Shown here: one piece after another, positions 1 through 64,000 of the stretch
Layout: every line of letters starts with the position of its first letter
How positions within the stretch are numbered: position 1 is the first letter of the stretch
DNA from: Acidimicrobiia bacterium
GTDB taxonomy: Bacteria > Actinomycetota > Acidimicrobiia > IMCC26256 > DASPTH01
Length of the DNA: 64,000 nucleotides
Assembly: GCA_036502765.1 (NCBI GenBank)
Contig: DASXXX010000031.1
Span: 56,696-120,695 of the forward strand
Direction of reading: 5' to 3'
Program-made: the position numbers and the translations under genes
Notes under the pieces: generated by a model
Seen by the model: the letters and a program-made list of their open reading frames with translations, nothing else
What the model was told of the DNA's origin: nothing
Database searches by the model: none

Positions 1-44
1 AGGGGGATCTTCTGCGTCCCCCCGCAGTCCACGCGTGTCATCCC

Positions 45-1292
45 TTGGGGGGATTCCCCGCCGTGCTCCCAGCAGTACGGTCGGTGTTCGTGTTGTCGAC
101 GGCCACCGCGCATCGCCTCTTCGGACCCTGCTCGCGATCGGGCGCGTTCCTGGACGTTGCGATCGCGATCGTCGCGCTTGCTGGGTCGCTGGCGCTGATC
201 TCCCACGGCGGCATTCCCGGCTCGGTTGCTCATGGCGGCGATCTCGACGCGCTCGGGATCCTGCTCGCAGCCTGCTCGACGCTTCCGGTCATCTTGTGGC
301 GCCGGTCTCCGATGGGTGTCTTCGTCGTGACCGCCGTGGCGAGCGTGCTCCTGGCGGGATTCGGCTATCGGGTCGGGGTGCCTCTCGGTCCTACGGCCGC
401 GCTCTACCTGCTGGCGGCGAGCCGCGACGACGAGAATCCCTGGACGCGGCGAATCACCTGCGCGGTCGTTGCGCTGTTCGTCGCCTACCTGGGCGCGGCT
501 GCCCTCGGCGACGGAGGCTTTCCCGGGACCGAGCTCTTGCACGCCGGCCTCGCGTGGGCGGTCGCCTGGTTCGCCGGCGAGCGAACCCGTCTGCGCCATG
601 AGCACATCGCCGAGTTGCGCGAGCGCGCGGTGCGTGCCGAGCGCGACGCGGCTCGGGAGGGCTTGCTTGCGGTTGCCGAGGAACGCGCCCGGATCGCCCG
701 CGACCTCCATGATTCGGCCGGACACGCGATCAATGTGATTGCCATCCGTGCCGGCGCGGCCCGTCTGCGCCACGAGCAGGAGCCCGATCGTTCGATCTTG
801 GCGCTGGAGGCGATCGAAGATCTCGCCCGACAGACTGCCGGAGAGATCGATCAGATCGTCGGCGCGCTGCGCGACCGCAGCTGTGAGAGCCGCGAAATGC
901 CAGCTCCTGCCGGGCTCGCGTCGCTACAGACGCTCGTCGGGCACCATGCTGGCGGTGGGCTCGATGTGACGGTCACGACCGCGGGGTCGCCGCGACAGCT
1001 CGGTGTTGCGGTCGACCTAGCTGCGTATCGGATCCTGCAGGAAGGACTGACGAACGCCGCCCGGCACGGGAAGGGTGCGGCGCGAGTCGAGTTGACGTTC
1101 GGCGACGCGGCGCTCGCCCTGACGATCACCAACCCCGTGCCGGATGGCGCGCTTGTCTCGACCAGCGGTGGGCACGGGGTGATCGGCATGTGTGAACGCG
1201 CGACCCTGCTCGGCGGCAGCCTCGACGCCGACCGCGTCAACGGTGCCTTTCGCGTCCGAGCCACGCTGCCCTACGCAGAGGATCTCTCGTGA
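45..1292 (+). CDS. Two-component sensor histidine kinase (HisKA_3 / NarL-partner type) with hydrophobic N-terminal half
   Basis: 415-aa ORF. It has an H-box ARDLHDSAGHAINVI, an N-box LQEGLTNAARHG and a G-box GGHGVIGMCERA. The stop overlaps the next gene start (GTGA at 1289-1292). The TTG start at 45 is uncertain. Confidence 0.85.
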   Translation: MGGFPAVLPAVRSVFVLSTATAHRLFGPCSRSGAFLDVAIAIVALAGSLALISHGGIPGSVAHGGDLDALGILLAACSTLPVILWRRSPMGVFVVTAVASVLLAGFGYRVGVPLGPTAALYLLAASRDDENPWTRRITCAVVALFVAYLGAAALGDGGFPGTELLHAGLAWAVAWFAGERTRLRHEHIAELRERAVRAERDAAREGLLAVAEERARIARDLHDSAGHAINVIAIRAGAARLRHEQEPDRSILALEAIEDLARQTAGEIDQIVGALRDRSCESREMPAPAGLASLQTLVGHHAGGGLDVTVTTAGSPRQLGVAVDLAAYRILQEGLTNAARHGKGAARVELTFGDAALALTITNPVPDGALVSTSGGHGVIGMCERATLLGGSLDADRVNGAFRVRATLPYAEDLS

Positions 1293-1965
1293 CGCGGGTT
1301 CTGATCGCCGACGACGACCATCTCATGCGCGCAGGGCTCATCGAGCTCCTCTCCGCCGACCCCTCGATCGAGATCATCGTGAAGCTTCGACCGGACGCGA
1401 AGCAGTGAAGAAAGCTCGGCGACTCGGCCCCGACGTCGTGCTCATGGACGTCCGGATGCCGGACCTCGATGGCATCACTGCAACACGCGAGCTGACGCAA
1501 TCCGCGCCCAGCGTACGAGTGCTGATCCTCACCACCTTCGAACAAGACGACTACATCTTCGGAGCGCTGCGCGCCGGCGCCTCCGGGTTCCTCCTCAAGC
1601 GAACCCGACCCGAGGACCTGATCGCGGCCGTCCACACCATCGCCGCCGGTGATTCCTTGCTCTCTCCCGCAGTCACCCGACGCGTCATCGACCGCATGGC
1701 CCAGCAACCCATTCCTGACCTCGCTCGTCAGGCCCGACTCGATCAGCTCACTGCACGCGAGGGAGAAGTCCTCGGACTCGTCGCGCGCGGCCTCTCGAAC
1801 CGCGAGATCGCTGCCACGCTCGTCGTCGAGGAGTCGACGATCAAGACCCACGTCAAGCGCATCCTGATGAAGCTCGGGCTCCGCGATCGCGTCCAGGTCG
1901 TGATCTTCGCCTACGAAACCGGCATGAACCAGCCTGTCGTCGTGACCCATCCGATCCCGCCCTGA
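1289..1965 (+). pseudogene. NarL/LuxR-family response regulator interrupted by a 1-nt frameshift near 1379-1381
   Basis: The receiver N-terminus VTRVLIADDDHLMRAGLIELLSADPSIEII is read from GTG 1289 and hits TGA at 1406-1408. The rest (EASTGREAVKKARRLGPDVVLMDVRMPDLDGI ... LuxR HTH LTAREGEVLGLVARGLSNREIA) continues in the frame of ORF 1192..1965. The junction ATCATC-GT-GAAGCT looks like a codon missing one base. Confidence 0.7.
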
Positions 1966-2183
1966 GCGCGCCCATCGTGGTTCGGCAGTGTCCGGCTGGC
2001 GTGCAGAGTGGTTCCGCCGATCGATCGTCTCGCGAGGTTTGCTTCCTGCCGGTCGGAGTGCGCCGTGGCCAAGTATCGAGATATCCGTACGGAGGAGTTG
2101 GATGGGCAACAACTCGGCGAGCGATGGGCAACCCCGCCGCTCGACCGGAAGAGTCCTCCAGCCTCTGACCGGCCGTTTCTCTG

Positions 2184-2255
2184 CGCCCCCGGAAGGATTC
2201 GAACCTCCGCGCACGGTTTAGGAAACCGATGCTCTATCCCCTGAGCTACGGGGGC
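2184..2255 (-). tRNA. tRNA-Arg (anticodon CCT)
   Basis: 72-nt cloverleaf on the minus strand. Acceptor stem GCCCCCG/CGGGGGC, D-arm GCTC-AGGGGATA-GAGC, anticodon loop TTCCTAA, T-arm GGAGG-TTCGAAT-CCTTC, discriminator G. CCA is not encoded. Confidence 0.9.
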
Positions 2256-2859
2256 GGGGCCGGCGCGATTGGTGCAAGAACACCCTGCGGCGGACTGCTC
2301 AGGATAGGGCGACGCGGGCTGGTCGAGCCGCGATCGGCGTGCTCTGCCTGGCCGACGCGGACGAAGCGATGCCGGGGCGCGCGAGGCACTTGCGGTCGGA
2401 GTGCCTGCGTCAGGCGGCGAGCCGGGGTACGCCCGAGACATGTCGAGTGCCGATCGGCGAGGACTACGAGCCTCGTGGCATCAGGCCACTAACGCGAAAG
2501 ACGTCGCCTCAGGCTCCAACGCCGCGTCACGCGCTTCGGAGGGTCGCCACGCTCGATGGATTCGCGCGGGGCAGCGGCACGACGGAGAGCGTCGCGCGTC
2601 GCTTCGAACTCTTGGGTCTCTCGAAGCGGATCAGCAGAGAACCTCATGGAACCTCTCACTGTATCCACGCGCGTGGAATCTCCCAAGTGCCGTCCCCAAG
2701 CCGTCTGGAGGTCCGAGCGTGATGGATCTGTGCGCGTCCGCCTGAAGGTGGGCGCGCTCGCGCGCGGCCCCAGGTGGCCGTCCCGAGGAGCTCGCTCATT
2801 GCTGCCCTCACGGGTGCCAGCGCACTCATCCGCCTCGGTTCTGCTCCTCGCTAGCGTAA

Positions 2860-2888
2860 TGTACAAGTATACATCTACAGTGCTACTG
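2860..2888. promoter_or_regulatory. AT-rich promoter/operator island upstream of the first substrate-binding-protein gene
   Basis: TGTACAAGTATACA (2860-2873, palindromic TGTAC..ATACA) is followed by the -10-like TACAGT (2876-2881). The 14-mer recurs 13/14 at 62124-62137. Confidence 0.4.
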
Positions 2889-2891
2889 ACT

Positions 2892-2916
2892 ACCCGGCCG
2901 CATTCGGCGGCCGGGT
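2892..2916 (+). promoter_or_regulatory. Perfect 10-bp stem / 5-nt loop hairpin in the putative 5' leader of the SBP gene
   Basis: ACCCGGCCGC-attcg-GCGGCCGGGT lies between the -10-like hexamer and the GGGGGAAG Shine-Dalgarno that precedes GTG 2937. Confidence 0.4.
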
Positions 2917-2936
2917 GACTGAACGGGGGAAGCACG

Positions 2937-4223
2937 GTGACGGATCAGAGGGGTAGACGGTTGCGCGCGCGCTGGTGGATCGCGGTGGTGTCGGCCGTCG
3001 CGCTGGTTGGGGTGGTGTCGGGCGCGGCTGCGGCCCGAACTGCGCCGCATGCACAGGCAACGCCTGGGTTCGACGGTAAGACGATCAAGGTGGCGGGGCT
3101 CGGTTTCGCCGCGAGCTTCAACCCTGACGCCGAGGTAGGTGCGCAGGCGCGGTTCGCGAAGGCGAACGAGAGCAATGAGTTGAACGGCGTGAAGATCGAG
3201 TTCGCCGAGTTCGCCGACGACAAGTCGGACGCGGCGACCTCGGTCAACGAAGCGCGGCGTCTGGTCGAGCAGGAGGGTGTCTTCGCGATTGTGCCGATGA
3301 TGTCTTCAACTGCACCGGGCACGTACATGAACCAGAAGCAGGTGCCGTACTTCGGCTGGGGAATCGACACCAGCTACTGCGGTCCTGGCGACAAGCTCTA
3401 CGGGTTCGGTTTCGACGGCTGTGTCCTGCCACCGAACGCGAAGGCGGTGCCAGATTTCTCGGCGGGGACGACGTACAAGTACATGACCGAGACGTTGGCG
3501 ATCAAGAAGCCGACGATCGCGACCGTCGGGTACGACAGCGCGGGCGGGAAGACGTCGAATCAGTCCTTCATCGCGCAGGCGACCGGCAGCGGTTTGAAGG
3601 TGGTGTGGGCGAAGACCGCTCTCCCTGCTCCGCCCGCAGTCGTCGGTGACTACTCGCCGTTCGTCCAGCAGATCCTCGCGGCGAACGGGGGCAAGGGACC
3701 CGACGCCGTGTGGTTGCCGTTGTCGTTCAACGACGTGTTGAACATGGTCAAGGCGCTGCGCAGCGCGAACTACCAGGGCACCATCGTGACCGCGCTGTAC
3801 TCGGATGCGTTGCTCAAGCCGCTCGCAAACACGATCGCCGTCGCGCCAATCGCGCCCTTCGAGCAGCACTCGGCAGGGACCGACGCGATGGTCGCCACGA
3901 TCAAGGCGTACAAGGCCGATGCGAAGCCATCGACCGTGATGGCTGTGGGTTACCTGTCCGCTGATTTCTTCGTCAAGGCCGTGAAGAAGCTCGGCACGAA
4001 GAACCTCACTCGCCAGGCGTTGCAGAAGACGGCAGCACGCATGACCTACGGGATCCCGAACACGGTCGGGCCGACGCAGTTCCCCAGGGCGTTCCAGGCA
4101 CTGAACACGTACTGCGCGGCACTGGTGACGAACGCCGACGGTTCAGCCTGGTCGGTCGCCGAGCCGTACACGTGCACGAACAAGTTCAACAAGGTCAAAG
4201 GCACTGCCACCGAAGTTGGGTGA
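2937..4223 (+). CDS. ABC transporter substrate-binding protein, LivK/Peripla_BP_6 family (paralog 1)
   Basis: 428-aa ORF with an N-terminal signal-like segment RRLRARWWIAVVSAVALVGVVSGAAAA. It aligns full-length by eye to ORF 13062..14336, with most positions identical. Confidence 0.9.
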   Translation: MTDQRGRRLRARWWIAVVSAVALVGVVSGAAAARTAPHAQATPGFDGKTIKVAGLGFAASFNPDAEVGAQARFAKANESNELNGVKIEFAEFADDKSDAATSVNEARRLVEQEGVFAIVPMMSSTAPGTYMNQKQVPYFGWGIDTSYCGPGDKLYGFGFDGCVLPPNAKAVPDFSAGTTYKYMTETLAIKKPTIATVGYDSAGGKTSNQSFIAQATGSGLKVVWAKTALPAPPAVVGDYSPFVQQILAANGGKGPDAVWLPLSFNDVLNMVKALRSANYQGTIVTALYSDALLKPLANTIAVAPIAPFEQHSAGTDAMVATIKAYKADAKPSTVMAVGYLSADFFVKAVKKLGTKNLTRQALQKTAARMTYGIPNTVGPTQFPRAFQALNTYCAALVTNADGSAWSVAEPYTCTNKFNKVKGTATEVG

Positions 4224-4238
4224 CACACGTCCCGAGAC

Positions 4239-4274
4239 GCTGGCTGGCGGTCGTGCCACTCACCGCCAGCCAGC
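4239..4274. terminator. Bidirectional hairpin between convergent genes
   Basis: Perfect 12-bp stem GCTGGCTGGCGG / CCGCCAGCCAGC with a 12-nt loop. It sits between the SBP stop (4223) and the stop of the minus-strand dehydrogenase (4274-4276). Confidence 0.55.
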
Positions 4275-5146
4275 TACGGGGCTTCAGGCGTGTATTCGAA
4301 GAATCCGCGACCGGACTTTCGTCCCAGCCGGCCCACTTGGTTCATCCGCCGGAGCAGCGGTGGCGGACAATATGCAGACTCGCCAAACTCGGCGTGGAGC
4401 GACTCGGCCATCGCGACCACGATGTCCACACCGATCAGGTCGCACAGTCGCAGCGGTCCCAATGGGTGGCCGAATGCGAGCACGAGTGCGTCGTCGATCT
4501 CCGATGCCGACGCGAGCCCTGCCTCGAGCATGCGAATCGCGTTGAGCAACATCGGGACGAGCAGCGCATTGACGACGAAGCCGGCTCGATCCTCGACCCG
4601 CACGACGTGCTTGCCCAGCGTGTCGCTCGCAAACGCCGTAGCCGCGCTCGTGACATGCGGGGCGGTCAGGAGCGTCGGAACTATTTCGACGAGTCGCATG
4701 ACTGGCACGGGGTTGAAGAAGTGGATGCCGAGGACGCGTTCCGGTCGGCTGGAAGAGGTGGCGATGTCGGTGACGGGGATCGACGACGTGTTCGTCGCGA
4801 GGATCGTGTCGGCGCCAACCACGGCGTCGAGTTCCGAGAAGACCTTGCGCTTCTCGTCCAGGTCTTCGATGACCGCCTCGAGGACGAGCTGCCGATCTGT
4901 GAGGCTTCCGAGACCGGTGACGAAGCTGACCTTGTTCAGCGCGAGGTTCTTCGTCTCGGCGGTGATCTTCTCGCGCTGGACGGCGCGGTCGAGCGAGCTC
5001 GTGACGCGATCGGTCGCGGCGTCGGCTCGCCGTTGATCCTGCTCGCAGAGGATCACGGAGAGTCCCGCCCGCGCACAGGTCTCGGCGATCCCGCACCCCA
5101 TGACCCCGCCACCGACGATTCCGACTCGATCGATGTCCAAGACCAT
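4274..5146 (-). CDS. 3-hydroxyacyl-CoA (3-hydroxybutyryl-CoA) dehydrogenase
   Basis: Rossmann motif VGIVGGGVMGCGIAE near the N-terminus, with family-typical FFNPVPVMRLVEIV and GFVVNALL segments. The alternative GTG start at 5173 would place the start inside the AT-rich island. Confidence 0.9.
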   Translation of the reverse strand: MVLDIDRVGIVGGGVMGCGIAETCARAGLSVILCEQDQRRADAATDRVTSSLDRAVQREKITAETKNLALNKVSFVTGLGSLTDRQLVLEAVIEDLDEKRKVFSELDAVVGADTILATNTSSIPVTDIATSSSRPERVLGIHFFNPVPVMRLVEIVPTLLTAPHVTSAATAFASDTLGKHVVRVEDRAGFVVNALLVPMLLNAIRMLEAGLASASEIDDALVLAFGHPLGPLRLCDLIGVDIVVAMAESLHAEFGESAYCPPPLLRRMNQVGRLGRKSGRGFFEYTPEAP

Positions 5147-5215
5147 CTCCAGACGAAACGTTGATACAGTCACTGTCTAGTTGCACAGCCTAGGGGTCCG
5201 TCAGAAGATGTCCGG

Positions 5216-6034
5216 ATGTCGGCCGACCGGGGGAACTTCATGACAGTCGACGTCAGCCTGACCGGACGGCGTGTTCTCGTCGTCGGAGGGTCTGGGGGCA
5301 TCGGGCGTGCCTCGGCCTTGAGCGCGGCAGCAGCCGGAGCCGAGATCACGGTGGTTGGACGAAGCCCTGAGAAGCTCGCGGAGGTGATCGCCACCGCCGG
5401 GCACGGCACCGCGATCTCCGCCGACGTCCGAGAGCCGAGCCGTTGCGTCAGCATGGTGAACGAGGCCGTCGAGGCGATGGGAGCGTTCGACGTCGTCCTG
5501 TTCGCAACGGGCATCACGCACCTGCTTCCAGTGGGCCGCGTCGATCCACAAACCCTGCAGGACATCTTCGCCGTCAATTCAGTGGCCCCGGCCCTGGTCG
5601 CGGATGCCGCTGTGCATCACTTGACCGAAACCGGAGTCATGCTCTTTCTCTCGTCGATGTCGGCCGGTACGAACTACCAGGGTCTCGGGCCGTACGCGGC
5701 GAGCAAGGCGGCGCTCGAACGAATCGTGCGGGCGTTCCAGTTCGAGCATCCCGAACATCGATTCATGTGCATTGCCGTCGGTGACACGTCGGGGACGGAC
5801 ATCGCACGAACGTACGACGTCGAGCTCACCGCCGACCTCCTGCCTCGGTGGCTCGCATCGGCCGTCATGTACGAGCGGCAGATGGAGGTCGCGGACCTCG
5901 GAGAGATGCTCGTCGAACTGACGGCGATGTTGTTGGCGCATCCCGGAATCTCGGTTCCCGAGATCGCAATGGTGCCGCCCGGCCCCATGCGCACGGGGAC
6001 CATGGAGGACTTCATGCGTTCGATGGCCGAGTAA
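5216..6034 (+). CDS. Short-chain dehydrogenase/reductase (SDR)
   Basis: VLVVGGSGGIGRA cofactor motif and YAASKAAL (YxxxK). An alternative start exists at ATG 5240. Confidence 0.85.
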   Translation: MSADRGNFMTVDVSLTGRRVLVVGGSGGIGRASALSAAAAGAEITVVGRSPEKLAEVIATAGHGTAISADVREPSRCVSMVNEAVEAMGAFDVVLFATGITHLLPVGRVDPQTLQDIFAVNSVAPALVADAAVHHLTETGVMLFLSSMSAGTNYQGLGPYAASKAALERIVRAFQFEHPEHRFMCIAVGDTSGTDIARTYDVELTADLLPRWLASAVMYERQMEVADLGEMLVELTAMLLAHPGISVPEIAMVPPGPMRTGTMEDFMRSMAE

Positions 6035-6486
6035 TGGCGGACTCACACGAAGCGAGGATCCTGCTCACGGGATTGGACTCGAACGGAAGGTCGTGTGTCG
6101 TCGGAACCGAACCCGTGGCCTTGGGATCAGACCCGTCAACCCCCGGCTTCTGGTTCGCGGAGATCTTCCAGACGTCCTCCGCGCCGCCACCTCCGCGAGC
6201 GGGTGGGCGAGGTGAGTGGCTGGATCTCGGACTCGATCCGGGCATCGTCCGATGGCAGATCATCGACTACGCGCCGTTGCGGACGTATGGGTTGCACCAC
6301 ACGGACACCATCGACATCGATCTGGTGCTCCGTGGCTCCATCGAGTTGCGGCTGGACGACGGTCCGCACTTCCTCGAAGCAGGCGACGGTGTCGTCGTCA
6401 CCGGCGTCGATCACACCTGGACGAGCGGTCCCGAAGGCTGTCGGCTCAGCGTGACGTTCATCGGCACGCCTCGGTCCAACAGCTGA
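6034..6486 (+). CDS. Cupin-domain protein
   Basis: 150 aa read from the ATG that overlaps the upstream TAA (TAATG). The C-terminal beta-barrel-like segment is HHTDTIDIDLVLRGSIELRLDDGPHFLEAGDGVVV..DHTW. Confidence 0.7.
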   Translation: MADSHEARILLTGLDSNGRSCVVGTEPVALGSDPSTPGFWFAEIFQTSSAPPPPRAGGRGEWLDLGLDPGIVRWQIIDYAPLRTYGLHHTDTIDIDLVLRGSIELRLDDGPHFLEAGDGVVVTGVDHTWTSGPEGCRLSVTFIGTPRSNS

Positions 6487-6514
6487 GCTCGCGCCGGCGT
6501 CCCGTCGCACCCGT

Positions 6515-7507
6515 CTAGAGGTGCTTCGCCACGAAGTCGTGCAGCTCGGCGTCGAGCTCGGCATCTTCGGGTGCAAAGCCGAAGAATCCGCCGTGGGGCA
6601 TGGCTTCGCCGACGTGGAGCTCCGCCTCGACGTCGGCGGCGCGCAGCTTGCGGTGGAAGCGAACCGTGTTCGAGAGGAAGAGGTCACGCGTGCCGGTTTG
6701 CAGGTACGTCGGTGGGAAGTGGCTCACGTCGCCGAACAAGGGGGAGAGGAACGGATCTTCGAGGTCGTGGCCGCCGCAGTAGAGGGCGATCGAGTCGGTG
6801 AGTCGGTGCACGAGCACATAGTCGACGCCGTGATTGGTCTCGAACGAGTCTCCAGATTCGGTGAGGTCGGCTTCCGGCGAGTTGAGCACGAGGCAGGCGG
6901 GCATCGGCAGACCTTCGGCGTGTGCTTTGAGCATCAGCGCGGCGGCGAGGTTGCCGCCTGCGGACGAGCCGCTCACCGCGATCTTCTTCGGAGGTCGCAC
7001 GTCGAGCAGGGCGCGGTACACGGTGAGACAATCGTCGAGCGGCGTCGGATACGGATGGTCGGGCGGCATGCGGTAGTCGACTGCCCACGTGACCAACCCG
7101 GCAGCTGTGGCCGTCACGGTTCCCATCGCCCGACACGCTTGTCCCCCGCCCGCGATGAGGCCACCGCCGTGGATGTCGTAGAGCAGTGGCGCGTCGTCGC
7201 CGTCGTCGGCGTCCGGCGGAGTGATCACGAACACGTCGATGCCTTCGATCGAGATCTGTTCCACCGTCGCGTCGATGGCCGCGATGCGGGCTTCGATGCC
7301 GATCAGGATCTGTTCGTCCATCGCCGCGATGGTGGCCTTCCACGCGGCGTGGTCGTCGAGGGCGGGAAACGCCTGCGGGGAGGTCAAGCGGTCCGACACC
7401 ATTTGACTGCCCATGACCATGAGGGCCTGAGCCTCCGGGCTCACTGACTGTGGCACTGGGATGCTGCGCGTCAGATGCAACGTTCCGTCGTCGGTCGGGT
7501 TGCTCAT
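6515..7507 (-). CDS. Alpha/beta hydrolase, hormone-sensitive-lipase-type carboxylesterase
   Basis: HGGG oxyanion motif (YDIHGGGLIAGG) and nucleophile elbow GSSAGGNLAAA. GGAGG Shine-Dalgarno upstream of ATG 7507. Confidence 0.85.
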   Translation of the reverse strand: MSNPTDDGTLHLTRSIPVPQSVSPEAQALMVMGSQMVSDRLTSPQAFPALDDHAAWKATIAAMDEQILIGIEARIAAIDATVEQISIEGIDVFVITPPDADDGDDAPLLYDIHGGGLIAGGGQACRAMGTVTATAAGLVTWAVDYRMPPDHPYPTPLDDCLTVYRALLDVRPPKKIAVSGSSAGGNLAAALMLKAHAEGLPMPACLVLNSPEADLTESGDSFETNHGVDYVLVHRLTDSIALYCGGHDLEDPFLSPLFGDVSHFPPTYLQTGTRDLFLSNTVRFHRKLRAADVEAELHVGEAMPHGGFFGFAPEDAELDAELHDFVAKHL

Positions 7508-7552
7508 GTGATCTGGGTGCCTCCGTGTAGTGGTCGGATTTCGGGACGCCGT

Positions 7553-8707
7553 TCAGCGTCCGCGTAGCCAGTCCTGGATGACGGCGTCGGTGTCGGCACC
7601 GAGTGCGGGACCGTTCGACGGGACGCGGAGCGGCGTAGCGAGCAGGTGCGGCGCGGGGGATGGGACGCGGAGGACACCGCTCTCGGGATCGTGGACCGTT
7701 GTGATGCTCGACCGTGCGCGCACCTGCGGATTCGCGTAGAGCCCCGCGATGTCTTGCACTTCGGTGACCGGAACTCGCGCATCGACGAGGGCGGTGACGA
7801 CGGTCGCCAGTTCGTGGCGGGCGACCCAGCCCGCGACCGCAGCATCGAGCTCATCGGCGTTCGCGTTCCGGTCGATGGCAGTGGCGAAGCGTTCGGTGCT
7901 TTCGTGGTTCGCGTCGATGACACTGAGCAACCTCGCCACCTGAGAGTCGGTCGGCCCTGAGATCACGACCCACCGGTCGTCGCTCGTCCGGTAGACGTTG
8001 CGAGGCGTGGCGACAGGTATCCGACTCCCCGTGCGACCCGGAGCAGGTTCGCCCGGTGACCAGGTGGCCATGGCCGGTCCGAGGAGTTGCAACACCGCTT
8101 CGTAGATCGACGCGTCGACGAACTGTCCCGTTCCGCCACGGGCGTCGCGCCAGTACAGGGCTGCGAGGACGCCTTGGAATCCGAAGCAGGCACCGAGATA
8201 GTCGCCGATCGGTACCGAGGACAGGATCGGCGGCCCGTTGGCTTCGCCCGTCATGTGCGTCAGACCTGCGAACGCCTCGAGCACCGTGCCGGTACCGGGT
8301 CGTTCGGCGTATGGTCCGTCGGCGCCGTATCCGCTCACGAGCACGACGACCGCGCCCGGATTGCGTTCGGCGATTGCCTCAGCGCTGCACGCCCACCGTT
8401 CGAGCACGTGCAAGGGCTGGTTCAGTACGACGACGTCGGCCACCTCGGTGAGGCGATGTACGAGCGCGAGGCCATCGGGGTCGTCGAGGTCGGCAACGAG
8501 CGACCTCTTGTTCCGGTTGGCGAGCGACCAGATGGAGCTGCGCGTGCCGCGCATCGCACCGGTGACGCGGAGCGGATCACCGGTGGGGGGTTCGACCTTG
8601 ACGACGTCGGCGCCGAGGTCGCCGAGCATCGCGGCGAGCATCGGGCCGGGCAGAAGTGTGGAGAGGTCCAGGACGCGCACACACTCCAGCGCGCGGGGAG
8701 CATTCAC
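7553..8707 (-). CDS. Family III (CaiB/BaiF) CoA-transferase
   Basis: N-terminus ...VRVLDLSTLLPGPMLAAMLGDLGADVVKVEPP. I trimmed the start to GTG 8707 because the upstream 83 codons of the ORF are Arg-rich and cross a hairpin plus an AT-rich island. Confidence 0.85.
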   Translation of the reverse strand: MNAPRALECVRVLDLSTLLPGPMLAAMLGDLGADVVKVEPPTGDPLRVTGAMRGTRSSIWSLANRNKRSLVADLDDPDGLALVHRLTEVADVVVLNQPLHVLERWACSAEAIAERNPGAVVVLVSGYGADGPYAERPGTGTVLEAFAGLTHMTGEANGPPILSSVPIGDYLGACFGFQGVLAALYWRDARGGTGQFVDASIYEAVLQLLGPAMATWSPGEPAPGRTGSRIPVATPRNVYRTSDDRWVVISGPTDSQVARLLSVIDANHESTERFATAIDRNANADELDAAVAGWVARHELATVVTALVDARVPVTEVQDIAGLYANPQVRARSSITTVHDPESGVLRVPSPAPHLLATPLRVPSNGPALGADTDAVIQDWLRGR

Positions 8708-8879
8708 GATCGCCGGGTCCGAGTGATCGCTGATTCCATCCGTGGTCGGCCGACGCTGCGACGGCAGCGCGTGCGAGAGTATGCGACTGAACAAGAGTAG
8801 TGCAGTTGTGTATGTCGCTCGACCTGCGACAACACCCGCGTCGACATTCCGTCGGCCATGCGATGACCGGGTGACGAAC

Positions 8880-8919
8880 GGAGGAGGATCGGCCCAGGGG
8901 GGTGTGCCGATCCTCCTCC
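8880..8919 (-). terminator. Strong hairpin downstream of the amidohydrolase/NTF2 operon
   Basis: Perfect 14-bp stem GGAGGAGGATCGGC / GCCGATCCTCCTCC with a 12-nt loop, 65 nt after the NTF2-like stop. There is no U-tract. Confidence 0.5.
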
Positions 8920-8983
8920 GTCGAACGCAGCGATGCCCGGGGCGAACCCCAGGCATTGCCGCGAATCCTCGTCGCCTGAGCCG

Positions 8984-9550
8984 TCAGCGCACCGCGACGG
9001 AATCCCAGAACGGTGCCCACGTCGAAAATGACTCGGGGAGCCGATTCGTCGTGATCGGATCGACGTCCGGTTCCATGCCGGCGCCGGGAGCTGGGCGCGT
9101 GAGTGCGTCAGTCTGGTACCACCGGTAGAACCTTCGCCGTTCGAATGCCCACGCCCCGTCGGTGCGGCGATAGGTGTCGTGGTACTGCAGCATCCCGACC
9201 TTCCACTCGCCGGTGTCGGGACATTCGACCTCGTCTCGGCAGTAGACGATGCCGTGCGCTCGGTCGTTGGCGTCGAAGTCGATGATGTGGTTCGCGACGA
9301 CGTGGACAGATGTTCGTACCTTGGTCATCGCGTCGGTGAACCATTCACGCAACGCTTCGCGGCCGGTCGCGGTGGCACCGACGCGTACGTCGGGCACGAA
9401 CAGCGTCACCAACATCGCGATGTCGCGCGAATCCAGCGCGAGTGCGTACCGCGGGGGGAGTTGGCGGATCGCAGCCAGCGATTCGAGCCGGTCGACACGA
9501 GCGTCGAGTGTCGCAGGCTCCCAGGTTCCGAGCTCCTGCTCGGGGGTCAT
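8984..9550 (-). CDS. NTF2-like / SnoaL-like fold protein
   Basis: 188 aa read from ATG 9550, which forms an ATGA overlap with the upstream stop. The pattern LPPRYALALDSRD...VHVVANHIIDFD...GIVYCRDE...DGAWAFERRRF is typical of SnoaL_4/ring-hydroxylating beta-subunit-like proteins. Confidence 0.75.
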   Translation of the reverse strand: MTPEQELGTWEPATLDARVDRLESLAAIRQLPPRYALALDSRDIAMLVTLFVPDVRVGATATGREALREWFTDAMTKVRTSVHVVANHIIDFDANDRAHGIVYCRDEVECPDTGEWKVGMLQYHDTYRRTDGAWAFERRRFYRWYQTDALTRPAPGAGMEPDVDPITTNRLPESFSTWAPFWDSVAVR

Positions 9551-10860
9551 TTCCCCCCGGTCATGACTGGTCCCATCCGCAGCTTCATGTCGCCGAACGT
9601 GATCGGTTTGCTGCCGGGCTTCGGGGCTCGTCCGGCTGCCACCTTCGGCGCGGAGAGGTCGCGGTCGCTGACCCGCTCGCGGAGCGCGCCGACCGTGCAC
9701 GCGTCGCGTCCGAGGCGGTCGACGGCGTCGTAGTGGAATCGCCGCGCGGCGTTCTGCCAACAGATGGCATCGACGTCCGCTTGGCTGCATCCTTCGAGCT
9801 GGGCGGCGAGCTGTTCTGCGGCGTCGGGCCAGGAGCTGTCGGAGTGGGGATAGTCCATCTCCCAACAGATCGTCCCGATCCCGATCTCGTCGCGGAGGCC
9901 GACACCGATGCGATCGCGGATGAAGCAGGCGAGGAAGTTGCGGCGGAACACGTCGGTGGGTGTGAGACCGTTGCCGAGGTCGTCGCCCGTCCAAGCCCGC
10001 TGCCGGGCATACGTGTCCTCGAGGCGTTCGAGCACGAAGGGAATCCAGCCGATGCCGCCCTCCGACATCGCGAACGTCAGCGTCGGGAATTCCTGGATCA
10101 CGCGGGAGAAGAGCAGGTCGGACGCGAACCGGACGGTGTCGATCGCGACGATCGCATTGAACGTCAGGTAGTTGGTCATGTCGGAGGGGACCGGTGCACC
10201 ACCCCCGGTGCCGATGTGGATGTTCACCACGGAGTCTTCGTCACTGCAGGCTGCCCACAGCGGATCCCAGTGAGGGTCCTGCCACGGTGGGCCGCCGTAC
10301 GTACCGATGTGCTGCGGCACGGTGATCGCTCGACAGCCGTTCGCGGCGAGGCGCCGGACTTCCGCCGCCGCGAGGTGCGGATCCCACAACGGCACGATGC
10401 CGAGTGGGATGAAGCGGTCGGGATACGCGCCACACCAGTCCTCGAGGTGCCAGTCGTTGTACGCCCGCACCATCACCTCTGAGACGTCGCGTTCGCCGTG
10501 CACCGTGAACATCGCTCCGGAGATGGTGGGGAACGAGGGGAAGCACAGCGAGGCGAGTACGCCGGCGACGTCCATGTCCTTGACCCGCTCGTGGATGTCG
10601 TAACAACCGGCCCGCATGTCGTCGAAACGTGTGGGTTCGAATCCCCATTCGTCATTCGGCCGGCCGGCCACGGCGTTGAGGCCGATGTTCGGAAGGCGCG
10701 CGCCCGCGTACTCCCAGGCGGAATCGCCGTTGTCGTCGACGATCACTCGGGGGGCTTGGTCGCGATAGCGCGCCGAGACCCTCCCCTCGAACATGTCGGG
10801 CGGTTCCACAGTGTGGTCGTCGATGCTGATCAGGACCAGATCGAGAGGTTCAATGCTCAT
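9547..10860 (-). CDS. Amidohydrolase-2 family metal-dependent hydrolase
   Basis: The N-terminus MSIEPLDLVLISIDDHTVEPPDMFEGRV matches this family's typical N-terminus. I chose ATG 10860 as the start; the upstream 28 codons of the ORF run into the AT-rich promoter island. Confidence 0.85.
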   Translation of the reverse strand: MSIEPLDLVLISIDDHTVEPPDMFEGRVSARYRDQAPRVIVDDNGDSAWEYAGARLPNIGLNAVAGRPNDEWGFEPTRFDDMRAGCYDIHERVKDMDVAGVLASLCFPSFPTISGAMFTVHGERDVSEVMVRAYNDWHLEDWCGAYPDRFIPLGIVPLWDPHLAAAEVRRLAANGCRAITVPQHIGTYGGPPWQDPHWDPLWAACSDEDSVVNIHIGTGGGAPVPSDMTNYLTFNAIVAIDTVRFASDLLFSRVIQEFPTLTFAMSEGGIGWIPFVLERLEDTYARQRAWTGDDLGNGLTPTDVFRRNFLACFIRDRIGVGLRDEIGIGTICWEMDYPHSDSSWPDAAEQLAAQLEGCSQADVDAICWQNAARRFHYDAVDRLGRDACTVGALRERVSDRDLSAPKVAAGRAPKPGSKPITFGDMKLRMGPVMTGGK

Positions 10861-10866
10861 GGATGC

Positions 10867-10898
10867 ACTGTAAGACAAACAATGTACAGAAGTACAGT
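10867..10898. promoter_or_regulatory. 32-bp AT-rich divergent promoter/operator element (copy 1)
   Basis: ACTGTAAGACAAACAATGTACAGAAGTACAGT is 27/32 identical to 32181-32212. The ends are reverse-complementary TAnnnT-like hexamers, and the internal palindrome is TGTAC-AGAA-GTACA. Confidence 0.55.
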
Positions 10899-10985
10899 CT
10901 CGGAGGGCGCGTCGCAGCACCTCGGAGCGGTGGTACGAAAGCACATGTCGTGTGTTAGCGTCCCGCCGCCGTCAGAGGCACGCTC

Positions 10986-11444
10986 GTGAATGGGGGAGCC
11001 ATGGGAACGAACCCGACCGGAGGGTCGTCGCAGGATCCAGTCGAGCTCCGGCCGCTGTGCCGCGCGACCTACGAGCTCGGCGCCACGGCAACGGTGTCGA
11101 ACGGCCCACTCGGAACCCGCCTGGTGAGCGAGATCGCAGCGGCACGGTTCGAAGGCGAACGGTTCCGCGCGTCTCTGGTCGGATCAGTGGCGGCCGACTG
11201 GGCCACCATCGAGCCGGACGGCAGGATCTGCATCGACGTCCGACTCACCCTGCAGACCGATGACGGTGCGGTTGTGCTCGTGACCTACCAGGGTCGCGGT
11301 GACGCCGCGACCGGGACGTCGTACTCCGCGCCGCTCTTCGAGACGGGCGACGAACGGTACGCGTGGTTGACGCGCATTCAAGCCGTGGGGAAGAGCACCT
11401 TCGACGGCGTCGAGCTGCACTTCGAGATGTTCGAACTGGTCTGA
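10986..11444 (+). CDS. DUF3237-family beta-barrel protein
   Basis: 152 aa. The segment GPLGTRLVSEIAAARFEGERFRASLVGSVAADWATIEPDGRICIDVRLTLQTDDGAVVLVTYQGR matches my recollection of the DUF3237 pattern. The exact start is uncertain (10986 or 11001). Confidence 0.7.
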   Translation: MNGGAMGTNPTGGSSQDPVELRPLCRATYELGATATVSNGPLGTRLVSEIAAARFEGERFRASLVGSVAADWATIEPDGRICIDVRLTLQTDDGAVVLVTYQGRGDAATGTSYSAPLFETGDERYAWLTRIQAVGKSTFDGVELHFEMFELV

Positions 11445-11469
11445 ACGCCCCAGAGGAGTGTCGTTCCGG

Positions 11470-12999
11470 TCAGCTCCAGCTGAGACTCTTGACCTCGGTG
11501 AACGTCTCGAACCCGAGGTGGCCCCACTCGCGGCCGATGCCGCTCTGTTTGAACCCGCCGAACGCACCCGACTGACCGATGCCGGCGGGCGTCGAACCCC
11601 AACCCGGTCCCTGGCCACCACCGGGACCGAGATCGCCTGAGGAGGACGCGCCGACGCCTTGGGCGCTCATCAAACCAGCCCGGATCCGGCGGGCGACATT
11701 GAACGCCCGCGCGGTACTCGCCGCGATGACGCGCCCGCCGAGCCCGTAGATCGAGTCGTTGGCCCGGCGCACCGCGTCGGTGTCGCTGCCCGAGTACGGG
11801 ATCACGGTGAGCACGGGACCGAAGATCTCTTCCTGCGCGATGCGCATGTCGTTGGTGCCGATCAGCACGGTGGGTTCGTAGAAGAAGCCGCGGTCGATGC
11901 CTTCCGGTCGGCGTCCTCCACAGACGAGCTCGGCGCCCTCGGCAATGCCGGCAGCGACCAGTGCTTCCACCTTGGCGCGTTGCTGCTCGCGAATCAGTGG
12001 CCCGAGCGTGGTCGTCGAATCGGTCGGATCACCGATCCGGACGTGAGCGCGCGCTTCCTCCACGCCATCGCGGTACGCGTCGAGCAGGTGCTCGGGGAGC
12101 AGCAGGCGCGTCTGCAGCACACATCCCTGGCCGCAGTGCATCAGCACTTCGCCGAACCCGATCGAGCGTGCGTAGTCCTCGCCGACGTCATCAAGGACCA
12201 CGTGAGCCGACTTGCCGCCGAGCTCGAGGTGCAGCCGCTTCATCGTCTCGGCACCCACGGCCATGATGCTCTTGCCCGTTGCAGTCGAGCCGGTCATCGT
12301 GATCATGTCGACGAGCGGATTCGTCGTGAGCTCCGTGCCGACCGCGACGTGGCCCGTGATCACGTTGAGGACACCCGGGGGCAGATCGGCATCGATCGCC
12401 GCCTGTGCGATCATGAACGCGTCGAGCGGCGTCCACGGGTGCGGTTTCAACACCACGGTGCAGCCGGCGGCAAGCGCAGGCGCGGTCTTGAGCACGTTCA
12501 GCATGAACGGGTAGTTGAACGGCGTGATCGCGCCGACGACGCCGACCGGTTCCCGCAGGATGGCTCGCCCGCTCATCCCCGTGGGTCCGGCGGTGGGCGG
12601 GTCGACCTCCATCCACTCGAAACCCTGCTCCGCGAGCGCCGCATTCGACTCGAACATGCCGATGGCGCCACCTGCCTGCACGTAGTCGGTCAGGACACCC
12701 ACGGTCCCGGTCTCGGCGACCACGAGCTCTCGGAGCTCGGCGGCGCGGGCCGTGAGTGCGTCACCCATGCGGCGCAGCGCGGCGGCGCGTTCCGCCGGCT
12801 TCATCCAGGGCCAGGGGCCTTCGTCGAAGGCAGCGCGTGCGGCAGCGATGGCCCGCGCCGCGTCCTTGGGCGTCGCGTCGGGAACGGAACCGATGACTGC
12901 TTCCGTGGCCGGGTTGAGGACCTCGATCGGCGTGCCGCCGGCTTCGCCCGGATCCCAGGTCCCGTCGATGAAGAGGTCGAAGTCCCATCGTGTGCTCAT
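11470..12999 (-). CDS. NAD(P)-dependent aldehyde dehydrogenase
   Basis: FNYPFMLNVLKTAPALAAGCTVVLKP, ELGGKSAHVV and the catalytic-Cys region MHCGQGCVLQTRLL. Start trimmed to ATG 12999 (MSTRWDFDLFIDG). Confidence 0.9.
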   Translation of the reverse strand: MSTRWDFDLFIDGTWDPGEAGGTPIEVLNPATEAVIGSVPDATPKDAARAIAAARAAFDEGPWPWMKPAERAAALRRMGDALTARAAELRELVVAETGTVGVLTDYVQAGGAIGMFESNAALAEQGFEWMEVDPPTAGPTGMSGRAILREPVGVVGAITPFNYPFMLNVLKTAPALAAGCTVVLKPHPWTPLDAFMIAQAAIDADLPPGVLNVITGHVAVGTELTTNPLVDMITMTGSTATGKSIMAVGAETMKRLHLELGGKSAHVVLDDVGEDYARSIGFGEVLMHCGQGCVLQTRLLLPEHLLDAYRDGVEEARAHVRIGDPTDSTTTLGPLIREQQRAKVEALVAAGIAEGAELVCGGRRPEGIDRGFFYEPTVLIGTNDMRIAQEEIFGPVLTVIPYSGSDTDAVRRANDSIYGLGGRVIAASTARAFNVARRIRAGLMSAQGVGASSSGDLGPGGGQGPGWGSTPAGIGQSGAFGGFKQSGIGREWGHLGFETFTEVKSLSWS

Positions 13000-13061
13000 C
13001 GTGTGCCTCGTTCTCGGCGCCGGCGTCGGCCACCGGCGGACGGTTGAGAATCGGAGAGAGG

Positions 13062-14336
13062 TCAGCCGACCTCGGAGGTGTCGCCCTTCACCTTGGAGAA
13101 GTGGTTCGTGCACGTGTACGGCACGGCGACGGTCCAAGCCGAACCGTCGGCGTCCTTGACCATTGCCGCGCAGTAGGTGTTCAGCGCTTGGAACCCCCTG
13201 GGGAACTGGGTGGGGCCCACTGCGTTCGGAATGGCGTAGGTCATGTGCGCCGCGGCGTTCTGCACCGCCTCGCGGGTGAGGTGCTCGAGACCAGCCTTCT
13301 TCACGGCCTTGATGAAGAAATCGGCAGAGAAGTAGCCAACGGCCATCGTGGTGGAGGGCTTGGCGTCAGGCTTGAACGCCTTGATGTCCGCCACCATCGC
13401 GTCGGTTCCCGCCGAGTGCTGCTCGAACGGAGCGATCGGTGCGACGGCGTACGTTCCCGCCAGCGGCTTGAGCAACGCGTCGGCGTAGAGCGACGTGATG
13501 ATCGTGCCCTGGTAGCCCGCAGCGGTCAGTGCCTTGGGCAGCCCCAGGGAGTCGCTGACACCGGACGCGATCCACACCACATCGGGGCCTTTCCCGCCGT
13601 TCGATGCCAGGATCTGCTGCGCATACGGCGAGTAGTCGCCCACGACCGCAGGGGGTGCAGGAAGGCTGTGCTTGGCCCAGACCACCTTGAAACCGCTTCC
13701 GGTGGCCTGTGCGATGAACGACTGCATCGCAGTGTTTCCAGACGCGCTGTCGGTGCCGATCCCGGCGATCGTGGGATGCTTGATGTCCAGCGTGTCGGTC
13801 GCGTACTTGAACGCTGTGCCCGCGGCGAAGTCAGGCACCACCTTCGGACTGGGCGGCAGGACACAGCCATCGAAACCGAGCCCGTAGAGCTGGTCGCCGG
13901 TTCCGCAGTAGCTCTTGTCGAAGCCCCATCCGAAGTACGGCACCTTCTTCAGGTTCAGGTAGTCGCCCGGAGCCGTCGACGAGACCATGGGAACGATCGC
14001 GAACACACCATCCTGCTCGACGAGTCGACGCGCCTCGTTGACGGACGTCGTCGCATCCGACTTGTCGTCGGCGAACTCGCCGAAGTCGATCTTGACGCCC
14101 TTCAACTCGTTGGTGTCGTTCGCCTTCTCGAACCGCGCTTGGGCACCGACTGCAGCGTCCGCGAAGTTCGTCGCGAACCCCAGCCCCGACACCTTGATGG
14201 TCTTGCCATCGAACCCCGGCGTCTGTGGCGCAGTGCCTGCGCCCGCGACGCCGACCGCGGTGGCCAGAAGCCCGATCACGATGACGAATGAGATCGCGAA
14301 CTTCGCGCGTGCGCTCTTCCTGCTCGTGGTTGTCAC
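13062..14336 (-). CDS. ABC transporter substrate-binding protein, LivK family (paralog 2)
   Basis: 424 aa with the signal-like segment FAISFVIVIGLLATAVGVAGAG. Collinear with 2937..4223, sharing blocks such as DDKSDATTSVNEARRLVEQ and QSFIAQATGSG. Confidence 0.9.
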   Translation of the reverse strand: MTTTSRKSARAKFAISFVIVIGLLATAVGVAGAGTAPQTPGFDGKTIKVSGLGFATNFADAAVGAQARFEKANDTNELKGVKIDFGEFADDKSDATTSVNEARRLVEQDGVFAIVPMVSSTAPGDYLNLKKVPYFGWGFDKSYCGTGDQLYGLGFDGCVLPPSPKVVPDFAAGTAFKYATDTLDIKHPTIAGIGTDSASGNTAMQSFIAQATGSGFKVVWAKHSLPAPPAVVGDYSPYAQQILASNGGKGPDVVWIASGVSDSLGLPKALTAAGYQGTIITSLYADALLKPLAGTYAVAPIAPFEQHSAGTDAMVADIKAFKPDAKPSTTMAVGYFSADFFIKAVKKAGLEHLTREAVQNAAAHMTYAIPNAVGPTQFPRGFQALNTYCAAMVKDADGSAWTVAVPYTCTNHFSKVKGDTSEVG

Positions 14337-14384
14337 TCGGTTCCCCCCGATCGACGCATCCGACCGCGACCAGCGGTCGGAGCA

Positions 14385-14418
14385 ACAAGACGTTCGATGT
14401 GTAGTTGTGCAGACACAA
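14385..14418. promoter_or_regulatory. AT-rich island upstream of a P450 gene, between divergent genes
   Basis: ACAAGACGTTCGATGTG (14385-14401) recurs with small indels at 41757-41776. It is followed by the palindrome TTGTG-CAGA-CACAA (14405-14418). Confidence 0.4.
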
Positions 14419-14495
14419 CATAGCCCGATCCCGTGGGTATGACCGGTCGCGTCAGGTCCCCACGAGGTGGTGGCATTAAGACATCAGGCGTTCTA

Positions 14496-15710
14496 ATGTC
14501 TCCCGGCATGGAGACGCTCGCGGAACGATTCGACGAACCCGCCTTCTACCTGCGTGATCCCCACGCCACCTACCGCCGGCTCCGGGCCGAGGACCCCGTG
14601 CACTGGTACGACGAGGGCCAGTTCTGGGTCATCACCAAGTACGACGACATCAAGTACATCTCGACGCATCCGTTGTTGTTCTCGTCGAAGGACATCGCGA
14701 TCATCTCGGGCCTCGTCGACCGACGTCACGGCGTTCCGAAGACCCCGATGCAGGAAAGTCCGGCCGTGATGTTCATGGACCCACCGGAACACGGTCCGTA
14801 CCGCAAGGTGGTCAGCCACCGCTTCACGCCGAAGGAAGTGGGCGCGCTCGACGATCACGTGCGCACGGTGATCCGTGAACTCGTGCAGGGGCTCCCGGAC
14901 GGCAAGTTCGACCTGGTCGAGCAGGTGGCAGAGCCGGTGCCGGTGTTCGTGTTCTCGAAGTTGCTCGGCATCCCCGCGAGCGAATGGCACCAGGTCGTGG
15001 AGTGGGCGACCATCATCACGAATCTGGGCTCGGGGCAGGGCACCCAAGACGACATGGATCTCGTCATGAACGTGGTCGGGCCGTACCTGTGGCAGCTGAC
15101 GATGGACCGGCGCGCCGATCCGACCGACGACCTGTTGTCCCTGCTGACGCAGGCAGAGTTCGACGGCCGGCCCCTCAACGAGGGGGAGATCATCGGATAC
15201 GCGACGACCCTCCTGGCGGCCGGAAGCGAGACGACCCAGAGCCTCATCGGCGGCTTGGGTCACGTCCTCACCCACTTCCCGGAGCAGGCCGACGAGTTCT
15301 TCGCCGATCCCAGCCTCTCGCTGGCGATGGTGGAGGAGACCATGCGTTGGTGGACGCCGGTGATGAGCATGGCCCGCGAAGCGACCGCGGACGTTGCCCT
15401 CCGCGACAAGGTGATCCGCAAGGGTGACGGTGTGCTCCTCCTCTACTCGGCTGCCAATCGCGACGAGGAACGCTGGGGCGACGACGCGGAAGAGTTCGTC
15501 CTTCGGCGCCCGGACGCGTCAGGCCAACTCGGCTTCGGCATCGGGGAGCACTTCTGCATGGGCGCGCACCTCGCCCGACGCGAAGCCCGCATCCTCCTGG
15601 AAGAGTTCGCGGCGCGGGGTCGACGACTCGACCCGGTCGGCGAAGGAGAGCTGCGATCGTCGACGTTGATCCACACCTACGACCGGCTGCCAGTCGAACT
15701 GGTGCGCTGA
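14496..15710 (+). CDS. Cytochrome P450
   Basis: Heme-ligand motif FGIGEHFCMGAHLAR and I-helix LLAAGSETT. I chose ATG 14496 as the start because upstream codons have low GC3 and because similarity to the paralog begins at ..SP(G/D). Confidence 0.9.
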   Translation: MSPGMETLAERFDEPAFYLRDPHATYRRLRAEDPVHWYDEGQFWVITKYDDIKYISTHPLLFSSKDIAIISGLVDRRHGVPKTPMQESPAVMFMDPPEHGPYRKVVSHRFTPKEVGALDDHVRTVIRELVQGLPDGKFDLVEQVAEPVPVFVFSKLLGIPASEWHQVVEWATIITNLGSGQGTQDDMDLVMNVVGPYLWQLTMDRRADPTDDLLSLLTQAEFDGRPLNEGEIIGYATTLLAAGSETTQSLIGGLGHVLTHFPEQADEFFADPSLSLAMVEETMRWWTPVMSMAREATADVALRDKVIRKGDGVLLLYSAANRDEERWGDDAEEFVLRRPDASGQLGFGIGEHFCMGAHLARREARILLEEFAARGRRLDPVGEGELRSSTLIHTYDRLPVELVR

Positions 15711-15740
15711 CCCGTCCGGCGGCCTCGCGAAAGGGTCTTC

Positions 15741-17378
15741 ATGTCCCTCGACGTTCCGCTGCGTGCTCCGAGCCCGGAGCTGCAGCACCGATACCGGGCT
15801 GAGCACCTGTGGCTCGACCGATCACTCGGAGGGTTCTTCGACGACTACCTCGCACGGGGCGCCGATCTCGAGGTCCGGTTCTGGTCCGAGACCGCGCCGT
15901 ACCGGGGAACGTTCGGTGACGTGCACCGGGAGGCGCGACGCTTCGCTGGCGGGCTCCAAGCCCGGGGGATAGCGATCGGCGATGTCGTGACCTATCAATT
16001 GCCGAACCGGGTCGAGGCGATGATCGCGCTCTACGGCGCGGCGATGGCGGGCGCGGTCGTCGTTCCCGTGGTCCACTTCTACGGCCCGAAGGAGCTGCAG
16101 TTCATCCTCGAGCAGCTCGGGGCGAGGGTGCACCTCACGACTGCAACCTTCGGCTCGTCCCGGTACCTGGATGCGCTCGACGGGTTCCGCACTGACGTGG
16201 CAACGCTGGAACACATCGTGCTGGTGGGTGACGGTACGGCGCCGTGGACGGAGCCTTTTGCCGACGTGCTCAGCGCGGCACCGCTTGACGATCTCCCGTC
16301 GACGGATCCGATGGCTCCGGCGATCATCGGCTACACGTCGGGTACCACGTCAGATCCGAAGGGCGTGGTCCATGTGGCGAACTCCTTCGTCGCCGAGGCC
16401 CTTCAGATGAAGGACTACGACGTCGGCCGGTCGCGGCCCTTGCTCACCGGTGCGCCTCTGGCTCATGCAATGGGGATCACCGGGGGAGCGGTGCTGCCGC
16501 TCATGCGGCACGAGCCGTCGCACCTCGTCGACCGCTGGGAACCTGATCGTGTCTTGGCGATCATGCTCGAAGCGGGCCTGTCGTCAGGGAGTGGAGCGAC
16601 CTACTTCCTCACCAGCCTCTTCGACGCTGCGACCTTCACGCCGGCTCATGCCGAGATCATGGAGGGGGTCGGTCTCGGGGGATCAACGGTCCCCGGCGCG
16701 GTGTGCGACCGGGCCGAGGATCTCGGCGTGGTGGCCGTCCGTTCGTACGGTTCGACCGAACATCCGACGTCGATCGGCGCCGTTCGGAGCGACACGCCGG
16801 AGCACCGCAAGTACACGGAAGGACGGCCGCTCGCGGGTTGTGAAGTGCGGATCGTCGACGACGCCGGGCGTGACATCTCTGATGGAGTCGCCGGGGAGAT
16901 CCTCAGCCGCGGGCCCGACCTCTTCTTCGGGTACGTCGATCCGATGCTGACCCGAACTGCGCTCGACCGTGACGGGTGGTACCACACCGAGGACCTCGCG
17001 ATCCGCGACCCCGACGGCTACATCACGATCGCCGATCGGAAGAAGGACATCATCATCCGCGGCGGTGAGAACATCAGCGCGAGTGAGGTCGAGGAGATCC
17101 TCCAGCGCATGCCGGGCGTCTCTGAGGTTGCGGTCGTCGCAGCACCCGACGACCGCCTGGGGGAGCGCGGTTGCGCGTTCGTGGCCCCGATCCTCGGACG
17201 AACCCCACCTTCGCTCGAAGATGTACGCGCGCACTTCCGCGAGAGCGGTGTCGCGCGTCAGAAGTGGCCAGAGGAACTCCGAGTCGTCGATCAGTTCCCG
17301 CGCACACCGTCGGGGAAGATCAAGAAGCAGGTGCTCCGCGCGGAACTCCAGGACCGAGCGAGGTCGACGACCTCGTGA
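15741..17378 (+). CDS. AMP-dependent acyl-CoA synthetase/ligase
   Basis: AMP-binding motif IIGYTSGTTSDPKGVVH, then GWYHTEDLAIRDPDGYITIADRKKDIIIRGGENI, with a C-terminal PRTPSGKIKK. Confidence 0.9.
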   Translation: MSLDVPLRAPSPELQHRYRAEHLWLDRSLGGFFDDYLARGADLEVRFWSETAPYRGTFGDVHREARRFAGGLQARGIAIGDVVTYQLPNRVEAMIALYGAAMAGAVVVPVVHFYGPKELQFILEQLGARVHLTTATFGSSRYLDALDGFRTDVATLEHIVLVGDGTAPWTEPFADVLSAAPLDDLPSTDPMAPAIIGYTSGTTSDPKGVVHVANSFVAEALQMKDYDVGRSRPLLTGAPLAHAMGITGGAVLPLMRHEPSHLVDRWEPDRVLAIMLEAGLSSGSGATYFLTSLFDAATFTPAHAEIMEGVGLGGSTVPGAVCDRAEDLGVVAVRSYGSTEHPTSIGAVRSDTPEHRKYTEGRPLAGCEVRIVDDAGRDISDGVAGEILSRGPDLFFGYVDPMLTRTALDRDGWYHTEDLAIRDPDGYITIADRKKDIIIRGGENISASEVEEILQRMPGVSEVAVVAAPDDRLGERGCAFVAPILGRTPPSLEDVRAHFRESGVARQKWPEELRVVDQFPRTPSGKIKKQVLRAELQDRARSTTS

Positions 17379-17393
17379 GCATCCGGTGGCCGT

Positions 17394-18605
17394 TCAGGTC
17401 AGGCGCACCGGAAGTCGATTGAACGTGGCGACGATCGTCGAATCGCGTCGCTCGACCGGTCCCGTGAGCTCGATGCCGGACGCTCGCCGTGCGAGTTCCT
17501 CGATGAGGATGCGGACCTCGCGTCGTGCCAGGTGCGCACCCAGGCAGAAGTGCTCGGCGAACCCGAACGCGAGGTGACGAGTGATCGACGGCCGGTCGAT
17601 GTTCCACTGATCGGCGTCATCACCCCACTCCTCCTCGTCCCGATTGCCGGATCCGTACGCGAGGAGCACCGCCTCACCGCTGCGAATGGTCTTGCCGCGC
17701 AACTCGACGTCTTCCTTCGCCTGGCGCGCCATGCTCACAACTGGCGTCCACCACCGCAGGGTCTCCTCGACTGCGGCAGCCGCGAGGCTGGGGTCGGCGA
17801 GAATGCGCTGCGCCTGATCGGGGTGCTGCGTCAATGCCCACACGAGCCCGGCGATGAGACTCTGAGTGGTCTCGCTCCCCGCGGCGAGCAGCGCGATCGC
17901 CCACCACACGACCTCGATGGGCGTGAGGGGCCGCCCGTACACCGTCGCTTCCGCGATGAGGGTGAGGAAGTCGTGGTCGGGTACTGCTCGGCGCTGCTCG
18001 AGGAGGTCCTCGAGGTAGGGAACGACCTCGGCGTACACCGCGGCCATGGTCTCCTGGGTCTCGGTGCCTCCACCTGATGCAGTGATCAGCGTTGCCCAGT
18101 GCAAGATCCGGCGCCAGTCCTTGCGCGGGACACCCAGCAGATTGGCGAACACGTTGACGGGGATGGGCTCGGCGAGGAGTTCGACGGCATCGAAGTTGCC
18201 GGCGGGGAGCGAATCGAGGGTCTCGCGGATCACGTCGCGCACCGGACCGTCGATCTCGTTGACGCGTGCAGGAGTGAGCTCCCGATTCAGCACCTTGCGG
18301 TGCTCGAGATGGTCGGGCGGATCCAGCAACATCAAAGATGTCCGCGGAGGACGCTCCATGCCTTCGCGGATCTTGATGATGTCACCCAGGATCGCGATCT
18401 CCGACGAAGGGAACAGCTCCGGGTGCTTCGAGACGAAGCGGATGTCCTCGTACTTCGTGATCACCCAGAACGGCCCGTCCTCGTACCAGTGCACCGGATC
18501 GTGCTGCCGGAGGTACGCGAATTGCTCGTTCGGAGCGTCGACGTAGAACTCGGCGCGGTCGTAGCGCGCCACCACCTCATCAGGTGAGACCGGTGTTGTG
18601 GGCAC
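17394..18605 (-). CDS. Cytochrome P450 (paralog of 14496..15710)
   Basis: FGFAEHFCLGAHLAR and LLAAGSETT. The N-terminal YDRAEFYVDAPNEQFAYLRQHDPVHWYEDGPFWVITKYEDI parallels the paralog. The start is set to GTG 18605, preceded by GGGGGA; alternatives are 18584 and 18581. Confidence 0.85.
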   Translation of the reverse strand: MPTTPVSPDEVVARYDRAEFYVDAPNEQFAYLRQHDPVHWYEDGPFWVITKYEDIRFVSKHPELFPSSEIAILGDIIKIREGMERPPRTSLMLLDPPDHLEHRKVLNRELTPARVNEIDGPVRDVIRETLDSLPAGNFDAVELLAEPIPVNVFANLLGVPRKDWRRILHWATLITASGGGTETQETMAAVYAEVVPYLEDLLEQRRAVPDHDFLTLIAEATVYGRPLTPIEVVWWAIALLAAGSETTQSLIAGLVWALTQHPDQAQRILADPSLAAAAVEETLRWWTPVVSMARQAKEDVELRGKTIRSGEAVLLAYGSGNRDEEEWGDDADQWNIDRPSITRHLAFGFAEHFCLGAHLARREVRILIEELARRASGIELTGPVERRDSTIVATFNRLPVRLT

Positions 18606-18768
18606 GGGATCCCCCGGGATCGTCGCCGCATGGACGGTAACACAGCAAGTGCACAGTCGTATTGCCCCCACCGTGGTCCGAGGGCTCTCATCTGATTGCC
18701 GGCGTTCCCCGAGGACGACCGTCCACGACGCTACGGTGACGACCGGCCGACGGCATGGGACGGAAGTG

Positions 18769-19392
18769 ATGGCGGCACGAGGATCAGTGGACGAAGACTC
18801 GACCCGCACGCGGATCCTCGATGCGGCGCTGCAGTGCTTCAAACAGCTGGGCATCGAGAAGACGAGCCTGCTCGACGTTGCCCGCACGGCCGATCTCTCA
18901 CGAGGAACCGTGTACCGGTACTTCTCCGATCGGCAAGCGCTCATCGACGCCACGGTGATCCACAACAGCGAGAACGACTACGCCGAGGCTCTGACCGTGA
19001 TGAGCTCCTACCCGACACTGGTCGAACAGGTCGGTGCGTTCGGTGAGGTCTTCGCCCGGAACATCGGCAACTACCGCCGGAACTGGTTGGTCAACGACGA
19101 CCGTGAGCTCCAACGCCTGATCGCCTCTGACCGTGAGGGCGGCCTGCGCCGGATGTCGGACTTCCTCGCACCGTACGTGGAGGCGAGCAAGCAGCGCGGA
19201 GAGATCAGCCCAGAGATCGACGCGGAGGAAGCGGGCGAATGGATCGCCCGGATGTTCATGTCGTTGACCCTCATGCCGGGCTCATCCGCGTTCGATGCCC
19301 GCAAGCCGAAGACGTTCCGTGTGTTCCTGGAGCACTACGTGGTCGACGGCCTCGCCCCGCCCCGCAAGCGGGCAAAACGCGCCAAGCGCTAG
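18769..19392 (+). CDS. TetR-family transcriptional regulator (paralog 1)
   Basis: HTH region TRILDAALQCFKQLGIEKTSLLDVARTADLSRGTVYRYFSDRQALI. It is divergent from the P450 at 18605 and collinear with the TetR at 56198. Confidence 0.9.
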   Translation: MAARGSVDEDSTRTRILDAALQCFKQLGIEKTSLLDVARTADLSRGTVYRYFSDRQALIDATVIHNSENDYAEALTVMSSYPTLVEQVGAFGEVFARNIGNYRRNWLVNDDRELQRLIASDREGGLRRMSDFLAPYVEASKQRGEISPEIDAEEAGEWIARMFMSLTLMPGSSAFDARKPKTFRVFLEHYVVDGLAPPRKRAKRAKR

Positions 19393-19406
19393 CCGGCGAC
19401 GGGGAC

Positions 19407-20591
19407 TCAGCCCGTCGGTTCGAGGATGATGGGCAGACTGGCGAGACCGCGCACGTTGCTGCTGTACGCGCGGACCACCGGCGACGTGATCTCGTAGCGG
19501 GGGAACCGACACAGCAATTCTTCGAAGGCTACGCGGGTTTCCAGCCGGGCGAGCGCGGCACCGATGCAGAGGTGCGATCCGAATCCGAATCCGACGTGGC
19601 GCTCGACCGTCCGATGGAGATCGAAGAGCTCGGGATCGTCGAAGACCCGTTCGTCGTGCTGGGCCGCGCCGGTGACGAGCACGACGCGGGAGTTGGCAGG
19701 GATCGTGACGCCGTGGAGGGTGACGTCCTCTTCCACCCATCGGCCCTGAAAGTGTGAAGGCGGATCCCACCGCAGCATCTCTTCGACGGCCTGTCCGGTC
19801 AGCCCCGGATCTTCCGCGAGCTCTCGCCGTTGGTCGGGATACCAACTCAGTGCGACGATTCCGTTGGCGATGAGCTTGGCGGTGGTCTCGTGCCCCGCGA
19901 ACGCAAGCTCGAGGAGCCGGATCGCCACCTGTTCGTGGGTGAGCGACCACTGTCGCCCTTCGTCGTCGGTGACGCGGGCCTCGAGCAACATGCTGGCGAT
20001 GTCGTCGCCGGGATGCTTGACGATGTCGGTGACCACGTCGAGGAGGAGCATGGTCATCTCCTGGGACGCGGCGATCGCGTCGGCCGGGGTTTCGGCGACG
20101 CCGTCGTCAGGCCGCGCGAGAGCTCGGTCGGACAGCTTGCGCAACTGGGTGCGAACTTCGATCGGCACTCCGAGCATCTCGGCGATGATCGCCATCGGAA
20201 GGTATCCGGAGAGCTCACCCACCACCTCGAGCTCGCCGCGCTCGCGGGCGTCCTCCAGTGCTTCGGCCGCGACGCGACGGACGGCCGGTTCGAGGTCGGC
20301 GATCGCGCGGGGTGTGAACACGCGCGACACGAGTTTGCGATGCCAGTTGTGCTCGGGATCGTCCTTCGTGATGAGCAGGTCAGCGCTGGCGGAGCCGGAG
20401 TCCTCGATGGTCACGCCATGGGACGACAAGAACGTCTTGGTGTCGAGATGCGCCTGGAGCACGTCGTCAAACCGCGAGATCGCGTAGAAGTCGACGTCCG
20501 GGTTGTGGTACACGGGGGCGTCGTCACGCAGCCATCGGTACACCGGGTACGGATTGATCTGAGTGTCGTGGGCGAACGGGTTGTATGCCAT
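19407..20591 (-). CDS. Cytochrome P450
   Basis: FGFGSHLCIGAALARLE heme motif and AFAGHETT I-helix. Start set to ATG 20591 (MAYNPFAHD), with AGGA 9-12 nt upstream. Confidence 0.9.
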   Translation of the reverse strand: MAYNPFAHDTQINPYPVYRWLRDDAPVYHNPDVDFYAISRFDDVLQAHLDTKTFLSSHGVTIEDSGSASADLLITKDDPEHNWHRKLVSRVFTPRAIADLEPAVRRVAAEALEDARERGELEVVGELSGYLPMAIIAEMLGVPIEVRTQLRKLSDRALARPDDGVAETPADAIAASQEMTMLLLDVVTDIVKHPGDDIASMLLEARVTDDEGRQWSLTHEQVAIRLLELAFAGHETTAKLIANGIVALSWYPDQRRELAEDPGLTGQAVEEMLRWDPPSHFQGRWVEEDVTLHGVTIPANSRVVLVTGAAQHDERVFDDPELFDLHRTVERHVGFGFGSHLCIGAALARLETRVAFEELLCRFPRYEITSPVVRAYSSNVRGLASLPIILEPTG

Positions 20592-20602
20592 GGCCGTGGT
20601 CC

Positions 20603-21361
20603 TCATGGTGTGGGCTGACCTGCGAGCACCTCGGTGGATTGGTCGCCGAGGTGCATGATCACCACCTCGCCGTTCGGAGCGTCGTCGGACACGAGTGGGA
20701 GCGCCGCCTCGGCGCACTCCTCGATCGTGGGGAGGCCGCGTGCGACGAGGTCATCGAGCATCCGGGGCGTCACCTGCGAGCGGACGAGGTCGGTGAGCGC
20801 CACGGGCGCGAACGCATTGACGCAGATCCCCGAACGCGCCAGTTCGAGGGCGAGGGTGAGCGAGAACGCGACCAGGGCACCCTTCGAGGCGGAGTACGCG
20901 GAAAAGCCTGCGCTGCCACGCACACCAGCTTCGGACGTGACGTTGAGGATCCGACCCCACCCGTTTCGTTGCATGTCGGGGACGGTCTCTCGCAACACAT
21001 TGCGGGGCGCCAACAGGTTCACGGCGAGGAGACGATTCCATTCTTCGTCGGAGCTGTCGAGGAAGAAGTTCCGGGTGGACGTCCCGGCGTTGTTCACGAC
21101 GATGTCGATCGGTCCCAGCCGGGCCCGGGTGTGCGCACAGAGAGCAGCAACCGCGTGGGGATCCGAGATCTCGCCGGCAACGCCGATGGCTCCCGAGATG
21201 TCTCGGGCTGCCGCGTCGGCGGCACGTCCGTCGCGTCCGTGGACGGCGACTCGTGCACCCTGCGCCGCGAGGCACCGCGCGATCGCGTTCCCGATCCCAC
21301 GCGTCGATCCGGTCACGAGAGCGACCCGTCCTCCGATGCTGCCCAGGCCCGACGCGCTCAT
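20603..21361 (-). CDS. Short-chain dehydrogenase/reductase (SDR)
   Basis: VALVTGSTRGIGNAIA and YSASKGAL. ATG 21361 forms an ATGA overlap with the upstream ATPase stop. Confidence 0.85.
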   Translation of the reverse strand: MSASGLGSIGGRVALVTGSTRGIGNAIARCLAAQGARVAVHGRDGRAADAAARDISGAIGVAGEISDPHAVAALCAHTRARLGPIDIVVNNAGTSTRNFFLDSSDEEWNRLLAVNLLAPRNVLRETVPDMQRNGWGRILNVTSEAGVRGSAGFSAYSASKGALVAFSLTLALELARSGICVNAFAPVALTDLVRSQVTPRMLDDLVARGLPTIEECAEAALPLVSDDAPNGEVVIMHLGDQSTEVLAGQPTP

Positions 21362-22206
21362 CGTTGCGACGCGGGCGCGGGTGCGGGTGTGTCGACGGGA
21401 TCGACCTCGCCCTCGCCGAGGTAGGCGTCGCGCACCTGCTGGTTCTGCTGGATCTCCTCGGGGAGGCCGGAAGCGAGTACCGATCCGAGGTCGAGCACGA
21501 CGATCCGGTCGCTGTGCTCCATGACGAAGCCGGCGTTGTGCTCGACCAGCAGGACCGCGCAGCCGGTTTCTCCGCGCACGGCTTCGATCTGTGCGCCGAG
21601 TCGCTCGATCTCGGTTTCGTCGAGGCCCGAGGCGGGTTCGTCGAGCAGGAGGACCTTCGGAGGATCCGCGATCGCACGCGCGAACTCGACCATGCGAGCG
21701 ACTCCGATGGGCAGGGAGCCGGCGAGCTCGTGTCGGAGGGGGAGAAGGCCGCAACGGTCCATCACCTCCTCGACTCGTTCGCGGCGGGCGCGCTCGCGGC
21801 GGTGTCGCGTCGGGAAGGTGACCAGGTCGGCGAGGAAGCCACCGCCACCGCCTCGCCATTCCAAAGCGGTGAGCACGTTGTCCTCGACCGAGAGCCACCC
21901 GAATGTCTGCACTCGTTGAAAGGTGCGACGCAATCCGCGACGGGCACGTCCAGCTGGCGCGCGCCGCGTGACGTCGGAGCCGTCGAGCACGACACGGCCC
22001 TGGTTCGGTGAACGGACCCCGGAGATCACGTCGAACAGGGTCGTCTTGCCTGCACCGTTCGGGCCGATGATTCCGAGGACCTCGCCGGGCGCGGCGTCGA
22101 AGCTCACGTCACCCAACGCGACGATGCCGCCGAACCTCACCGTGATCCCCTGGAGCTGGATCCTCGGATCGGCCCGTTCGTCGGCGTGCAGTTCGTCGGA
22201 CACGAC
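21358..22206 (-). CDS. ABC transporter ATP-binding protein, LivG-like, stand-alone
   Basis: LQGITVRFGGIVALGDVSFDAAPGEVLGIIGPNGAGKTTLFDVISG (Walker A), plus LLLDEPASGLD. Start set to GTG 22206, preceded by GGGGGG. Confidence 0.85.
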   Translation of the reverse strand, partial: VVSDELHADERADPRIQLQGITVRFGGIVALGDVSFDAAPGEVLGIIGPNGAGKTTLFDVISGVRSPNQGRVVLDGSDVTRRAPAGRARRGLRRTFQRVQTFGWLSVEDNVLTALEWRGGGGGFLADLVTFPTRHRRERARRERVEEVMDRCGLLPLRHELAGSLPIGVARMVEFARAIADPPKVLLLDEPASGLDETEIERLGAQIEAVRGETGCAVLLVEHNAGFVMEHSDRIVVLDLGSVLASGLPEEIQQNQQVRDAYLGEGEVDPVDTPAPAPASQR

Positions 22207-22300
22207 GCAGACCCCCCACGTGAAAGCGACTCGGCGTCGGCCAGCGAGCGCCGCGATCGATCGTAGCCGCTGAACGTGCAGAGCGACAGATGATGTCCTA

Positions 22301-24556
22301 TTGTTCCGTCCGATGGGGCCGACACCTTTTCTCTCCGGCCTGTCCGTGCTCGAGTTCGGCGACGGCGTCGCGGGGGCGGTCGCCGCCGGCACGCTCGCAC
22401 TGCTCGGGGCCGACGTCACCAAGGCGATCGAAGATCCACCCCGGCTCGCCCGCCACCAGCCGATGTTGGATCACGTCGGCGTTCCGCCCTGGCCCTTGCT
22501 GCCGTCGGTGCTCGACCGTTCGAAGCGACTCGTCGCGGCCGACGATCCGCGAGTGCACAACCTCTCGATCACCGCCGACATCGTCATCGACGACCGTGTC
22601 GACGGCATCGACGACGCCGAGACGTATCTCCGGCGAGTCGGCGAACGCAACCTGTCGGTCTGGCTCACGATCTCGCCGTTCGGCCTGAGTGGTCCTCGAA
22701 CTGCACGTCGAGGAGGTGAGCTGATCGCGCAGGCGGCGGGTGGTCTCCTTTCGACCATCGAACCCGTCGGTGGCGGGCGCCCGACGTCGCCGCCAGGGTT
22801 CGTCGCATTGCGCGCCGTCGGCCATGTTGCCGCGTTGGCGGCACTCCACGGGATCGACCGGTTCCGTGGCGACGGCTGCCCAACGCACGTCGATGTGTCT
22901 GCACAAGAAGCGGTGGTCTTCACGGGCGCGCTCCCGGAGTGCGCACACCTCTTGTTCCGGTGTCCCGGGCGCGCCGGGAGCGGACGGTACGTCGCGCCGT
23001 CGGGTCTCTTCCCATGTCGCGACGGACTGGTGCGCATTGCCGCCATCGAGGACCACCAGTGGAAGGGCATGGTCGCATGCCTCGGCACTCCCACCTGGAC
23101 CGAGGGCCTCGAGACCCGCCCGGCCCGAGCCGAGCACGCCGCGATGATCACCGAGCGGGTTGGCGAATGGAGCGCGCAGCAACGCAAGGCCGAATGCGCG
23201 GATCTCCTCCAGCGCAACGGTGTGCCGTCGACGCCGGTGAACGGTCCTGACGAACTGCTGACTTCGACGCAGTTCCAGAGCCGCGGGTTCCTGGTGCAAA
23301 CCGACGTCGACGGCGTGCGCGCGACGGTTCCCGGAGCGCCGTGGGTCGTGACGACGGTGGACCCCGCCCGTCGGGTGGGGCCGGCATCGCAGACTCCCGT
23401 GCCGCCACGGCTGGCGGGCCTCCGTGTGACCGAGCTCACGCACGTGCTCGCCGGTCCCATCGTCGGCTCCCTGCTCGGCGCGATGGGCGCCGACGTCGTT
23501 CGCCTCGAAGACGAACGTCGCCTCGACATCTACCGTCGAACCGGACCCTTCGCCGAAGGAGTCGCCGGCGTCGAACGAGGTGCCTACTTCGCGGCCGCGA
23601 ACTTCTCGAAGCGCAGCGTCGTGGCGGGCGCCGAAGAGATGGACGCCGCCGTCGCGCTCCTCCTGGACCGCACCGACGTCGTCATCGAGAACATCGGCCG
23701 TTCCCGCCTCGAGCGACTCGGTGTGCTCCCGGAGAAGGTGACGCACGAACACGACGCCCTGTTCCTGCACGTCTCCGGGTTCGGTACCGATGGACCCCTC
23801 GCCGAGTACCGCGTCTACGCGAACAACGTGCAGGCGTACGGAGGTCTCGCTCACCTCACCCGGGATGCACAGGGCGAGCCGGCACACCTGGCGACGGTGC
23901 TGGCCGACCCGCTCTCTTCGGTCGTGGCGGCAACGGCCGTCGCGGCGTGGGCGCTCGGACCTCAACGGGGTACGGGCGTCGACGTCGACCTGTCGATGGC
24001 CGAAGTGGTCGCGAGTCTGCTCGGCGAGTTCGTCGCCGAAGCATCCGCCAGCCGGAGTGTCACGGTGCCACTCGGAAACACGCTCGCACCGTTCTCGCCC
24101 CACGGTGTCTTCGCGTCTCGTGACGAGCGTTGGTTCGCGGTGGCGGTGCAGGCGGACGACGAATGGCGTCGCCTCGTCGACGCCCTCGACCACCCACCCG
24201 AGTTGACCGAGTCCAGATGGAATCGCGAGCCCGAACGATGGCGCGAACGCGACGTGATCGAGCGATGTCTGGCCGACGTGATCGCTCGATGGGACGCCGA
24301 CGCGCTCGACGAGGTGCTTGCCGCGGCCGAGGTGCGCGCGGCGGCGGTGCATCGTGCAGTCGACCTCCTCGCCGACGACCATCTCCGCGACCGGGGCTTC
24401 TTCCCGGCGTTCGCCCATCCCGACCCGGATCTGCACGATGCCCGCCTCGTCGGCATGCCGTGGCGCCTGGTGGGGGAGGGTCCTCTTGCGCAGGGCGCGC
24501 CTCCGCATCTTGGCGACGCCAACGCCGACTTCGACGTGAACGGGATGAGACGGTGA
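22301..24556 (+). CDS. Tandem two-domain family III (CaiB/BaiF) CoA-transferase fusion
   Basis: 751-aa ORF with two complete N-terminal signatures. The first is LSGLSVLEFGDGVAGAVAAGTLALLGADV (aa ~11). The second is LAGLRVTELTHVLAGPIVGSLLGAMGADVVRLE (aa ~371, nt ~23410). An alternative start exists at ATG 22313. Confidence 0.85.
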   Translation: MFRPMGPTPFLSGLSVLEFGDGVAGAVAAGTLALLGADVTKAIEDPPRLARHQPMLDHVGVPPWPLLPSVLDRSKRLVAADDPRVHNLSITADIVIDDRVDGIDDAETYLRRVGERNLSVWLTISPFGLSGPRTARRGGELIAQAAGGLLSTIEPVGGGRPTSPPGFVALRAVGHVAALAALHGIDRFRGDGCPTHVDVSAQEAVVFTGALPECAHLLFRCPGRAGSGRYVAPSGLFPCRDGLVRIAAIEDHQWKGMVACLGTPTWTEGLETRPARAEHAAMITERVGEWSAQQRKAECADLLQRNGVPSTPVNGPDELLTSTQFQSRGFLVQTDVDGVRATVPGAPWVVTTVDPARRVGPASQTPVPPRLAGLRVTELTHVLAGPIVGSLLGAMGADVVRLEDERRLDIYRRTGPFAEGVAGVERGAYFAAANFSKRSVVAGAEEMDAAVALLLDRTDVVIENIGRSRLERLGVLPEKVTHEHDALFLHVSGFGTDGPLAEYRVYANNVQAYGGLAHLTRDAQGEPAHLATVLADPLSSVVAATAVAAWALGPQRGTGVDVDLSMAEVVASLLGEFVAEASASRSVTVPLGNTLAPFSPHGVFASRDERWFAVAVQADDEWRRLVDALDHPPELTESRWNREPERWRERDVIERCLADVIARWDADALDEVLAAAEVRAAAVHRAVDLLADDHLRDRGFFPAFAHPDPDLHDARLVGMPWRLVGEGPLAQGAPPHLGDANADFDVNGMRR

Positions 24557-24813
24557 CGGCCACGAGACTTGACGATGTTGCCGCCGAGATGTGGGCCGCA
24601 ACGTGGATCTCGGGACCATGCCCGGTCGAAGGCTTCGGGAATGACGACGGCTACGCCGTGGCGTGGGTCCAGGTGGATGACGGACCGCGACTCCAGGCGC
24701 TCGTCGCCGGCGCGAACGCTCCTGCGCCCGGAACGCGCGGCTGGGTGAACCGCCACCTCGTCGGCGACGAATCCATCGACGTCTTCAGCGCGCGGGTTGG
24801 AACGTCGGAGTGA
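24553..24813 (+). CDS. Short DUF35-like OB-fold protein lacking the zinc-ribbon half
   Basis: 86 aa read from a GTG overlapping the upstream stop (GTGA). The segment GYAVAWVQVDDGPRLQALVAG...GTRGWV resembles the C-terminal OB-fold of DUF35 proteins. There is no CxxC. Its stop overlaps the start of the next thiolase-like gene. Confidence 0.55.
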   Translation: MTATRLDDVAAEMWAATWISGPCPVEGFGNDDGYAVAWVQVDDGPRLQALVAGANAPAPGTRGWVNRHLVGDESIDVFSARVGTSE

Positions 24814-25937
24814 TGTCAGCATGGGTCATCGGTGCCGGGATGCTGCCGTGCGGCAGGCACTCCGACACGCCGCTCCACGAGCTCGGTGCCGAGGCAGCAC
24901 GCCTCGCACTCGACGACGCGGGACTTCCGTACGACCAGGTCGGCGAGGTGTTCACGTCGTCGATGCTCGCACCGCCACAGACCGCTCTCCGGGTTGCCCA
25001 CTCGCTCGGTCGCACGGGAGTCCCCGTGACCGCGATCGAGAGTGCCTCGGCCGGAGGACTGGTGGCATTGCGTCATGCTGCGTGGGCGGTGTGGTCGGGC
25101 CGCTGCGAGACCGCGTTGGCCGTCGGGTACGAGAAGTCCACGATGCTCGAGCCGGGTGGTGTCGTCCCCAAGCCTCGAGACGTGTGGGACCTGTTCCCAC
25201 CGCAGCTCAGCTACGCGATCGACGCGACCCGGTTCCTGTACGAACAGGGACAGGGTCCAGAGCTGTTCGCCGCGGTCGCAGCGAAGTCATGGAACTGCGC
25301 GGCGCGCAACGAGCTCGCCGCACGGCGACCCGATCACGAGGTCACGATCGAGGAAGTGCTCGGGGCGAGGATGGTGGCGACGCCGCTCACTCGCATGATG
25401 TGTCACGCCTCCGTCGACGGTGCGGCCGCGGTCGTCGTGTCACGGGATGCCGTGCCGGAGGCAGTCGAACTGCTCGCCGTCGAGCAGACCAGCCTCGTGG
25501 AAGATGCGAGTTGGCCTCGCGTCGGACCGACCATCGGTCCGCCTTCGCAGACCGCTCGCACCGCGCGGCGGGCATTCGAGATCGCGGGCATCGCGCCGAG
25601 TGATGTCGGGATCGTCTCGTTGCACGACATGTGCGCCAGCGAGGAAGTGGTGACGCTGGTGGAGCTCGGGGTCTGCGACGCCGATGAGATCGCCGACCTC
25701 GTGTTCAGCGGTGGGCTCTCGGTCAAAGGTCGGTTGCCGACCAACGTCGACGGAGGGTGTCTCGCTCGCGGTCATCCGATGGGTGCGACTGCCTTGGCGC
25801 AGACCGTCGACGTCGTCCGGCAGCTCCGGGGCCGTGCGGCGGCGCGACAGGTCGCCGACGTGCACACCGGTGTCGTGCAGACGGTCGGCGGCGGTGGGTC
25901 CGCGGCGGTCGCGGTGTTGCGCCGCTCGGACGTGTGA
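24810..25937 (+). CDS. Thiolase-superfamily protein (SCP-x/Ltp-like), nucleophile Cys apparently absent
   Basis: 375 aa with a thiolase-like N-terminus WVIGAGMLPCGRH and VPVTAIESASAGGLVALRHA where thiolases carry ..C(A/S)(S/T)G. It is paired with the DUF35-like gene. Confidence 0.8.
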   Translation: MMSAWVIGAGMLPCGRHSDTPLHELGAEAARLALDDAGLPYDQVGEVFTSSMLAPPQTALRVAHSLGRTGVPVTAIESASAGGLVALRHAAWAVWSGRCETALAVGYEKSTMLEPGGVVPKPRDVWDLFPPQLSYAIDATRFLYEQGQGPELFAAVAAKSWNCAARNELAARRPDHEVTIEEVLGARMVATPLTRMMCHASVDGAAAVVVSRDAVPEAVELLAVEQTSLVEDASWPRVGPTIGPPSQTARTARRAFEIAGIAPSDVGIVSLHDMCASEEVVTLVELGVCDADEIADLVFSGGLSVKGRLPTNVDGGCLARGHPMGATALAQTVDVVRQLRGRAAARQVADVHTGVVQTVGGGGSAAVAVLRRSDV

Positions 25938-26710
25938 TCGTGGGATCAGCTGCTCGGGTCACGCTCGTCACCGGGGCGGGATCCGGCATGGGGCGCGCCC
26001 TGTGTGAACGGCTGGCGGCGCGAGGCGAGGCAGTCGTGGCTGTCGACATCGACGGTGCGAAGCTCGCGTGGACCGACGGATGGGCGGCGGTCGTCCCCCA
26101 CACCGCAGACGTCACCCATGAGGATGACAACGACGCGATGGTCGCGTTCGCGGTCGACCAGTTCGGTGGTCTCGACGCCGCCGCGCTGAACGCCGGGATC
26201 GATGTCGTCGGGACGGTCGACCAGCTGCCGATGGAGCGGTTCGATCGCGTGCTCGACGTCAATCTCCGCGGCGTGGTGCTGGGCATCCGATCGGTCATCC
26301 CGGCCCTGCGGGCCCGCGCCGGCGGTTCGATCGTGGTGACGTCGTCGATGGGTGGGTTGGTGGGGCAGGTCGGTCGGTCCGCGTACGGCGTCGCGAAGGC
26401 CGGCCTCGTGAACCTGGTGAAGACCGTTTCGCTCGAAGTCGGCCACGAGCGGATCAGGATCAACGCGGTGTGCCCGGGACCCATCCGCGACACGGACATG
26501 AGCGCGGGGTTCGACGTCCGCCATCCTGACCTGTACCGCGAGTTCGCCAACCGCACTGCACTCAAGCGCTTCGGCAGCGCCGAAGAGGTCGCAGCGGTCA
26601 TGGACTTCTTGCTGTCGCGCGCCGCGTCCTATGTCACCGGAGCCGCGGTCCCCGTCGACGGCGGAACGACTGCGGGTGCGGCATTGGATCAACCGCTGGG
26701 CAACCTCTGA
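25934..26710 (+). CDS. Short-chain dehydrogenase/reductase (SDR)
   Basis: VTLVTGAGSGMGRALC and YGVAKAGL. GTG 25934 overlaps the upstream stop. The 3' end overlaps the convergent ABC fusion gene by 22 bp. Confidence 0.85.
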   Translation: MIVGSAARVTLVTGAGSGMGRALCERLAARGEAVVAVDIDGAKLAWTDGWAAVVPHTADVTHEDDNDAMVAFAVDQFGGLDAAALNAGIDVVGTVDQLPMERFDRVLDVNLRGVVLGIRSVIPALRARAGGSIVVTSSMGGLVGQVGRSAYGVAKAGLVNLVKTVSLEVGHERIRINAVCPGPIRDTDMSAGFDVRHPDLYREFANRTALKRFGSAEEVAAVMDFLLSRAASYVTGAAVPVDGGTTAGAALDQPLGNL

Positions 26711-29634
26711 GCGGTCGGCGCCGCGGCACCGAGGTACGCGGCGGTCAGCTGGTGCAGGTCGGCCTCGGCCCGAGGCCCGCACCACACGATCCTGCCGAGC
26801 TCCATGTAGGCGATCACGTCCGCGATCTCCAGCGCGTTGCGCGCGTGTTCTTCGACGAGGAGCACGGCACATCCCCGATCCCGCAACTCCTCGATCGCTC
26901 GCATCACGACATCGGCGGCGAGTGGCGCGAGGCCGAGAGTCGGTTCGTCGGCGATGAGGACGTGAGGAGGATCGGCGAGGGCGGGGGCGAGGCTCAGCAT
27001 CTGCTGTTCGCCACCGGAGAGAAGCCCGGCGGTCTGCTTCCGCCGTTCCCGCAGGATGGGGAACCGATCGAAGGCGAGCTCCCGGAGGGCAGGATCCCGG
27101 AGGAGCACGGTGAGGTTGTCCTCGACGGTGAGCCCCGGGAAGATGCCCCGTGCCTCCGGCACGAGTTGCACCCCGAGCTTGCGGGCGCGGTCGAAGGGCA
27201 TCATCTTCGTGATGTCGTCGCCGTCGACGACCACCTTCCCGGTCTGGGCGTCCACGAGCCCGCTGGCAACCGCACAGAACGTCGACTTCCCGGCTCCGTT
27301 GGCTCCCAAGAGCGCAACGATCGTGCCGGGCGCGATCCCGAGCGTCACACCGTGGAGCACTTCGACGTCTCCGTAACCTGCGACCACACGCTCGAGGGAC
27401 AGCGCCGCGCCATCGAGGGTCGCCGCGCCGGTGGGGTCCGCGGGCCCAGGTCGGCCGCTCGTGTGCTGCTGTTCGTGTTCGGGGACCTCGCCTCCGTGCA
27501 CCTCGGCCTCGATGCGCTCGATGGCTGCTTCGCGCTCCTTCTTTCGGCGCTTGGCGAGGCGTTGTTGGCCGGAGAGCGCCAAGATCCCGTCGGGTTCCTG
27601 GGCGAGGTTGATCGCTCCGAGGCCGGACAGGATCGCCACGAAGTAGATGGAGTTCATGAGGTCGGTGACCGAGCCCTGCGGGAGGATGTCGGTCGCGAGC
27701 CAGTGGAAGATCGCGGGCGAGCACGCCAGCGCGAAGCCGGCGAGCAGCGCGCCGCCGGGTCGACGGATCCCGAAGGTGACGGCAAGGGACAGCCAGAAGA
27801 GCGTGACGTAGGGGCCGGCGCTCTTGTCGGTGAAGATGAACGTCTGCATGCCGAGGAACGCTCCGGCGAAGCCGGCGAGCGCGCCCGAGAACGCGAAGAG
27901 CAGGATCTTCGATCGTCCCGAGCGGATGCCGGTCGCCTCCGCGGCGACTTCCGAGCTGCGAACCGCGTACGTCGCCCGACCGGACGGCGAGCGCATGAGT
28001 GAGTGGATCAGGAGCGTGGCGACGCCGAAGATCACCAACATCACCAGGATCTGGTCTTCGACGCGCGCGAGGTCGATGATCGGTTGGGGACCCTTCACGA
28101 GCAGGTCGTTGATCCAGTTCAAGCCCGGGATGTCGATGGTGGGGGTGCGGATGGCCCAGCCGCTCGAGTCGTTGTTGAATCCGTTCTGGCTGAAGATCAA
28201 CACGTCCGCGGAGAACGCGAGCGCGAGCGTGCCGATCGCGAGGCTCGCTCCGCTCAGGCGCCGCACCGGGATTGCGACCAACGCGCCCGTGGCCGCGGCG
28301 ACGATCGCGCCGAGGAGCGCGGCGAGCAGGAAGTTGAGTTGGCCGTGGGTGGCCACCAACGGCAGGTCGAAGCCCCAGTCGTAATTCAGGGCCCAGCCCG
28401 CGGTCAGTCCACCGGCGGTGACGAAGGTCGCCTGCGCGAGGCTCACCATGCCGCCCATGCCGGTGATGACCACGAACGACAGAAAGATCAGCCCCATGGT
28501 CAAGCCGAGGACGATGAGTCCCTGCTCGTAGGAGTCGGCCTGCAGTGCGGGAACGTTGATCCAGTCGAGTGAGAACGCCACGAGGCAGATCGTCGCGATC
28601 ACCCATGGCAGCCGGCGCCGCCACGGCGGGAGCCCGGTGCGGTGGTCGGGGCGGGGAACGTCGTCGGCGACCGACCCGGCCTGCCGGTCGCGCTTGCGCG
28701 ACGAGACCCAGAAGAGCAACAAGAGCAGGGTGATGACGTACGGCACGGACGAGCGGAGACCGCTGAGGTTGGCCAGGAAGTCGGGAAGCACCTCGGTGCT
28801 GTAACCGGCGACGAGGTTGGCGACGATGCCGAGGAGGAGCCCGCCGACGAGGGCGATCGGGATCGAGCGGAGCCGCGCCAGCGCGACGGCGGCCAGCGAC
28901 CCGAGCACGATGAAGGTGATCGTCGTCTCGTCGAGTGAAAACAGCGGAGCGATCAGCACGCCACCGAGTCCGGCGAGGATCATCGTGAGGATCCACGCGA
29001 CCGCGGAGCTGCGTGCGGCATTGACGCCACGGAGCTGGGCCAACTGCTCGCGGTCGACGACGGCGCGCATCTCGAGGCCGATGCGGGTGCGCCGGAGCAC
29101 GAACCAGAGGAGGATCGCGGCGACGACTGCGCAGATCAGCACCGCGAGCTGGTCGGTGTTCAACGCGATGTGGTCGCTGATCCTGATGGTCTTCGCCGGC
29201 GATGGGCCGATCCCGGGGGGTTGGACGTTGCCCTGGTCTGCCTTGTTCGTGGGCAATCCGAGATCGAAGAGCCCGTTGCCCACCGCCTCGACGAGCCAGT
29301 TCGTGAGACTCGGCAGTGCCACCAGGAGACCGATCGTGCCGACGATCCGCGCGTAGACGGGAGCGTGTGCAAGTCGACGGAGCAGGATCCGGTCGAGGAA
29401 CAACCCGAGCAGGGGAGCGAAGACGAACACCGAGATGATGAGCGAGGGCACGATCGGGATTCCCTGGCCGACGTGCAGTTGGTAATAGAGGTACGCGACG
29501 GTGAACGCGACCGCGCCGTGCGCGAAGTTGAAGATGCCCGACGTCTGGTAGGTGAGGACGAGCCCTGCCGCCATGATGGCGTAGATCGAGCCGGTGACCG
29601 CGCCTGAGATGACGATGTCGATCAGCTTGTTCAT
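26689..29634 (-). CDS. ABC transporter triple fusion: LivH-like permease + LivM-like permease + LivF-like ATPase
   Basis: 981 aa read from ATG 29634 (AGAGGA upstream). LivH-like part: N-terminal MNKLIDIVISGAVTGSIYAIMAAGLVLTYQTSGIFNFAHGA. LivM-like part: central ITGMGGMVSLAQATFVTAGGL. LivF-like part: C-terminal VAGYGDVEVLHGVTLGIAPGTIVALLGANGAGKST ... LSGGEQQMLSLA ... LIADEPTLGLAP. Confidence 0.85.
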   Translation of the reverse strand: MNKLIDIVISGAVTGSIYAIMAAGLVLTYQTSGIFNFAHGAVAFTVAYLYYQLHVGQGIPIVPSLIISVFVFAPLLGLFLDRILLRRLAHAPVYARIVGTIGLLVALPSLTNWLVEAVGNGLFDLGLPTNKADQGNVQPPGIGPSPAKTIRISDHIALNTDQLAVLICAVVAAILLWFVLRRTRIGLEMRAVVDREQLAQLRGVNAARSSAVAWILTMILAGLGGVLIAPLFSLDETTITFIVLGSLAAVALARLRSIPIALVGGLLLGIVANLVAGYSTEVLPDFLANLSGLRSSVPYVITLLLLLFWVSSRKRDRQAGSVADDVPRPDHRTGLPPWRRRLPWVIATICLVAFSLDWINVPALQADSYEQGLIVLGLTMGLIFLSFVVITGMGGMVSLAQATFVTAGGLTAGWALNYDWGFDLPLVATHGQLNFLLAALLGAIVAAATGALVAIPVRRLSGASLAIGTLALAFSADVLIFSQNGFNNDSSGWAIRTPTIDIPGLNWINDLLVKGPQPIIDLARVEDQILVMLVIFGVATLLIHSLMRSPSGRATYAVRSSEVAAEATGIRSGRSKILLFAFSGALAGFAGAFLGMQTFIFTDKSAGPYVTLFWLSLAVTFGIRRPGGALLAGFALACSPAIFHWLATDILPQGSVTDLMNSIYFVAILSGLGAINLAQEPDGILALSGQQRLAKRRKKEREAAIERIEAEVHGGEVPEHEQQHTSGRPGPADPTGAATLDGAALSLERVVAGYGDVEVLHGVTLGIAPGTIVALLGANGAGKSTFCAVASGLVDAQTGKVVVDGDDITKMMPFDRARKLGVQLVPEARGIFPGLTVEDNLTVLLRDPALRELAFDRFPILRERRKQTAGLLSGGEQQMLSLAPALADPPHVLIADEPTLGLAPLAADVVMRAIEELRDRGCAVLLVEEHARNALEIADVIAYMELGRIVWCGPRAEADLHQLTAAYLGAAAPTAQRLPSG

Positions 29635-29755
29635 GCGTCCTCTGCGTGCTCGAACCGCTGTCGACCGCGACAGCCGGTGCCTTCGCGTTCCGTGGTCATG
29701 GCCCCCCAGCGCATCGACGCAGGTGTTCGCAATCATGTCGCGACGAGGCGCAACA

Positions 29756-29783
29756 TGTCAACAAACAATGCTCAATTGTACAG
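29756..29783. promoter_or_regulatory. AT-rich island upstream of the ABC fusion gene
   Basis: On the minus strand it reads CTGTACAATTGAGCATTGTTTGTTGACA. It contains a TTGACA hexamer (29761-29756) and shares the 10-mer ACAAACAATG (29761-29770) with 10875-10884. Confidence 0.35.
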
Positions 29784-29801
29784 CCACCGTGGGCTCACGG
29801 G

Positions 29802-30881
29802 TCAGCGATTCCGGAGCCAGTCCGCCACCGCGTCCCGGTGGCCGCCACGCCCACCGAGCAGCGCGGCAAGGACGGCGGCGCGGCGAAGGAACACGTGCGC
29901 GACGTGCTCCCACGTGTACCCGATGCCCCCGAAGACCTGGATCACGCCCTCCGGCACCGACCTCAAGGAATCCACGGCCCAGAAGGCCGCCAAGGACGTC
30001 AGCGCCGCGGCATCCGCCGCTTCTGACTCCACTGCGACCGCGGCACGCGCGACGAGTGCGCGGCTGACCTCGATGGCCGCCCGCTGGTCCACGAGTCGGT
30101 GCTTGATCGCCTGGAACGAACCGATCGGGCGATCAAACGCCACGCGGTGCTTCGCGTAGTCGACGCCGAGGGCATTGGCGCCGGCCGCAACGCCCGTCAG
30201 CTCGGCGGCCCATCCGAGGGTGAGCCGCTGCATCGTTGCCGCCCATCGGTCGACGGCTTCGTCGCCGAAGGCAATGACCTCGTCGTCGGAGGCCGTCACG
30301 TCATGGAGCTCGAGCGAGACGCTCGGCATCGCGTCGAGCGGGCGGAGCTCGGAGCGCTCGACGCCGATGGACTCGGTGGCGATCTGGAGGAGCGTCGCCG
30401 TGCCGTCTGGTCGCCGGGCGTGCACCAGCATTCGTTCGGCGACGTCGCCGTAGGGCACGAACCCATGTGACCCGGACACCACGACCTTGGCGCCTGCTTC
30501 GAGCGTCGCGGGTGTCGGCGACGGGACGGGGACGATCCCGACGGTTCCTTCCGTCTGGGGTCGTCCGGTGCACCAGTTCCCGACGGCGACGGGCACAAAG
30601 GGGATCGGCGCCGTCGACGCGCCGATGGACTCCGCGATCACGCAGAGGTCCGGCACGGTCCCCCCACCGTCTTCGGCCTCGAGCAGGATGTCGGCCCATC
30701 CGAGTCCGGCAACGGTGTGCCAGAGACCGACAGCCCAGGTCGGCGCCTCCGCGTCGAGCAGGTCGCGCGAGCGGTCCGCGGACCACTCCCGCGCGAGGAC
30801 GTCGTCGGCCATGGTTCGCACCGCGGTGAGATGCTCGGCCGCGTCGGCAAGCGCGAGGAGAGAAGCCGAGTCAGCGGTCAC
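29802..30881 (-). CDS. Acyl-CoA dehydrogenase family protein, beta-like partner subunit
   Basis: 359 aa, shorter and divergent, with an ACAD C-terminal helical-domain-like sequence (FQAIKHRLVD...). Its GTG start overlaps the end of the upstream ACAD by 11 nt. Confidence 0.8.
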   Translation of the reverse strand: MTADSASLLALADAAEHLTAVRTMADDVLAREWSADRSRDLLDAEAPTWAVGLWHTVAGLGWADILLEAEDGGGTVPDLCVIAESIGASTAPIPFVPVAVGNWCTGRPQTEGTVGIVPVPSPTPATLEAGAKVVVSGSHGFVPYGDVAERMLVHARRPDGTATLLQIATESIGVERSELRPLDAMPSVSLELHDVTASDDEVIAFGDEAVDRWAATMQRLTLGWAAELTGVAAGANALGVDYAKHRVAFDRPIGSFQAIKHRLVDQRAAIEVSRALVARAAVAVESEAADAAALTSLAAFWAVDSLRSVPEGVIQVFGGIGYTWEHVAHVFLRRAAVLAALLGGRGGHRDAVADWLRNR

Positions 30882-32115
30882 GGGGAAGTCCGAGGAGCTT
30901 TTCGCCGATCACGTTGCGCTGGATCTCGGAGGTGCCTGCGCCGAGTGTTGCGGCCCGCATCAGCAGGTAGCTCTTGGCGACGTTGCCTCCCTTGGCGGCT
31001 CCGTCGGAACCCCGTTGCAGCGTGCCGCTGACGCCTGCCATCTCCAGCCCGAAGTTGGCCATCGCCTGGTCCACCTCGGACGTCAGCAGCTTCGCGACCG
31101 AGGCTTCGGGTCCCGGAGCCGTGCCGCGAACGCCGGCGGCGGTTGCCTGCGCTGATATCTGGCGCAACGCCTCGACTTGCGCGGCGAATCGCACGAGGTG
31201 GTCGAGCGTCCACGGGTCGTCCATCGGGCAACTCCCGTCGGCTGCCGGGTCGGTTGCCGGCTCGGTTGCCATGGCGAGGAGGATCGCGAGTCGTCGTTCG
31301 ATCCGGTGCGTCCGACTCTGGCCGACGCGTTCGTATCCGAGCGTCGAGTTCGCGACCCGCCATCCCGCATCCACCGGACCGACGACGTTGGCGAGTGGCA
31401 CACGGACGTCGGTGAAGAACACCTCGTTGAACTCGGCGGTTCCGGTGATCTGGCGGATGGGGCGGATCTCGATGCCCGGTGTGCGGAGGTCGACGAGGAG
31501 GAAGCTGATGCCTTCGTGCTTGGGCGCGTCCGGATTCGTGCGGGCGAGGATGTAGATCCAGTCCGCGTACTGCGCCTTCGACGTCCAGATCTTCTGCCCG
31601 TTCACGAGGAAGTGGTCGTCGACGAGCTCCGCGCGGGTGCGCAGCGATGCGAGGTCACTCCCGGCGTCCGGCTCGCTGAACCCCTGGCACCAGACGTCAG
31701 CAGCGTTCAGGATCCGAGGGAGGTAATGCGCACGTTGCGTGTCGTCGCCCCACTGGATGATGGTCGGACCGAGCTGGTTGACGGCGCTGCGGTTGATCGC
31801 ATCCGGTGCGCGGTGGCGAGCAAGCTCCGCATTGAACACCAGCTGTTGCACGACCGTCGCGCCTCTCCCTCCGTGGACGACCGGCCAGCTCACCGCCGCG
31901 AGTCCCGCCGCATGGAGACGCCTCTGCCACTCGCGCAGCAACGCGACACGCTTGGCTTCGGATCGCTCCCGACTCGCGCTGACCAGCTCCGATGTCAGCT
32001 CGGTCTCGAGGAACGCGAGCACCTCGTTCCGAAACTCGCGGTCTTCCGGCGCGAGAGGAACGCCGAAGTCGTCGACGTCGCGACGGGACCCACCGGCGCG
32101 AGATCCGACCGTCAC
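30871..32115 (-). CDS. Acyl-CoA dehydrogenase, alpha-like subunit
   Basis: QGFSEPDAGSDLASLRTRAE, FLVNGQKIWTSKA, LGYERVG and C-terminal GAGTSEIQRNVIGEKLLGLPRD. Confidence 0.9.
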   Translation of the reverse strand: MTVGSRAGGSRRDVDDFGVPLAPEDREFRNEVLAFLETELTSELVSASRERSEAKRVALLREWQRRLHAAGLAAVSWPVVHGGRGATVVQQLVFNAELARHRAPDAINRSAVNQLGPTIIQWGDDTQRAHYLPRILNAADVWCQGFSEPDAGSDLASLRTRAELVDDHFLVNGQKIWTSKAQYADWIYILARTNPDAPKHEGISFLLVDLRTPGIEIRPIRQITGTAEFNEVFFTDVRVPLANVVGPVDAGWRVANSTLGYERVGQSRTHRIERRLAILLAMATEPATDPAADGSCPMDDPWTLDHLVRFAAQVEALRQISAQATAAGVRGTAPGPEASVAKLLTSEVDQAMANFGLEMAGVSGTLQRGSDGAAKGGNVAKSYLLMRAATLGAGTSEIQRNVIGEKLLGLPRDR

Positions 32116-32180
32116 GTTCCTTCCGACGACGTGCTCGTGCTTTCGAGCGCCACGTCGGAAGGGTCGGGAGCCATGGCGGT

Positions 32181-32212
32181 ACTGTATGACATCTCATGTA
32201 CAGAAGTACAGT
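32181..32212. promoter_or_regulatory. 32-bp AT-rich divergent promoter/operator element (copy 2)
   Basis: ACTGTATGACATCTCATGTACAGAAGTACAGT is 27/32 identical to 10867-10898. It contains the 12-mer TATGACATCTCA, which is also present as its reverse complement at 62146-62157. Confidence 0.55.
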
Positions 32213-32242
32213 GCGGTGGCGCCAAGCGAATGCTGCGGAGGA

Positions 32243-33133
32243 ATGCTCGTGGCCGACCAGGACGAGTTCGAGATCGACGAAGACTGGGTGCTCTACGACG
32301 TCGTCGCGCCACACATCGCTCGCATCACGATCAACCGGCCCGAACGTCGGAATGCGATCCTCTCGCCGGACATGCACGGGTTGTTCGAGGATCGCCTGCG
32401 CCGAGCCGAGAACGACGACGACATCAAGGTCGTCCTCCTCACGGGCGCCGGATCCGACTTCTGCGCCGGCGACGACGTGCGTCGCCTCCCCGTCGAGCGA
32501 GCCGGCCTCGAGAGGGGCTCGAAACTGCCCCAGACCGCCAGGATCGCCAACGCCCGGCGTCTCCACCGCCACCTGACCAACTGGCTGGAGTTTCCCAAGA
32601 CCGTGATCGCCGTCTGCCAGGGCACGACGCTCGGGGCCGGCTTCAACCTCGTGCTCGCTGCGGACCTCGTCATCACGGCAGAAGGAGCCACCTTCGGCCG
32701 CCCGCAGGCGCGGATCGGCTTCGCCGGCTTCAGCACCGCGATGCCGCTCGTCCTGTTGAAGCTGGGTCCGAACCGCGGGTACGAAGCGATGATCACCGGT
32801 CGACGCATCACGGCCGAAGAGATGCGGGACTGGGGCGTCGTCTCATCGATCGTTCCGGCCGCCGACCTCGAAGCAGAAGCGATGCGCTACGCGCAGGCGA
32901 TCGCTCACCATTCCGCCGACGGGCTGATGATCGGGAAGCAGGCGCTCATCACCTTCTGGCACGGCGTCGGCATGGCCGAGTTCGGCGACTGGGTGCAGAT
33001 GGCGCACCCGCTGTTCACGAACCTCGTCTGGCGCGATGACGAGTTCAACTTCTTCAAGGAACGGGGCGAGCGTGGCGCCAAGGGCGCGCTCACCGAGTTG
33101 CAGCGCCGCTATGCGGAGTGGGGCTTCGAGTAG
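32243..33133 (+). CDS. Enoyl-CoA hydratase/isomerase (crotonase fold)
   Basis: ARITINRPERRNAI ... VVLLTGAGSDFCAGDD. ATG 32243 directly follows GGAGGA, so the start is uncertain by a few codons. Confidence 0.85.
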   Translation: MLVADQDEFEIDEDWVLYDVVAPHIARITINRPERRNAILSPDMHGLFEDRLRRAENDDDIKVVLLTGAGSDFCAGDDVRRLPVERAGLERGSKLPQTARIANARRLHRHLTNWLEFPKTVIAVCQGTTLGAGFNLVLAADLVITAEGATFGRPQARIGFAGFSTAMPLVLLKLGPNRGYEAMITGRRITAEEMRDWGVVSSIVPAADLEAEAMRYAQAIAHHSADGLMIGKQALITFWHGVGMAEFGDWVQMAHPLFTNLVWRDDEFNFFKERGERGAKGALTELQRRYAEWGFE

Positions 33134-33167
33134 CGGCGGCGCCGCGACCTCATCTGTGATACACAAC

Positions 33168-33184
33168 AGAACACATAGTGTTCT
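33168..33184. promoter_or_regulatory. Perfect 7-3-7 inverted repeat, candidate TetR-type operator
   Basis: AGAACAC-ATA-GTGTTCT lies in an AT-rich patch 28 nt upstream of ATG 33212. The same GAAC-N7-GTTC architecture occurs at 56134-56148 and 57286-57300. Confidence 0.5.
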
Positions 33185-33211
33185 ACTGATTCAACGAGGG
33201 AGCACTGCGAC

Positions 33212-34117
33212 ATGGGGTTACTCACAGGACGCACCGCGGTCGTCACCGGGGCCGGACGTGGGATCGGTGCAGCCGTGGCCGTCGGCCTGGCGGCAGAGGG
33301 GGCATCGGTCCTCGTGTCCGACGCCGGGGTCGGAGTCGACGGGACCGGCTGCGACGCCGGACCGGCCGAAGCAACCGCAGCGCTCATCACTGCAGCAGGC
33401 GGCATCGGAGTCGCCGACGCGACCGACGTCACCGACTTCGACGCGTGCGGTCGCTTGATCGAACGCGCAGTCGGAGAGTTCGGACGGCTCGACATCCTTG
33501 CGAACGTCGCCGGGATCCTGCGCGACAGCATGATCTTCAAGATGCACGAGAGCGACTGGGACGCCGTCATCGACGTGCACCTCAAGGGCACGTTCAACAC
33601 GACGCGACATGCGTCGCAGTGGTGGCGCGAGCACCGGGGCGGTCAGTACCGCTTGATCAACTTCACCTCGTTGTCCGGGTTGCAGGGCGCGCCGAGTCAG
33701 CCGAACTACGCCGCCGCGAAGCTCGGCATCGTCGGCCTCACCTACTCGTGCGCCAACAGCCTCCGCAACTATGGAGTCACTGCCAACGCGGTCGCTCCCG
33801 TCGCGGGGACGCGCATGACCCAGGGCATCGGAAGTGGACGCGCGAGTCTCGACTACTCGGCCGAAAACCCGCGGCTTGCGCCTGAGAACGTCGTACCGCC
33901 GGTGCTCTACCTCGCGTCGGAGCGTTCAGAGTGGCTGAATCGGCGGATCATCTTCGCCGGCAACGGGCGCATCTCCCTGTTCTCGAATCCGGTCGTCGAG
34001 CGGGAGATCGTCTCCGAGTCCGGCACGTGGGACAACGAGACGGCGTTCGCCGAGATGGAGGAGTCGTTCAAGAGCGCGATCCTGTGGCCGAACTTCTTCG
34101 ACAAGCCCCGCGACTGA
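33212..34117 (+). CDS. SDR resembling the dehydrogenase domain of MFE-2/17beta-HSD4-type (3R)-hydroxyacyl-CoA dehydrogenases
   Basis: TAVVTGAGRGIGAAVA, AGILRDSMIFKMHESDWDAVIDVHLKGTFNTTR and YAAAKLGIVGL. Confidence 0.8.
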   Translation: MGLLTGRTAVVTGAGRGIGAAVAVGLAAEGASVLVSDAGVGVDGTGCDAGPAEATAALITAAGGIGVADATDVTDFDACGRLIERAVGEFGRLDILANVAGILRDSMIFKMHESDWDAVIDVHLKGTFNTTRHASQWWREHRGGQYRLINFTSLSGLQGAPSQPNYAAAKLGIVGLTYSCANSLRNYGVTANAVAPVAGTRMTQGIGSGRASLDYSAENPRLAPENVVPPVLYLASERSEWLNRRIIFAGNGRISLFSNPVVEREIVSESGTWDNETAFAEMEESFKSAILWPNFFDKPRD

Positions 34118-34121
34118 CGCC

Positions 34122-35354
34122 ATGGGTGCGTTGGACCACATCCGCATCTGCGACTTCGGCGGACAGCTCGCCGGAGCCGGTGCGACGAAACTGCTCGCCG
34201 CGTTCGGCGCCGAAGTGATCCGCGTCGAGGATCCGACCACGCAGGGACGCTGGGACATGATGCGCGTGGTCGGGCCGTACGTCGACGAACGTCGCGGTGT
34301 CGATCTCGGCGGCGGCTTCAACAACCACAACGTCAACAAACTCGGCGTCACGATCAACCTCCGCGCGCCGGAGGGTCCTGCCCTGCTGGAGAAGCTGCTC
34401 GCGGTGTGCGACGTCGTGACCGAGAACTTCGCCGCCGGAGTCCTCGACCGTCTCGGATTCGGCTACGAGGCACTCGCCGCCATCAAGCCCGACATCATCT
34501 ACGTCTCGAATTGCGGATTTGGCCACACCGGTCCCCACAGATCCTTCAAGACCTGGGGGCCCGTCGTGCAGGCGGTCAGCGGACTGACGTTCAACAACGG
34601 ACTTCCCGACGAGGAACCCGCGGGCTGGGGCTTCTCGTACATGGACCACGGCGCCGCGGGGTTCATGGCGATCGCCATCCTCGCCGCGCTGCATCACCGC
34701 GAGGTCACGGGCGAGGGACAGTGGGTCGACCTCGCGAGCACCACCGCGGGCATCACGATGCAACGCACCGCCGTCCTCGACTGGACCGTCAATGGCCGGC
34801 CGTCGCGACGCCCCGGGCAACCCAACGGCAACCACGCCGACTTCGACGCGATGGCACCTCACAACATCTACGCCGCGCTCGGCGACGACCGATGGGTCGC
34901 GCTCGCTTGTCGTGACGACGACGACTGGCGGGCGCTCTGCGACCTCGTCGACGACGACGATGCGCGTGCCGGCCGATTCTCGGGCCTCGCGGGCCGACTC
35001 GAACACCAGGACCAGCTCGACGAAATCATCGGGCGCTGGGTCGGCGGGCGTGAAGCCGGCGCCGCCGCGAGCGAGCTCGTCGCTGCGGGCGTTCCTGCCA
35101 GCGTCGTGAAGAGCCCTCGCGAACGGATCGACGAAGATCCCGACCTCGACGCCTGGGGGCTCTTCCCGAGCGTCGACCATCCGTTGATGGGTGAGGTGCG
35201 AGTCGAGGGGGTTCCGCTCCACTTCTCGGAGACGGACTGGTCCATCGACAAGGCCGCGCCGCTCCTCGGTGAGGACAACGACCGGATCTTCCGCGAGCTC
35301 CTGGATCTCGACGGCGCCGAGCTCGAACGCCTGCGATCCGAAGGGGTCGTATGA
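34122..35354 (+). CDS. Family III CoA-transferase (type A partner)
   Basis: IRICDFGGQLAGAGATKLLAAFGAEVIRVEDP, and later VSNCGFGHTGP and SYMDHGAAGFMAIAILAAL. Confidence 0.9.
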   Translation: MGALDHIRICDFGGQLAGAGATKLLAAFGAEVIRVEDPTTQGRWDMMRVVGPYVDERRGVDLGGGFNNHNVNKLGVTINLRAPEGPALLEKLLAVCDVVTENFAAGVLDRLGFGYEALAAIKPDIIYVSNCGFGHTGPHRSFKTWGPVVQAVSGLTFNNGLPDEEPAGWGFSYMDHGAAGFMAIAILAALHHREVTGEGQWVDLASTTAGITMQRTAVLDWTVNGRPSRRPGQPNGNHADFDAMAPHNIYAALGDDRWVALACRDDDDWRALCDLVDDDDARAGRFSGLAGRLEHQDQLDEIIGRWVGGREAGAAASELVAAGVPASVVKSPRERIDEDPDLDAWGLFPSVDHPLMGEVRVEGVPLHFSETDWSIDKAAPLLGEDNDRIFRELLDLDGAELERLRSEGVV

Positions 35355-36607
35355 GCTCCCTCTCCGGCCTCCGCGTGCTCCAACTCGTCGACGAGCGCAC
35401 CGTGGACGCCGGACGCATCCTCGCCGAGCTCGGAGCCGAGGTCGTTGTCGTCGAACCCGCCGGTGGTTCGCCGCTTCGCGACGAACCACCGTTCGTCTCC
35501 GATGAGCCAGGGCCTGAACGCAGTCTTCGCTGGTGGGCCGGAGCGGCTGGGGCCCGCAGCATCGAGCTCGACCTCGAGGGCGACGGGCTCGCCCTGTTCG
35601 ACGCGCTCCTCGACGCCAGCGACCTCGTGCTCGAGGGTCGCGGGCACGCGCTCGACGCGGTCGACGCCGGCTGGGACGCCCGCGGACGAACGCGGCCGTC
35701 GCTCATCTGGGTGTCGATCACGCCGTTCGGACGCAACAGCGTCCGTGCCGACGATCCTGCCACCGACCTCACGCTGCTCGCGGGCGGCGGACCCGTCTGG
35801 AACTGTGGCTACGACGACCACTCGATTCCGCCCATGCGCGGCAAAGGCAACCAGGCCTACAACATCGGTGCGATGTATGCGGTCATCGGAGCGCTGACCG
35901 CACTTGCGCACCGAGATCGGACCGGCCGTGGTCAGCTCGTCGACGTCAACATCAACGCCGCGTGCAACGTCACCGCAGAGCACGTCACGTACAACTGGCT
36001 GGTCGTCCAGAGTGTGATGAGCCGCCAGACCGGCCGACATGCCAGCTCCGCACCCACCGCCCCCGTGCAGGTCCGCTGTGCGGACGGCCGTTATGCAACC
36101 ACGGGTGTCCTGCCGAGATCTCCTGCGGAGTTCGGGCGGTTGCGGGCATGGCTCGACGAGCTCGGGCTGCTCGACCGTCTCCCCGAGGCCGTCTTCCTGG
36201 ATCTGGCGGCACGGCGCACGGAGACGGTCGAGATGGTCGATGTCGCCAGTGATCCGGAAGTTGCCGCCATTCTGGCTGCCGCGAGAGACGCAATGACCCT
36301 CATCGCCTCCGAACTCCCCGCCTACGACTTCTACGTCGCCAGTCAGCAGCACGGGTTCCCCTGCGGCGCGGTCGTCTCACCCGACGAAGCGTTCGAGGAT
36401 CCGCAGTTCGCCGCCCGTGGATTCGTTCACGAGGTCGATCATCCGGAACTGGAGCGGCCGTACCGCGCACCGGGCGTGGCGTACGTCTTCAGTGCGAGTC
36501 CGTGCCCGGCACCCGAGCGTGCTCCGCTCCTGGATGAACACCGCGACGAGTTGCTCGGTTCGATGCTCACGCGAGAGGACGAACGTTGGATCCGTCGCCA
36601 GCGATGA
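35351..36607 (+). CDS. Family III CoA-transferase (type B partner)
   Basis: The ATG overlaps the upstream stop (ATGA). LRVLQLVDERTVDAGRILAELGAEVVVVEP, then ITPFG...ATDLTLLAGGG. Clearly divergent from its neighbour. Confidence 0.9.
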   Translation: MSSLSGLRVLQLVDERTVDAGRILAELGAEVVVVEPAGGSPLRDEPPFVSDEPGPERSLRWWAGAAGARSIELDLEGDGLALFDALLDASDLVLEGRGHALDAVDAGWDARGRTRPSLIWVSITPFGRNSVRADDPATDLTLLAGGGPVWNCGYDDHSIPPMRGKGNQAYNIGAMYAVIGALTALAHRDRTGRGQLVDVNINAACNVTAEHVTYNWLVVQSVMSRQTGRHASSAPTAPVQVRCADGRYATTGVLPRSPAEFGRLRAWLDELGLLDRLPEAVFLDLAARRTETVEMVDVASDPEVAAILAAARDAMTLIASELPAYDFYVASQQHGFPCGAVVSPDEAFEDPQFAARGFVHEVDHPELERPYRAPGVAYVFSASPCPAPERAPLLDEHRDELLGSMLTREDERWIRRQR

Positions 36608-37053
36608 ATGCGGACGACAACCGCTTCACGCACGTGGGGTTGTGTGTCTCAGACCTCGACCGTTCGGTCACGTACTACTGCGACGTGCTCGGCTTCACCG
36701 AGGTCGCGCGCCGCTTGAACGTCACCGATGACGGCTCGGCCCGCCTCCTCGGACTCTCGTCGCTGGACGTGGAGCTGGTCTACCTGCAGCGAGATGGAAT
36801 CCGCATCGAACTGCTCTGGTACCGCGTGCCGGGCCACGACGGAGACGGGTCGCCGCGGCAGATGAATCTCCTCGGCCCCACCCACCTCGCGTTCCGCGTC
36901 GGCGACTTCGACGAGCTCTGCCAGAAGATCGAAGCCGCAGGTGGTTCGGTGCTGCCACAGACGATGACGACGTTCGGCTATGGCAACCGCGGCGTCATGA
37001 CCCTCGATCCGGACGGCATCCGCGTCGAGCTCATCGAACGTCCGCAGTCGTGA
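36604..37053 (+). CDS. VOC-family protein (glyoxalase/epimerase/dioxygenase fold)
   Basis: FTHVGLCVSDLDRSVTYYCDVLGF ... GPTHLAFRVGDFDELCQKIEAAGG. ATGA overlap with the upstream stop. Confidence 0.8.
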   Translation: MNADDNRFTHVGLCVSDLDRSVTYYCDVLGFTEVARRLNVTDDGSARLLGLSSLDVELVYLQRDGIRIELLWYRVPGHDGDGSPRQMNLLGPTHLAFRVGDFDELCQKIEAAGGSVLPQTMTTFGYGNRGVMTLDPDGIRVELIERPQS

Positions 37054-37529
37054 CTGCAGGACCGCAGCGCATGACGCTCGACGACGGGTCGTACCGGCCC
37101 GTACCCGCGATCAACGACCGCGACGCTCCGTATTGGACAGGAGGCGAACGCGGTCAACTCATGTTGCAGCGGTGTCGCAGTTGCGACCACGTCATCCACC
37201 CACCGGTCCTGCTGTGCCCCTGGGACCGTTCGCCAGACCTCGAATGGGAGGCGATGAGCGGGCGGGCCACGGTCGAGTCGTTCACCGAGAACCTGCACCC
37301 GTTCCTGCCCGGCTTCCCCGTACCGTCCGTCATCGCCCTCGTCGATGTCGAGGAGGATCCCACCGCGCGCATCCTGACCAACCTGATCGAGGTCGACGCC
37401 GCCGACGTGGCCATCGGCATGGCTGTCGAGGTCGTGTTCCAGCGACTCGAGTCCGACGACGGTCCCGACGTGTACCTCCCGCTGTTCCGGCCGCGTGGTC
37501 CCGTGACCGCCACTCACGGGGGAGACTGA
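37050..37529 (+). CDS. DUF35 OB-fold/zinc-ribbon protein
   Basis: PYWTGGERGQLMLQRCRSCDHVIHPPVLLCPWD is followed by an OB-fold-like ATVESFT...VIALVDVEEDPTARILTNL. GTGA overlap with the upstream stop. Confidence 0.85.
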   Translation: MTAGPQRMTLDDGSYRPVPAINDRDAPYWTGGERGQLMLQRCRSCDHVIHPPVLLCPWDRSPDLEWEAMSGRATVESFTENLHPFLPGFPVPSVIALVDVEEDPTARILTNLIEVDAADVAIGMAVEVVFQRLESDDGPDVYLPLFRPRGPVTATHGGD

Positions 37530-37530
37530 C

Positions 37531-38718
37531 GTGGTCGATCGCTTCGAACCCAAGGTGATCGTCAGCGGCATCGGCCAGTCACAGGTCGCACGCCGCATCG
37601 GTCGCGACCCGCTGCTGCTGACCGCCGATGCCTGCCTCGCCGCCATCGCCGATGCCGGGCTCGAGCCCGGCGCCATCGACGGCCTCAGCACCTACCCCGG
37701 TTCCAGCCAACCCGGCCCCGGCTTCAGCGGAGGCTCGATCCGCGAGGTGCACGACCTCCTCGGCCTGCATCCGAGATGGGTGTCGGGCGGGATCGAGCTC
37801 CCCGGCCAAGCGGGCGCAATCGTCAACGCCATGCTGGCCGTCGCCGGTGGAATCGCCGACCACGTGCTCTGCTGGCGCAGCATCTGGGAGGGCACTGCGC
37901 AAGGCAGCGGCGGCCGCAAAGGGTACGGCGCGGGCGCCAAGCGGGTCGACGGAGTTGCCGCATGGGAGCTGCCGTACGGCGTGACTGCACCGTCACTCGC
38001 GGCGATGCACATCCGCGCTCGGATGGACCGCTACGGCCTGACGCGCGAGCAGTTGGGCGCGGTGCCGATCGTGACGCGCGCGAACGCGGGCCTCAATCCG
38101 AACGCCGTGTACCGCGATCCGTTGACCCTCGAGGACTACCTCAACGCGCGCATGATCTCCTCGCCGTTGTGCCTCTTCGACTGCGACGTCCCGTGCGACG
38201 GCGCAACCGCATTCGTCATCTCGCGCGCGGAGCACGCCACGTCTCTTGACCATGCCGCGATCGGGGTCGAGGGCGTGAGCTGCGCACACGACGATCGATT
38301 CATCTGGCAATACGGCCAGGACATCACCCGCATCAGTTCGCGGTGGGCGAGCGACGTCTGGGAACACACGACGCTCACGCCCGCCGATGTCGACGTCGCA
38401 CAGCTCTATGACGGCTTCAGCATCATCACCCACTGTTGGCTCGAGGACTTCGGGTTCTGCGAAGTCGGCGAAGCCGGAGCGTTCGTCGAGGGCGGCACGC
38501 GGGTGGCCCGCGACGGGCAACTCCCGGTCAACACCGGCGGTGGGCAGTTGTCGGGAGGTCGTCTCCACGGGTTCGGCTTCCTCCACGAGGCATGTCTCCA
38601 GTTGCGCGGTGAGGGAGGCGACCGCCAGGTCGCCGGCGACCCTGAGGTTGCTGCGGTCGGCGTCGGAGCAGGGAACAGTGGCACGACCGCGATGCTCGTC
38701 ACGCGCGGCATTCGATGA
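37531..38718 (+). CDS. Thiolase-superfamily protein (Ltp/SCP-x-like), nucleophile Cys apparently absent
   Basis: 395 aa with N-terminal VIVSGIGQSQVARR. The region where thiolases carry the Cys reads IELPGQAGAIVNAMLAVAGG. Located 1 nt downstream of the DUF35 gene. Confidence 0.85.
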   Translation: MVDRFEPKVIVSGIGQSQVARRIGRDPLLLTADACLAAIADAGLEPGAIDGLSTYPGSSQPGPGFSGGSIREVHDLLGLHPRWVSGGIELPGQAGAIVNAMLAVAGGIADHVLCWRSIWEGTAQGSGGRKGYGAGAKRVDGVAAWELPYGVTAPSLAAMHIRARMDRYGLTREQLGAVPIVTRANAGLNPNAVYRDPLTLEDYLNARMISSPLCLFDCDVPCDGATAFVISRAEHATSLDHAAIGVEGVSCAHDDRFIWQYGQDITRISSRWASDVWEHTTLTPADVDVAQLYDGFSIITHCWLEDFGFCEVGEAGAFVEGGTRVARDGQLPVNTGGGQLSGGRLHGFGFLHEACLQLRGEGGDRQVAGDPEVAAVGVGAGNSGTTAMLVTRGIR

Positions 38719-39548
38719 ACACGAGAGAGGACAAGACCATGAAGGTCGATTTCTCCGGTAGGACCGCGGTGGTCACGGGCGCGGCGAGCGGTCTCGGCCG
38801 ATGTGTCGCCGAGCTCCTCGCGGACAGCGGAGCGCGGGTGATCGGTTTCGACGTCTCGCCCGTCGACGCCGCCGGCATCGACGGTCGCCGGGTCGACATC
38901 GGGGATCCCGACTCGATCGATGACGCGATCCGCAATCTCGACGGGCCCGTCGATGTGCTGTGCAACATCGCGGGTCTGCCCCAGACCAAGCCTGCGCTCG
39001 ACGTACTCCGAGTGAACTTCCTGGGCCTTCGCCATCTCACGGAATCGCTCGCGCCACTCATGGCTGCGGGCGGCTCCGTCACCAGCGTCTCCTCGAACGC
39101 GGGGAACGGTTGGCCGACGCGCCAGCCGCCGCTCGAGGCCGTGCTCGCGACCGGCGACTTCGCCTCTGGTCTCGAGCAACTGGAAGGGGTCGTCGGGGAT
39201 GCCGGCGATTCGTACATCTTCTCGAAGGAACTCGTGCAGCTGTACACCCTGCGTCGCTCGCACACGCTCTTCCGAGAGCGCGGCGTCCGAATGAACAGCG
39301 TGTCGCCGGGGGAGATGGAGACGCCGATGATGGCGGAGTTCCGCAAGGCGACGAGTGACAAGGTGATCGATGCGGTCGCGCAATCCGCGGCACTCGGACG
39401 TGCCGCGTCACCCGAAGAGGTCGCGCCGTCAGTCGTGTTCCTGGCGAGCGACCTTGCCGGCTTCTGTTGCGGGGCCATCTTCGATGTCGACGGTGGTTAC
39501 ACCGCGGCGCAGTTGACCGACCAGATCGATTTCTCGCGGTTCGCATGA
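38715..39548 (+). CDS. Short-chain dehydrogenase/reductase (SDR)
   Basis: TAVVTGAASGLGRCVA and YIFSKELV. ATGA overlap with the upstream stop; an alternative start exists at ATG 38739. Confidence 0.85.
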   Translation: MNTREDKTMKVDFSGRTAVVTGAASGLGRCVAELLADSGARVIGFDVSPVDAAGIDGRRVDIGDPDSIDDAIRNLDGPVDVLCNIAGLPQTKPALDVLRVNFLGLRHLTESLAPLMAAGGSVTSVSSNAGNGWPTRQPPLEAVLATGDFASGLEQLEGVVGDAGDSYIFSKELVQLYTLRRSHTLFRERGVRMNSVSPGEMETPMMAEFRKATSDKVIDAVAQSAALGRAASPEEVAPSVVFLASDLAGFCCGAIFDVDGGYTAAQLTDQIDFSRFA

Positions 39549-39559
39549 TCCCCCGCGCG

Positions 39560-40705
39560 TCACGCGCGGGGGAGACCCAAGACCCTCTGCGCGACGATGT
39601 TGCGCTGGATCTGTTGGGTCCCGCCGAAGATCGACTGCGCCCGCGACCACACGTAGACGTCCCACTCGAGACCTTCCTGGATGAGCGGACCCGAGCCTCG
39701 GAGGTCCATCACGGCGCGGCCGATCGTCTGGTCGGCGCGGGTCATCAGGAGCTTGTCGATCGATCCTTCGGCCCCGGGAAGCGCACCGTGCACGCGGTCG
39801 CTCAATGAACGTTGCACCTTCACCTGGAGCGCGCGGAGCTCGGCGTACGCCTCGCCGAGACGGGCGCGGGTGGCGTGGGTGTCGGCGATGACTCCCGACC
39901 TCACCTCGTCTTCGAGGGTCCGGAGGTGGAGCGACAACCGGGCGATCCAATTCACGTCACTCGGGCCGCGTTCATAGGCGAGGAGCTGATTGGCGATCGA
40001 CCAACCCTGCCCGCGTTCGCCGAGCAGGTTCGTCGCCGAGACCTCGACGTCGTCGAAGGTGACCTCGGCGAACTCGCGGTTGCGTGACGCGTTCACGATG
40101 GGACGGGCCTCGATTCCCACGGTGTCCATCGGCACGAGCAGCACGGAGATCCCGCGGTGCTTCGGTGCGTCGGGTTCGGTGCGACACAGGAGGAAGCACC
40201 AGTCGGCCGCGGCGGCGAAGCTGGTCCAGATCTTTCGGCCGTTGACCCGGAACGTTCCGCCGTCGGGACCCGGGACGAGGTCGGCCCGTGTCGTGAGCCC
40301 GGCGAGATCGGAGCCGGCGTCGGGCTCGCTGAATCCCTGGCACCAGCGCACCTTCCCCGAGAGCAGGCCGGGGAGGAGGTCGCGCCGCTGGTCCTCGGTG
40401 CCGAACAGCCGGATGGCGTTGCTCAAGTGCCCGACACCCTCGATGGGGGGCGCGCCGGCGCGGCCGAGCTCGTCGTTGAGGATCGCCTCGTACATGGGTG
40501 ATCGTCCGTGACCGCCGTATTCCACCGGGAACGACAGTGCGACGTAGCCGGCGTCGTACATGACCGAGTGCCACGCGTTCTGCGCGTCGGCGCGTGCCGA
40601 GGGATCGTCCGGGATCTCTGCATCGGGCACGTGCTCGTGCAGCCAGCGGCGCAGGTCGGTGCGGAACTCGGCTTCCTCGGGGCTGTCGTCGAAGTCCACG
40701 GTCAC
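39560..40705 (-). CDS. Acyl-CoA dehydrogenase, alpha-like subunit
   Basis: QGFSEPDAGSDLAGLTTRAD, FRVNGRKIWTSFA, LAYERGP and C-terminal GGTQQIQRNIVAQRVLGLPRA. GTG 40705 overlaps the upstream stop (GTGA). Confidence 0.9.
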   Translation of the reverse strand: MTVDFDDSPEEAEFRTDLRRWLHEHVPDAEIPDDPSARADAQNAWHSVMYDAGYVALSFPVEYGGHGRSPMYEAILNDELGRAGAPPIEGVGHLSNAIRLFGTEDQRRDLLPGLLSGKVRWCQGFSEPDAGSDLAGLTTRADLVPGPDGGTFRVNGRKIWTSFAAAADWCFLLCRTEPDAPKHRGISVLLVPMDTVGIEARPIVNASRNREFAEVTFDDVEVSATNLLGERGQGWSIANQLLAYERGPSDVNWIARLSLHLRTLEDEVRSGVIADTHATRARLGEAYAELRALQVKVQRSLSDRVHGALPGAEGSIDKLLMTRADQTIGRAVMDLRGSGPLIQEGLEWDVYVWSRAQSIFGGTQQIQRNIVAQRVLGLPRA

Positions 40706-41742
40706 ACCAGCTCCGGGTTCGCGAGCCGCAGGCGCGCGACTTCGTCGTACTGCACCGTCTCGTCGCCCCAGATCTGGCGATCGAACAATGTTCGGCGAAG
40801 GCGCAGATGTGACATCTGTTCCCACGTGATGGCGATGCCGCCGAACAGCTGCACCGTGACCTCGACCACCGCGAGCCCCGCCTTCGAGGTGTAGCCCTTC
40901 GCGGTTCTCGCGGCCAGGAGCGCCGTTGCCGGATCGCGATGGTCGATCGCCCATGCGGCGTACCAGCAGCAGCTCCGAGCGCCTTCGAGCAGCACGAGCG
41001 CGTCGGCCGCCAGGTGTTGCACCGCTTGGAACGTCCCGACCGGTACGCCGAACTGTCGCCGCTCCGCGACGTAGCCGACCACATCGTCCAGCGCGCCGCG
41101 CATGATGCCGACGAGGTCGGCTGCGACCATCGTCAACCCCAGCGCCATGACCATCGCCCAGCGCCCGGGCGCGATCGACGTTCCGAGATCACCGATCTCA
41201 ACCGCAGCAGCTCCTGCGTCGACGGCGACCAGGGTCCGGGTGAGGTCGAGTCCGTCGAGTGGCGCATCCGGCAGCGCGACTGCGACGAGACGCCGCTCGC
41301 GTCCGGAGCGGTCGACCGCGAGCCCATGGGTGGCGCCGGCAGCGTCGAACGCCACCAGGTCGTCACCGAGTTCGCCGAGGCCGGCGCAGTCACGGCGCAG
41401 CATCGGTGCGAGCCGCACATCGCCCGCGACCACGCGGTCCAGGAGCTCGGTTGCTCCCGCGGCGGTCAGCAGCTCGGGCACGACCAGGGCTTGGCCGACG
41501 ACGGGCGCGGTCGACAGGGTGCGACCGAACTCCTCGACGACGAGCGCAGCTTCGACCCCGCTGGCGTCGATCCCCGAGTGCTCGGGTGATCGAAGCGCGG
41601 GCACGCCGAGTTCGACCAGTGGGAGCCACGGAGCCTTCGCCCCCGTTTCCACTGCGTCCGCGCCGGGAGTCGCCAGGTCGTCGGCGAGGCGGGAGGCGGT
41701 CTCGCGCAGCAGCTCCTGATCGTCGGTCAGCGTCACGTCCAT
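40702..41742 (-). CDS. Acyl-CoA dehydrogenase family protein, beta-like partner subunit
   Basis: 346 aa read from ATG 41742 (MDVTLTDDQELLRETASRL). C-terminal ACAD-like FQAVQHLAAD...GGIAITWE. Confidence 0.8.
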   Translation of the reverse strand: MDVTLTDDQELLRETASRLADDLATPGADAVETGAKAPWLPLVELGVPALRSPEHSGIDASGVEAALVVEEFGRTLSTAPVVGQALVVPELLTAAGATELLDRVVAGDVRLAPMLRRDCAGLGELGDDLVAFDAAGATHGLAVDRSGRERRLVAVALPDAPLDGLDLTRTLVAVDAGAAAVEIGDLGTSIAPGRWAMVMALGLTMVAADLVGIMRGALDDVVGYVAERRQFGVPVGTFQAVQHLAADALVLLEGARSCCWYAAWAIDHRDPATALLAARTAKGYTSKAGLAVVEVTVQLFGGIAITWEQMSHLRLRRTLFDRQIWGDETVQYDEVARLRLANPELV

Positions 41743-41756
41743 GAGTGGGCAACGAT

Positions 41757-41796
41757 ACAAGAAACGTTCGACTGTGCGACAGCGGAGAAATACACT
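41757..41796. promoter_or_regulatory. AT-rich island upstream of a P450 gene, between divergent genes
   Basis: ACAAGAAACGTTCGACTGTG (41757-41776) resembles 14385-14401. The TACACT hexamer (41791-41796) ends 9 nt before ATG 41806. Confidence 0.35.
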
Positions 41797-41805
41797 GCAG
41801 CCTGC

Positions 41806-42990
41806 ATGGCTGACACCTTGAGCTACACGCCGTATTCGCGGGCGATCTTCGAGGATCCCTATCCCGTGTACCGGCGATTGCGGGACGAAGCACCGGTGTA
41901 CCGGGATCCCGACGGTCGCTGGTGGGTCATCTCGCGCTTCGACGATGTCTTCGAGGCACTGCGCGACTGGCAGACGTTCACGTCGGATCGTGGCCCGGCA
42001 CCCGAGAACCCCGATCGCGGCGGCGAGAAGTATTCGATCGTGTCGATGGACCCACCCCGACACGACGTGGTCCGAGGGATGCTCAATCGACTCTTCACGC
42101 CGAGAGCGGTCGAGGCGATGGACGACGCGTTGCGCACGATCGTGCGCGCGCACATGGATTCGCTCGAGCGCGGCACCACCGTTGAAGCGATGTCCGCGTT
42201 CGCCTTCAACATCCCCACCGATGTCATCGGAGACCTCCTCGGTGTACCGGCAGCAGATCGCGGCAAGCTCCGCGAGTGGTGGGAGCTCTTCCTCTCCCGC
42301 GACGACCAGACGGTTGCGCTCCCGCGCCGGGCGATCGACGCGAGCCGCGAGATCAGTGCCTACATCGGCGCCCTGATCGAAGAGCGGCGAACGGCACCGG
42401 GTGACGATCTCATCAGCCGTGTCCTCGCCGCGCAGTACGACGACCCCGCGTTGGGTGCGGTGTCGCTCTCACCGAACGAGGTGCTGATGTTCTGCAACCT
42501 CCTCTCGGCGGCCGGCTCGGAGACGACCCAGAAGTTGCTGTCGAACTCGTTGGTCGCACTCGACCAGCACCGTGAGCAATGGGATCTGTTGTGCGCGCAG
42601 CCCGCGCTGATCCCCCAAGCTGTCGACGAAGCACTCCGGTACGACTCGCCCACCCACTGGGTGGCCCGGAGCACCACACGCGACGTCGAAGTCGCGGGCA
42701 CGATCGTCCCCGAAGGAGATTGGGTGCTGTTGCTCCTCGGGAGCGCGAACCGCGACGAACGCCAGTACGAGGACCCCGACGACTTCATCGTCGAGCGGGC
42801 CCGTCGGCAGACCGTGTTCTTCGGGTGGGGTCGCCACGTGTGCCTCGGGCAGTGGCTGGCGCGCCGCGAGGCGGCCATGGTCCTCGAGGAGGTGACACGG
42901 CGCTTCCCCGGCTACAGCATCGGGGAGTGCGAACGGAAGCTGACTGCGACCGTGCGTGGCTACACGAGCGTCGAGATGACCTTGCGCTGA
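41806..42990 (+). CDS. Cytochrome P450
   Basis: FGWGRHVCLGQWLARRE heme motif and LLSAAGSETT I-helix. Confidence 0.9.
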   Translation: MADTLSYTPYSRAIFEDPYPVYRRLRDEAPVYRDPDGRWWVISRFDDVFEALRDWQTFTSDRGPAPENPDRGGEKYSIVSMDPPRHDVVRGMLNRLFTPRAVEAMDDALRTIVRAHMDSLERGTTVEAMSAFAFNIPTDVIGDLLGVPAADRGKLREWWELFLSRDDQTVALPRRAIDASREISAYIGALIEERRTAPGDDLISRVLAAQYDDPALGAVSLSPNEVLMFCNLLSAAGSETTQKLLSNSLVALDQHREQWDLLCAQPALIPQAVDEALRYDSPTHWVARSTTRDVEVAGTIVPEGDWVLLLLGSANRDERQYEDPDDFIVERARRQTVFFGWGRHVCLGQWLARREAAMVLEEVTRRFPGYSIGECERKLTATVRGYTSVEMTLR

Positions 42991-42994
42991 TCGA

Positions 42995-43795
42995 TCACGG
43001 CTCGAACACGCCGGGGGCGCTCGAGTAGTCGATTGCGGAGAGCTCCGTGAGGCCGCCGTCCGCGTGCATCACGGTGCCGGTCACGAACGCCGAGTCGTCG
43101 CTGGCGAGAAACGCGACCACCGGCGCGATCTCCGCGTCGGGATCCGCGCCGCGGCCCATCGGTGAGAGGTCGGCGGTCCGCGTGTAGTTGTCGAGCTCGG
43201 TGCCGATCATCCCCTGCTGGACCTCGGTGAGCGCGAACGGGCACATCGCATTGACGCGAACGTTCTGTCGTGCCCACTCGTTCGCCGCGACTCGGGTGAT
43301 GGCATGGATCGCGCCCTTCGCCGCTGAGTACGGCGCGGTGTACCGAATGCCGGCGAGCGCGGATCCCGACGTGAAGTTGATCACGGATCCGTGCCCGCTG
43401 TCGCGGAGGAACGGGAACGCGAGTTGCATGAATCGGAAGCTCGCGCGGGGTCCGGTGGACTCCGACAGCTCCCAGTCCTTCATCGAGACGACCTCGAAGG
43501 CCTTCGCGGGTGCGAAGTACTGGGCGGTGTTCACGAGCACCGCGAGGCCACCACTCCATTCCGCCGCGGTCTCCACCGTGCGCTGGATGGCGTCGTCCTT
43601 GGCGACGTTCGCCTGGACGAACTGGGCGTTGCCGCCTGCGGCCTCGATCTGGGCGACGCACTCGTTGCCCTTGTCGACGTTGATGTCGGCGACGGTCACG
43701 ATCGCACCCTCGGCGGCGAGCCGCTTCGAGATCGCCCGACCGAGGCCTTGGCCCCCACCGGACACCAGCGCCCCTCGTCCGCTCAGACGTTCCAT
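42995..43795 (-). CDS. Short-chain dehydrogenase/reductase (SDR)
   Basis: GALVSGGGQGLGRAIS and YSAAKGAI. GGAGG Shine-Dalgarno upstream of ATG 43795. Confidence 0.9.
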   Translation of the reverse strand: MERLSGRGALVSGGGQGLGRAISKRLAAEGAIVTVADINVDKGNECVAQIEAAGGNAQFVQANVAKDDAIQRTVETAAEWSGGLAVLVNTAQYFAPAKAFEVVSMKDWELSESTGPRASFRFMQLAFPFLRDSGHGSVINFTSGSALAGIRYTAPYSAAKGAIHAITRVAANEWARQNVRVNAMCPFALTEVQQGMIGTELDNYTRTADLSPMGRGADPDAEIAPVVAFLASDDSAFVTGTVMHADGGLTELSAIDYSSAPGVFEP

Positions 43796-43809
43796 GCTGA
43801 CCTCCGTCG

Positions 43810-43846
43810 GTACAAATGATCAATGGTTGTTCTATCATGCAGGTAC
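43810..43846. promoter_or_regulatory. AT-rich island between divergent SDR and hydratase genes
   Basis: GTACAAATGATCAATGGTTGTTCTATCATGCAGGTAC contains the inverted repeat ATGAT...ATCAT and a TATCAT hexamer (43833-43838). Confidence 0.3.
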
Positions 43847-43907
43847 GACCTCGCACCGGGTCGGCGGACGCGAAGCGAGGGTCCCACGAGGACCAGGACG
43901 GGACGCC

Positions 43908-44675
43908 ATGGCACCCAACGCAACGATCACCATCGAGAACGACGGGCCCGTACGGATCGTCTCGCTCAATCGCCCGGACCACGCGAACGCGGTCAACAAC
44001 GCGATGCACAGCAGCTTCGCCCGCATCTGGACGGAGATGCTGGACGACACCGACGCCCGCGCGGTGATGCTCACCGGTACCGGCAACAACTTCAGCGCGG
44101 GTGGCGACCTCGTGGAATGGCTCCACAACTACGTGGAGAACCCGGTGACCCGGCGGGCCGGGATGCGCGACGCCCGGCGGATCGTGCGCGACATGATCGA
44201 CTTCCCGCTCCCGATCGTCGCCGCGGTCAACGGTCCCGCCATCGGCTTCGGGTGCAGCATCGCGGTGCTGTGCGACATCGTGCTCGTCTCGGACCGGGCG
44301 TTCTTCGCCGACACCCATGTCGCCAGCGGAATCGTCGCGGGCGATGGCGGTTCGGTCGCCTGGCCGCTCCTCATGAGCCTGCTCAAGGCCAAGGAGTATC
44401 TGCTCCTGGGGGACCGGATCCCTGCGCAACTCGCCGTCGATCTCGGGCTCGCGAACCGCGTCGTCCCGCACGACGACGTCAAGACCGAGGCGTTGGCGCT
44501 TGCCCACAGACTCGCGGCGCTTCCCGCCCACGCAGTGCAGGACACCAAGCGCGCACTCAACTTGCACGTGCAACGAGCGATCAGCGGCATCCTCGAATAC
44601 GGACTCTCGGCGGAGAGCGAAGCCTTCACGTCGCCCGAGCACCGCGCCGCGATCGACCGGTTTCTCGAACGCTGA
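43908..44675 (+). CDS. Enoyl-CoA hydratase/isomerase (crotonase fold)
   Basis: VRIVSLNRPDHANAV ... VMLTGTGNNFSAGGDL ... PIVAAVNGPAIGFGC. Confidence 0.85.
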   Translation: MAPNATITIENDGPVRIVSLNRPDHANAVNNAMHSSFARIWTEMLDDTDARAVMLTGTGNNFSAGGDLVEWLHNYVENPVTRRAGMRDARRIVRDMIDFPLPIVAAVNGPAIGFGCSIAVLCDIVLVSDRAFFADTHVASGIVAGDGGSVAWPLLMSLLKAKEYLLLGDRIPAQLAVDLGLANRVVPHDDVKTEALALAHRLAALPAHAVQDTKRALNLHVQRAISGILEYGLSAESEAFTSPEHRAAIDRFLER

Positions 44676-44686
44676 TCGACGCCGTC

Positions 44687-44710
44687 GTTCGCGCCGGCGT
44701 TCGCGCCGGC
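44687..44710. repeat. Tandem direct repeat, 2 x 12 bp
   Basis: GTTCGCGCCGGC occurs twice back to back in the 36-nt gap between convergent genes. Confidence 0.6.
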
Positions 44711-44711
44711 G

Positions 44712-46292
44712 TCACAGGATCCGCGTCGGACGATCCGTCCAGTAGCGATCGCGGATCAAGCGCTTGTAGAGCTTGCCGTTGTCACCCCGGGGCAACGTCG
44801 GTGCGAAGTCGACCGCGCGCGGGCACTTGTGGTGAGCGAGTCGATCCCGACACCACGCGACCAGCTCGGCGGCGAGTGGCGCTCCAGCATCATCCCAGTC
44901 GACGGGTTCGACGACCGCCCGCACCTCCTCGCCCATCTCCTCGTGCGGGGTGCCGATGACAGCGACGTCGAGCACCTTCGGATGGGCGACGAGGACGTCC
45001 TCGATTTCCCGGGGGAACACGTTCACTCCGCCGGTCACGATCTTGTGGGTCCACCGGTCGGTGAGGAACAGATAGCCGTCGTGGTCGACGAAGCCGACGT
45101 CGCCGAGTGTCTGCCAACCCCGAGCGTGGGTGATCGCCGCGGTCTGCGCGGGGTCGCCGCGGTAGACGGCCTTCACCGGATGGTCGAACCAGACCGTGCC
45201 CTCGGTCCCGGCCGGGAGCTCGCAGCCGGAGTCGTCGGCGATGTGGATCGTCCCTCGTTGGGCGCGGCCGACCGAGCCTGGATGTTCGAGCCATTCGTCG
45301 GAGGTGATGGTGGTTGCGCCGACGCCTTCGGTGCCCGCGTAGTACTCGTCGAGGATCGGCCCCCACCAGGCGATCATCTGCCGCTTGACCTCCACCGGGC
45401 ACGGCGCGGCACCGTGGAGCACATGCTGCAGGGAGGTCACGTCGTACCGGTCACGAACTGCGCCGGGCAGCTTCAACAGGCGGACGAACATCGTGGGGAC
45501 GACGTGGGTGAACGTGACGCGGTAGTGCTCGATATACCGGAGCATCTCCTCGGCGTCGAAGCGCTCGGTCAGGACCACGGTGCCGCCGAACCGTTGCACC
45601 ATGGTCGAGAAGCCGATCGGGGCGGCGTGGTGCAGCGGACCCACCGTGAGGTGGACGGTCGACGGGCTGAAGCCGTACCGCTCCCCGTAGGAGCGCGCGA
45701 CGTCGTCCAGGGTGCCGGCCGGCGCATCCGGCAACGCCCGCAGCACGCCCTTCGGACGCCCGGAGGTACCGGACGAGAACCACAGCGGAGCACCCTCGCG
45801 CTCGTCGGGGAGGCGGGTCGGCGACATCGTCGCGATCGCGTCGTCCAGTGCCCGCCATCCGGGGAGCAGCGGTTCGAGCGAGAGGTCTCCGGTCGACCTG
45901 ACCGCGAAGCGATGCTCGAGCGCAGGCAGCGCGGCGGCGATTGCATCGCCCAGCGCGAGGAGGCGCGTCGAGCAGATCATGACGGGTGCCGACGCCGAGT
46001 CGACGATCTCGACGGCTTCGCCCGAGGTCAACATCGAGTTGACGAACGTGTAGCGCAGTCCGGAACGGAGCACCGCCCACACGATCTCGTACGCGGTGGG
46101 GTGGTTCTCGATGAGCAACGCGACGGTGTCGCCGGTTCGCAGTCCCACGTCACGCAAGAGACGAGCGATGCGGGTCGAGCGCTCGTCGAGCCGTCGCCAG
46201 GAGATCGCGTCGCCGGTGCGGGCCAGGACCACGGCGGGAGCGAACGGTCGCTCGTCGGCGTAGGTGGCGGGGTAGTAGCGCGGTTCGCTCAC
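44712..46292 (-). CDS. AMP-dependent acyl-CoA synthetase/ligase
   Basis: WFSSGTSGRPKGV, YYAGTEGVG and GDVGFVDHDGYLFLTDRWTHKIVTGGVNVFP. GTG 46292 overlaps the upstream stop (GTGA). Confidence 0.85.
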   Translation of the reverse strand: MSEPRYYPATYADERPFAPAVVLARTGDAISWRRLDERSTRIARLLRDVGLRTGDTVALLIENHPTAYEIVWAVLRSGLRYTFVNSMLTSGEAVEIVDSASAPVMICSTRLLALGDAIAAALPALEHRFAVRSTGDLSLEPLLPGWRALDDAIATMSPTRLPDEREGAPLWFSSGTSGRPKGVLRALPDAPAGTLDDVARSYGERYGFSPSTVHLTVGPLHHAAPIGFSTMVQRFGGTVVLTERFDAEEMLRYIEHYRVTFTHVVPTMFVRLLKLPGAVRDRYDVTSLQHVLHGAAPCPVEVKRQMIAWWGPILDEYYAGTEGVGATTITSDEWLEHPGSVGRAQRGTIHIADDSGCELPAGTEGTVWFDHPVKAVYRGDPAQTAAITHARGWQTLGDVGFVDHDGYLFLTDRWTHKIVTGGVNVFPREIEDVLVAHPKVLDVAVIGTPHEEMGEEVRAVVEPVDWDDAGAPLAAELVAWCRDRLAHHKCPRAVDFAPTLPRGDNGKLYKRLIRDRYWTDRPTRIL

Positions 46293-47236
46293 TCGTCGGC
46301 GTGCCCGAGGACCGCTACGGGCCAGTCGTCGATCGCGACGAGTCGTCCGGTCGACGCCAAGGTGATCACGAGCGCGTGATTCCGAGCATCGAATGCCACG
46401 TTCGTCGTCATCGGATCGTCGAGTGGAAGCGCGGCGAGGAGCTCTCCGGCGGGGGAGAAGACACTGATGCCGCCCGTCCCCAGCGTCGCCACGATGATGC
46501 GACCGTGGTCGTCGACGCAGCAGCCGTCGGCGCCACCGAAGTTCAGTGGACCACCGCTCGGCACGGTGGCGAGCCCTCGCGCGCCCTCGAGCTCGCCGTC
46601 GGCGCCGATGCTGAACTCCCAGACGCGACGGGTGCGCGTCTCCACCACGTAGAGCAGGTCCCCATCCGGTGACAGTGCGACGCCATTGGGCAGCTCGAGG
46701 GGAAACAGCACCTCGCGCAGCCGGAAGTCGGGCGTGCCGTAGAGCACGCCGGTGAGACCGCGTTTGCGGCCATGACCCGCGCCGCTGTCGGTCATCCAGA
46801 ATCCGCCGGTGCGATCGACGCACACGTCGCTGGGCCTTCCGAGCGGAAGCACCGCGCCGTCGCGGGCCACGAACGTGGCGACAGCAGTGTTGACGGTGCC
46901 GTCGGCCTCGACGACCTGGAGCCGCGGCTGCTCCGGAATGTCCGACGGGCCCGACGGGAGCGTCAGTTCCACCGAGCCGGGGAGGTCGAACGGCCAACGC
47001 CGCGCCGCCCAACTCGAGCCGCCGCTCTGGCACACGAGCATCCGACCATCAGGAAGCCGGGCGAGGCCGTTGGGACCGCCGCCCGTCGTCGCGAACGACG
47101 CGCGCGAACCGTCCGGACCGATCCGAGTGATGCAGCCACCAGCCAGCTCGCTGACGAGCACCGAGCCGTCGGCGCACACCACCGGACCCTCAGGGAAGCG
47201 CAGGTCGCGGGCGAGCTCGCGCACCCGCGGGGTCAC
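46289..47236 (-). CDS. SMP-30/gluconolactonase/LRE-like beta-propeller protein (putative lactonase)
   Basis: LRFPEGPVVCADGSVLVSE ... GGGPNGLARLPDGRMLVCQ ... PNGVALSPDGDLLYVVE. GTG 47236 overlaps the upstream stop. Confidence 0.8.
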   Translation of the reverse strand: MTPRVRELARDLRFPEGPVVCADGSVLVSELAGGCITRIGPDGSRASFATTGGGPNGLARLPDGRMLVCQSGGSSWAARRWPFDLPGSVELTLPSGPSDIPEQPRLQVVEADGTVNTAVATFVARDGAVLPLGRPSDVCVDRTGGFWMTDSGAGHGRKRGLTGVLYGTPDFRLREVLFPLELPNGVALSPDGDLLYVVETRTRRVWEFSIGADGELEGARGLATVPSGGPLNFGGADGCCVDDHGRIIVATLGTGGISVFSPAGELLAALPLDDPMTTNVAFDARNHALVITLASTGRLVAIDDWPVAVLGHADE

Positions 47237-47658
47237 GATCCCGACGGTTCCGGTTCGAACAGCAGGAGGTGACGGCCATCTTCGAGCGGCTCCCACGTGG
47301 TCCGGACCCGTTGCCCGACGTGTACGTCGGCGACATCACACCCGACCACGTTGGTCATCAGGCGTGGACCATCGTCGAGATCGACCAACGCCAACGCGTA
47401 GGGCACCATTGCTGTGAGCTCAGGTGCCGGTGCGCGGTGGTGGACGCTCACCGCGTAGACCGTGCCGAGCCCCGACACCTCGTCCCAGTGCAGGTCCTCG
47501 CTGAGGCATCCGGGGCAGAACGCCCGGGGGTACCAGACGAGCGACGCGCAGGCGTCACACCGTTGGAGGACCAGACGCCGTTCTCGAGTGGCATCCCAGA
47601 ACGGCTGGGAGATCTCTGACGGATCCGGCACCGTGCGGGATGCCGCGGCTTCGCTCAT
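47233..47658 (-). CDS. DUF35 OB-fold/zinc-ribbon protein
   Basis: Complete CxxC...CxxC ribbon (LQRCDACASLVWYPRAFCPGC) followed by an OB-fold-like region. ATGA overlap with the upstream stop. Confidence 0.85.
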   Translation of the reverse strand: MSEAAASRTVPDPSEISQPFWDATRERRLVLQRCDACASLVWYPRAFCPGCLSEDLHWDEVSGLGTVYAVSVHHRAPAPELTAMVPYALALVDLDDGPRLMTNVVGCDVADVHVGQRVRTTWEPLEDGRHLLLFEPEPSGS

Positions 47659-48827
47659 CGGACCTCCTCCGTCCCGAGCACCACGGTGGACGTCGCCGAG
47701 AGCACACCTCCGCAGCCGTGCGCGACCGCGGTCCTGGCCCCCTCGACCTGACGCGCGCCGGACTCTCCCCGCAGCTGTCGTACCGCTTCGACGAGGAGGA
47801 ACATCCCGAACGCTCCCGGATGGGTGAACGAAAGGCCGCCACCGGACGTCTGTCCGGGGAGTGCACCTCCGGGACCGAGCCGACCGTCGGCGACGAACGG
47901 CCCTCCTTCACCCTTGGCGCAGAATCCGAGGTCCTCCAACGCGAGGAGCACGGTGATGGTGAACGAGTCGTACAGCTCGACGACGTCGATGTCGCCCGGG
48001 GTGAGCTCGCTCATCGCAAAGGCGCGCGCGCCGGACCGGACGCCGGCGGTCGTGGTGAGGTCCGGCATCTGGCTGATCATGGAGTGCGTGTGGTTGGTCG
48101 CCGCTCCGAGCACCCAGATCGGCGCCTTGGCGCGATCTCGTGCGCGCTTGGCGCTGGTCACCACGATCGCACCCGCGCCATCGGTCACGAGGCAGTACTC
48201 GAGCTTGTGCATCGGCTCGGCCACGAACCCGGATCCGAGGACATCGTCGACCGTGATCGGCTCACGGGCGTAGGCCCGCTCGTTCATCGTCGCCCATCGA
48301 CGAGTGTCCACCGCGATCTGGGCGAGCTCCTCGGGCTTGGTGCCGAACTGCGCCATGTGGCGGTTGGCGGCGAGGCCGTACGCGCCGATGGGCAGGAAGA
48401 TCCCGTAGGGCGTCTCCCACTCGAGGCGTTCGGGGGTGGCGAGTACTCCCATGCCTGCACCGCCACGCTTGCGCGACGACCGCGGCGTGGACGCGTACAC
48501 GATGACCACCGTCTCGCAGAGGCCGGCGGCGATGGCGCTCGCGGCGTGTTCCACGTACAGCTCGTACGAAGCGCCACCGATCTGGGTCGAGTCCGTCCAG
48601 TCGGGCGCGATGCCGAGCTGCTCGGCGAGCTCCACCGAGTGCATGAGCGTCCCGCCGGTGCACATGCACAAGCCGTCGACCTCGGAAGGGGCGATGCCCG
48701 CGTCGGCGAGCGCGGCGCGCACGACTCGAGCCTCGAGGGCACGCAGCGGGAGGTCGATCTCACCGGTTGGTGACACCTCGTCGGCGACACCGACGACGGC
48801 GACCGCGCCGCGCAAGGGATGACTCAT
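47655..48827 (-). CDS. Thiolase-superfamily protein (Ltp/SCP-x-like), nucleophile Cys apparently absent
   Basis: 390 aa with N-terminal AVAVVGVADEVSPTG. The expected nucleophile region reads TQIGGASYELYVEHAASAIAAG. ATGA overlap with the upstream stop. Confidence 0.85.
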   Translation of the reverse strand: MSHPLRGAVAVVGVADEVSPTGEIDLPLRALEARVVRAALADAGIAPSEVDGLCMCTGGTLMHSVELAEQLGIAPDWTDSTQIGGASYELYVEHAASAIAAGLCETVVIVYASTPRSSRKRGGAGMGVLATPERLEWETPYGIFLPIGAYGLAANRHMAQFGTKPEELAQIAVDTRRWATMNERAYAREPITVDDVLGSGFVAEPMHKLEYCLVTDGAGAIVVTSAKRARDRAKAPIWVLGAATNHTHSMISQMPDLTTTAGVRSGARAFAMSELTPGDIDVVELYDSFTITVLLALEDLGFCAKGEGGPFVADGRLGPGGALPGQTSGGGLSFTHPGAFGMFLLVEAVRQLRGESGARQVEGARTAVAHGCGGVLSATSTVVLGTEEVR

Positions 48828-50326
48828 CGGTCGGTCACCGGAACGAACAGCTCCCGCAGACCAGGCTGGCTCACCTTCATGGACGGGGTCCGGGGCAGCG
48901 TGTCCACGACGCGCAACGCGGTCGGGACCTTGTAGCTGGGGAGGCGCTCGCGCAAGAACACAGAGAGGTCTGCTTCCGTGACGTCGGCCCCATGACGCAG
49001 CTCGACCGCGGCGACCGGGACGGCTCCGAGCCGTTCGTCGTCGATGCCGGTGACCCCCGCGTCGAGGACGGCTTCGTGAGACCGCAGGACGTCGACGATC
49101 TCATCGGGGAACACCTTGAACCCGCCTCGCACGATCGCATCGTCGCTGCGCCCTTCGATCCAGAGGAATCCGTCGTCATCGATCCGGGCGACGTCGGTCG
49201 TCCGAATCCATTCGCGACCAGGACTCCGGACTTCGAGCCGGCCGGTGGTCGCTGGTGCCCGCTCTGCTCCGGTCTCGGGATCGACGACGCGCAACTCACG
49301 TCCCGGTTGCGGGCGACCGACACTGCCTCGCTTGGTGGTGCCCCACTCGCGGTGCAGGGGCAGCGTCCATCCGGCAACACCGCCCGCGAACTCGGTTGCG
49401 CCGTACGACGGCAGCACCGCGATGCCGTACCTGGTCTCGAAGTCTTCCTGCACTTCGACCGGGAGCGCGGCGCTCCCTGACGTCACGACCAGGATGCTGC
49501 AGAGATCTTCGGGATCGACGTCGTCATCGAGCACCATCCGCAGCGCGGTCGGGACCAGGCTCACGGCCTTCGGTCGGTGACGGCGCACCAACTCGACGAA
49601 GTCTGCGACGCGGAACCGTTCCAGCAGCGCGATGCGTCGGCCGTCGGTGACGTTCAACAACGTTCGGAAGATGCCGGACATGTGGACGAGTGGCGACGCC
49701 ACGATCGCGACACCCGACCGGAGCCGAGGCGCGTCGTCGCGAGTGCCGTCACTGCTGTAGTGCGCACCGGCGGCGGCGATGGTCCGTTCGAACGACTTGT
49801 ACGACAAGGGCACCCGCTTGGGTGGACCCGTCGTGCCGCTCGTGAGCATCTCGACCGCGATGCCGGGAAGGGCCGCTCGAAAGGAGCCCGAACCCGGACG
49901 CTCGAGACCAGGGATGCTCGAGGCTCCAGCGGGAGTGATGGCGACTGCGACGCCGGCGCTGCCTGTCGCCCGGGCCGCGTCCGCGATCCCGGGGCGGATC
50001 CACTCGTCGGCGCCGCCGATGAGCACGGGCACCGCGAGGTGCCGGATCTCCGCCGCCAACGGCTCGTCGCCCTGATGGGGGTTGATCGTGACGACGCACC
50101 CACCCGCGAGCAACGTTCCGAGCACCGCTCCGATCAACGCGGGGTCGTTGCGGAGGAGCAGACCGATGGGTGAACCGGGTCCGACGCCGCTTCGCTCGAT
50201 GTGCTCGGCGACGCCGAACGCGACCGCGGCGAGATCGGCCCACGAAGACCAGTGACCTTCGAACTCGATCGCACCGGCTTCGGGCTCGAGTGAGAGCACG
50301 GCGCGGATCCGGTCGGCGAGTTCCAC
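48824..50326 (-). CDS. AMP-dependent synthetase/ligase
   Basis: LTSGTTGPPKRV, SYGATEFAG and ARIDDDGFLWIEGRSDDAIVRGGFKVFP, with C-terminal PRTPSMKV. Confidence 0.85.
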   Translation of the reverse strand: MELADRIRAVLSLEPEAGAIEFEGHWSSWADLAAVAFGVAEHIERSGVGPGSPIGLLLRNDPALIGAVLGTLLAGGCVVTINPHQGDEPLAAEIRHLAVPVLIGGADEWIRPGIADAARATGSAGVAVAITPAGASSIPGLERPGSGSFRAALPGIAVEMLTSGTTGPPKRVPLSYKSFERTIAAAGAHYSSDGTRDDAPRLRSGVAIVASPLVHMSGIFRTLLNVTDGRRIALLERFRVADFVELVRRHRPKAVSLVPTALRMVLDDDVDPEDLCSILVVTSGSAALPVEVQEDFETRYGIAVLPSYGATEFAGGVAGWTLPLHREWGTTKRGSVGRPQPGRELRVVDPETGAERAPATTGRLEVRSPGREWIRTTDVARIDDDGFLWIEGRSDDAIVRGGFKVFPDEIVDVLRSHEAVLDAGVTGIDDERLGAVPVAAVELRHGADVTEADLSVFLRERLPSYKVPTALRVVDTLPRTPSMKVSQPGLRELFVPVTDR

Positions 50327-50333
50327 GCGGCAG

Positions 50334-51407
50334 TCAGACCTTCGCCGATTCCAGCTCCGCCACGGCCGGCATCACTTCGCGAGCGAAGAGCTCCATCGAC
50401 GCCCGGACCCGGCTGCGATCCATGGCCCCGCCGCGACTCATGCGCAGCATGAGGTTCTGCCACCCCATGTCGACGATCGTCCCCATCTTCTCGATGACCC
50501 GGTCGGGGCTTCCCATCAGGGTGAGCGGCGCGTCGAGGATCTGCTCGTAGGTCTGCGCGTCGTGGTTGTCGAACCAATCGGCGTAGGCCTTGTAATCGGC
50601 CGGGATCTCTCCGCCGCGCTCGAACGGGTTCGAGTACTGGCGGTGCACCGCGATCGACATCTCGACGCTCTCACGTGGGTACGAGCGGGCGACGGCATCG
50701 TCGGGGTCGAGGAACGCGTTCAAGAGGGCCCAGACCTGATCCGTCGCACGCTCGAGACCACGGTCGGCGCGCGACTTCAGATAGAGGTCGAGACCGGTCG
50801 CGAGATCGACGTCGACCTGGTACGGGTTGCCGATGATGGCGCCGTACCCCGTCTCCGCGAGCCACTCGAAGCTCGACGGGGTCTTCATGACCGTGCACCA
50901 GATCGGGACGGGTTCCTGCACCGGGCGGGGGTGGACGGTGAGGTCGTCCACATGCCAGAACTCGCCGTCGTAGCTGAATCGTTCGTTGCCGAGCAGTCCC
51001 TCGACGATGGTGACGCACTCCTTGTACCGCGCGCTCGCCTCGTCCATCGAGATGCCGAACCCGGCGAACTCGTGCGACTGGTACCCACGCCCGAACCCGG
51101 CGTCGAACCGGCCGCCGCTCAACGCATCGGCCATCGCGATCTGCTCGGCGAGATGGATCGGGTCGTGGAAGGGCGCCACCATGCACGCGGTCCCGATGCG
51201 GATGCGCTCGGTCTGCGCCGCGATCGCGCTCGCGATCAGGGGCAGGTTGGCGAGGGTGCCGTACGCCGAGAAGTGGTGCTCGGCGAGCCAGACCTCGTCG
51301 AACCCGAGCTCCTCTGCCCATCGCGCTTCTTCGAGCACGTTGGCGAGGACCTCCTGGTGGCTCGACTGCGGCGGCTTGTCGCCCAGGATGAAGATGCCGA
51401 ATCTCAC
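50334..51407 (-). CDS. Luciferase-like (LLM-class) flavin- or F420-dependent oxidoreductase/monooxygenase
   Basis: VRFGIFILG... EARWAEELGFDEVWLAEHHFSAYGTLANLPLIASAIAAQTERIRIGTA. Start set to GTG 51407, preceded by AAGGGG. Confidence 0.85.
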   Translation of the reverse strand: MRFGIFILGDKPPQSSHQEVLANVLEEARWAEELGFDEVWLAEHHFSAYGTLANLPLIASAIAAQTERIRIGTACMVAPFHDPIHLAEQIAMADALSGGRFDAGFGRGYQSHEFAGFGISMDEASARYKECVTIVEGLLGNERFSYDGEFWHVDDLTVHPRPVQEPVPIWCTVMKTPSSFEWLAETGYGAIIGNPYQVDVDLATGLDLYLKSRADRGLERATDQVWALLNAFLDPDDAVARSYPRESVEMSIAVHRQYSNPFERGGEIPADYKAYADWFDNHDAQTYEQILDAPLTLMGSPDRVIEKMGTIVDMGWQNLMLRMSRGGAMDRSRVRASMELFAREVMPAVAELESAKV

Positions 51408-51504
51408 GTGGCGACCCCTTCTGATCGATGGCGCGTCTGATCGATCGCGCGGTCGTTCGGTTTCGCCTTGCGGCGACGCCTCACGATACTGCATGATCGG
51501 ACAG

Positions 51505-51514
51505 TTGACGTCAA
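51505..51514. promoter_or_regulatory. Perfect 10-bp palindrome in a divergent intergenic region
   Basis: TTGACGTCAA is flanked by imperfect extensions (ACAG..CTGT). It lies between the LLM gene (start 51407, minus strand) and the MaoC gene (start 51576, plus strand). Confidence 0.35.
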
Positions 51515-51575
51515 TCTGTTCCATCGGGCGACGAGCGTGTTCGTCGCCTGCGCCGGCTCATCAGGAGGCAATCGA

Positions 51576-52037
51576 GTGTCGACACCGATCGTGCTGAGCG
51601 GCCTCGCCGCAGTCCAGGAAGCGAAGGGCCGTCACCTCGGTCACAGCGACTGGCTGGAGATCACCCAGGACCGCGTCGACCAGTTTGCCGACGCCACCGG
51701 CGACCACCAGTGGATCCACGTCGACGTCGAACGGGCGAGGCAGGGACCGTTCGGCGGCACCATCGCCCACGGTTACCTGACGCTCTCGATGGCGAGCTTC
51801 TTCCTGCCTCAGATCGTGCGCTACGAGGGCTTCACCATGGCCGTCAACTACGGCGTCGACAAGGTGCGGTTCCCGGCCCCGGTGCCTGTCGGCGCCCGCA
51901 TCCGGGCCGGTGCCGAGATCACGGAAGTCACCGACGTCGGTACCGGCGTGCAGGTGAAGACGATCGTCACGATCGAGATCGAAGGGAACGAGAAGCCGGC
52001 CTGCGTGATCGAGTCGCTCTCGCGCTGGTTCGCGTGA
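51576..52037 (+). CDS. MaoC-like (R)-specific enoyl-CoA hydratase, hot-dog fold
   Basis: ITQDRVDQFADATGDHQWIHVDVERARQGPFGGTIAHGYLTLS. GTG 51576 lies 7 nt after AGGAGG. Confidence 0.85.
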   Translation: MSTPIVLSGLAAVQEAKGRHLGHSDWLEITQDRVDQFADATGDHQWIHVDVERARQGPFGGTIAHGYLTLSMASFFLPQIVRYEGFTMAVNYGVDKVRFPAPVPVGARIRAGAEITEVTDVGTGVQVKTIVTIEIEGNEKPACVIESLSRWFA

Positions 52038-52053
52038 GCACGAGGGACGACGA

Positions 52054-52803
52054 ATGATCGACGGGCGTGACGGGGTCGCGATCGTGACCGGTGGCGCTCG
52101 AGGCATCGGCGCCGCGATCACGGCGCGGTTCCTCGACGACGGCTACCGCGTGCTCGTCGTCGATGTGAATGCGAAGGCGCTCGCATCGCTGGAGTCGATG
52201 ATCCAAGCCTTTCCCGACCGCCTCGACGCGCGCCAGCTCTCGGTGAGCGACCGCACCGCGGTCGAGGATGCCCTCGGCGATCTCGTTGTCCGCCACGGGG
52301 GCATCGACGCGGTGGTGAACAACGCGGGGATGACGTTGCCGGCGACCTTCCTGGACCAGGACGATGCCGACTGGGACCGCATCGTCGACGTGAACCTCAA
52401 GGGCACCTTCGTCATGGCGCAGGTCGCGGCGCGCCAGATGGTGGAACAGGGTGCGGGATCGATCGTCAACATCAGCTCGGTGTCGGCGCACGGCGTCCGC
52501 ACCGGCCCGCCCGCGTATGCCGCCGCCAAGGCCGGGATCGAGGGACTGTCCCGTCTGATGGCCGTGCAGCTCGGGCCGCTCGGGGTGCGGGTGAACACGA
52601 TCGTCGTGGGGACGACGGCGACTCCCTGGCTGCTCGGGCGCAAGAGCGACGCCGAGCTCGAGGTCATGCGGACGACGACGCTGACCGGACGCCTCGGTGA
52701 GCCCGAGGACGTCGCGGGCATGGCGGCGTTCCTCTGTTCCGACGCGGCCCGCCACCTCACGGGTCAGATGATCTCGGTGTCCGGCGGTCAATGGATGCCG
52801 TGA
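52054..52803 (+). CDS. Short-chain dehydrogenase/reductase (FabG-like)
   Basis: VAIVTGGARGIGAAIT, NNAG and YAAAKAGI. Confidence 0.9.
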   Translation: MIDGRDGVAIVTGGARGIGAAITARFLDDGYRVLVVDVNAKALASLESMIQAFPDRLDARQLSVSDRTAVEDALGDLVVRHGGIDAVVNNAGMTLPATFLDQDDADWDRIVDVNLKGTFVMAQVAARQMVEQGAGSIVNISSVSAHGVRTGPPAYAAAKAGIEGLSRLMAVQLGPLGVRVNTIVVGTTATPWLLGRKSDAELEVMRTTTLTGRLGEPEDVAGMAAFLCSDAARHLTGQMISVSGGQWMP

Positions 52804-52819
52804 GCCGAGGGCGGAACGA

Positions 52820-52847
52820 TAGAACAAGTATTGATACAGTGTTACTG
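52820..52847. promoter_or_regulatory. AT-rich island with an extended -10-like TGATACAGT
   Basis: TAGAACAAGTATTGATACAGTGTTACTG lies in the 84-nt gap before ATG 52888. It shares ACAAGTAT with 2863-2870 and TGATACAGT with 5162-5170. Confidence 0.4.
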
Positions 52848-52887
52848 GCCGTATCGCGGCGCTGACCGTCGTGGGGGAGGAGCACGC

Positions 52888-53655
52888 ATGGACTTCGAGA
52901 CGATCCTGTTCGAGGTGTCCGACCATGTCGCGACGATCACGTTCAATCGGCCCGAGCGCCTGAATGCAACGAACGACACGTCGCGTCGGGAGCTCGGCGA
53001 GGCGTGGGGCATCGTGCGCGACGACCCCGAGATCCGAGTGGCCATCATCACCGGGACGGGCGACCGAGCGTTCTCGGCCGGGCAGGACATCCGCGCCACC
53101 GCCGAGTCCGGCATCCACAACAAGGTTCCTGGTTCGAGGCTCCACCACGGCGTGTGGAAGCCGGTCATCTGCGCGCTCAACGGCATGGTCGTCGGCGGGG
53201 GACTGCATCAAGTCTCGGACTCCGACCTCATCATCGCGGCGGAACACGTGGAGATCCTCGACACCCACTGCGCGGTGGGCAACGTCTTCGCGATGGAACC
53301 GGTCGGGCTCCTTCGGCGGATGCCGCTCTCGATGGTCATGCAGCTCGGGCTGATGACGAAGAGCGGGCGGATCAGTGCACAGCGCGCCTACGACATCGGA
53401 CTCGTCAACGAAGTCGTACCGAAGGAGCGGCTGATGCCGCGTGCACGCGAGATCGCACTCGACATCACCAAGCTCTCGCCCGCGACCGTGCAGGCGTCGA
53501 TCCGGGCGATGTGGACCAGCCTCGATGTCGGGCTCCGCCCCGCGTTCGATGTCGCGTACCGCTACGTCCTCCAGCACCAGCTCAAGCACCCGGACTACCA
53601 CGAAGGGATGCGCGCGTTCGCCGAGAAACGCGAGCCGCAGTGGGTCGTGGAATGA
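52888..53655 (+). CDS. Enoyl-CoA hydratase/isomerase (crotonase fold)
   Basis: VATITFNRPERLNA ... VAIITGTGDRAFSAGQD. GGGAGGAG upstream of the ATG. Confidence 0.85.
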   Translation: MDFETILFEVSDHVATITFNRPERLNATNDTSRRELGEAWGIVRDDPEIRVAIITGTGDRAFSAGQDIRATAESGIHNKVPGSRLHHGVWKPVICALNGMVVGGGLHQVSDSDLIIAAEHVEILDTHCAVGNVFAMEPVGLLRRMPLSMVMQLGLMTKSGRISAQRAYDIGLVNEVVPKERLMPRAREIALDITKLSPATVQASIRAMWTSLDVGLRPAFDVAYRYVLQHQLKHPDYHEGMRAFAEKREPQWVVE

Positions 53656-55310
53656 CCGGCGAGGTCGTGTCGAGCCGGCACTTCGAGCACGGGGAGCTCG
53701 GCTACGACGCCACGGTCCCCCGGATGCTCGAGGCCCTGGTCGCCGCGCACGGCGACAACGACTTCGTGGTGAGCACGACCGCCGACGGCTCGATCGACCG
53801 GGTGACGTACGCAGAGGCGGATGCTCGCTCAACCGAACTGGCCCGCACGTTGTTGGCGCTCGGCGTCGTGAAGGGCTCGCGGATCGGGATCCTGGCACCG
53901 AACGGACCCGACTTCGTGGTCGCATTTCTCGCCGCGACCCGCATCGGCGCGGTGGCGGTGCCGATCAACACGTTCTTCCAGGCGCGCGAAGTCGGTTGGG
54001 TCCTGCGCCACGCCGACATCCACACCGTGATCACCGTCCCCTCGATCCTCGGTCGCGACGTCCTCGATCGACTCGAGGCGAGCGTGCCCGGCCTCGTGGA
54101 CTCCCGCTCGGGCCCGCTGTCCATCCCCAGTACGCCCACGCTGCGCCACGTGGTCACCCTCGGCGTCACCGATCGCCAGTGGGTCACGGTGAGCGGCGAG
54201 CGCGCGAGTGCTGAGCTGCTCGCGTCGATGGAAGCCGCAGTCCGTCCCGCCGACGACCTGGTCGTGATCTACACGTCCGGGAGCACGTCGGATCCGAAAG
54301 GCGTGATCCACGCGCAGGGCACCTTGTTGCGTCACTCGCGGTTCATCGCCGACGGCCACGAGTGGACCGACCGCGACCGGGTGTACGTCCCGATGGCCTT
54401 CTTCTGGGTCGGCGGACTGATCTTCGGTGTGCTCGGCCCGATGCAGATCGGGGTCACCATCCTCACCGAGGAACGCTTCGACGCCGGAGAGGTGTTGCAA
54501 CTCCTGGAGAACGAGCGGGCGACCTACGCGACCGGGTTTCCCCACGTCGGCCCCGCCCTGGAAGCGCACCCACACTTCGCGTCGACTGATCTGTCGACGC
54601 TTCACGGTGGCTACCAGCAGAACCTGGTCGCGCCGGAGTTTCGCTCACCCGATCCGTCGCTCCGCGTCCGCCAACTGGGAATGACGGAGACCTGCAGTTC
54701 GCACACCTGGTGGCCGCCGAACGAGGAGCTCCCGGAGGAGAAGCGCGGATCGCTCGGCGTCACCGCACCCGGGTTCGAGCACAAGATCGTCGACGAGTGC
54801 GGCGCACGCGTCGCGCCGGGGGTTCACGGTGAGATCTGCGTCCGCGGGTGGCCCATGATGCGGGGAATGGTCGGTCGTAGCCGGCACGAGATCTTCGACC
54901 CTGACGGCTGGTACCACACGGGCGATTCCGCGTACTACGACGACGACGGTCACCTCTACTTCTCCGGCCGCCTCGACGACATGATCAAGACGTCAGGCGC
55001 CAACGTCGCGCCCGTCGAGGTCGAGAACGTGTTGTTCGAGATGCCGGAAGTGCGCGAGGCCTACGTCGTCGGAGTGCCTGACGACGACCGCGGCGCGACG
55101 GTCACCGGTGTCGTCGTTCTCCTGCCCGGGGCATCGGTGACCGCCGACGAGCTCGTGCGGCGATGCCGGAAGGTGCTCGCGGTGTACAAGGTCCCGAAGC
55201 GATGGACCATCCTTGCATCGGGTGACCCGCTTCCGTACACGACGACCAACAAGATCGACAAGCGGCGGTTGATCGAGCGGCTCGCCGACGGTGCACTTCC
55301 TGTCGCCTGA
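53652..55310 (+). CDS. AMP-dependent acyl-CoA synthetase/ligase
   Basis: The ATG overlaps the upstream stop (ATGA). IYTSGSTSDPKGVIH, GWYHTGDSAYYDDDGHLYFSGRLDDMIKTSGANV and C-terminal TTTNKIDKR. Confidence 0.9.
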   Translation: MTGEVVSSRHFEHGELGYDATVPRMLEALVAAHGDNDFVVSTTADGSIDRVTYAEADARSTELARTLLALGVVKGSRIGILAPNGPDFVVAFLAATRIGAVAVPINTFFQAREVGWVLRHADIHTVITVPSILGRDVLDRLEASVPGLVDSRSGPLSIPSTPTLRHVVTLGVTDRQWVTVSGERASAELLASMEAAVRPADDLVVIYTSGSTSDPKGVIHAQGTLLRHSRFIADGHEWTDRDRVYVPMAFFWVGGLIFGVLGPMQIGVTILTEERFDAGEVLQLLENERATYATGFPHVGPALEAHPHFASTDLSTLHGGYQQNLVAPEFRSPDPSLRVRQLGMTETCSSHTWWPPNEELPEEKRGSLGVTAPGFEHKIVDECGARVAPGVHGEICVRGWPMMRGMVGRSRHEIFDPDGWYHTGDSAYYDDDGHLYFSGRLDDMIKTSGANVAPVEVENVLFEMPEVREAYVVGVPDDDRGATVTGVVVLLPGASVTADELVRRCRKVLAVYKVPKRWTILASGDPLPYTTTNKIDKRRLIERLADGALPVA

Positions 55311-55317
55311 CGCGCGG

Positions 55318-56109
55318 ATGGGCACCGGGATTCGGGTCGTCAACCAGGGCGCGGTGTCCACCGTCGTACTCGACCGACCTGAGGTCATGAACCGATTCGA
55401 GGGCACGATGCGCGAGGGTCTCCTCGCGGCGCTCGAGGTCGCGGCGACCGATGCCGCCGTTCGTTGCGTAATGATCACCGGCGCGGGCTCTGCCTTCTCG
55501 GCGGGTGCGGACATCGAGGAACTCGTCCGATTGCACGAAGCGGAAGGGCGGGACGAGATCCGTCGGCGGGTCGAGGTCGGGGCAGAGATCGTGCGGCTGA
55601 TCCGCGCGATGGCGAAGCCAGTCGTCGCTGCGGTCGACGGCAATGCCGCGGGCGCGGGTGTCAACCTCGCGTTGGCCTGCGATCTCCGGGTGGGCTCGGA
55701 GCGTGCCGTGTTCACCGAGAGCTTCGTACGCATCGGCCTGATTCCGGATTGGGGAGGGTTCCACTCGCTCGTGCGGTTGGTCGGTGCGGGCCGAGCCGCC
55801 GACATGATGATGACCGGTACCCGGGTCGATGCCGTGACCGCGTACTCGCTGGGGATCCTGCAGCGGGTGTTCCCGACCGCGACGTTCCGTGCCGATGCCC
55901 TCGACTACGCGACGCGGCTCGCCGACGGACCACCGCGAGCCCTCGCTGCGATCAAGGAGGGGCTGCGGATCGCCGAGAACGACGCCATCGAGCGAGTCTT
56001 CGCACACGAACGGATGGTTCAGCCGGCGTTGTTCTCGGAGGCTGATTGCCTGGCGGGGTTGCGCGCGTTCCTCGAGAAGCGTCCGCCCGAGTTCCGGGGA
56101 TCTCGGTGA
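55318..56109 (+). CDS. Enoyl-CoA hydratase/isomerase (crotonase fold)
   Basis: VSTVVLDRPEVMNR ... VMITGAGSAFSAGADI ... PVVAAVDGNAAGAG. The alternative ATG 55291 would overlap the upstream gene by 20 nt. Confidence 0.85.
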   Translation: MGTGIRVVNQGAVSTVVLDRPEVMNRFEGTMREGLLAALEVAATDAAVRCVMITGAGSAFSAGADIEELVRLHEAEGRDEIRRRVEVGAEIVRLIRAMAKPVVAAVDGNAAGAGVNLALACDLRVGSERAVFTESFVRIGLIPDWGGFHSLVRLVGAGRAADMMMTGTRVDAVTAYSLGILQRVFPTATFRADALDYATRLADGPPRALAAIKEGLRIAENDAIERVFAHERMVQPALFSEADCLAGLRAFLEKRPPEFRGSR

Positions 56110-56133
56110 CGCCGGCGCCCGTGCTGGTCACAG

Positions 56134-56148
56134 GAACGTGCCCTGTTC
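56134..56148. promoter_or_regulatory. GAAC-N7-GTTC inverted repeat upstream of the second TetR gene
   Basis: GAACGTGCCCTGTTC ends 5 nt before a TAACAT hexamer (56154-56159), 50 nt upstream of ATG 56198. Confidence 0.45.
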
Positions 56149-56197
56149 TGGCGTAACATGACCCCCCGAGAGAGCGACGAACGCGAACGGGAGCACG

Positions 56198-56815
56198 ATG
56201 CCTCGAGGGTCACCAGCGATCAAGGATCCCGTCGTGTCCACTGACGACTCGACCCGGACCAAGATTCTCAAGGCCGCGCTCGAGTGCTTCATGCAGCTCG
56301 GCATCTCACGGACGAGCCTTCACGACGTCGCGCGGCACGCGCAGGTGTCACGCGGAACCGTCTACCGGTACTTCTCCGAGCGACAGGAGCTGATCGACGC
56401 AACGATCGAGCTCCGGGCGCAGAAGTACTACGACGAGGCCGCCAAGAAGATGGACGCGTTCGACACGTTGTCCGAACAGATCGGTGCGTTCGGTGAAGTG
56501 GTCGGACGCAACGTTGCCGACTACGTACGGCATCGTCTGCACGATGACGACTCCATGCTCATGCGACTCAGCGCCAGCGACCGGGATGGGGCGCTTCGAC
56601 GGATGACCCATTTCCTCGTGCCGTATCTCGAGGCGGCACGCACGCGGAGTGAGCTGCGCGCGGATGTCGATCCTGAAGAAGCCAGCGAGTGGCTGGCTCG
56701 GATGCTCATGTCGGTGACCGCGATGCAGTCTTCGACGGCCTTCGACGTCCGCCGACCCAAGTCCGTCGGGCGCTTCATGGCTCGGTACGGCGTGTCGGGT
56801 CTGTTGGGCGAGTGA
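56198..56815 (+). CDS. TetR-family transcriptional regulator (paralog 2)
   Basis: TKILKAALECFMQLGISRTSLHDVARHAQVSRGTVYRYFSERQELI. Collinear with the TetR at 18769. Its stop overlaps the next gene start (GTGA). Confidence 0.9.
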   Translation: MPRGSPAIKDPVVSTDDSTRTKILKAALECFMQLGISRTSLHDVARHAQVSRGTVYRYFSERQELIDATIELRAQKYYDEAAKKMDAFDTLSEQIGAFGEVVGRNVADYVRHRLHDDDSMLMRLSASDRDGALRRMTHFLVPYLEAARTRSELRADVDPEEASEWLARMLMSVTAMQSSTAFDVRRPKSVGRFMARYGVSGLLGE

Positions 56816-57237
56816 CCGAGGCCGCCTCCGCGGACATCGAGGCCGTCAAGATCGTGATGGCCCGGTACTTCCGCTTCATGGACACGAAGCAGTGGGACCT
56901 CCTTCGGGGGATCCTGGCCGACGACATGAGCATGGCGGCACCCGACGACGTCGCGGACTCCGAGCCGCTGGTCGGGGCGGATCGAGTCGTGCGCATGGTC
57001 GAACGCGTCCTCGGGTCCGCGGTGACGACTCATCGCGGCTACCTCCCGGAGATCGAGCTCGACGGGTCCGATCATGCTCATGGCGTCTGGGCCATGGACG
57101 ACCTCGTGGAGTTCGCCGCCACGCCCGACCAGAGCTTCCGCGGTTGTGGCCACTACCACGCGACCTACGTGCGCACCGACGACGGATGGAAGATCCAGTC
57201 GCTCGAGCTCCGGCGCCTCCGCCTGGATTCGGTCTGA
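56812..57237 (+). CDS. NTF2-like / SnoaL-like fold protein
   Basis: 141 aa. IEAVKIVMARYFRFMDTKQWDLLRGILADD ... GHYHATYVRTDDGWKIQSLELRRL. Confidence 0.75.
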   Translation: MTEAASADIEAVKIVMARYFRFMDTKQWDLLRGILADDMSMAAPDDVADSEPLVGADRVVRMVERVLGSAVTTHRGYLPEIELDGSDHAHGVWAMDDLVEFAATPDQSFRGCGHYHATYVRTDDGWKIQSLELRRLRLDSV

Positions 57238-57285
57238 CCCTTCTCGATGGCCCTGGGGCCGGAGGCCACGCGCCGAGGTACGATT

Positions 57286-57300
57286 GAGCACTCTGTGTTC
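57286..57300. promoter_or_regulatory. Imperfect 6-3-6 inverted repeat of the GAAC-N7-GTTC class
   Basis: GAGCAC-TCT-GTGTTC lies 26 nt upstream of GTG 57326. Confidence 0.4.
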
Positions 57301-57325
57301 ATCTGCCTAGCCCGAGGAGCGCCCC

Positions 57326-58609
57326 GTGGAGATCGAAAACGCCTGGCCGAACAACCCGGACCACGTCATCGATCTCGTCCCCGAGCCGCTCACTGCGCGC
57401 GTCTGGTACGGCGACGTCCTGCTGGCCGAGAGCACCGCGTCGTTCCGGCTGGAGGAGACCCGCCACGTCGACCGGCTGTACTTCCCCGAGGCCGACGTCA
57501 GGTGGGAGCACTTCGAGGAGTCGGTGGCCCACACCATCTGCCCGTTCAAGGGCGACGCGAGTTACTGGACGCTCACCGTGGCCGATGCGTCGGAGAAGAA
57601 CGTCGTCTGGACCTACCGGGATCCCTTCGACGAGGTGGCCGGCATCAAGGGGTACGTCTGCTTCTACCAGGAGCGAGTGCGAGTTGAACTGGTCGAGGCC
57701 TGGCCGGGGGATGGTGTGCTCGCGGTCGCGACCACGCCCTTCCCGGCGTGGGGCGATGCTGACGACCTCGTTCGTCTGATCGACGTCGAACCCAGCGGCC
57801 CGGGTCGCTTTGTCGGCCCGACCTACCGCGACACCGCTCGGAACGTCGTCGAGGGTGGCCAGATGCTCGCCCAGGCCATCGTGGCCGCGGAGAAGACGGT
57901 GCCCGATCAGCGGGTCACGTCCGCCTACATGATCTTCGCCAAGTCGGCGGCATTCGACTCGACGCTCGAGGTGGACGTCGAGGTCCTGCGGGGCGGGCGT
58001 ACCTTCTCGACCCTCGAGGTGAAGATCAGCCAGGACGACAAGCTCCGCAGCGCCGGAATGTTGCTGCTCGACTCGGGCACCACCGACGTGATCCGCGGTG
58101 AGATCCCCATGCCCGACGTCGGGGGCCCCGCGGACGCCGAGGAGATGAGCACCTTCCGCGTGACCGGTCGCGACATCCGCGTCCTCGACGGTGCGTACAA
58201 CGGCGATCCCGGCCTGGTCGGTTCGCCCGAGATCTACGCGTGGTGCCGGTTCCGGGACGCTCCCGCCGAGCGGTACCTGCACACCGCGTTGCTCGCGCAG
58301 TCCACGACGCACTGGACCATCGCCGCCGCCATGCGACCACACGCGGGGTTCGGTGAGGACATCGCGCACTCGACGCTCTCGACCGGCGTGATGTCGATCG
58401 CCATGGCGATGCACGAGGAGGTCGACGTGTCTCAGTGGCTCCTGTATGCGAATCCTGCGATCTACGCGGGGAACGGGCAGGCGCAAGGCGAGGGGCATGT
58501 CTTCACCGAGGACGGTCACCTCGTGGCGACCTACACGCTCCAAGCGATGATCCGCTCCTTCCAGCGCGACCCCTCCGACATGGGACTCGACTGGTCGAAC
58601 GCGATGTGA
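57326..58609 (+). CDS. Fusion protein: N-terminal DUF427 domain + C-terminal acyl-CoA thioesterase II (TesB-like double hot-dog)
   Basis: The first ~125 aa (RVWYGDVLLAESTASFRLEETRHVDRLYFPEADV...CPFKGDASYWTL...GYVCFYQERV) match my recollection of the DUF427 pattern. The remainder (GRFVGPTY...VVEGGQMLAQAIVAAEKTVP...RGGRTFSTLEV) is TesB-like. Confidence 0.8.
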   Translation: MEIENAWPNNPDHVIDLVPEPLTARVWYGDVLLAESTASFRLEETRHVDRLYFPEADVRWEHFEESVAHTICPFKGDASYWTLTVADASEKNVVWTYRDPFDEVAGIKGYVCFYQERVRVELVEAWPGDGVLAVATTPFPAWGDADDLVRLIDVEPSGPGRFVGPTYRDTARNVVEGGQMLAQAIVAAEKTVPDQRVTSAYMIFAKSAAFDSTLEVDVEVLRGGRTFSTLEVKISQDDKLRSAGMLLLDSGTTDVIRGEIPMPDVGGPADAEEMSTFRVTGRDIRVLDGAYNGDPGLVGSPEIYAWCRFRDAPAERYLHTALLAQSTTHWTIAAAMRPHAGFGEDIAHSTLSTGVMSIAMAMHEEVDVSQWLLYANPAIYAGNGQAQGEGHVFTEDGHLVATYTLQAMIRSFQRDPSDMGLDWSNAM

Positions 58610-58640
58610 GCGGCGTCACGGTCTGGTCGTACGGACGGTG

Positions 58641-59771
58641 TCAAGACACCGCGGCGCGGTTCGTCGGGGTCGCACTCTCGTGAGGGTGCTGCTCCACGGG
58701 TGTCACCACGCCACCTCGCCGATGGGAGCGCCGCGCCGCGGCCATGACCTCCTGGCAGCGGAGCCCATCGAGAAAGCTGGGCGTGAGCTGACGGCCAGCC
58801 GCTACGGCCTCCACGATCTGCTCCGCCCAGGCTTCGAGCGGCCCGCGGCTCGGGTGGGAGTGCACGACATCGGCGGCGAAGTGGCGTGTCGTGGCGTTTC
58901 CCGCATCGTCCACGATGCGCAGGAATCGATCGTTCTCGAGCACCGCGGTGCGCGACGTGCCGTACATCTCGATGCGCGGACCGATCTCCGCGCCGATGGT
59001 GCTCACGGAGTTGATCGTGCAGACGATCCCGGATTCCGTCGTGAGTCGCGCGCAGAAGCCGTCGTCCGCCGTGATGGGTGTGGTCGCTCCCGCCGAGGAC
59101 AGGTGCTCTCGCCTGACCTCGAGGTGCGCCGCGACGGAGCGGATCTCGCCGAACCACGCGCGCAACGCGTCGACGTAGTGCGACCCCATTGCGCCGAGCC
59201 AACCGCCTCCGTCCTCGCTGCGTAGCCACCATCCTTCCCGATTCATCACGGGGAAGCGCGCGCCGGCGACCATGGCGGTGACGACGACCTGGTGCACGTC
59301 CCCCAGGTCGCCTCGCTCGATGAGCGCCGCCAGCGCTCGGCGCGCGGGATCGGTGCGGAACTCGAAGTCGAGGAAGTGGAGGCGACGGGCTTCGGTCGCG
59401 CGTTCGAGCATCTCCAACGCCTCAGCCGGCCCCAGTCCGAATGGCTTCTCGCAGGCAACGTGCTTTCCCGCGTCGAGTGCCGTCAGTACTGCGTCGCGAT
59501 GAAGGTGTGGTGGCGTGGCGACGAACACGAGGTCGACATCGGCGCGCTCGCAGAGCTCACTCATCTGATCGGTGGCGAACGGAACACCGAGCCGTGCGGC
59601 CTCAGCACGCGCGCGGGTGAGGTTGCGGCTGTAGATGCCATTGACAGAGGCGCCCGTGGCCGCCGCGAATGCCGGCGCCGCGACGACGGTTCCGAACCCG
59701 GTGCCGATGATCCCGATGCCGACCGAGGTGTTCTTCAAGGGTCCACCCTCCGCGCGCGTGTGCCGTCGCAT
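58641..59771 (-). CDS. Gfo/Idh/MocA-family NAD(P)-dependent oxidoreductase
   Basis: VGIGIIGTGFGTVVAAPAF ... DLVFVATPPHLHRDAVLTALDAGKHVACEKPFG. The start is uncertain: ATG 59771, or TTG 59738 preceded by GGAGGG. Confidence 0.85.
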   Translation of the reverse strand: MRRHTRAEGGPLKNTSVGIGIIGTGFGTVVAAPAFAAATGASVNGIYSRNLTRARAEAARLGVPFATDQMSELCERADVDLVFVATPPHLHRDAVLTALDAGKHVACEKPFGLGPAEALEMLERATEARRLHFLDFEFRTDPARRALAALIERGDLGDVHQVVVTAMVAGARFPVMNREGWWLRSEDGGGWLGAMGSHYVDALRAWFGEIRSVAAHLEVRREHLSSAGATTPITADDGFCARLTTESGIVCTINSVSTIGAEIGPRIEMYGTSRTAVLENDRFLRIVDDAGNATTRHFAADVVHSHPSRGPLEAWAEQIVEAVAAGRQLTPSFLDGLRCQEVMAAARRSHRRGGVVTPVEQHPHESATPTNRAAVS

Positions 59772-59789
59772 CTCGTGCTGCGTACTATA

Positions 59790-59809
59790 CAACACGACGA
59801 ATTCTGTTG
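59790..59809. promoter_or_regulatory. Imperfect 20-bp palindrome in an AT-rich patch
   Basis: CAACACGACGAATTCTGTTG (CAACA..TGTTG arms around GAATTC) lies between the cyclase stop and the oxidoreductase start on the minus strand. Confidence 0.3.
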
Positions 59810-59849
59810 AACTGTGCACTCACACGCGCTCGAAGTGCTTTCGATCCGG

Positions 59850-60761
59850 CTACTTGATCGCGAGGGGATTGAGCGGCGTCCCCACCGCGTTCGCGAACTT
59901 CAGCACCGGCGCGCACAACAGGAACTCCCAGACCCCGTCTGCCGCGCAGTCTGCGGCGAGCGCTTCGAGGTCGAACATCTCCCCGAGCGTCATTCCCATG
60001 TCGCGGATCAGCACGTAGTGGACCGGGAGTTGTGCGTCGTCGAGGCCACTCGGATACCTCTCGACCGCCCAGTTGTCGACCGCCAGGGCTGCGACGTCGC
60101 GGGCGTGCAACCAGGCGCAGCAGTCGATGGTGAGCCCCGGCTCATTGGCCATGAACGCCTCGGCCGACACGTCGCGGAAGACCCGGGTCCATCCGGTGCG
60201 CACGAGCACGATGTCACCCGGGCGAACCTCGACGCCCTGGCGTTGCTCGGCTGCCTCGAGGTCGTCGGGACCGACGCCCTGTTGTGGAGGCAGACAGTCG
60301 ACGCCGTGGAGCGCAGCGATGTCGAGCAGCACACCGCGGCCGACGATGCCGCGCCCGAGCCGGTCGATCCCCAGACGTGACGCGCCGTGCGCGGTGATCG
60401 CCGAGACGGGGACGTCGTTGTAACAGCGATCGTCGTAGAACACGTGGGCCAGCCCATCCCACTGGGTCGCGCACTGCAACGGCATGAAGACGAAGTCGTC
60501 GGTGAACCCACCGCCGTCGGGGAAGCGGGGCTCGCCGGTCGCCGACATGAGGTGCACCGGGTTGGTCCGCCCACCGAGCCCCGTCTGCGGGCCGTCGGCG
60601 CCGAGGGTGTACCCGAGGTCGAACACCCTCCCGGTGCGGGCCAGGGTCGCGGCGGCGGCGATCCGTTCGGGCGTGATCAGGTTGACCGTCCCGATCTCGT
60701 CGTCCGCCCCCCATCGTCCCCAGTTCGACAGCTCCCGTCCCACGGTCCGGAACTCCGCCAT
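59850..60761 (-). CDS. Putative-cyclase-family protein (kynurenine-formamidase-like fold)
   Basis: LSNWGRWGADDEIGTVNLITPE ... VFDLG. The usual HxGTHxDxPxH region reads QCATQWDGLAH, with His positions replaced by Gln. An alternative start exists at 60791. Confidence 0.75.
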   Translation of the reverse strand: MAEFRTVGRELSNWGRWGADDEIGTVNLITPERIAAAATLARTGRVFDLGYTLGADGPQTGLGGRTNPVHLMSATGEPRFPDGGGFTDDFVFMPLQCATQWDGLAHVFYDDRCYNDVPVSAITAHGASRLGIDRLGRGIVGRGVLLDIAALHGVDCLPPQQGVGPDDLEAAEQRQGVEVRPGDIVLVRTGWTRVFRDVSAEAFMANEPGLTIDCCAWLHARDVAALAVDNWAVERYPSGLDDAQLPVHYVLIRDMGMTLGEMFDLEALAADCAADGVWEFLLCAPVLKFANAVGTPLNPLAIK

Positions 60762-60816
60762 CACCGCTCCCCCTCTCCACGTGCTCGGCACTGTCGATCC
60801 GGTGTCGTGGTGTCGC

Positions 60817-62082
60817 TCAGTAGGGCTGATCCACGCCGACGATCGGGCCGGGCGTGAACGTCGCCGACAGATCGACGAGGCCGGTCATCGCGGGACCGCC
60901 GATGTACTCGTGCACCTCGTCGACGTCGACGCGGTAGTCGGGAATCCGGTTGAGGACCTCGTGGATCTGCACTTCGAACATGGTGCGGGCGAAGTTGGAT
61001 CCGACGCACCGGTGCGGCCCGAGCCCGAAACCGAGATGGCGGTTCTCGGCTCGGTCGAGGATCACCTCATCGGGCCGCTCGAACGCGCTCTCGTCGTGGT
61101 TCGCCGACAACATGCTGATGAGCACGCGGTCGTTTGCCCGGAGCTCCTGTCCGCACAGCTCCACGTCTCGCGTCACGGTGCGAGCGAGCGTCTGGTTCAC
61201 GGTGTAGTAGCGCAGGAACTCGTCGGCTGCTCGCGGCAGCAGGTCGGGGCGCGCGATCAGCTGATCGCGGAGATGCGGGTGCGCGGCCAGGTGCCAGAGC
61301 GTCCACGACGTGAGGGCGGTCGTGGTGTCGACGCCGCCCCCGATGAGGTTCCAGAGGATGTCGATCACCTGGTCCTCCGTGAGTGGTGAACCGTCGATCT
61401 CGAGGTGCACGAGGAAGCTCGTGAGGTCATCGCGCTGCTGCACCCGACGGTCGGCGACGACCTCACGCAGCCGAAGGTCGAGCACGCTCGCGTCGACGAC
61501 GTCGTCCTGGCCGGGCGCGTCCGCAGCCGTCATCGTCGAGTGGAAGAACGCGGCGTAGAGCTTCCAGTCGTCGCAAGGTAGACCGAACATCTTCATGGTC
61601 AGAATCGCCGGCACCGGACTCGCGTAGTCGAGCACGAGGTCCATCCGACCGTCGGCGATCTTCTGGTCGAGGAACCAGGTGACTGCCTGCTCCATGAAGG
61701 GTCGCATCGCATCGACGGCCTGAGGGCTGAAGAAGGGGTTCAGCGCTCGGCGCAACGCGGCGTGGTACGAGCCGTCGACCTCGGCGACGCCGAGCGGCGG
61801 GAGACCCTCGGGGCGCGGAACGCCAACCGCGCCGCCATAGTTGAGGCCGTCCTGTGGGTCGGGTGCGTAGCGGTGGGAGAACGTCTCGTCGTCGCGCATG
61901 ACGGTGGCGACGCCTTCGTAGTTCGACACCATCCAGAACCCGCCGTACCGCGTGTTGAACGCGACCGGGCAACGATCGCGGACCTTCTCCCATTCCGTGA
62001 GCTCGTCGAGGTTGAACGCGTTCGTGTGGTGGTCGACGTCGACGAGCTTCTCGGGGCTCACGTCGGACGGTTTCGTGGTCAT
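60817..62082 (-). CDS. Cytochrome P450
   Basis: FGLGPHRCVGSNFAR heme motif and GGVDTT I-helix. Start set to ATG 62082, preceded by GGGGGG; the longer ORF extension crosses the promoter island. Confidence 0.9.
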   Translation of the reverse strand: MTTKPSDVSPEKLVDVDHHTNAFNLDELTEWEKVRDRCPVAFNTRYGGFWMVSNYEGVATVMRDDETFSHRYAPDPQDGLNYGGAVGVPRPEGLPPLGVAEVDGSYHAALRRALNPFFSPQAVDAMRPFMEQAVTWFLDQKIADGRMDLVLDYASPVPAILTMKMFGLPCDDWKLYAAFFHSTMTAADAPGQDDVVDASVLDLRLREVVADRRVQQRDDLTSFLVHLEIDGSPLTEDQVIDILWNLIGGGVDTTTALTSWTLWHLAAHPHLRDQLIARPDLLPRAADEFLRYYTVNQTLARTVTRDVELCGQELRANDRVLISMLSANHDESAFERPDEVILDRAENRHLGFGLGPHRCVGSNFARTMFEVQIHEVLNRIPDYRVDVDEVHEYIGGPAMTGLVDLSATFTPGPIVGVDQPY

Positions 62083-62121
62083 TGATCCCCCCGAACCCAG
62101 TGGGCGGCATCGCGCCGCCGG

Positions 62122-62157
62122 AGTGTACAAGCATACACTCACTGTTGAGATGTCATA
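62122..62157. promoter_or_regulatory. AT-rich divergent promoter/operator island
   Basis: AGTGTA-CAAGCA-TACACT carries back-to-back reverse-complementary TAnnnT-like hexamers. It contains TGTACAAGCATACA (62124-62137), and its TGAGATGTCATA (62146-62157) is the reverse complement of the 12-mer at 32185-32196. Confidence 0.45.
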
Positions 62158-62199
62158 GAGGGCGTGCCCGGGCGGATCGATCGCAGGCGGAGGAAGACG

Positions 62200-62655
62200 A
62201 TGAAGCGCAGCGGGTTGTTCCACGTGGGGATCGTCGTCCCCGATCTCGAATCGGCGTGCGACCACTTTGCCGACCTGCTGGGGCTCGAGTGGGGCCCGAC
62301 CATCGAGAGTGCCTTCGAGTTGCTCGATGGCGACGGCCAGATCGTCGCCGGCGACATCCGCGTGTGCAACTCGACCGAGCCTCCGTACATCGAACTGATC
62401 GAGGCGATTCCGGGCACCATCTGGGCGTGCAACGAGGTCTCCAACCTTCACCACGTCGCCTTCTACGCCGACGACGTGGCCGGCGGATCTGCCCAGCTCC
62501 TCTCCATGGGGTGTCCGCTCGAGATCTCGGGGCTCGAAGCTGGTGCCGGATTCGTGTACCACCTCGATCCACTGCGCGTGCGCATCGAGTACATCGATCT
62601 CGCGTTGCGCCCGGCGCTCGAGGCGTACAACTATCGGAAGTCGGCGTCCGGCTGA
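62200..62655 (+). CDS. VOC-family protein (glyoxalase/dioxygenase fold)
   Basis: LFHVGIVVPDLESACDHFADLLGLEWGP ... NLHHVAFYADDV. ATG 62200 is preceded by GGAGGAAG. Confidence 0.8.
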   Translation: MKRSGLFHVGIVVPDLESACDHFADLLGLEWGPTIESAFELLDGDGQIVAGDIRVCNSTEPPYIELIEAIPGTIWACNEVSNLHHVAFYADDVAGGSAQLLSMGCPLEISGLEAGAGFVYHLDPLRVRIEYIDLALRPALEAYNYRKSASG

Positions 62656-62749
62656 CACGGCCACGCGGGGAAGCATCGTCCGAGGGTTGACGCTCCGTCG
62701 CCCGGATGCGTTCAGCGAGCGGATCCGCGGTGCTGCAGCAGTGGTTCGG

Positions 62750-64000
62750 TTACGGCGTCTCGATCTCGTCGTACGGCTTCACCGCGTACCGCTTCGGGCT
62801 GCAGGAGAACGGTTCCACAACGCTGTAGCTGCCGGACTCGCCGTCCGTCTTCAGGACTGCATGGCACGACGGAGACGTGTACCTGTAGTTCGTCGGGTAC
62901 GTCGTCGGCCCGATCAGTCCCTTCCGCTCGTAGGTCATGTGCGACGCGACGTCCTGCAGCTTCTCGGAGGTGAGCTTCTCGCCCGTCTTCTGGAGCGCCT
63001 TCACGAACATGTCCGCGGCGAGCCATCCGCTCGAGGTGGTCAGGTTGACATTCGTTCCGGGCGCGTAGGCCTGGATGTCGTCAAGCATCCTCTTGATCTC
63101 GGGGTTGGTGTCCGCCGACTCGTTCGGTGCCCACGTCGTCCACGCATAGGACGGTCCGATGAGCTTGGCGAGCTGCGGGTCGGCTCCAGGGACGATGTAC
63201 ATGCCTGTGAAGCCGGTCAAGTTCAGGGCCTTGCCCAACCCGGTCCAGTCACGCGCCGGTCCCACCGGCACGATGAGGTCCGGATCAGTGGCGAGCATGT
63301 CCTGCACCCATGGGGTGTAGTCGAGGATCGGGTTCGGAGGCGCCGGCGTCGCCGCCTTCGCGTAGGCGATCGTCATGCCGTTGGCCTTCGCCGCCGCGGT
63401 GAACTGCGCGACGACGTCCTTCTCCTGGGCGCTGTCGGTCCCGATGATGGCGATCTTGATCCGCTGGCCACTGCGGACGATGCCTTCCTTGTAGACCGCA
63501 GCCTTCATCTCGACCACGTTGTCACCCGTGTGGGACGCGTCCTTCGGAGTCACGCAGCCGTTGAAACCGAAGAAGTAGCTCGTGTCGCCAGAACTACAGA
63601 ACGCGGCGCTCATCCCGTACCCGAACACGGGCGTGTGGCTCTGGTTCGGGATGCTGTCGTTGATCACCGTCGATGCGACGGGAACCAGGGCGAAGACCCC
63701 TTCTTGCTGCACGAGCCGGCGTACCTCCTGCACCGTGGTCGCGGGATCGACCTTGTCGTCGGCCCAGGCGACGATCTTGATCTTGCGCTTCCCCGGGATC
63801 TCGCCGGTCTTGTTGGCCCGCGCGAAGCGGGCCAGCGCACCGACGCCGGTCGTCGCCTCGGTGAAGCTCAGTGGCGTCGACTGGATGCCGGCGACCTTGA
63901 TCTCGGTCGGGGACACGCCTTGCGTGGTGCTGCGGCTCTGGGCGCCCACCCCGCCGCCCGCCACTGCGGCCGCAGTCACTGCGATCAGTGCCGCACACGT
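62750..64000 (-). CDS. ABC transporter substrate-binding protein, LivK family (paralog 3), 5' end outside the window
   Basis: The reading frame stays open to the window edge (..TCAALIAVTAAAVAGGG signal-like segment). It has periplasmic-binding-fold features and is more distant from the other two paralogs. Confidence 0.8.
   Translation of the reverse strand, partial: TCAALIAVTAAAVAGGGVGAQSRSTTQGVSPTEIKVAGIQSTPLSFTEATTGVGALARFARANKTGEIPGKRKIKIVAWADDKVDPATTVQEVRRLVQQEGVFALVPVASTVINDSIPNQSHTPVFGYGMSAAFCSSGDTSYFFGFNGCVTPKDASHTGDNVVEMKAAVYKEGIVRSGQRIKIAIIGTDSAQEKDVVAQFTAAAKANGMTIAYAKAATPAPPNPILDYTPWVQDMLATDPDLIVPVGPARDWTGLGKALNLTGFTGMYIVPGADPQLAKLIGPSYAWTTWAPNESADTNPEIKRMLDDIQAYAPGTNVNLTTSSGWLAADMFVKALQKTGEKLTSEKLQDVASHMTYERKGLIGPTTYPTNYRYTSPSCHAVLKTDGESGSYSVVEPFSCSPKRYAVKPYDEIETP

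Follow-up and report, generated by a model that had tools for sequence, protein, structure and literature searches.

The window analyzed here, a 64,000-nucleotide stretch of an Acidimicrobiia metagenome-assembled genome, is an acyl-CoA catabolic island that encodes three heteromeric enzymes, each composed of an OB-fold/DUF35 subunit and an SCP2-type thiolase-fold subunit (Pfam). The reading we favor, at a probability of roughly 0.6, is that two of these pairs (T2/D2 and T3/D3) are aldolases of the Ltp2/Sal branch, whereas the third (T1/D1) is a distinct Ser/Glu variant of thiolase descent. T2 and T3 would thereby be further members of an already known aldolase-like group, and T1/D1 would be a previously undescribed serine/glutamate variant. 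The first-pass annotation of this DNA had proposed that all three pairs are retro-aldol lyases of the Ltp2 type; since the pairs fall into two lineages, that proposal was only partly right.

Gene content and coupling of the three pairs

In addition to the three pairs, the island contains five P450s, four AMP-forming CoA ligases, six CoA-transferase domains, acyl-CoA dehydrogenases, hydratases, SDRs and a LIV-type ABC importer. The Pfam map of the window contained no KstD, KshA or Hsa family, indicating that the island is without steroid-ring genes.

All three DUF35/thiolase-like pairs listed in the first-pass annotation were supported by Pfam. The first consists of D1 (24553..24813, plus strand), an 86-aa, OB-fold-only DUF35 derivative from which the N-terminal helix and zinc ribbon are missing, and T1 (24810..25937, plus strand; 375 aa), a member of the Ser80/Glu278 clade with the motifs ESASAGG, MMCH, HDMC, DGGC and GHP. 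The second consists of D2 (37050..37529, plus strand), a full-length DUF35 protein of 159 aa with a Cys3-Asp ribbon (Pfam zf-ChsH2, 7e-10; OB_ChsH2_C, 7.5e-16), and the Ltp2-like T2 (37531..38718, plus strand; 395 aa; YDGF and G-R344-L-H-G), and an SDR gene (38715..39548, plus strand) overlaps the T2 stop by 4 nt. The third consists of D3 (47233..47658, minus strand), a canonical DUF35 protein of 141 aa with a C4 ribbon and both Pfam domains above their cut-offs, and the 4u4e-like T3 (47655..48827, minus strand; 390 aa; GGAS, YDSF and THPG).

Each pair is translationally coupled by a 4-nt overlap or a 1-nt gap, as had been noted. The GTG start of D1 overlaps the stop of the upstream CoA-transferase gene (GTGA), D1 and T1 share a second 4-nt GTGA overlap (an alternative T1 start would give TGATG), T2 starts after a 1-nt gap, and T3 and D3 overlap by 4 nt in a gene order reversed relative to the other two pairs, a feature unremarked in the earlier annotation. 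All 58 related loci, mostly from Mycobacteriaceae, have the T1 motif unchanged, and in each of them a D1-family ORF immediately precedes T1 (hmmsearch E 1e-20 to 1e-42), so the features of the pairs are not due to chance or assembly noise.

The T1 and T2 modules belong to one conserved cluster that shows synteny with Mycobacterium clusters. For example, two single CoA_transf_3 genes and a glyoxalase/VOC gene (33939..37053, plus strand; Pfam), which overlap one another and lie immediately 5' of D2, have orthologues that adjoin the T1 module in Mycobacterium. Orthologues of an acyl-CoA dehydrogenase gene pair (29802..32193, minus strand; Pfam) are also present in the mycobacterial cluster with 46-70% identity; the second dehydrogenase of the pair gave no Pfam match to the N-terminal or middle domain.

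Active-site residues and the aldolase branch

Residues at the nucleophile column were read from a MAFFT alignment with seven solved chains and from HMMER pairwise alignments. This column is Cys in 7yvy, 6hsj, 7pxp_C and 6esq_A, and it is Ser80 in T1, Leu or Ala (depending on the alignment) in T2, where Cys occurs nowhere in the loop, and Gly in T3, a residue shared with Ltp2, CtSal and 4u4e. The motifs previously quoted for this position (ESASAGG, ELPGQAG and IGGASYE) were all found, and the alignments agree with the annotation that a nucleophilic Cys is missing here from all three proteins. Because the acyl-accepting Cys is absent, none of the three is a canonical thiolase, and Cys-dependent thiolysis is predicted to be impossible for all of them. 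The two histidines of HDxF and GHx are both present in T1 (H272 and H322), only the second is present in T3 (THPG) and neither is present in T2, which has YDGF and an Arg where the second His is expected.

The active site had also been proposed for comparison as Cys versus Tyr, and in addition to the lack of the nucleophilic Cys we find the YDxF Tyr in T2 (Y293 of YDGF) and T3 (YDSF) and His272 (HDMC) at this position in T1. This Tyr is the catalytic base in both characterized aldolases, Ltp2 and Sal, and the second catalytic residue is Tyr344 in Ltp2 and Cys304 in Sal (PMC12329534). The column of Ltp2 Tyr344 is occupied by Arg344 in T2, His337 in T3 and His322 in T1, and that of Sal Cys304 by Gly295, Ser288 and Met274, respectively.

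Loss of the key nucleophile could also mean that the Cys-less proteins no longer have catalytic activity and serve larger complexes as scaffold or pseudoenzyme subunits, in the way that BbsCD contains inactive subunits. The co-occurrence of T1 and T2 in a single cluster would fit such a role, and DUF35 scaffolds are known in archaeal and Phl complexes (PMC12329534, PMC12960953). Nevertheless, we consider this improbable, given that the residues lining the former active site (His272, His322, Ser80 and Glu278 in T1; Tyr293, Arg344 and His346 in T2; the Tyr and His in T3) are strictly conserved across identity ranges of 35-90%, and that the characterized relatives Ltp2 and Sal, which also lack the Cys, are active enzymes.

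An NJ tree places T2 and T3 with Ltp2 and Sal. Among solved structures, T2 gives its best match to Ltp2 (6ok1, 4e-51), and T3 matches 4u4e (3.5e-110), CtSal (9myr, 1.2e-54) and Ltp2 (3.7e-52). YDGF and GRLHG are invariant in the T2 family, whose M. shimoidei context comprises genes for a Rieske oxygenase, DUF35, T2 and SnoaL. Across 80 metagenome loci of the T3 family, HPG is kept without exception and YD[SA]F in 77 loci, and a DUF35 gene adjoins the T3-family gene, in either gene order, in 71. The OB domain OB_ChsH2_C (PF01796) scored over its cut-off in both D2 (58 bits) and D3 (75 bits). The D3 ribbon (PF12172) reads C-x2-C-x10-C-x2-C, and that of D2 reads C-x2-C-x10-C-x2-D, a putative metal site of canonical spacing whose Asp is kept in the M. 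shimoidei orthologue.

From these sequence features, T2/D2 and T3/D3 most likely carry out retro-aldol cleavage of beta-hydroxyacyl-CoA, in which the YDxF Tyr would act as base. The proton donor would depart from that of the known aldolases, and we infer that Arg344/His346 in T2 and His337 in T3 may take this role. Counting against an aldolase is the absence from both proteins of the second catalytic residue in either its Ltp2 or its Sal version; Ser288 of T3 represents the same state as the Sal C304S variant, which is inactive (PMC12329534). Furthermore, loci of the T3 family often contain an SDR together with a complete set of beta-oxidation genes, and a 3-oxoacyl-CoA substrate would fit as well as a 3-hydroxyacyl-CoA.

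The Ser80/Glu278 subunit T1 and its OB-fold partner D1

Extension of retro-aldol chemistry to all three pairs appears unlikely. Each pair does combine a missing nucleophilic Cys with an OB/DUF35 partner, and an aldehyde dehydrogenase gene (11470-13365) is present in the window. However, T1 has His rather than Tyr at YDxF, retains the GHP histidine and is nested among Cys thiolases, comparison with mycobacterial loci revealed no counterpart of the aldehyde dehydrogenase, and the lack of steroid-ring families noted above also weighs against an Ltp2-type assignment throughout. The three features of T1 itself led us to reject it as an Ltp2-like protein, and of the original retro-aldol reading it is the part concerning T2 and T3 that stands.

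The T1 family is discrete, with scores of 484 bits inside the family followed by 238 bits outside, and it nests inside the Cys-containing SCP2/BbsB-type thiolases as part of a separate Ser80/Glu278 clade. Its closest relatives outside the family are likewise Ser-type, and the Ser-type sequences form one clade in the NJ tree. Glu278 is found in 89% of Ser-type versus 2% of Cys-type representatives, a co-variation that is not independent evidence of coupling since it largely reflects shared ancestry in this one clade. ESASAGG, CH, HD[ML]C, C317 and GH[PA] are invariant in the 58 loci. Cys317 is specific to the T1 family, and the other Ser/Glu-clade members have Leu at this position and no active-site Cys at all. 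The Cys317 column is that of CtSal Gln347, which is placed beside the catalytic residues (PMC12329534). A conserved nucleophilic Cys elsewhere in the loop had been named as an observation that would count against the lyase reading, and for T1 this partly applies. BbsB matches T1 at 1.5e-33, but against the NCBIfam BbsB equivalog NF053628 T1 scored 127.7 bits, far under the cut-off of 750, so that orthology is not indicated.

T1 would thus descend from true BbsB/SCP2-type thiolases, its clade having swapped the nucleophilic Cys for Ser and gained Glu278, and the T1 family having additionally acquired Cys317 and Cys275. We infer that the Ser/His/Glu site may stand in for Cys chemistry, with cleavage proceeding either via an O-acyl intermediate or by non-covalent acid-base catalysis. 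A specifically covalent version, in which T1 is a thiolase or acyltransferase that uses Ser80 (as an O-acyl enzyme) or Cys317 as nucleophile, is possible but doubtful. Ser80 is invariant and lies exactly at the nucleophile position, the activating and oxyanion-hole histidines are both kept, Cys317 is invariant and aligns with CtSal Gln347 next to the catalytic center (PMC12329534), the SDR gene directly 3' of T1 would supply a 3-oxo substrate, and the Ser-dependent KAS-III-like DpsC sets a precedent for an O-acyl enzyme. On the other hand, the rest of the clade has Leu at position 317, re-formation of a thioester from an oxyester is unfavorable, and we know of no experimental precedent in SCP2-type thiolases.

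D1, the partner of T1, and the OB half of DUF35 are homologous. Comparison with full-length DUF35 proteins (hhalign) gave a probability of 92% and an E-value of 5.8e-7, and D1 shares 30% identity with the OB half of the DUF35 protein paired with a Ser-type relative. With the AF2 model (pLDDT 86.5, five strands), the top Foldseek matches were DUF35 chains, first that of 6ok1 and then those of 6htj, 6esq, 5m3k and 7pxp. The D1 family, for which Pfam records no domain, comprises 140 clusters with lengths of 68-91 aa apart from one listed member of 149 aa, and the mycobacterial D1 is annotated merely as a hypothetical protein. That D1 is instead a spurious ORF or a small protein unrelated to DUF35 would be consistent with the OB_ChsH2_C match of 19.7 bits, below the gathering cut-off of 27.1, with a profile search of PDB sequences that returned no match, and with the weak Foldseek E-values (2e-3), among which ribosomal S12 OB folds are interspersed. 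This is very improbable, however, since D1 is present and translationally coupled in every one of the 58 loci, OB_ChsH2_C is the sole recurrent Pfam family (weakly matched by 13 of 45 family members), and DUF35 chains of four separate thiolase-fold complexes supply the leading structural matches.

D1 lacks both a zinc ribbon and any conserved Cys, and none of the 45 aligned family members has a ribbon. The ribbon states first read from the sequence (complete in D3, three Cys in D2, absent from D1) are correct, but they had been described as a graded series of ribbon loss, and D3, D2 and D1 represent three unrelated paralogue lineages rather than one evolutionary series. The Ser-type relatives of T1 carry full-length DUF35 partners, and among the partners of T1's relatives a series does run from C4 ribbons (L140 and L141) through a Cys-less full-length protein (L142) to the OB-only D1. 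The OB subdomain is the primary DUF35 interface with the thiolase-fold subunit (PMC12329534). D1 would therefore keep the barrel that forms the main interface and have given up the ribbon, which in solved complexes shapes the substrate cleft.

The T1 module and known systems

D1 and T1 form part of a module of four tightly coupled genes, together with CoAT2x (22301..24556, plus strand; 751 aa), a fused, BbsEF-like double family-III CoA-transferase (Pfam CoA_transf_3 twice), and SDR_b (25940..26710, plus strand; Pfam adh_short; GTG start from sequence), which begins 2 nt after the T1 stop and is kept 3' of T1 in the MAG relatives L005 and L006. The CoAT2x gene lies 5' of D1/T1 in 54 of the 58 related loci. 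The best solved match of CoAT2x is benzylsuccinate CoA-transferase (C-terminal half, 9fn0_B, 1.8e-34; N-terminal half, 9fn0_A, 1.7e-15), and its nearest NCBIfam families are succinate-glutarate and succinyl-CoA:mesaconate transferases.

With the benzylsuccinate beta-oxidation (bbs) pathway (PMC10818641) as the comparison system, the T1 module, the acyl-CoA dehydrogenase pair and the hydratases appear by best-hit similarity to mirror the bbs operon. The set found together (a BbsEF-like CoA-transferase, a BbsA/BbsB-like pair, SDR, acyl-CoA dehydrogenase and hydratase) is similar in gene content only. Mycobacteria are aerobes and, to our knowledge, have no benzylsuccinate-type substrate. By this analogy, T1/D1 probably performs the last C-C cleavage on a dicarboxylate-type substrate that the CoA-transferase would activate. 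A more speculative and unlikely proposal is that T1, D1 and the fused CoA-transferase form a new type of complex, in which a Ser80/His/Glu278 site with Cys317 would cleave 3-oxoacyl-CoA without a thioester-enzyme intermediate. Cleavage might then be a hydrolytic retro-Claisen reaction with a free acid as product, the neighboring CoA-transferase would re-activate this acid or recycle the acyl-CoA product, and the ribbon-less D1 would bridge T1 and the CoA-transferase as archaeal DUF35 does between thiolase and HMG-CoA synthase.

Among characterized systems, T2 is related to the steroid C3 side-chain aldolase Ltp2-ChsH2(DUF35) of Thermomonospora curvata (PDB 6OK1), with which it has in common the SCP2-type thiolase fold, the Cys-less nucleophile site, the YDxF Tyr, His346 and a DUF35 partner. 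Ltp2 differs in having YDHF in place of YDGF (T2) or YDSF (T3), and its catalytic acid Tyr344 is replaced by Arg (T2) or His (T3); its YDxF Tyr is not shared by T1. The second-best solved match of T3, the bile-acid C5 side-chain aldolase CtSal-CtShy(DUF35) of Comamonas testosteroni (PDB 9MYR), resembles T3 in having Gly at the nucleophile position and Tyr in YDxx, and the variant Cys3His1 zinc site of the CtShy DUF35 parallels the Cys3Asp of D2 (PMC12329534). In contrast, the essential CtSal Cys304 is replaced by Ser (T3) or Gly (T2), and Gln352 by His (T3). Both aldolases occur in steroid side-chain gene contexts and carry DUF35 as the C-terminal domain of a MaoC hydratase (ChsH2 or Shy), whereas the partners described here are free-standing (86-159 aa) and lack a steroid-catabolic context. 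T3 aligns over its full length with a solved 'Thiolase' (PDB 4U4E), with counterparts of its GGSS, YDSF and THPG, although Tyr just before THPG in 4U4E is Phe in T3.

In scaffold-type DUF35-thiolase complexes, DUF35 sits on an SCP2/ACAT-like thiolase with HDxF and GHx and links a second enzyme. These complexes keep the catalytic Cys and every DUF35 in them has a zinc ribbon, whereas no KAS-III/HMGS-like partner adjoins the pairs of this window. Finally, the T1 module resembles BbsAB (PDB 7PXP) and BbsEF (PDB 9FN0) in combining a two-part family-III CoA-transferase, a small OB/Zn subunit, an SCP2-like subunit, an SDR, an acyl-CoA dehydrogenase and an enoyl-CoA hydratase. It differs in that BbsB has the nucleophilic Cys and HDAF where T1 has Ser80 and HDMC, BbsA has a C4 zinc finger that D1 does not, BbsE and BbsF are separate proteins where CoAT2x is fused, and the organisms are aerobic actinobacteria.

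Three gene pairs and their active-site residues

ORF listing and Pfam scans confirmed three adjacent small-protein/thiolase-fold gene pairs where the first-pass annotation had placed them: D1 (24553-24813, + strand, 86 aa) with T1 (24810-25937, +, 375 aa), D2 (37050-37529, +, 159 aa) with T2 (37531-38718, +, 395 aa), and T3 (48827-47655, - strand, 390 aa) with D3 (47658-47233, -, 141 aa), where T denotes the thiolase-fold protein and D its DUF35/OB-fold partner. The GTG start of D1 shares GTGA with the stop codon of the 751-aa gene before it, the D1 stop and T1 start overlap, a 1-nt gap separates D2 from T2, and T3 and D3 overlap by 4 nt in a gene order reversed relative to pairs 1 and 2 (T3 first). 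Thiolase_C_1 was found in T1, T2 and T3, and the DUF35 zinc ribbon (zf-ChsH2) and OB fold (OB_ChsH2_C) both score above the Pfam cut-offs in D2 and D3.

T1-T3 were aligned with seven solved chains rebuilt from HMMER alignments (Ltp2, 6ok1; CtSal, 9myr; 4u4e; SCP2 thiolase, 6hsj; BbsB, 7pxp; and the archaeal thiolases 6esq and 7yvy). The alignment bore out the claim that none of the three window proteins has the thiolase nucleophile: the Cys of true thiolases is replaced by Ser80 in T1 and by Gly in T3, Ltp2, CtSal and 4u4e, and the T2 loop contains no Cys. Together with the ORFs and Pfam matches, it upholds the observation of Cys-less DUF35/thiolase-like pairs. A Gly at the nucleophile position was pointed out in the study of Sal, in which Ltp2 catalysis is assigned to Tyr294 (base) and Tyr344 (acid) and that of Sal to Tyr302 and Cys304, the C304S variant being inactive (PMC12329534). 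At the HDxF motif, true thiolases read HDCF or HDAF, Ltp2 YDHF, CtSal YDCY, 4u4e and T3 YDSF, T2 YDGF and T1 HDMC. The GHP position holds His in true thiolases, Tyr344 in Ltp2 and Gln352 in CtSal; T1 reads GHP, T3 and 4u4e THP, and T2 GGR followed by LHG.

The suggestion that these proteins are Ltp2-type retro-aldolases holds in part. T2 and T3 alone among the three carry the aldolase Tyr and group with Ltp2 and Sal, and in the alignment with solved chains the second catalytic residue of Ltp2 or of Sal occurs in neither. Sequence, predicted structure and gene context, from which we infer every function given for the three pairs, make it plausible that T2 and T3 are Ltp2/Sal-branch retro-aldolases that use new acid residues. 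In contrast, T1 lacks the aldolase Tyr and belongs to a separate lineage. Three further active-site solutions thus adjoin in one window: Tyr/Arg (T2), Tyr/His (T3) and Ser/His/Glu with a putatively relocated Cys (T1). Literature searches returned no biochemistry for the T1/D1, T2/D2 or T3/D3 families.

The T2/D2 and T3/D3 families

T2 homologues number in the thousands and share Y293-D-G-F, Q339 and G-R344-L-H346-G as invariant residues. Many T2 orthologues (P0435, P0450, P0488 and others) are named 'dioxygenase' in NCBI despite the thiolase fold, and relatives of T1 and T3 go by 'acetyl-CoA acetyltransferase'; such names look like annotation errors spread across records. The D2 ribbon reads C-x2-C-x10-C-x2-D, and the M. 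shimoidei orthologue has the Asp as well; this Cys3-Asp site, known from sequence, parallels the Cys3His1 zinc-site variant of the Sal partner Shy. Outside the actinobacteria, another CoA-transferase/DUF35/thiolase-like module is found on the ibuprofen-degradation plasmid pIBU218 (NZ_CP059320.1, 50938-54556), where consecutive genes encode a CaiB/BaiF CoA-transferase, an enoyl-CoA hydratase, a protein with an OB fold and a 'lipid-transfer protein' that shares 34.6% identity with T2. This relative could not be equated with IpfD of the ibuprofen pathway, as the match is not beside the ipf dioxygenase genes.

Among solved structures, T3 comes nearest to the uncharacterised 4u4e (E 3.5e-110), for which the literature search found no paper, and it passes the NCBIfam model PRK06158, labelled 'acetyl-CoA acetyltransferase'. 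At least 600 T3 relatives occur in metagenomes. Across 80 loci, the nucleophile loop is typically GG[SA][SA], 77 retain YD[SA]F and all 80 retain HPG, and a DUF35 gene adjoins the T3 homologue in 71, in either order. The remaining neighbors vary, often including a CoA ligase, acyl-CoA dehydrogenase, hydratase and SDR, and do not discriminate between hydroxy and oxo substrates since they fit both alike.

T1 and D1: a Ser/Glu thiolase lineage and a partner lacking the zinc ribbon

One database sequence, from an Acidimicrobiia MAG, is identical to T1 (P0001, 100%), and homologues at 60-88% identity are plentiful in Mycobacterium, Mycolicibacterium, Mycolicibacter, Williamsia and uncultured actinobacterial MAGs. 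ESASAGG, C198-H199, H272-D-[ML]-C275, C317 and G-H322-[PA] are invariant in the family (34-sequence alignment and 58 loci). Because the genome-collection scan relied on highly specific peptide motifs and returned the T1 family only, Cys-type neighbors could not be compared there, and a search of 1.84 billion 50%-identity representatives filled this gap. In that search the T1 family is a single representative (484 bits), and the first match beyond it scores 238 bits at 41% identity. The nucleophile position is Cys in 118 and Ser in 18 of the 144 full-length top representatives. Closest to T1 are the Ser-type sequences, in which E-N-A-S-A-[TS]-G is combined with HDAF and GHP; 89% of them have Glu at T1 position 278, versus 2% of Cys-type sequences, and Pro131 and Arg172 are likewise enriched. 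A neighbor-joining tree with T2, T3, Ltp2, Sal and 4u4e as outgroup placed the Ser/Glu sequences in one clade nested among Cys-containing thiolases, indicating that the Ser/Glu pairing is an ancient, maintained state rather than evidence of repeated independent events. The literature search found no paper on Ser-type thiolases with DUF35.

Cys317 is confined to the T1 family, other members of the Ser/Glu clade having Leu at that position. It aligns with CtSal Gln347, which hydrogen-bonds to the catalytic Cys304 (PMC12329534), and on this correspondence T1 probably carries a relocated active-site Cys.

The D1 family falls into 140 clusters, with lengths of 68-91 aa apart from one listed member of 149 aa. 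Every one is labelled 'hypothetical protein' and none has a recorded Pfam domain, and a 45-sequence alignment contains no conserved Cys. The sole Pfam match of D1, to OB_ChsH2_C, is below threshold (19.7 bits; cut-off 27.1); this family is weakly matched by 13 of the 45 members and is the only one recurring in more than two. A profile search against PDB sequences returned no DUF35 chain, so homology was shown through hhalign and a fold search: the family aligns with six full-length DUF35 proteins over the first three OB strands (92% probability, E 5.8e-7), and the AF2 model of D1, a five-stranded barrel (pLDDT 86.5), has as best Foldseek matches the DUF35 chains of 6ok1, 6htj, 6esq, 5m3k and 7pxp, interspersed with ribosomal S12 OB folds. 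Full-length, translationally coupled partners (139-157 aa) accompany three Ser-type relatives of T1, two with a C4 ribbon and one with a Cys-less ribbon region, indicating that the ribbon was lost after Cys had given way to Ser and that this loss is confined to the T1 family. To our knowledge, a zinc site or ribbon is present in every solved DUF35 complex; D1, as modeled, suggests that the ribbon can be wholly dispensed with. The primary DUF35 interface is formed by the OB subdomain and N-terminal helix, and the zinc finger shapes the substrate cleft (PMC12329534).

Two apparent fusions were set aside. P0328, seemingly an OB-only/thiolase fusion in the Ser/Glu clade, was rejected as an N-terminally truncated ORF. 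A CoA-transferase and D1-like OB protein in one 801-aa frame of a single MAG (locus L039, 2584-4986) is regarded as unproven as a natural fusion, since the frame switches at the junction relative to locus L017 and the sister MAG locus L055 has clear frameshifts, making a sequencing indel equally likely.

Gene context and comparison with known systems

A D1-family ORF lies immediately 5' of T1 in 58 of 58 loci, and a fused double CoA_transf_3 gene is upstream in 54. Among solved structures, the fused transferase best matches the two benzylsuccinate CoA-transferase subunits (C-terminal half to 9fn0_B, 1.8e-34; N-terminal half to 9fn0_A, 1.7e-15), and nearest in NCBIfam, below their cut-offs, are succinate-glutarate and succinyl-CoA:mesaconate CoA-transferases. 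An SDR gene starts 2 nt past T1, and the neighborhood also encodes enoyl-CoA hydratases and a pair of acyl-CoA dehydrogenases. The pair (29802-32193, -) consists of adjacent, overlapping genes, the second matching only the C-terminal-domain Pfam, and resembles ChsE/FadE-type alpha/beta heteromeric dehydrogenases of steroid side-chain degradation; its orthologues are conserved in the mycobacterial cluster.

This cluster, found in the M. avium complex, M. vanbaalenii and M. shimoidei, combines the T1/D1 module with genes for a P450, the acyl-CoA dehydrogenase pair, Amidohydro_2, SRPBCC, a hydratase, an SDR, three further CoA_transf_3 proteins and a glyoxalase. The M. shimoidei cluster holds orthologues of twelve window genes (45-75% identity) and runs on into Rieske oxygenase, DUF35, T2 and SnoaL. 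Since both modules lie in one cluster, T1/D1 and T2/D2 appear to belong to one conserved pathway. The module is kept in many non-tuberculous mycobacteria, the M. avium complex included, where D1 is annotated 'hypothetical protein' and T1 is mislabelled acetyl-CoA acetyltransferase.

The D2/T2 orthologues of M. shimoidei are directly preceded by a gene for a Rieske oxygenase alpha subunit; the 64-kb window contains no Rieske oxygenase. It does encode five cytochrome P450s and four CoA ligases of the AMP-forming type (14424-20750, 41590-42990, 60817-62778). A glyoxalase/VOC-fold gene (36586-37053, +), translationally coupled between a CoA-transferase gene and D2 and adjoining two CoA_transf_3 genes in Mycobacterium too, may encode an acyl-CoA epimerase, as in methylmalonyl-CoA epimerase. 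An ORF of about 1015 aa (26689-29757, -) encodes a fused LIV-type importer in which an ABC_tran ATPase is joined to two permease regions (BPD_transp_2); a further ATPase gene (21358-22422) and three genes for Peripla_BP_6 binding proteins (2919-4223, 13062-14483, 62750-64000) are scattered across the island. Another ORF (57311-58609, +) joins a DUF427 (NTP_transf_9) domain to a two-domain acyl-CoA thioesterase (4HBT_3).

The transferase, SDR, acyl-CoA dehydrogenase pair and hydratases around T1 parallel the gene content of the bbs operon (BbsEF, BbsG, BbsH, BbsCD, BbsAB; PMC10818641). Although a prediction from sequence, T1/D1 and its conservation in mycobacteria point to residues to mutate and to a tractable host in which a new reaction and its catabolic pathway could be defined. 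Thiolase-fold enzymes with DUF35 partners are emerging as a varied toolbox for C-C cleavage and formation that includes the steroid aldolases Ltp2 and Sal, the thiolase BbsAB of the toluene pathway and the Friedel-Crafts acylase PhlABC. T2 and T3 would belong to a known kind, the Ltp2/Sal branch; sequence, predicted structure and gene context suggest for T1/D1 a new variant: a Bbs-like module that pairs a thiolase having a Ser/Glu (plus Cys317) active site with a ribbon-less OB fold.

Follow-up and report, generated by a model that had tools for sequence, protein, structure and literature searches.

Paired and fused family III CoA-transferase subunits in an Acidimicrobiia gene cluster resemble BbsEF and probably provide one canonical active site per pair

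We scanned the window, by which we mean the whole 64,000-nt stretch of DNA that was analyzed, with profiles and with a six-frame HMM scan and identified exactly five CoA_transf_3 domains, spread over four genes. The six-frame scan, which covered the whole window, detected no family III gene beyond those five domains. We refer to genes by their lower coordinates. Against the PF02515 cut-off (gathering score) of 23.3 bits, all four genes scored as full-length members: 34122 with 314 bits, 35351 with 168 bits, 7553 with 344 bits, and a gene in which two domains are fused with 365 bits over two stretches. The genes and residues are as follows.

7553..8956, minus strand: stand-alone family III CoA-transferase with catalytic Asp (PIGDY; Asp = nt 8201-8203)
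22301/22313-24556, plus strand: fusion gene, 747 aa in the database copy
22313..23380, plus strand: fusion N-half, Asp-less; ENF replaced by IDD
22718-22720, plus strand: fusion N-half Glu136, at the Glu140 position
22808-22810, plus strand: fusion N-half Leu166, at the Asp position
23381..24556, plus strand: fusion C-half, predicted catalytic; ENIG motif; Ala at the Glu140 position
23906-23908, plus strand: fusion C-half Asp532
29802..39548, both strands: beta-oxidation-type cluster round the pair (Pfam and NCBIfam scans)
30871-32115 and 29802-30881, minus strand: acyl-CoA dehydrogenase pair (large and small), divergent
31739-33133, plus strand: enoyl-CoA hydratase
33212-34117, plus strand: SDR
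34122..35354, plus strand: predicted catalytic (BbsF-like) subunit, 410 aa; ENF motif at residues 101-103; Gly146 at the Frc Glu140 position
34644-34646, plus strand: 34122 Asp175, predicted nucleophile (MAFFT, HMMER, and hhalign alignments)
35351..36607, plus strand: Asp-less (BbsE-like) putative partner subunit, 418 aa
35351..35354, plus strand: ATGA overlap of the 34122 stop and the 35351 start (gtcgtATGAgc)
35765-35767, plus strand: 35351 Asp139, at the Glu140 position
35858-35860, plus strand: 35351 Tyr170, at the catalytic Asp position, inside the NQAY motif
36586-37053, plus strand: VOC/glyoxalase-fold protein
37050-37529, plus strand: DUF35/ChsH2-type OB-fold protein
37531-38718, plus strand: SCP2-type thiolase
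38715-39548, plus strand: SDR

The ATGA stop-start overlap of 34122 and 35351 indicates translational coupling. For the fusion gene, the ORF tool reported a TTG start at 22301, whereas the database protein begins with the Met at 22313, from which we count residues. Below, "F-like" refers to 34122, the fusion C-half, and their relatives, and "E-like" refers to 35351, the fusion N-half, and theirs. The gene order of the cluster is fully kept in a related locus (L003), and an F-E-VOC-P450-ACAD core is kept in mycobacteria. We also considered the two SDRs as a second catalytic/noncatalytic pair and rejected this, because 33212 and 38715 both retain the YxxxK motif.

We aligned the five domains with E. 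coli Frc, YfdE, and CaiB by using MAFFT, with Asp169 as the reference column, and also used HMMER alignment to solved structures and profile-profile alignment with hhalign. In the MAFFT alignment, the reference column (in brackets) held Asp in 34122 (Asp175, SYM[D]H), in the fusion C-half (VLA[D]P), and in 7553 (PIG[D]Y). In 35351 the column was occupied by Tyr170 (NQA[Y]N), and in the fusion N-half by Leu166 (FVA[L]R). Pairwise HMMER alignment with Frc placed Ala169 of 35351 at the Asp column instead, and hhalign matched Asp175 of 34122 to Tyr170 of 35351; under no alignment placement did the Asp-less halves have an acidic residue there. A sequence-only reading of the window had claimed the Asp for 34122, the fusion C-half, and 7553 and its absence from the other two domains. 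All the motif strings that it quoted were found in their places, all three alignment methods bore out the three Asp residues, the absence from 35351 and the fusion N-half stood as well, and the profile- and structure-guided alignment yielded no Asp conserved in all five domains. Its further claim of one Asp per pair holds for 34122/35351 and for the fusion halves, but not for 7553, which has no partner.

At the column of Frc Glu140, MAFFT and hhalign placed Asp139 of 35351 and Glu136 of the fusion N-half, whereas in the three domains with the catalytic Asp the residue is Gly (34122 and 7553) or Ala (fusion C-half). The acidic residue that had been pointed out in the Asp-less members is therefore present, but it is not a special feature of theirs: it is the family default (Glu in Frc, Asp in YfdE), retained by the Asp-less halves and lost by the catalytic halves. 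Both 35351 and the fusion N-half are family members by fold, but they should not be filed as transferase active sites.

The residue pattern is conserved among relatives. At the Asp169 column, relatives of 34122 had Asp in 120/120 and 74/74 sequences, whereas relatives of 35351 had an acidic residue in 0/120 and 0/80. At the Glu140 column, the former had Gly (120/120 and 73/73) and the latter had Asp (120/120 and 80/80). In the fusion family, Asp532 was found in 112/112 members and an acidic residue at the N-half Asp position in 0/112. This pattern of presence and loss of the Asp is far beyond chance. The two subunit types also differ in their CoA contacts. In MCT, Asn100 hydrogen-bonds pantetheine and Phe101 stacks on adenine (PMC9196870). 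The Asp, ENF, Trp145, and Gly146 are invariant in 120/120 homologues of 34122, and the Glu-Asn of ENIG is kept in at least 110/112 fusions. In 35351, ENF is degenerate (LEG-R) and the xxGP loop is shorter by one residue. At the ENF Asn column, all full-length F-like proteins have Asn, whereas E-like proteins have Gly, Ser, or Ala, and the xxGP-loop deletion is present in every E-like member. E-like orthologues have evolved faster: they were less conserved than F-like orthologues in 59/59 genomes (52.3% versus 61.9% identity).

The two types also occur together. In all 75 related loci for which there is upstream DNA, and which span about six phyla, the E-like gene is immediately preceded on its strand by a partner gene with the Asp. 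In 28 of them the gap, taken from the HMM envelope, is -3 nt, consistent with an ATGA-type overlap. Fusions make up 65 of the best 150 representatives (≤50% identity), and in 61 of the 65 the Asp is missing from the N domain and present in the C domain. The clade is ancient and very large, with 13,807 representative proteins (50%-identity clusters) at E ≤ 1e-3, and fused proteins are numerous among its best matches.

Among solved structures, those nearest to the window pair are the two chains of the Thauera benzylsuccinate CoA-transferase BbsEF (PDB 9fn0 and 9fol, entries with four chains, A to D), and 34122 and 35351 each have their own closest BbsEF chain (reciprocal best matches). The best solved match of 34122 was 9fn0_B (E = 1.8e-54, 34% identity), with ~187-188 bits versus ~85-88 bits for 9fn0_A; that of 35351 was 9fn0_A (E = 3e-35, 33% identity), with ~124-126 bits versus 57 bits for 9fn0_B. 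The fusion C-half matched 9fn0_B best (E = 1.8e-34, 124 bits). For the fusion N-half, single-sequence phmmer searches were ambiguous (51 versus 49 bits to the BbsEF chains), and in hhalign its family profile scored 228 against the E-like profile and 155 against the F-like one. The N-half thus appears too diverged for assignment to the BbsE lineage from a single sequence, and only the profile comparison favors an E-like origin. Several homologues of 34122 are named "BbsF subunit" by JGI.

The asymmetry of the window pair recurs in BbsEF. In the HMMER alignments, chain B NYT[D178]H falls on Asp175 of 34122, and chain A NQA[Y]R falls on Tyr170 of 35351, while in chain A residue 178 is Ala; this numbering was taken from the HMMER alignment coordinates, not the deposited coordinates. 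The title of 9fol names a "D178-CoA adduct" and no other adduct. Like the window pair, BbsEF has two paralogous family III subunits, encoded side by side and co-oriented, with the nucleophilic Asp in one subunit type only (BbsF Asp178). BbsE shares with 35351 the NQAY at the nucleophile site and the Asp at the Glu140 position, and BbsF shares with 34122 the Gly at the Glu140 position. The window pair differs from BbsEF in having merely 33-34% identity to it, in its gene order (F then E), in its hosts (Acidimicrobiia, mycobacteria, and others, as opposed to anaerobic toluene degraders), and in the presence of a covalently fused version in the same window. The BbsEF structures were released in December 2025; the literature that we searched contained no paper on the BbsEF structure or its Asp asymmetry.

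We conclude that the 34122/35351 pair and the two fused halves at 22313-24556 are probably BbsEF-type heteromeric family III CoA-transferases with one canonical site per E-F pair. A heteromer with one functional site per pair had been proposed in the sequence-only reading, and the reciprocal matches to BbsEF, the same asymmetry in a solved enzyme, the 75/75 co-occurrence, the fusions, and the lost CoA contacts all argue for it. The heteromer interpretation is well supported, but it is not new, because the arrangement is that of BbsEF.

In the mechanism that we propose, the two chains would interlock, as in this family. The F-like chain (34122 or the fusion C-half) would supply the CoA-binding large domain and the Asp nucleophile. 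This Asp would attack the donor acyl-CoA thioester, and the reaction would pass through acyl-aspartyl anhydride and aspartyl-CoA intermediates before CoA is delivered to the acceptor acid. The E-like chain (35351 or the fusion N-half) has lost both this Asp and the Asn-Phe pair that contacts CoA, and hence its pocket would be unable to carry out the canonical chemistry. It would be retained as a second chain that the interlocked dimer cannot do without, and its small domain probably forms part of the F pocket. Most likely, the enzyme activates a carboxylic acid that then enters the neighboring module of dehydrogenase, hydratase, SDR, and thiolase, and the donor may, by analogy only, be succinyl-CoA. 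The neighbors did not score as members of a bbs operon: the DUF35 protein reached 23 bits (BbsA cut-off, 250) and the thiolase 78 bits (BbsB cut-off, 750) with the NCBIfam equivalogs. Benzylsuccinate is not expected as the substrate, because these BbsA- and BbsB-like neighbors fall so far below the cut-offs. Identities as a formyl-CoA, mesaconate, glutarate, or carnitine transferase were also rejected; all the NCBIfam equivalog models scored far below their cut-offs, which makes a substrate assignment impossible.

We compared conservation of the large and small domains. By default in this family, the large domain is conserved and the small domain varies (PMC9196870). In the fusion family, entropies were 1.60 (large) and 1.07 (small) for the N-half and 1.03 (large) and 2.04 (small) for the C-half, such that domain conservation in the N-half is reversed relative to the default. 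This reversal and the natural fusions argue indirectly for a physical alpha2beta2 heteromer with interlocked E-F dimers. In the split pair, entropies of the E large and small domains were 1.24 versus 1.29 (p = 0.65), and the lid of the F small domain is likewise well conserved. We had expected reciprocal conservation, with the small domain conserved in E and variable in F. The fusion family showed this significantly and the split pair did not; hence, we do not use it as evidence for the split pair.

An alternative is that the E-like pocket has been repurposed, either as a second, noncanonical site (for a free acid, CoA, or an effector) or for catalysis via Asp139 or the YDD motif, and that the pair has two different functional pockets. 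We consider this unlikely. Residues 138-165, which read TDLT..GP.WNCGYDDH..PP.RG, are indeed the most conserved segment of the E-like family (entropy 0.39). However, the AF2 monomer model of 35351, a moderate model (pLDDT 76) whose best Foldseek matches are 9fn0_A and 9fol_A, falls below a pLDDT of 50 for exactly these residues, which fits an interface segment that is ordered only with its partner. Asp139, invariant among the relatives of 35351, also occupies the Glu140 column in 76/85 single E-like representatives, but as the family default an acid at this position is no novelty. The Phe that stacks on adenine and the Asn that binds pantetheine are gone, and the xxGP loop is shortened in every member; variability in the E-like protein is highest in its N-terminal 135 residues; the corresponding pocket elements of the fusion-family N-half are highly variable; and D178 is the only residue for which 9fol reports an adduct in its title. 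More favorable to a second function are the Rossmann GA..V.VE motif and the Arg of GDxxR, both of which the E-like chain retains, and the conserved lid residues of the F-like small domain in the split pair. Since residues 138-165 are so conserved and the Rossmann motif and GDxxR Arg are kept, the E-like pocket does not seem to be drifting freely and may keep a noncatalytic role. There is a small chance that the 138-165 segment, the Rossmann core, and the lid of the partner form a second pocket that sets substrate specificity or regulates the single catalytic site.

It is considerably less probable that the two genes encode independent, coregulated homodimers, 34122 being a normal transferase and 35351 catalyzing other chemistry in the same pathway, such as that of a racemase or isomerase. 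Family III includes non-transferases, for example, the alpha-methylacyl-CoA racemase found among the PDB matches, and 35351 is under purifying selection across phyla. However, family III racemases keep the equivalent Asp as the catalytic base (Asp156 in Mtb MCR), and 35351-type proteins have lost the CoA contacts too. Independent enzymes would also fit poorly with the constant pairing, the stop/start codon overlap, the abundance of covalent fusions of both types, and the identity of the two closest solved homologues as chains of one complex. Least probable is that the Asp loss is an alignment artifact and that a nearby loop acid (Asp155 or Asp156 of GYDDH) sits at the catalytic position in the folded protein: although the pre-helix loop differs in length between the subunits and MAFFT and HMMER place the Asp column one residue apart, three alignment methods and an anchor-based window count speak against it, with 0/82 diverse single E-like proteins (from the best 150 representatives, ≤50% identity) having an acid from -12 to -6 around the site, the GxxD of the loop is a family-wide motif that coexists with Asp169 in Frc, YfdE, and CaiB, and BbsE, with its NQAY, has Ala as residue 178.

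The window pairs, read as heteromers, share the Pfam family, the fold, and the predicted interlocked dimer with homodimeric family III enzymes (Frc/YfdW, YfdE, CaiB, SUGCT, and Mct), whose Asp169-type nucleophile and ENF CoA contacts are kept in 34122, the fusion C-half, and 7553. The homodimers have two identical sites per dimer, whereas in each window pair one chain has neither nucleophile nor CoA contacts. A further two-subunit enzyme of family III has been described, whose subunit genes are likewise adjacent and whose predicted assembly is a BbsEF-like tetramer (bioRxiv 10.1101/2022.07.29.502009); it differs in belonging to an aromatic, anaerobic pathway. The large and small ACADs encoded next to the CoA-transferase genes form a pair of the alpha2beta2 type. 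Enzymes of this type from steroid and dicarboxylate catabolism (ChsE1-E2/FadE28-29, IpdE1-E2, and PimCD) have paralogous subunits, one of them without catalytic or cofactor features, and a halved number of sites. The parallel with alpha/beta acyl-CoA dehydrogenases, which had also been drawn from the sequence alone, is fair purely as an analogy, the folds and chemistries being unrelated.

On this reading, thousands of genes annotated as "CoA transferase" or "carnitine dehydratase" in mycobacteria, Acidimicrobiia, Chloroflexota, and others would encode noncatalytic partners or fusions with one active half. Such genes should be neither tallied as enzymes in their own right nor expressed as such, and characterizing the 34122/35351 catabolic cluster would require co-expression of 34122 with 35351. 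The pairs would be a clear case of subfunctionalization in an interlocked dimer. This principle is already embodied in BbsEF, and the value of the present comparison lies in extension and comparative support, not in discovery.

The remaining gene, 7553, has an alpha/beta hydrolase and a SnoaL-like protein as neighbors and no partner gene among them; its product is presumably a homodimer. The PF02515 match starts at residue 91 of the listed ORF, of which the first ~88 residues are probably untranslated.

Across the whole window (G+C, ~67%), we found exactly five PF02515 family III CoA-transferase domains, carried by four genes:

34122-35354, + strand, family III CoA-transferase of 410 aa with a PF02515 domain
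35351-36607, + strand, family III CoA-transferase of 418 aa with a PF02515 domain
22301/22313-24556, + strand, two-domain fusion of 747-751 aa with two PF02515 domains
7553-8956, - strand, family III CoA-transferase with a PF02515 domain

The stop codon of 34122 and the start codon of 35351 overlap in an ATGA. All motif strings cited in the sequence-only reading were found at their coordinates. It had also listed 7553 among the Asp-bearing domains; 7553 has no partner gene and is not a pair member.

We aligned the five domains with Escherichia coli Frc (YfdW), YfdE, and CaiB, whose numbering we follow; the catalytic Asp169 of these three proteins has been described (PMC9196870). MAFFT put Asp175 of 34122, Asp532 of the fusion C-half (counted from Met 22313), and an Asp of 7553 in the Asp169 column, where 35351 has Tyr170 and the fusion N-half has Leu166. 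Pairwise HMMER alignment to O. formigenes Frc placed Ala169 of 35351 in this column, a one-residue shift, while profile-profile alignment of 29 sequences like 35351 (E-like) with 19 like 34122 (F-like) paired Asp175 with Tyr170 and Gly146 with Asp139. By none of these methods was the nucleophile position acidic in 35351 or in the fusion N-half, which confirms the earlier by-eye division into Asp-bearing and Asp-less domains. The Glu140 column was acidic in the Asp-less domains (Asp139 in 35351 and Glu136 in the fusion N-half), as had been claimed, and was Gly in 34122, Ala in the fusion C-half, and Gly in 7553. However, as Glu in Frc and Asp in YfdE show, position 140 is acidic by default in this family; the Asp-less domains kept the acidic residue, and the catalytic domains lost it.

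The asymmetry is conserved. In the 120 best relatives of 35351 (at least 54% identity), the Asp169 column was Ala, Ser, Tyr, Val, Phe, or Leu (0/120 acidic) and the Glu140 column was Asp (120/120); the ENF motif was degenerate, and every one of these relatives lacked one residue of the xxGP loop. The 120 best relatives of 34122 had Asp (120/120) and Gly (120/120) in these columns, with Trp139 and ENF invariant. A genome scan gave 80 loci from Actinomycetota, Chloroflexota, Pseudomonadota, Myxococcota, Gemmatimonadota, and Opitutales. Their E-like genes were never acidic in the Asp169 column (0/80) and always had Asp in the Glu140 column (80/80); F-like genes from the same loci had Asp (74/74) and Gly (73/73). 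Each of the 75 loci having upstream DNA had an F-like gene directly upstream of the E-like gene and in the same orientation; in the other 5 of the 80, the upstream region ends at the contig end. Identity to the window proteins was higher for F-like (61.9%) than for E-like (52.3%) proteins, with the F-like protein more conserved in 59 of 59 genomes.

The best solved structure for 34122 was chain B of 9fn0 (E = 1.8e-54, versus 4.7e-24 for chain A), an entry for the Thauera benzylsuccinate CoA-transferase BbsEF, and that for 35351 was chain A (E = 3e-35, versus 2.4e-14 for chain B). The fusion C-half also matched 9fn0_B best. For an AF2 model of 35351 (pLDDT, 76), the top Foldseek matches were 9fn0_A and 9fol_A, and chains A to D of 9fn0/9fol occurred among the matches. 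By HMMER alignment coordinates, BbsEF residue 178 is the Asp of NYTDH in chain B, aligned with Asp175 of 34122, and Ala in chain A, where NQAYR and GSDLT correspond to NQAYN and ATDLT in 35351. The nearest solved homologue therefore has the same asymmetry, at 33-34% identity of the window pair to BbsE and BbsF, and CoA has been trapped crystallographically on its F-type Asp. BbsEF has been reported as an alpha2beta2 enzyme; PhtSa/PhtSb is a second two-subunit family III enzyme (bioRxiv 10.1101/2022.07.29.502009). We concluded that the window arrangement is that of BbsEF: the kind is already known, the members are new, and the finding would not surprise a specialist. Many close homologues of 34122 from soil and actinobacterial metagenomes bear the JGI label "benzylsuccinate CoA-transferase BbsF subunit," probably an over-specific transfer, and their partners are labeled "CaiB-like," which probably conceals their non-catalytic nature.

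The conserved family III Asp forms anhydride and aspartyl-CoA intermediates (PMC9196870, PMC9813914). In MCT, Asn100 hydrogen-bonds pantetheine, and Phe101, which contributes most to binding, stacks on adenine (PMC9196870). The two correspond to Asn-Phe in the ENF motif. This motif does not vary among F-like proteins but has been lost from E-like ones, and from this we infer that each E-F pair has a single canonical site. The two chains would interlock, as in family III enzymes, with the site on the F large domain and the E chain as the obligatory second half of the dimer. The earlier proposal of paired CoA-transferases with one functional site is supported by ENF loss, by the 75/75 pairing, by the natural fusions, and by BbsEF. 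In the fusion family, the N-half has a variable large domain (entropy, 1.60) and a conserved small domain (1.07), and in the C-half it is the large domain that is conserved (1.03) and the small domain that varies (2.04). Family III enzymes by default conserve the large domain and vary in the small one (PMC9196870). This pattern of conservation supports a model in which interlocked halves would share one site. In the split pair, the large domain of E is much more variable than that of F (1.24 versus 0.71); the small domains did not differ significantly in entropy, so the argument from reciprocal conservation is only partial there.

Conservation in the E-like family peaks at residues 138-165 (entropy, 0.39; nucleotides 35762-35845 in 35351), a helix and loop region expected to line the chain's own pocket. 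Exactly these residues have pLDDT of <50 in the AF2 monomer model, which would fit a segment that becomes ordered only when packed on the partner at the dimer core. The data are also compatible with an E-like chain that keeps a non-catalytic pocket, a reading that we consider improbable. This segment and the lid motif RQTGRHA (225-231), in a stretch of low-to-moderate confidence in the same model (227-229, pLDDT < 50), may serve as interface elements that depend on the partner.

Representatives clustered at 50% identity were searched exhaustively, yielding 13,807 matches at E <= 1e-3, with 534 passing E <= 1e-30. The best 150 representatives included 65 fusions of ~800 aa, 61 of them with an Asp-less N domain and an Asp-bearing C domain. 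The four exceptions are P0254, P0345, P0372, and P0379; one has the Asp-bearing domain first (1/65). In the other three, the automatic alignment found Asp in neither half, which could reflect misalignment or proteins that are wholly non-catalytic. In the single (unfused) E-like proteins, positions -12 to -6 around the site were never acidic (0/82), and the consensus there is Gln-Ala-Tyr. Among 112 full-length homologues of the window fusion, Asp532 was present in 112 and Glu136 in 111, and the N-half site was Leu, Ser, or Met. The extension is of value for annotation, since this very large clade spans a broad range of lineages, with many best-matching representatives fused and many mycobacterial orthologues.

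The + strand order is enoyl-CoA hydratase, SDR, F, E, VOC-fold protein, DUF35 protein, SCP2-type thiolase, and SDR, with a divergent acyl-CoA dehydrogenase (ACAD) pair (large and small); the whole order is preserved in L003, a related MAG. In layout and parts, this cluster (29802-39548) resembles the bbs operon: CoA-transferase pair, ACAD, hydratase, two SDRs, and DUF35 plus SCP2-thiolase. A VOC/glyoxalase-fold gene (36586-37053) is wedged between the transferase and DUF35 genes. Window proteins scored far below the NCBIfam cut-offs for the BbsA and BbsB equivalogs, and the cluster is predicted to encode a pathway different from bbs; given these scores and the 33-34% identity to BbsE and BbsF, the substrate would be some carboxylic acid other than benzylsuccinate. 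The mycobacterial core is P450, F, E, VOC, P450, and ACAD, with a fusion, thiolase, and ACAD pair nearby; a P450 gene directly adjoins the F/E pair. In mycobacterial loci L006-L035, the opposite strand carries an extra single CoA_transf_3 gene, located after one and before the other of the fusion and the F/E pair (e.g., L021 6154-7674, - strand); its scores against the two profiles are weak (about 50 and 72 bits).

The wider island includes branched-chain-type ABC transporter genes and the following:

14433-15710, 17394-18965, 19407-20717, and 41806-42990, four cytochrome P450 genes
50334-51524, luciferase-like monooxygenase
15741-17378, 44712-47033, and 48824-50326, three AMP-binding acyl-CoA ligases

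Such genes around the transferases suggest that the region is a large catabolic island whose substrate is lipid- or terpenoid-like. ORF 26689-29736 (- strand; 1015 aa) joins branched-chain-amino-acid-type ABC permease and ABC ATPase domains in one polypeptide; periplasmic-binding-protein genes lie elsewhere in the window (2937-4223 and 13062-14336). Three ORFs are probably overlong at the 5′ end: 7553-8956 (- strand; CoA_transf_3 match from residue 91) and 31739-33133 and 43188-44675 (+ strand; hydratase domains from residues ~180 and ~255), the last two overlapping opposite-strand genes. The L003 orthologue of 31739-33133 has only 296 aa.

Follow-up and report, generated by a model that had tools for sequence, protein, structure and literature searches.

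A predicted genus-specific operon joining a luciferase-like monooxygenase, a Cys-less thiolase-fold protein and a lactonase-like propeller, drawn from an acyl-CoA catabolic island shared with mycobacteria

Two steroid retro-aldolases, Sal-Shy(DUF35) of Comamonas testosteroni (CtSal, 9MYR) and Ltp2-ChsH2(DUF35) of Thermomonospora curvata (TcLtp2, 6OK1), are the closest characterised systems to the thiolase-like pair described here. Both act with a DUF35 protein, fused to the hydratase, and a MaoC hydratase, after α2β2 acyl-CoA dehydrogenases (ACADs). The aldol step of the Sal pathway yields an aldehyde, which then undergoes oxidation and re-ligation to CoA (PMC12329534); Cys304 of Sal is essential and the CtSal C304S variant is inactive. 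[quoted passage not shown] A scheme of P450, side-chain oxidation, type II BVMO and lactonase has already been published for SAR202 (PMC5395668), itself a genomic prediction only; what the camphor and SAR202 cases share with the present genes is a proposed logic in which alicyclic carbon is opened without dioxygenases, through oxygenation of a ketone and then hydrolysis of the lactone. Finally, Rpa3624 of Rhodopseudomonas palustris is a broad-specificity β-propeller lactonase (7RIS/8DJF; PMC9843451).

The window, that is, the whole stretch of 64,000 nucleotides analysed here, stems from an uncultured soil actinobacterium and contains six open, co-oriented minus-strand reading frames at 44712–51407 (Table 1). 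Counted from the LLM gene, their junctions are a 7-nt gap followed by ATGA, ATGA, GTGA and GTGA, just as given in a preliminary description of this DNA, whose domain calls for all six genes were likewise each confirmed by Pfam. Overlaps of four bases are frequent in high-GC operons and thus, by themselves, weak evidence for an operon. Stronger evidence for the tightly coupled operon proposed there comes from four of the 15 other genomes of the genus (G001, G002, G006, and G010), in which the identical six genes recur in the same order and tight packing, so that the entire block is present in five of 16. The six genes form one predicted operon, which is genus-specific and probably assembled from parts of a larger island (see below). 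For LLM, a start at GTG 51407 instead of the upstream ATG 51524 suits the length of its orthologues (357 aa in the named mycobacterial ones and most close matches; some database entries are annotated longer).

Table 1. Features of the operon and its flanks (positions in the window).
Feature	Position	Strand	Basis
LLM, luciferase-like (class C flavin) monooxygenase, 357 aa, first gene	50334..51407	-	start GTG; PF00296 E 3.5e-63
AMPlig2, divergent AMP-forming (ANL) acyl-CoA ligase, 500 aa	48824..50326	-	start GTG; PF00501+PF13193
Thl, Cys-less SCP2-type thiolase-fold protein, 390 aa; probable retro-aldolase	47655..48827	-	start ATG; PF22691
DUF35 protein, free-standing, Cys4 zinc ribbon + OB fold, 141 aa	47233..47658	-	start ATG; PF12172 E 7e-14 + PF01796 E 4e-21
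SGL, SMP-30/gluconolactonase-fold six-bladed propeller, 315 aa; probable lactone/ester hydrolase, apparently derived metal site	46289..47236	-	start GTG; PF08450 E 8e-36
FadD4-like acyl-CoA synthetase, 526 aa, last gene	44712..46292	-	start GTG; PF00501+PF13193
Promoter-like block upstream of LLM: TTGACG (51509-51514), 17 nt, CAnTAT (51486-51491)	51483..51519	-	alignment of 12 upstream regions
Window-specific 16-bp duplication in LLM 5' leader, yielding a 10-bp direct repeat	51420..51445		leader alignment
GC-rich hairpin, 8-bp stem, between convergent FadD4-like and crotonase genes; possible terminator	44692..44711	-	fold energy
MaoC-type (R)-hydratase, divergently transcribed	51576..52037	+	PF01575 E 6e-28; AGGAGG before GTG 51576
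SDR	52054-52803	+	Pfam
Crotonase	52831-53655	+	Pfam
Third acyl-CoA ligase, ATGA overlap with crotonase gene	53652-55310	+	Pfam

Upstream regions from five MAGs of this genus and seven mycobacteria scarcely align outside the 37-bp promoter-like block, which holds 23 of the 24 invariant columns. A strict consensus promoter scan did not detect this TTGACG-17-CAnTAT block; judging from its retention in both lineages, the LLM gene heads a predicted transcription unit. On the opposite strand, the MaoC-type hydratase is probably the supplier of β-hydroxyacyl-CoA, and its gene likewise faces LLM in the three mycobacterial loci checked (L030, L034, and the overlap of the latter in G041, L106), there in a double hot-dog form. 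The SDR, crotonase and third ligase genes (start codons checked) constitute a conserved unit opposite the LLM operon, with mycobacterial orthologues of 69–73%, 78–82% and 62–65% identity, respectively, in the same arrangement.

The operon represents a rearranged part of a large island, presumably for degrading fat-like compounds, which this bacterium shares with some environmental mycobacteria. This acyl-CoA catabolic island spans roughly 40–45 kb, is patchily distributed and was probably transferred laterally; its neighbouring genes in both lineages encode ACADs, crotonases, SDRs, CoA-transferases, a TesB-type thioesterase and TetR regulators, and an α/β ACAD pair is part of it. LLM orthologues with 69–74% identity occur in many Mycobacterium species, where the conserved operon comprises LLM-ligase-Thl-DUF35 without SGL and ends with a SnoaL_2 gene. 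In one mycobacterium (G041), LLM is separated from ligase-Thl-DUF35, with SnoaL_2 staying beside LLM. The mycobacterial SGL lies 15–35 kb from LLM in the same orientation, behind P450-ECH-SDR, and the two genes are non-adjacent in 12 of 13 sampled island-bearing species as well as in the mycobacterial loci examined. Since SGL is not found beside LLM outside this genus, gene order is no evidence that the substrate of SGL is the product of LLM. That both belong to one island follows from their perfect co-occurrence in 201 sampled Mycobacterium species (both orthologues in 13, neither in 188), a pattern that could merely reflect inheritance of a single island, and related genomes do not count as independent observations.

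Thl belongs to NCBIfam NF004811 (478 bits, cut-off 421). Its closest structure is the uncharacterised 4U4E (E 3.5e-110), neither of the two aldolases, and its nearest characterised relatives are CtSal (E 1e-54) and TcLtp2 (E 4e-52). Three motifs are identical in the window and 15 orthologues, namely GGAS with Gly at the nucleophile position, YDSF in place of HDCF/YDHF/YDCY, and THPG. With Gly replacing the nucleophilic Cys, which is absent from every orthologue examined, Thl is unable to form an acyl-enzyme; a thiolase assignment was thus rejected, and the C–C-cleaving chain shortening previously ascribed to this protein is excluded as a thiolytic reaction. Like Sal and Ltp2, Thl has an SCP2-thiolase fold in which Gly replaces the nucleophilic Cys, keeps the Tyr of Y-D-x-F/Y, and is paired with a DUF35 protein bearing a Cys4 zinc ribbon (CxxC...CxxC in the translation); MaoC hydratase and α/β ACAD genes are close by. 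It departs from them in carrying YDSF and not YDHF or YDCY, with Ser in place of Sal Cys304 and His (THPG) where Ltp2 has its second Tyr, and in having DUF35 as a separate protein, whose gene in related loci always comes after Thl. A standard Ltp2 or Sal aldolase was rejected on account of YDSF and THPG. As far as can be judged from these motifs, Thl and its DUF35 partner most likely form a retro-aldolase whose active site is of a third type. A flavin monooxygenase here occupies the place of Sad, the aldehyde dehydrogenase of the Sal pathway: no ALDH match was found within about 35 kb in the window, and all Pfam-scanned ORFs in the scanned part of the M. paraffinicum flank belong to non-ALDH families.

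The nearest structures of LLM, aligned over its full length and collinear over about 350 residues, are LuxA of E. salina (8CBB, E 4.5e-40), RslO1 (E 1.8e-36) and LuxA of V. harveyi (1BRL, E 6e-29). His44, His45 and Arg107 of LuxA are retained. Unlike in the LuxA system, luxB and luxCDE are missing and Cys106 is Gly, which speaks for a catabolic setting rather than a luciferase. The best FMN-type PDB match scores 141 bits vs 67 bits for the best F420-type one, so that of the two cofactors left open in the preliminary description FMN is favoured, and LLM is more likely an FMN-type oxygenase than an F420 reductase. Its suggested identity as a type II Baeyer–Villiger enzyme is not supported, known members being only distantly related, with marginal similarity to the camphor enzymes (3,6-DKCMO, E 2.6e-8, partial, about 90 residues).

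The lactonase kinship proposed for the SMP-30 protein is upheld, as its nearest characterised relative (and nearest PDB entry) is Rpa3624, a true lactonase for hydrophobic lactones (E 5e-44 over residues 4–305). Both share the six-bladed fold with a full-length match, conserved Glu15 and Asn172 ligands and catalytic Asp229 (E16, N184 and D237 kept in SGL), and a subclade preferring hydrophobic, non-sugar lactones. Relative to Rpa3624, Asn123 is replaced by Ser (S136) and Ser230 by Gly (G238) in all operon- or island-linked SGL orthologues examined, changes that are absent from non-syntenic relatives; by alignment, two of the lactonase's five Ca ligands are altered in this clade. Unlike Rpa3624, SGL, a predicted hydrolase, lies within an acyl-CoA catabolic island.

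The route that we infer from these genes, including each catalytic step, the step order, cofactor and substrate, is tentative, and we give it somewhat less than an even chance: within a genus-specific operon from the shared island, retro-aldol cleavage would release a carbonyl, a flavin enzyme would oxygenate it, and hydrolysis of an ester or lactone would be followed by CoA re-activation. Its core module would comprise LLM, AMPlig2, the Cys-less Thl and DUF35, facing the MaoC hydratase, the presumed substrate being a bulky carboxylic acid of branched or alicyclic structure. The island's α/β ACADs would generate an enoyl-CoA side chain to be hydrated by MaoC, whereupon Thl/DUF35 may cleave a free aldehyde or ketone off the β-hydroxyacyl-CoA, leaving a short acyl-CoA, with the Tyr of YDSF as putative base and the His of THPG stabilising the enolate. 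The LuxA-like LLM, probably FMNH2-dependent, could then oxygenate this carbonyl via a flavin C4a-peroxide (aldehyde to acid, or ketone to ester/lactone), any ester or lactone would be hydrolysed by the SGL propeller, and the two ligases would return the acids to the CoA pool for further β-oxidation. That the genes just upstream of the aldolase-like pair encode a ligase and a LuxA-like oxygenase recalls aldehyde oxidation and CoA re-ligation in the Sal route. Counting against this pathway are a Thl active site matching neither characterised aldolase type, the epoxidases and hydroxylases within the LuxA/RslO1 subgroup together with the mycobacterial coupling of LLM to a SnoaL-like gene, an F420-making genome with an island devoid of a flavin reductase, the split in G041, a ligase missing from one locus (L038), and the two changed SGL Ca ligands.

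In the linear route of the preliminary description, LLM converts a ketone into a lactone, SGL opens it, a ligase activates the hydroxy-acid and Thl shortens the chain. All required families are in the gene set, the closest relative of SGL is a genuine lactonase, the co-occurrence of LLM with SGL is perfect, the island holds only a marginal KshA_C match, and the same scheme is in print for SAR202 (PMC5395668); we nevertheless consider this route unlikely, given the missing thiolase Cys, the remoteness of LLM from a known type II BVMO, and the mycobacterial SGL that follows P450-ECH-SDR away from LLM. LLM might also act as an epoxidase or hydroxylase like RslO1 and MsnO8 on an enoyl or α,β-unsaturated carbonyl compound, its product being processed by an NTF2/SnoaL-like protein or the propeller. 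This would suit RslO1, the second-best structural relative, which forms an epoxide, and the SnoaL_2 gene that accompanies LLM in mycobacteria, even in G041. However, the window's own SnoaL gene is of a different Pfam family and 5 kb off, its genome has no SnoaL_2 orthologue at E 1e-20, and the best overall match of LLM is LuxA, all of which makes this option decidedly unlikely.

We regard it as very improbable that LLM is an F420-dependent reductase or alcohol/hemiacetal dehydrogenase that inserts no oxygen, with SGL hydrolysing a lactone from lactol dehydrogenation. The bit scores of F420-type structures and the retained His44/His45/Arg107 constellation speak against it, and no F420 NCBIfam model reaches its cut-off, even though an F420 family is the second-best match (127 bits), the host genome encodes F420 synthesis, as both host lineages can, and no flavin reductase gene lies within the island. 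Also in favour of this reading, both neighbouring SDRs match FabG and sugar 1-dehydrogenase models best (below cut-offs), a class that makes lactones for SGL enzymes. A biosynthetic operon, whose adenylating enzyme and MupA-like LLM would act in tailoring a secondary metabolite, is hardly conceivable: the top NCBIfam match of LLM is indeed the MupA/Atu3671 natural-product family (134 bits, cut-off 244), but no PKS, NRPS or carrier-protein gene is close by, and the neighbours in both lineages are the catabolic families listed above.

As for the ligases, AMPlig2 displays the motifs TSGTTGPPK, YGATE, TTD and GRSDD and a C-terminal Lys; no NCBIfam model exceeds its cut-off and no PDB chain is better than 1e-40. 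It adjoins Thl-DUF35 in most mycobacterial loci reaching that far (60–63% identity), L038 excepted. The last synthetase matches the FadD4 model best (564 bits, below the cut-off of 850); behind SGL its gene occurs in this genus alone, and none turned up in the stretches of mycobacterial DNA that were examined. Downstream of it, the hairpin has a fold energy of -21.5 kcal/mol and a z-score of only -1.5 vs shuffles, weakly suggestive of a terminator. The LLM leader, by comparison with the single-copy orthologous leaders of G001 and G002, carries 16 extra bases in the window (leader alignment A2).

The six minus-strand frames within 44712-51407 are free of internal stops, the G+C content of the window being 66-70 %, and the junctions read from the sequence are those the preliminary description had reported: a 7-nt gap, then ATGA, ATGA, GTGA and GTGA. 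Its six family names were likewise borne out, each being matched by Pfam. For the gene of the luciferase-like monooxygenase (LLM), the GTG at 51407 rather than an upstream ATG is taken as the start, since 357 residues is the length of the named mycobacterial orthologues and of most close matches. Both ligases show ANL features (PF00501 and PF13193, that is, an AMP-binding core and a C-terminal domain with the catalytic Lys), with CoA as the putative acceptor. As stop and start codons often overlap in high-GC genomes, conservation of the arrangement was examined. Close orthologues (64-81 % identity) of the SMP-30/gluconolactonase-like propeller (SGL) occur in 4 of 15 other genomes of the genus, and all four retain the six-gene order with equally tight packing; MaoC, SDR, crotonase, ligase, crotonase and TetR genes border the operon on one side, and crotonase, SDR and P450 genes and an alpha/beta acyl-CoA dehydrogenase (ACAD) pair on the other. 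At the loci of three congeneric metagenome-assembled genomes (L014 of G010, L012 of G001 and L011 of G002), several orthologues fall into two to three adjacent tblastn pieces in different frames, most likely owing to assembly indel errors in these few-contig long-read MAGs rather than to pseudogenes. A hairpin 3' of the last gene is no better than shuffles (z -1.5). The one sequencing run listed as containing the operon is of soil-metagenome DNA, possibly from the source sample, and no RNA run is listed.

Genes of the six-gene operon, in order of transcription
Gene	Position in the window	Strand	Remark
LLM	50334-51407	-	GTG start
AMP-ligase (AMPlig2)	48824-50326	-	Pfam family confirmed
Thiolase-like protein (Thl)	47655-48827	-	Pfam family confirmed
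DUF35	47233-47658	-	Pfam family confirmed
SMP-30/gluconolactonase-like propeller (SGL)	46289-47236	-	Pfam family confirmed
FadD4-like ligase	44712-46292	-	Pfam family confirmed

Many environmental mycobacteria carry an LLM orthologue (69-74 % identity), in every case annotated under a generic name only; among them are M. gordonae, M. paraffinicum, M. mantenii, M. scrofulaceum, M. shimoidei, Mycolicibacterium gadium, M. moriokaense, and M. rhodesiae NBB3. In loci long enough to show the gene order, MaoC (double hot-dog), TetR, SDR, crotonase (78-82 % identity), a third acyl-CoA ligase (ligase 3) and ACAD lie on one side and face LLM, AMPlig2 (61-63 %), Thl (73-78 %), DUF35 and a SnoaL-like gene, with neither SGL nor the FadD4-like ligase within the LLM operon. 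In the same genomes, SGL orthologues (57-62 % identity) are found 15-35 kb downstream of LLM and co-oriented with it. In the two loci examined most closely they stand behind a run of P450, crotonase and SDR genes; nearby are orthologues of the window P450 (67-68 %), the ACAD pair (49-55 % and 75 %), the crotonase at 43908-44675 (77-81 %) and the CoA-transferase pair with its bare OB protein. In the Mycobacterium genome G041, ligase, Thl, DUF35, crotonase and SGL form one run, and the LLM gene is found 10 kb off beside SnoaL. The six-gene operon thus represents a lineage-specific way in which a 40-45 kb island is arranged. A beta-lactamase-fold hydrolase had been considered as the mycobacterial substitute for SGL and was dropped, as SGL orthologues lie 15-35 kb away in every island-bearing genome. 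Two M. paraffinicum loci show additions of their own: at L030 (14122-18007), DUF35 is followed by genes for a SnoaL_2 protein, a beta-lactamase-fold serine hydrolase and a fused alpha-beta E1 (thiamine-diphosphate) dehydrogenase, none of which has a close orthologue in the MAG, and at L113 (8183-11032), a HAMP-adenylate cyclase gene comes after the SGL orthologue, which faces a gene of Amidohydro_2 (PF04909), a family that also contains lactonases.

Most island genes in the window segment 33939-58609 have mycobacterial orthologues at 48-82 % identity (loci L030, L113, L114, L115, and L034/L106 of G041), and the counterpart is a single rearranged island of about 40-45 kb. The shared content comprises the CoA-transferase pair, the bare OB protein, the ACAD pair, the P450, SDRs, crotonases, three ligases, TetR and a DUF427-thioesterase. 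As a baseline between the MAG and mycobacteria, two non-island genes gave 44-45 % (CofD) and 49-51 % identity (CofH domain), the MAG having yielded neither rpoB nor gyrB; the island proteins compared with them reach 51-82 %. This difference, together with the patchy distribution, points to probable lateral transfer. Among 201 evenly sampled Mycobacterium species, LLM orthologues (E below 1e-120) occur in 13 and SGL orthologues (E below 1e-90) also in 13, and these are the same 13 genomes. The count, made on related and hence not independent genomes and on two genes of one island, shows joint gain and loss and not consecutive reactions.

An alignment of the 130 bp upstream of the LLM start, made from 12 genomes that represent both lineages, concentrates 23 of its 24 invariant columns in a 37-bp block at 51483-51519, which reads TTGACG, 17 nt, CAnTAT; the remaining upstream region barely aligns. 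A strict sigma-70 scan returned no promoter here, and the block emerged from the comparative alignment. Its conservation supports the view that a transcription unit begins with the LLM gene, the block being its putative promoter. In the 'TTGACGTCAA palindrome', TTGACG is the -35-like hexamer kept in the 12 genomes of the two lineages, and the palindromic extension is not conserved. A 10-bp direct repeat in the LLM leader (51420-51445) belongs to a 16-bp duplication found only in this genome. On the opposite strand, the longest MaoC frame (TTG 51468) would overlap the conserved LLM promoter; the most likely start is GTG 51576, behind AGGAGG, which would leave a divergent control region of 168 bp. 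For ligase 3, ATG 53652 is the most probable start; it overlaps the crotonase stop (ATGA, 53652-53655), so that the divergent unit is also translationally coupled.

The best solved relatives of the LLM, all matched over the full length, are LuxA of Enhygromyxa salina (8CBB, E 4.5e-40), RslO1 (7BIP, E 1.8e-36) and LuxA of Vibrio harveyi (E 6e-29). The protein is a PF00296 barrel that keeps His44, His45 and Arg107 of LuxA and carries Gly for Cys106, these positions being invariant or nearly so in 13 homologues; the features of a LuxA-subgroup class C flavin monooxygenase are thus present, and no NCBIfam model reaches its cut-off. Scores of up to 141 bits against FMN-type structures, versus at most 67 bits against F420-dependent Mer enzymes, suggest that an FMNH2-dependent oxygenase is the more likely assignment. 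A bacterial luciferase proper is excluded, as neither a LuxB partner nor luxCDE is found in the operon or its conserved flanks. [quoted passage not shown] The earlier remark that the family includes type II BVMOs holds at the level of the superfamily only.

The thiolase-like protein passes the NCBIfam subfamily model NF004811 (478 bits versus a cut-off of 421). Among solved structures, the uncharacterised 4U4E is closest (E 3.5e-110), followed by the steroid retro-aldolases CtSal (9MYR, E 1e-54) and TcLtp2 (6OK1, E 4e-52). In residue-level alignments, the position of the thiolase nucleophile is occupied by Gly (I/T-G-G-A-S), YDSF stands where thiolases and aldolases have HDCF, YDHF or YDCY, and the His of a thiolase-like THPG aligns with Tyr344 of Ltp2 and Gln352 of Sal. 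GGAS, YDSF and THPG do not vary among the window protein and 15 orthologues drawn from both lineages; the Cys of GCGG is not conserved, being Thr in the mycobacterial orthologues. The acid/base Cys of thiolases resides in HDCF in SCP2 thiolases and in CxGGG in classical ones. With Gly for the nucleophilic Cys and YDSF devoid of the acid/base Cys, a thiolase of degradative or SCP2 type is ruled out. Both retro-aldolase types were weighed as well: catalysis relies on Tyr294 (in YDHF) and Tyr344 in Ltp2 and on Tyr302 and Cys304 in Sal, the C304S variant of CtSal being inactive (PMC12329534). The first Tyr is kept in Thl, but an Ltp2-type steroid aldolase is excluded by Ser for the oxyanion His296 and the THPG His for Tyr344, and a Sal-type bile-acid aldolase by Ser for the essential Cys304 (YDCY). 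What Thl retains is the catalytic-base Tyr, the Gly, and a DUF35 partner with a Cys4 ribbon, from which we infer a putative retro-aldolase of a third active-site type. DUF35 itself consists of a Cys4 zinc ribbon (four Cys present) and an OB fold (PF12172 and PF01796), and its gene shares an ATGA overlap with that of Thl, as would befit a putative partner like those in DUF35-assisted thiolase-fold complexes.

Among characterised proteins, Rpa3624 of Rhodopseudomonas palustris comes closest to SGL (PF08450), at E 5e-44 over residues 4-305. This lactonase depends on Ca and acts preferentially on hydrophobic lactones; E15, N123, N172, D229 and S230 are its ligands, and D229 is catalytic (PMC9843451). 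Glu15, Asn172 and the catalytic Asp229 are kept as E16, N184 and D237, and two Ca ligands are changed (N123 to Ser136, S230 to Gly238). The resulting motifs RPSD and ADG are common to all five island-linked orthologues examined (four of the genus, one from Mycobacterium), while seven of eight non-syntenic relatives of the same order keep PND and FDS, and the eighth (locus L022) keeps the Asn with Gly at the second position. Judged by these motifs, the island-linked proteins form a distinct clade. Since metal coordination in XylC and LRE is of another kind, the octahedral sphere being completed by waters (PMC9843451), a putative hydrolase function of SGL is plausible.

The nearest precedents for the island are the Sal and Ltp2 pathways, in which an alpha2beta2 ACAD and a MaoC hydratase precede a DUF35-assisted retro-aldolase; all these parts are present here. 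The Sal route goes on to oxidise the aldehyde product and religate it to CoA (PMC12329534). Directly upstream of the aldolase-like Thl/DUF35 pair lie the LuxA-like oxygenase and a ligase, and the sole aldehyde dehydrogenase match in the window, at about 11659-12942 (minus strand), is about 35 kb from the operon. For these reasons we tentatively favour, as a real possibility that still falls short of probable, a route of predicted steps in which hydration would be followed by retro-aldol cleavage and the released carbonyl would undergo flavin-peroxide oxygenation (aldehyde to acid, or ketone to ester or lactone); SGL would hydrolyse any ester or lactone so formed, and the ligases would reactivate the acids. 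A far-reaching version is distinctly doubtful, namely an undescribed, dioxygenase-free dismantling of bulky or alicyclic carboxylic acids, in which a Cys-less thiolase-fold aldolase of a third type (Tyr/Ser/His, free DUF35 partner) would release a carbonyl, the LuxA-like monooxygenase would oxygenate it in place of the aldehyde dehydrogenase of the bile-acid pathway, a lactonase clade with a remodelled metal site would complete the route, and the whole 40-45 kb unit would have moved with its promoter between soil actinobacteria of different classes.

The linear route of the preliminary description, in which BVMO, lactonase, ligase and thiolase act in turn, has the enzymes right, but its C-C cleavage by thiolysis is excluded by the missing nucleophilic Cys in Thl and its 15 orthologues, and its hand-off from LLM to SGL lacks gene-order support outside the genus, with the two genes 15-35 kb apart in mycobacteria; it is accordingly quite unlikely. 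Other roles of the LLM also appear less likely than the favoured oxygenation of a released carbonyl, be it as an epoxidase or hydroxylase, epoxide formation being the function of RslO1 in rishirilide biosynthesis, or as an F420 oxidoreductase. The MAG encodes F420 biosynthesis (cofD, cofH/fbiC) along with four flavin reductases, none of the latter in this contig region, and genome content is therefore non-discriminating for the cofactor. A biosynthetic operon is likewise less likely and was rejected, as there is no PKS, NRPS or carrier-protein gene nearby. Of the steroid 9,10-seco pathway, the 85 %-complete MAG yields only a marginal KshA_C match (25 bits).

Each of the six proteins can be assigned to a known family, and the operon does not represent a novel type of system. 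For SAR202, a scheme of P450, side-chain oxidation, LLM-type BVMO and lactonase is already in print, as a prediction from genomes (PMC5395668); our literature search on the present gene set, in mycobacteria or elsewhere, found no paper. The YDSF/THPG thiolase-fold enzyme sets the operon apart, as do a lactonase clade in which two ligands are changed and the occurrence of a LuxA-like oxygenase within a catabolic island that depends on CoA. This conserved, experimentally untouched island is present in cultivable non-tuberculous mycobacteria such as M. gordonae, M. paraffinicum, M. mantenii and M. rhodesiae NBB3, and the pathway of an uncultured soil actinobacterium therefore becomes testable in the laboratory. 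As a putative third active-site variant in a small group of thiolase-fold aldolases, YDSF/THPG is of interest for steroid biocatalysis, and a LuxA-like oxygenase encoded beside an aldolase and a ligase points to a concrete, testable physiological role for the many orphan 'alkanal monooxygenase' annotations in actinobacteria.

Among the neighbours of the operon, ten proteins scanned with NCBIfam models gave none above any curated cut-off, and the PDB neighbours of the window P450 were uninformative. Elsewhere in the MAG, on contig C291 (457-927), there is a further MaoC gene that shares 74.5 % identity with the one opposite the LLM gene.
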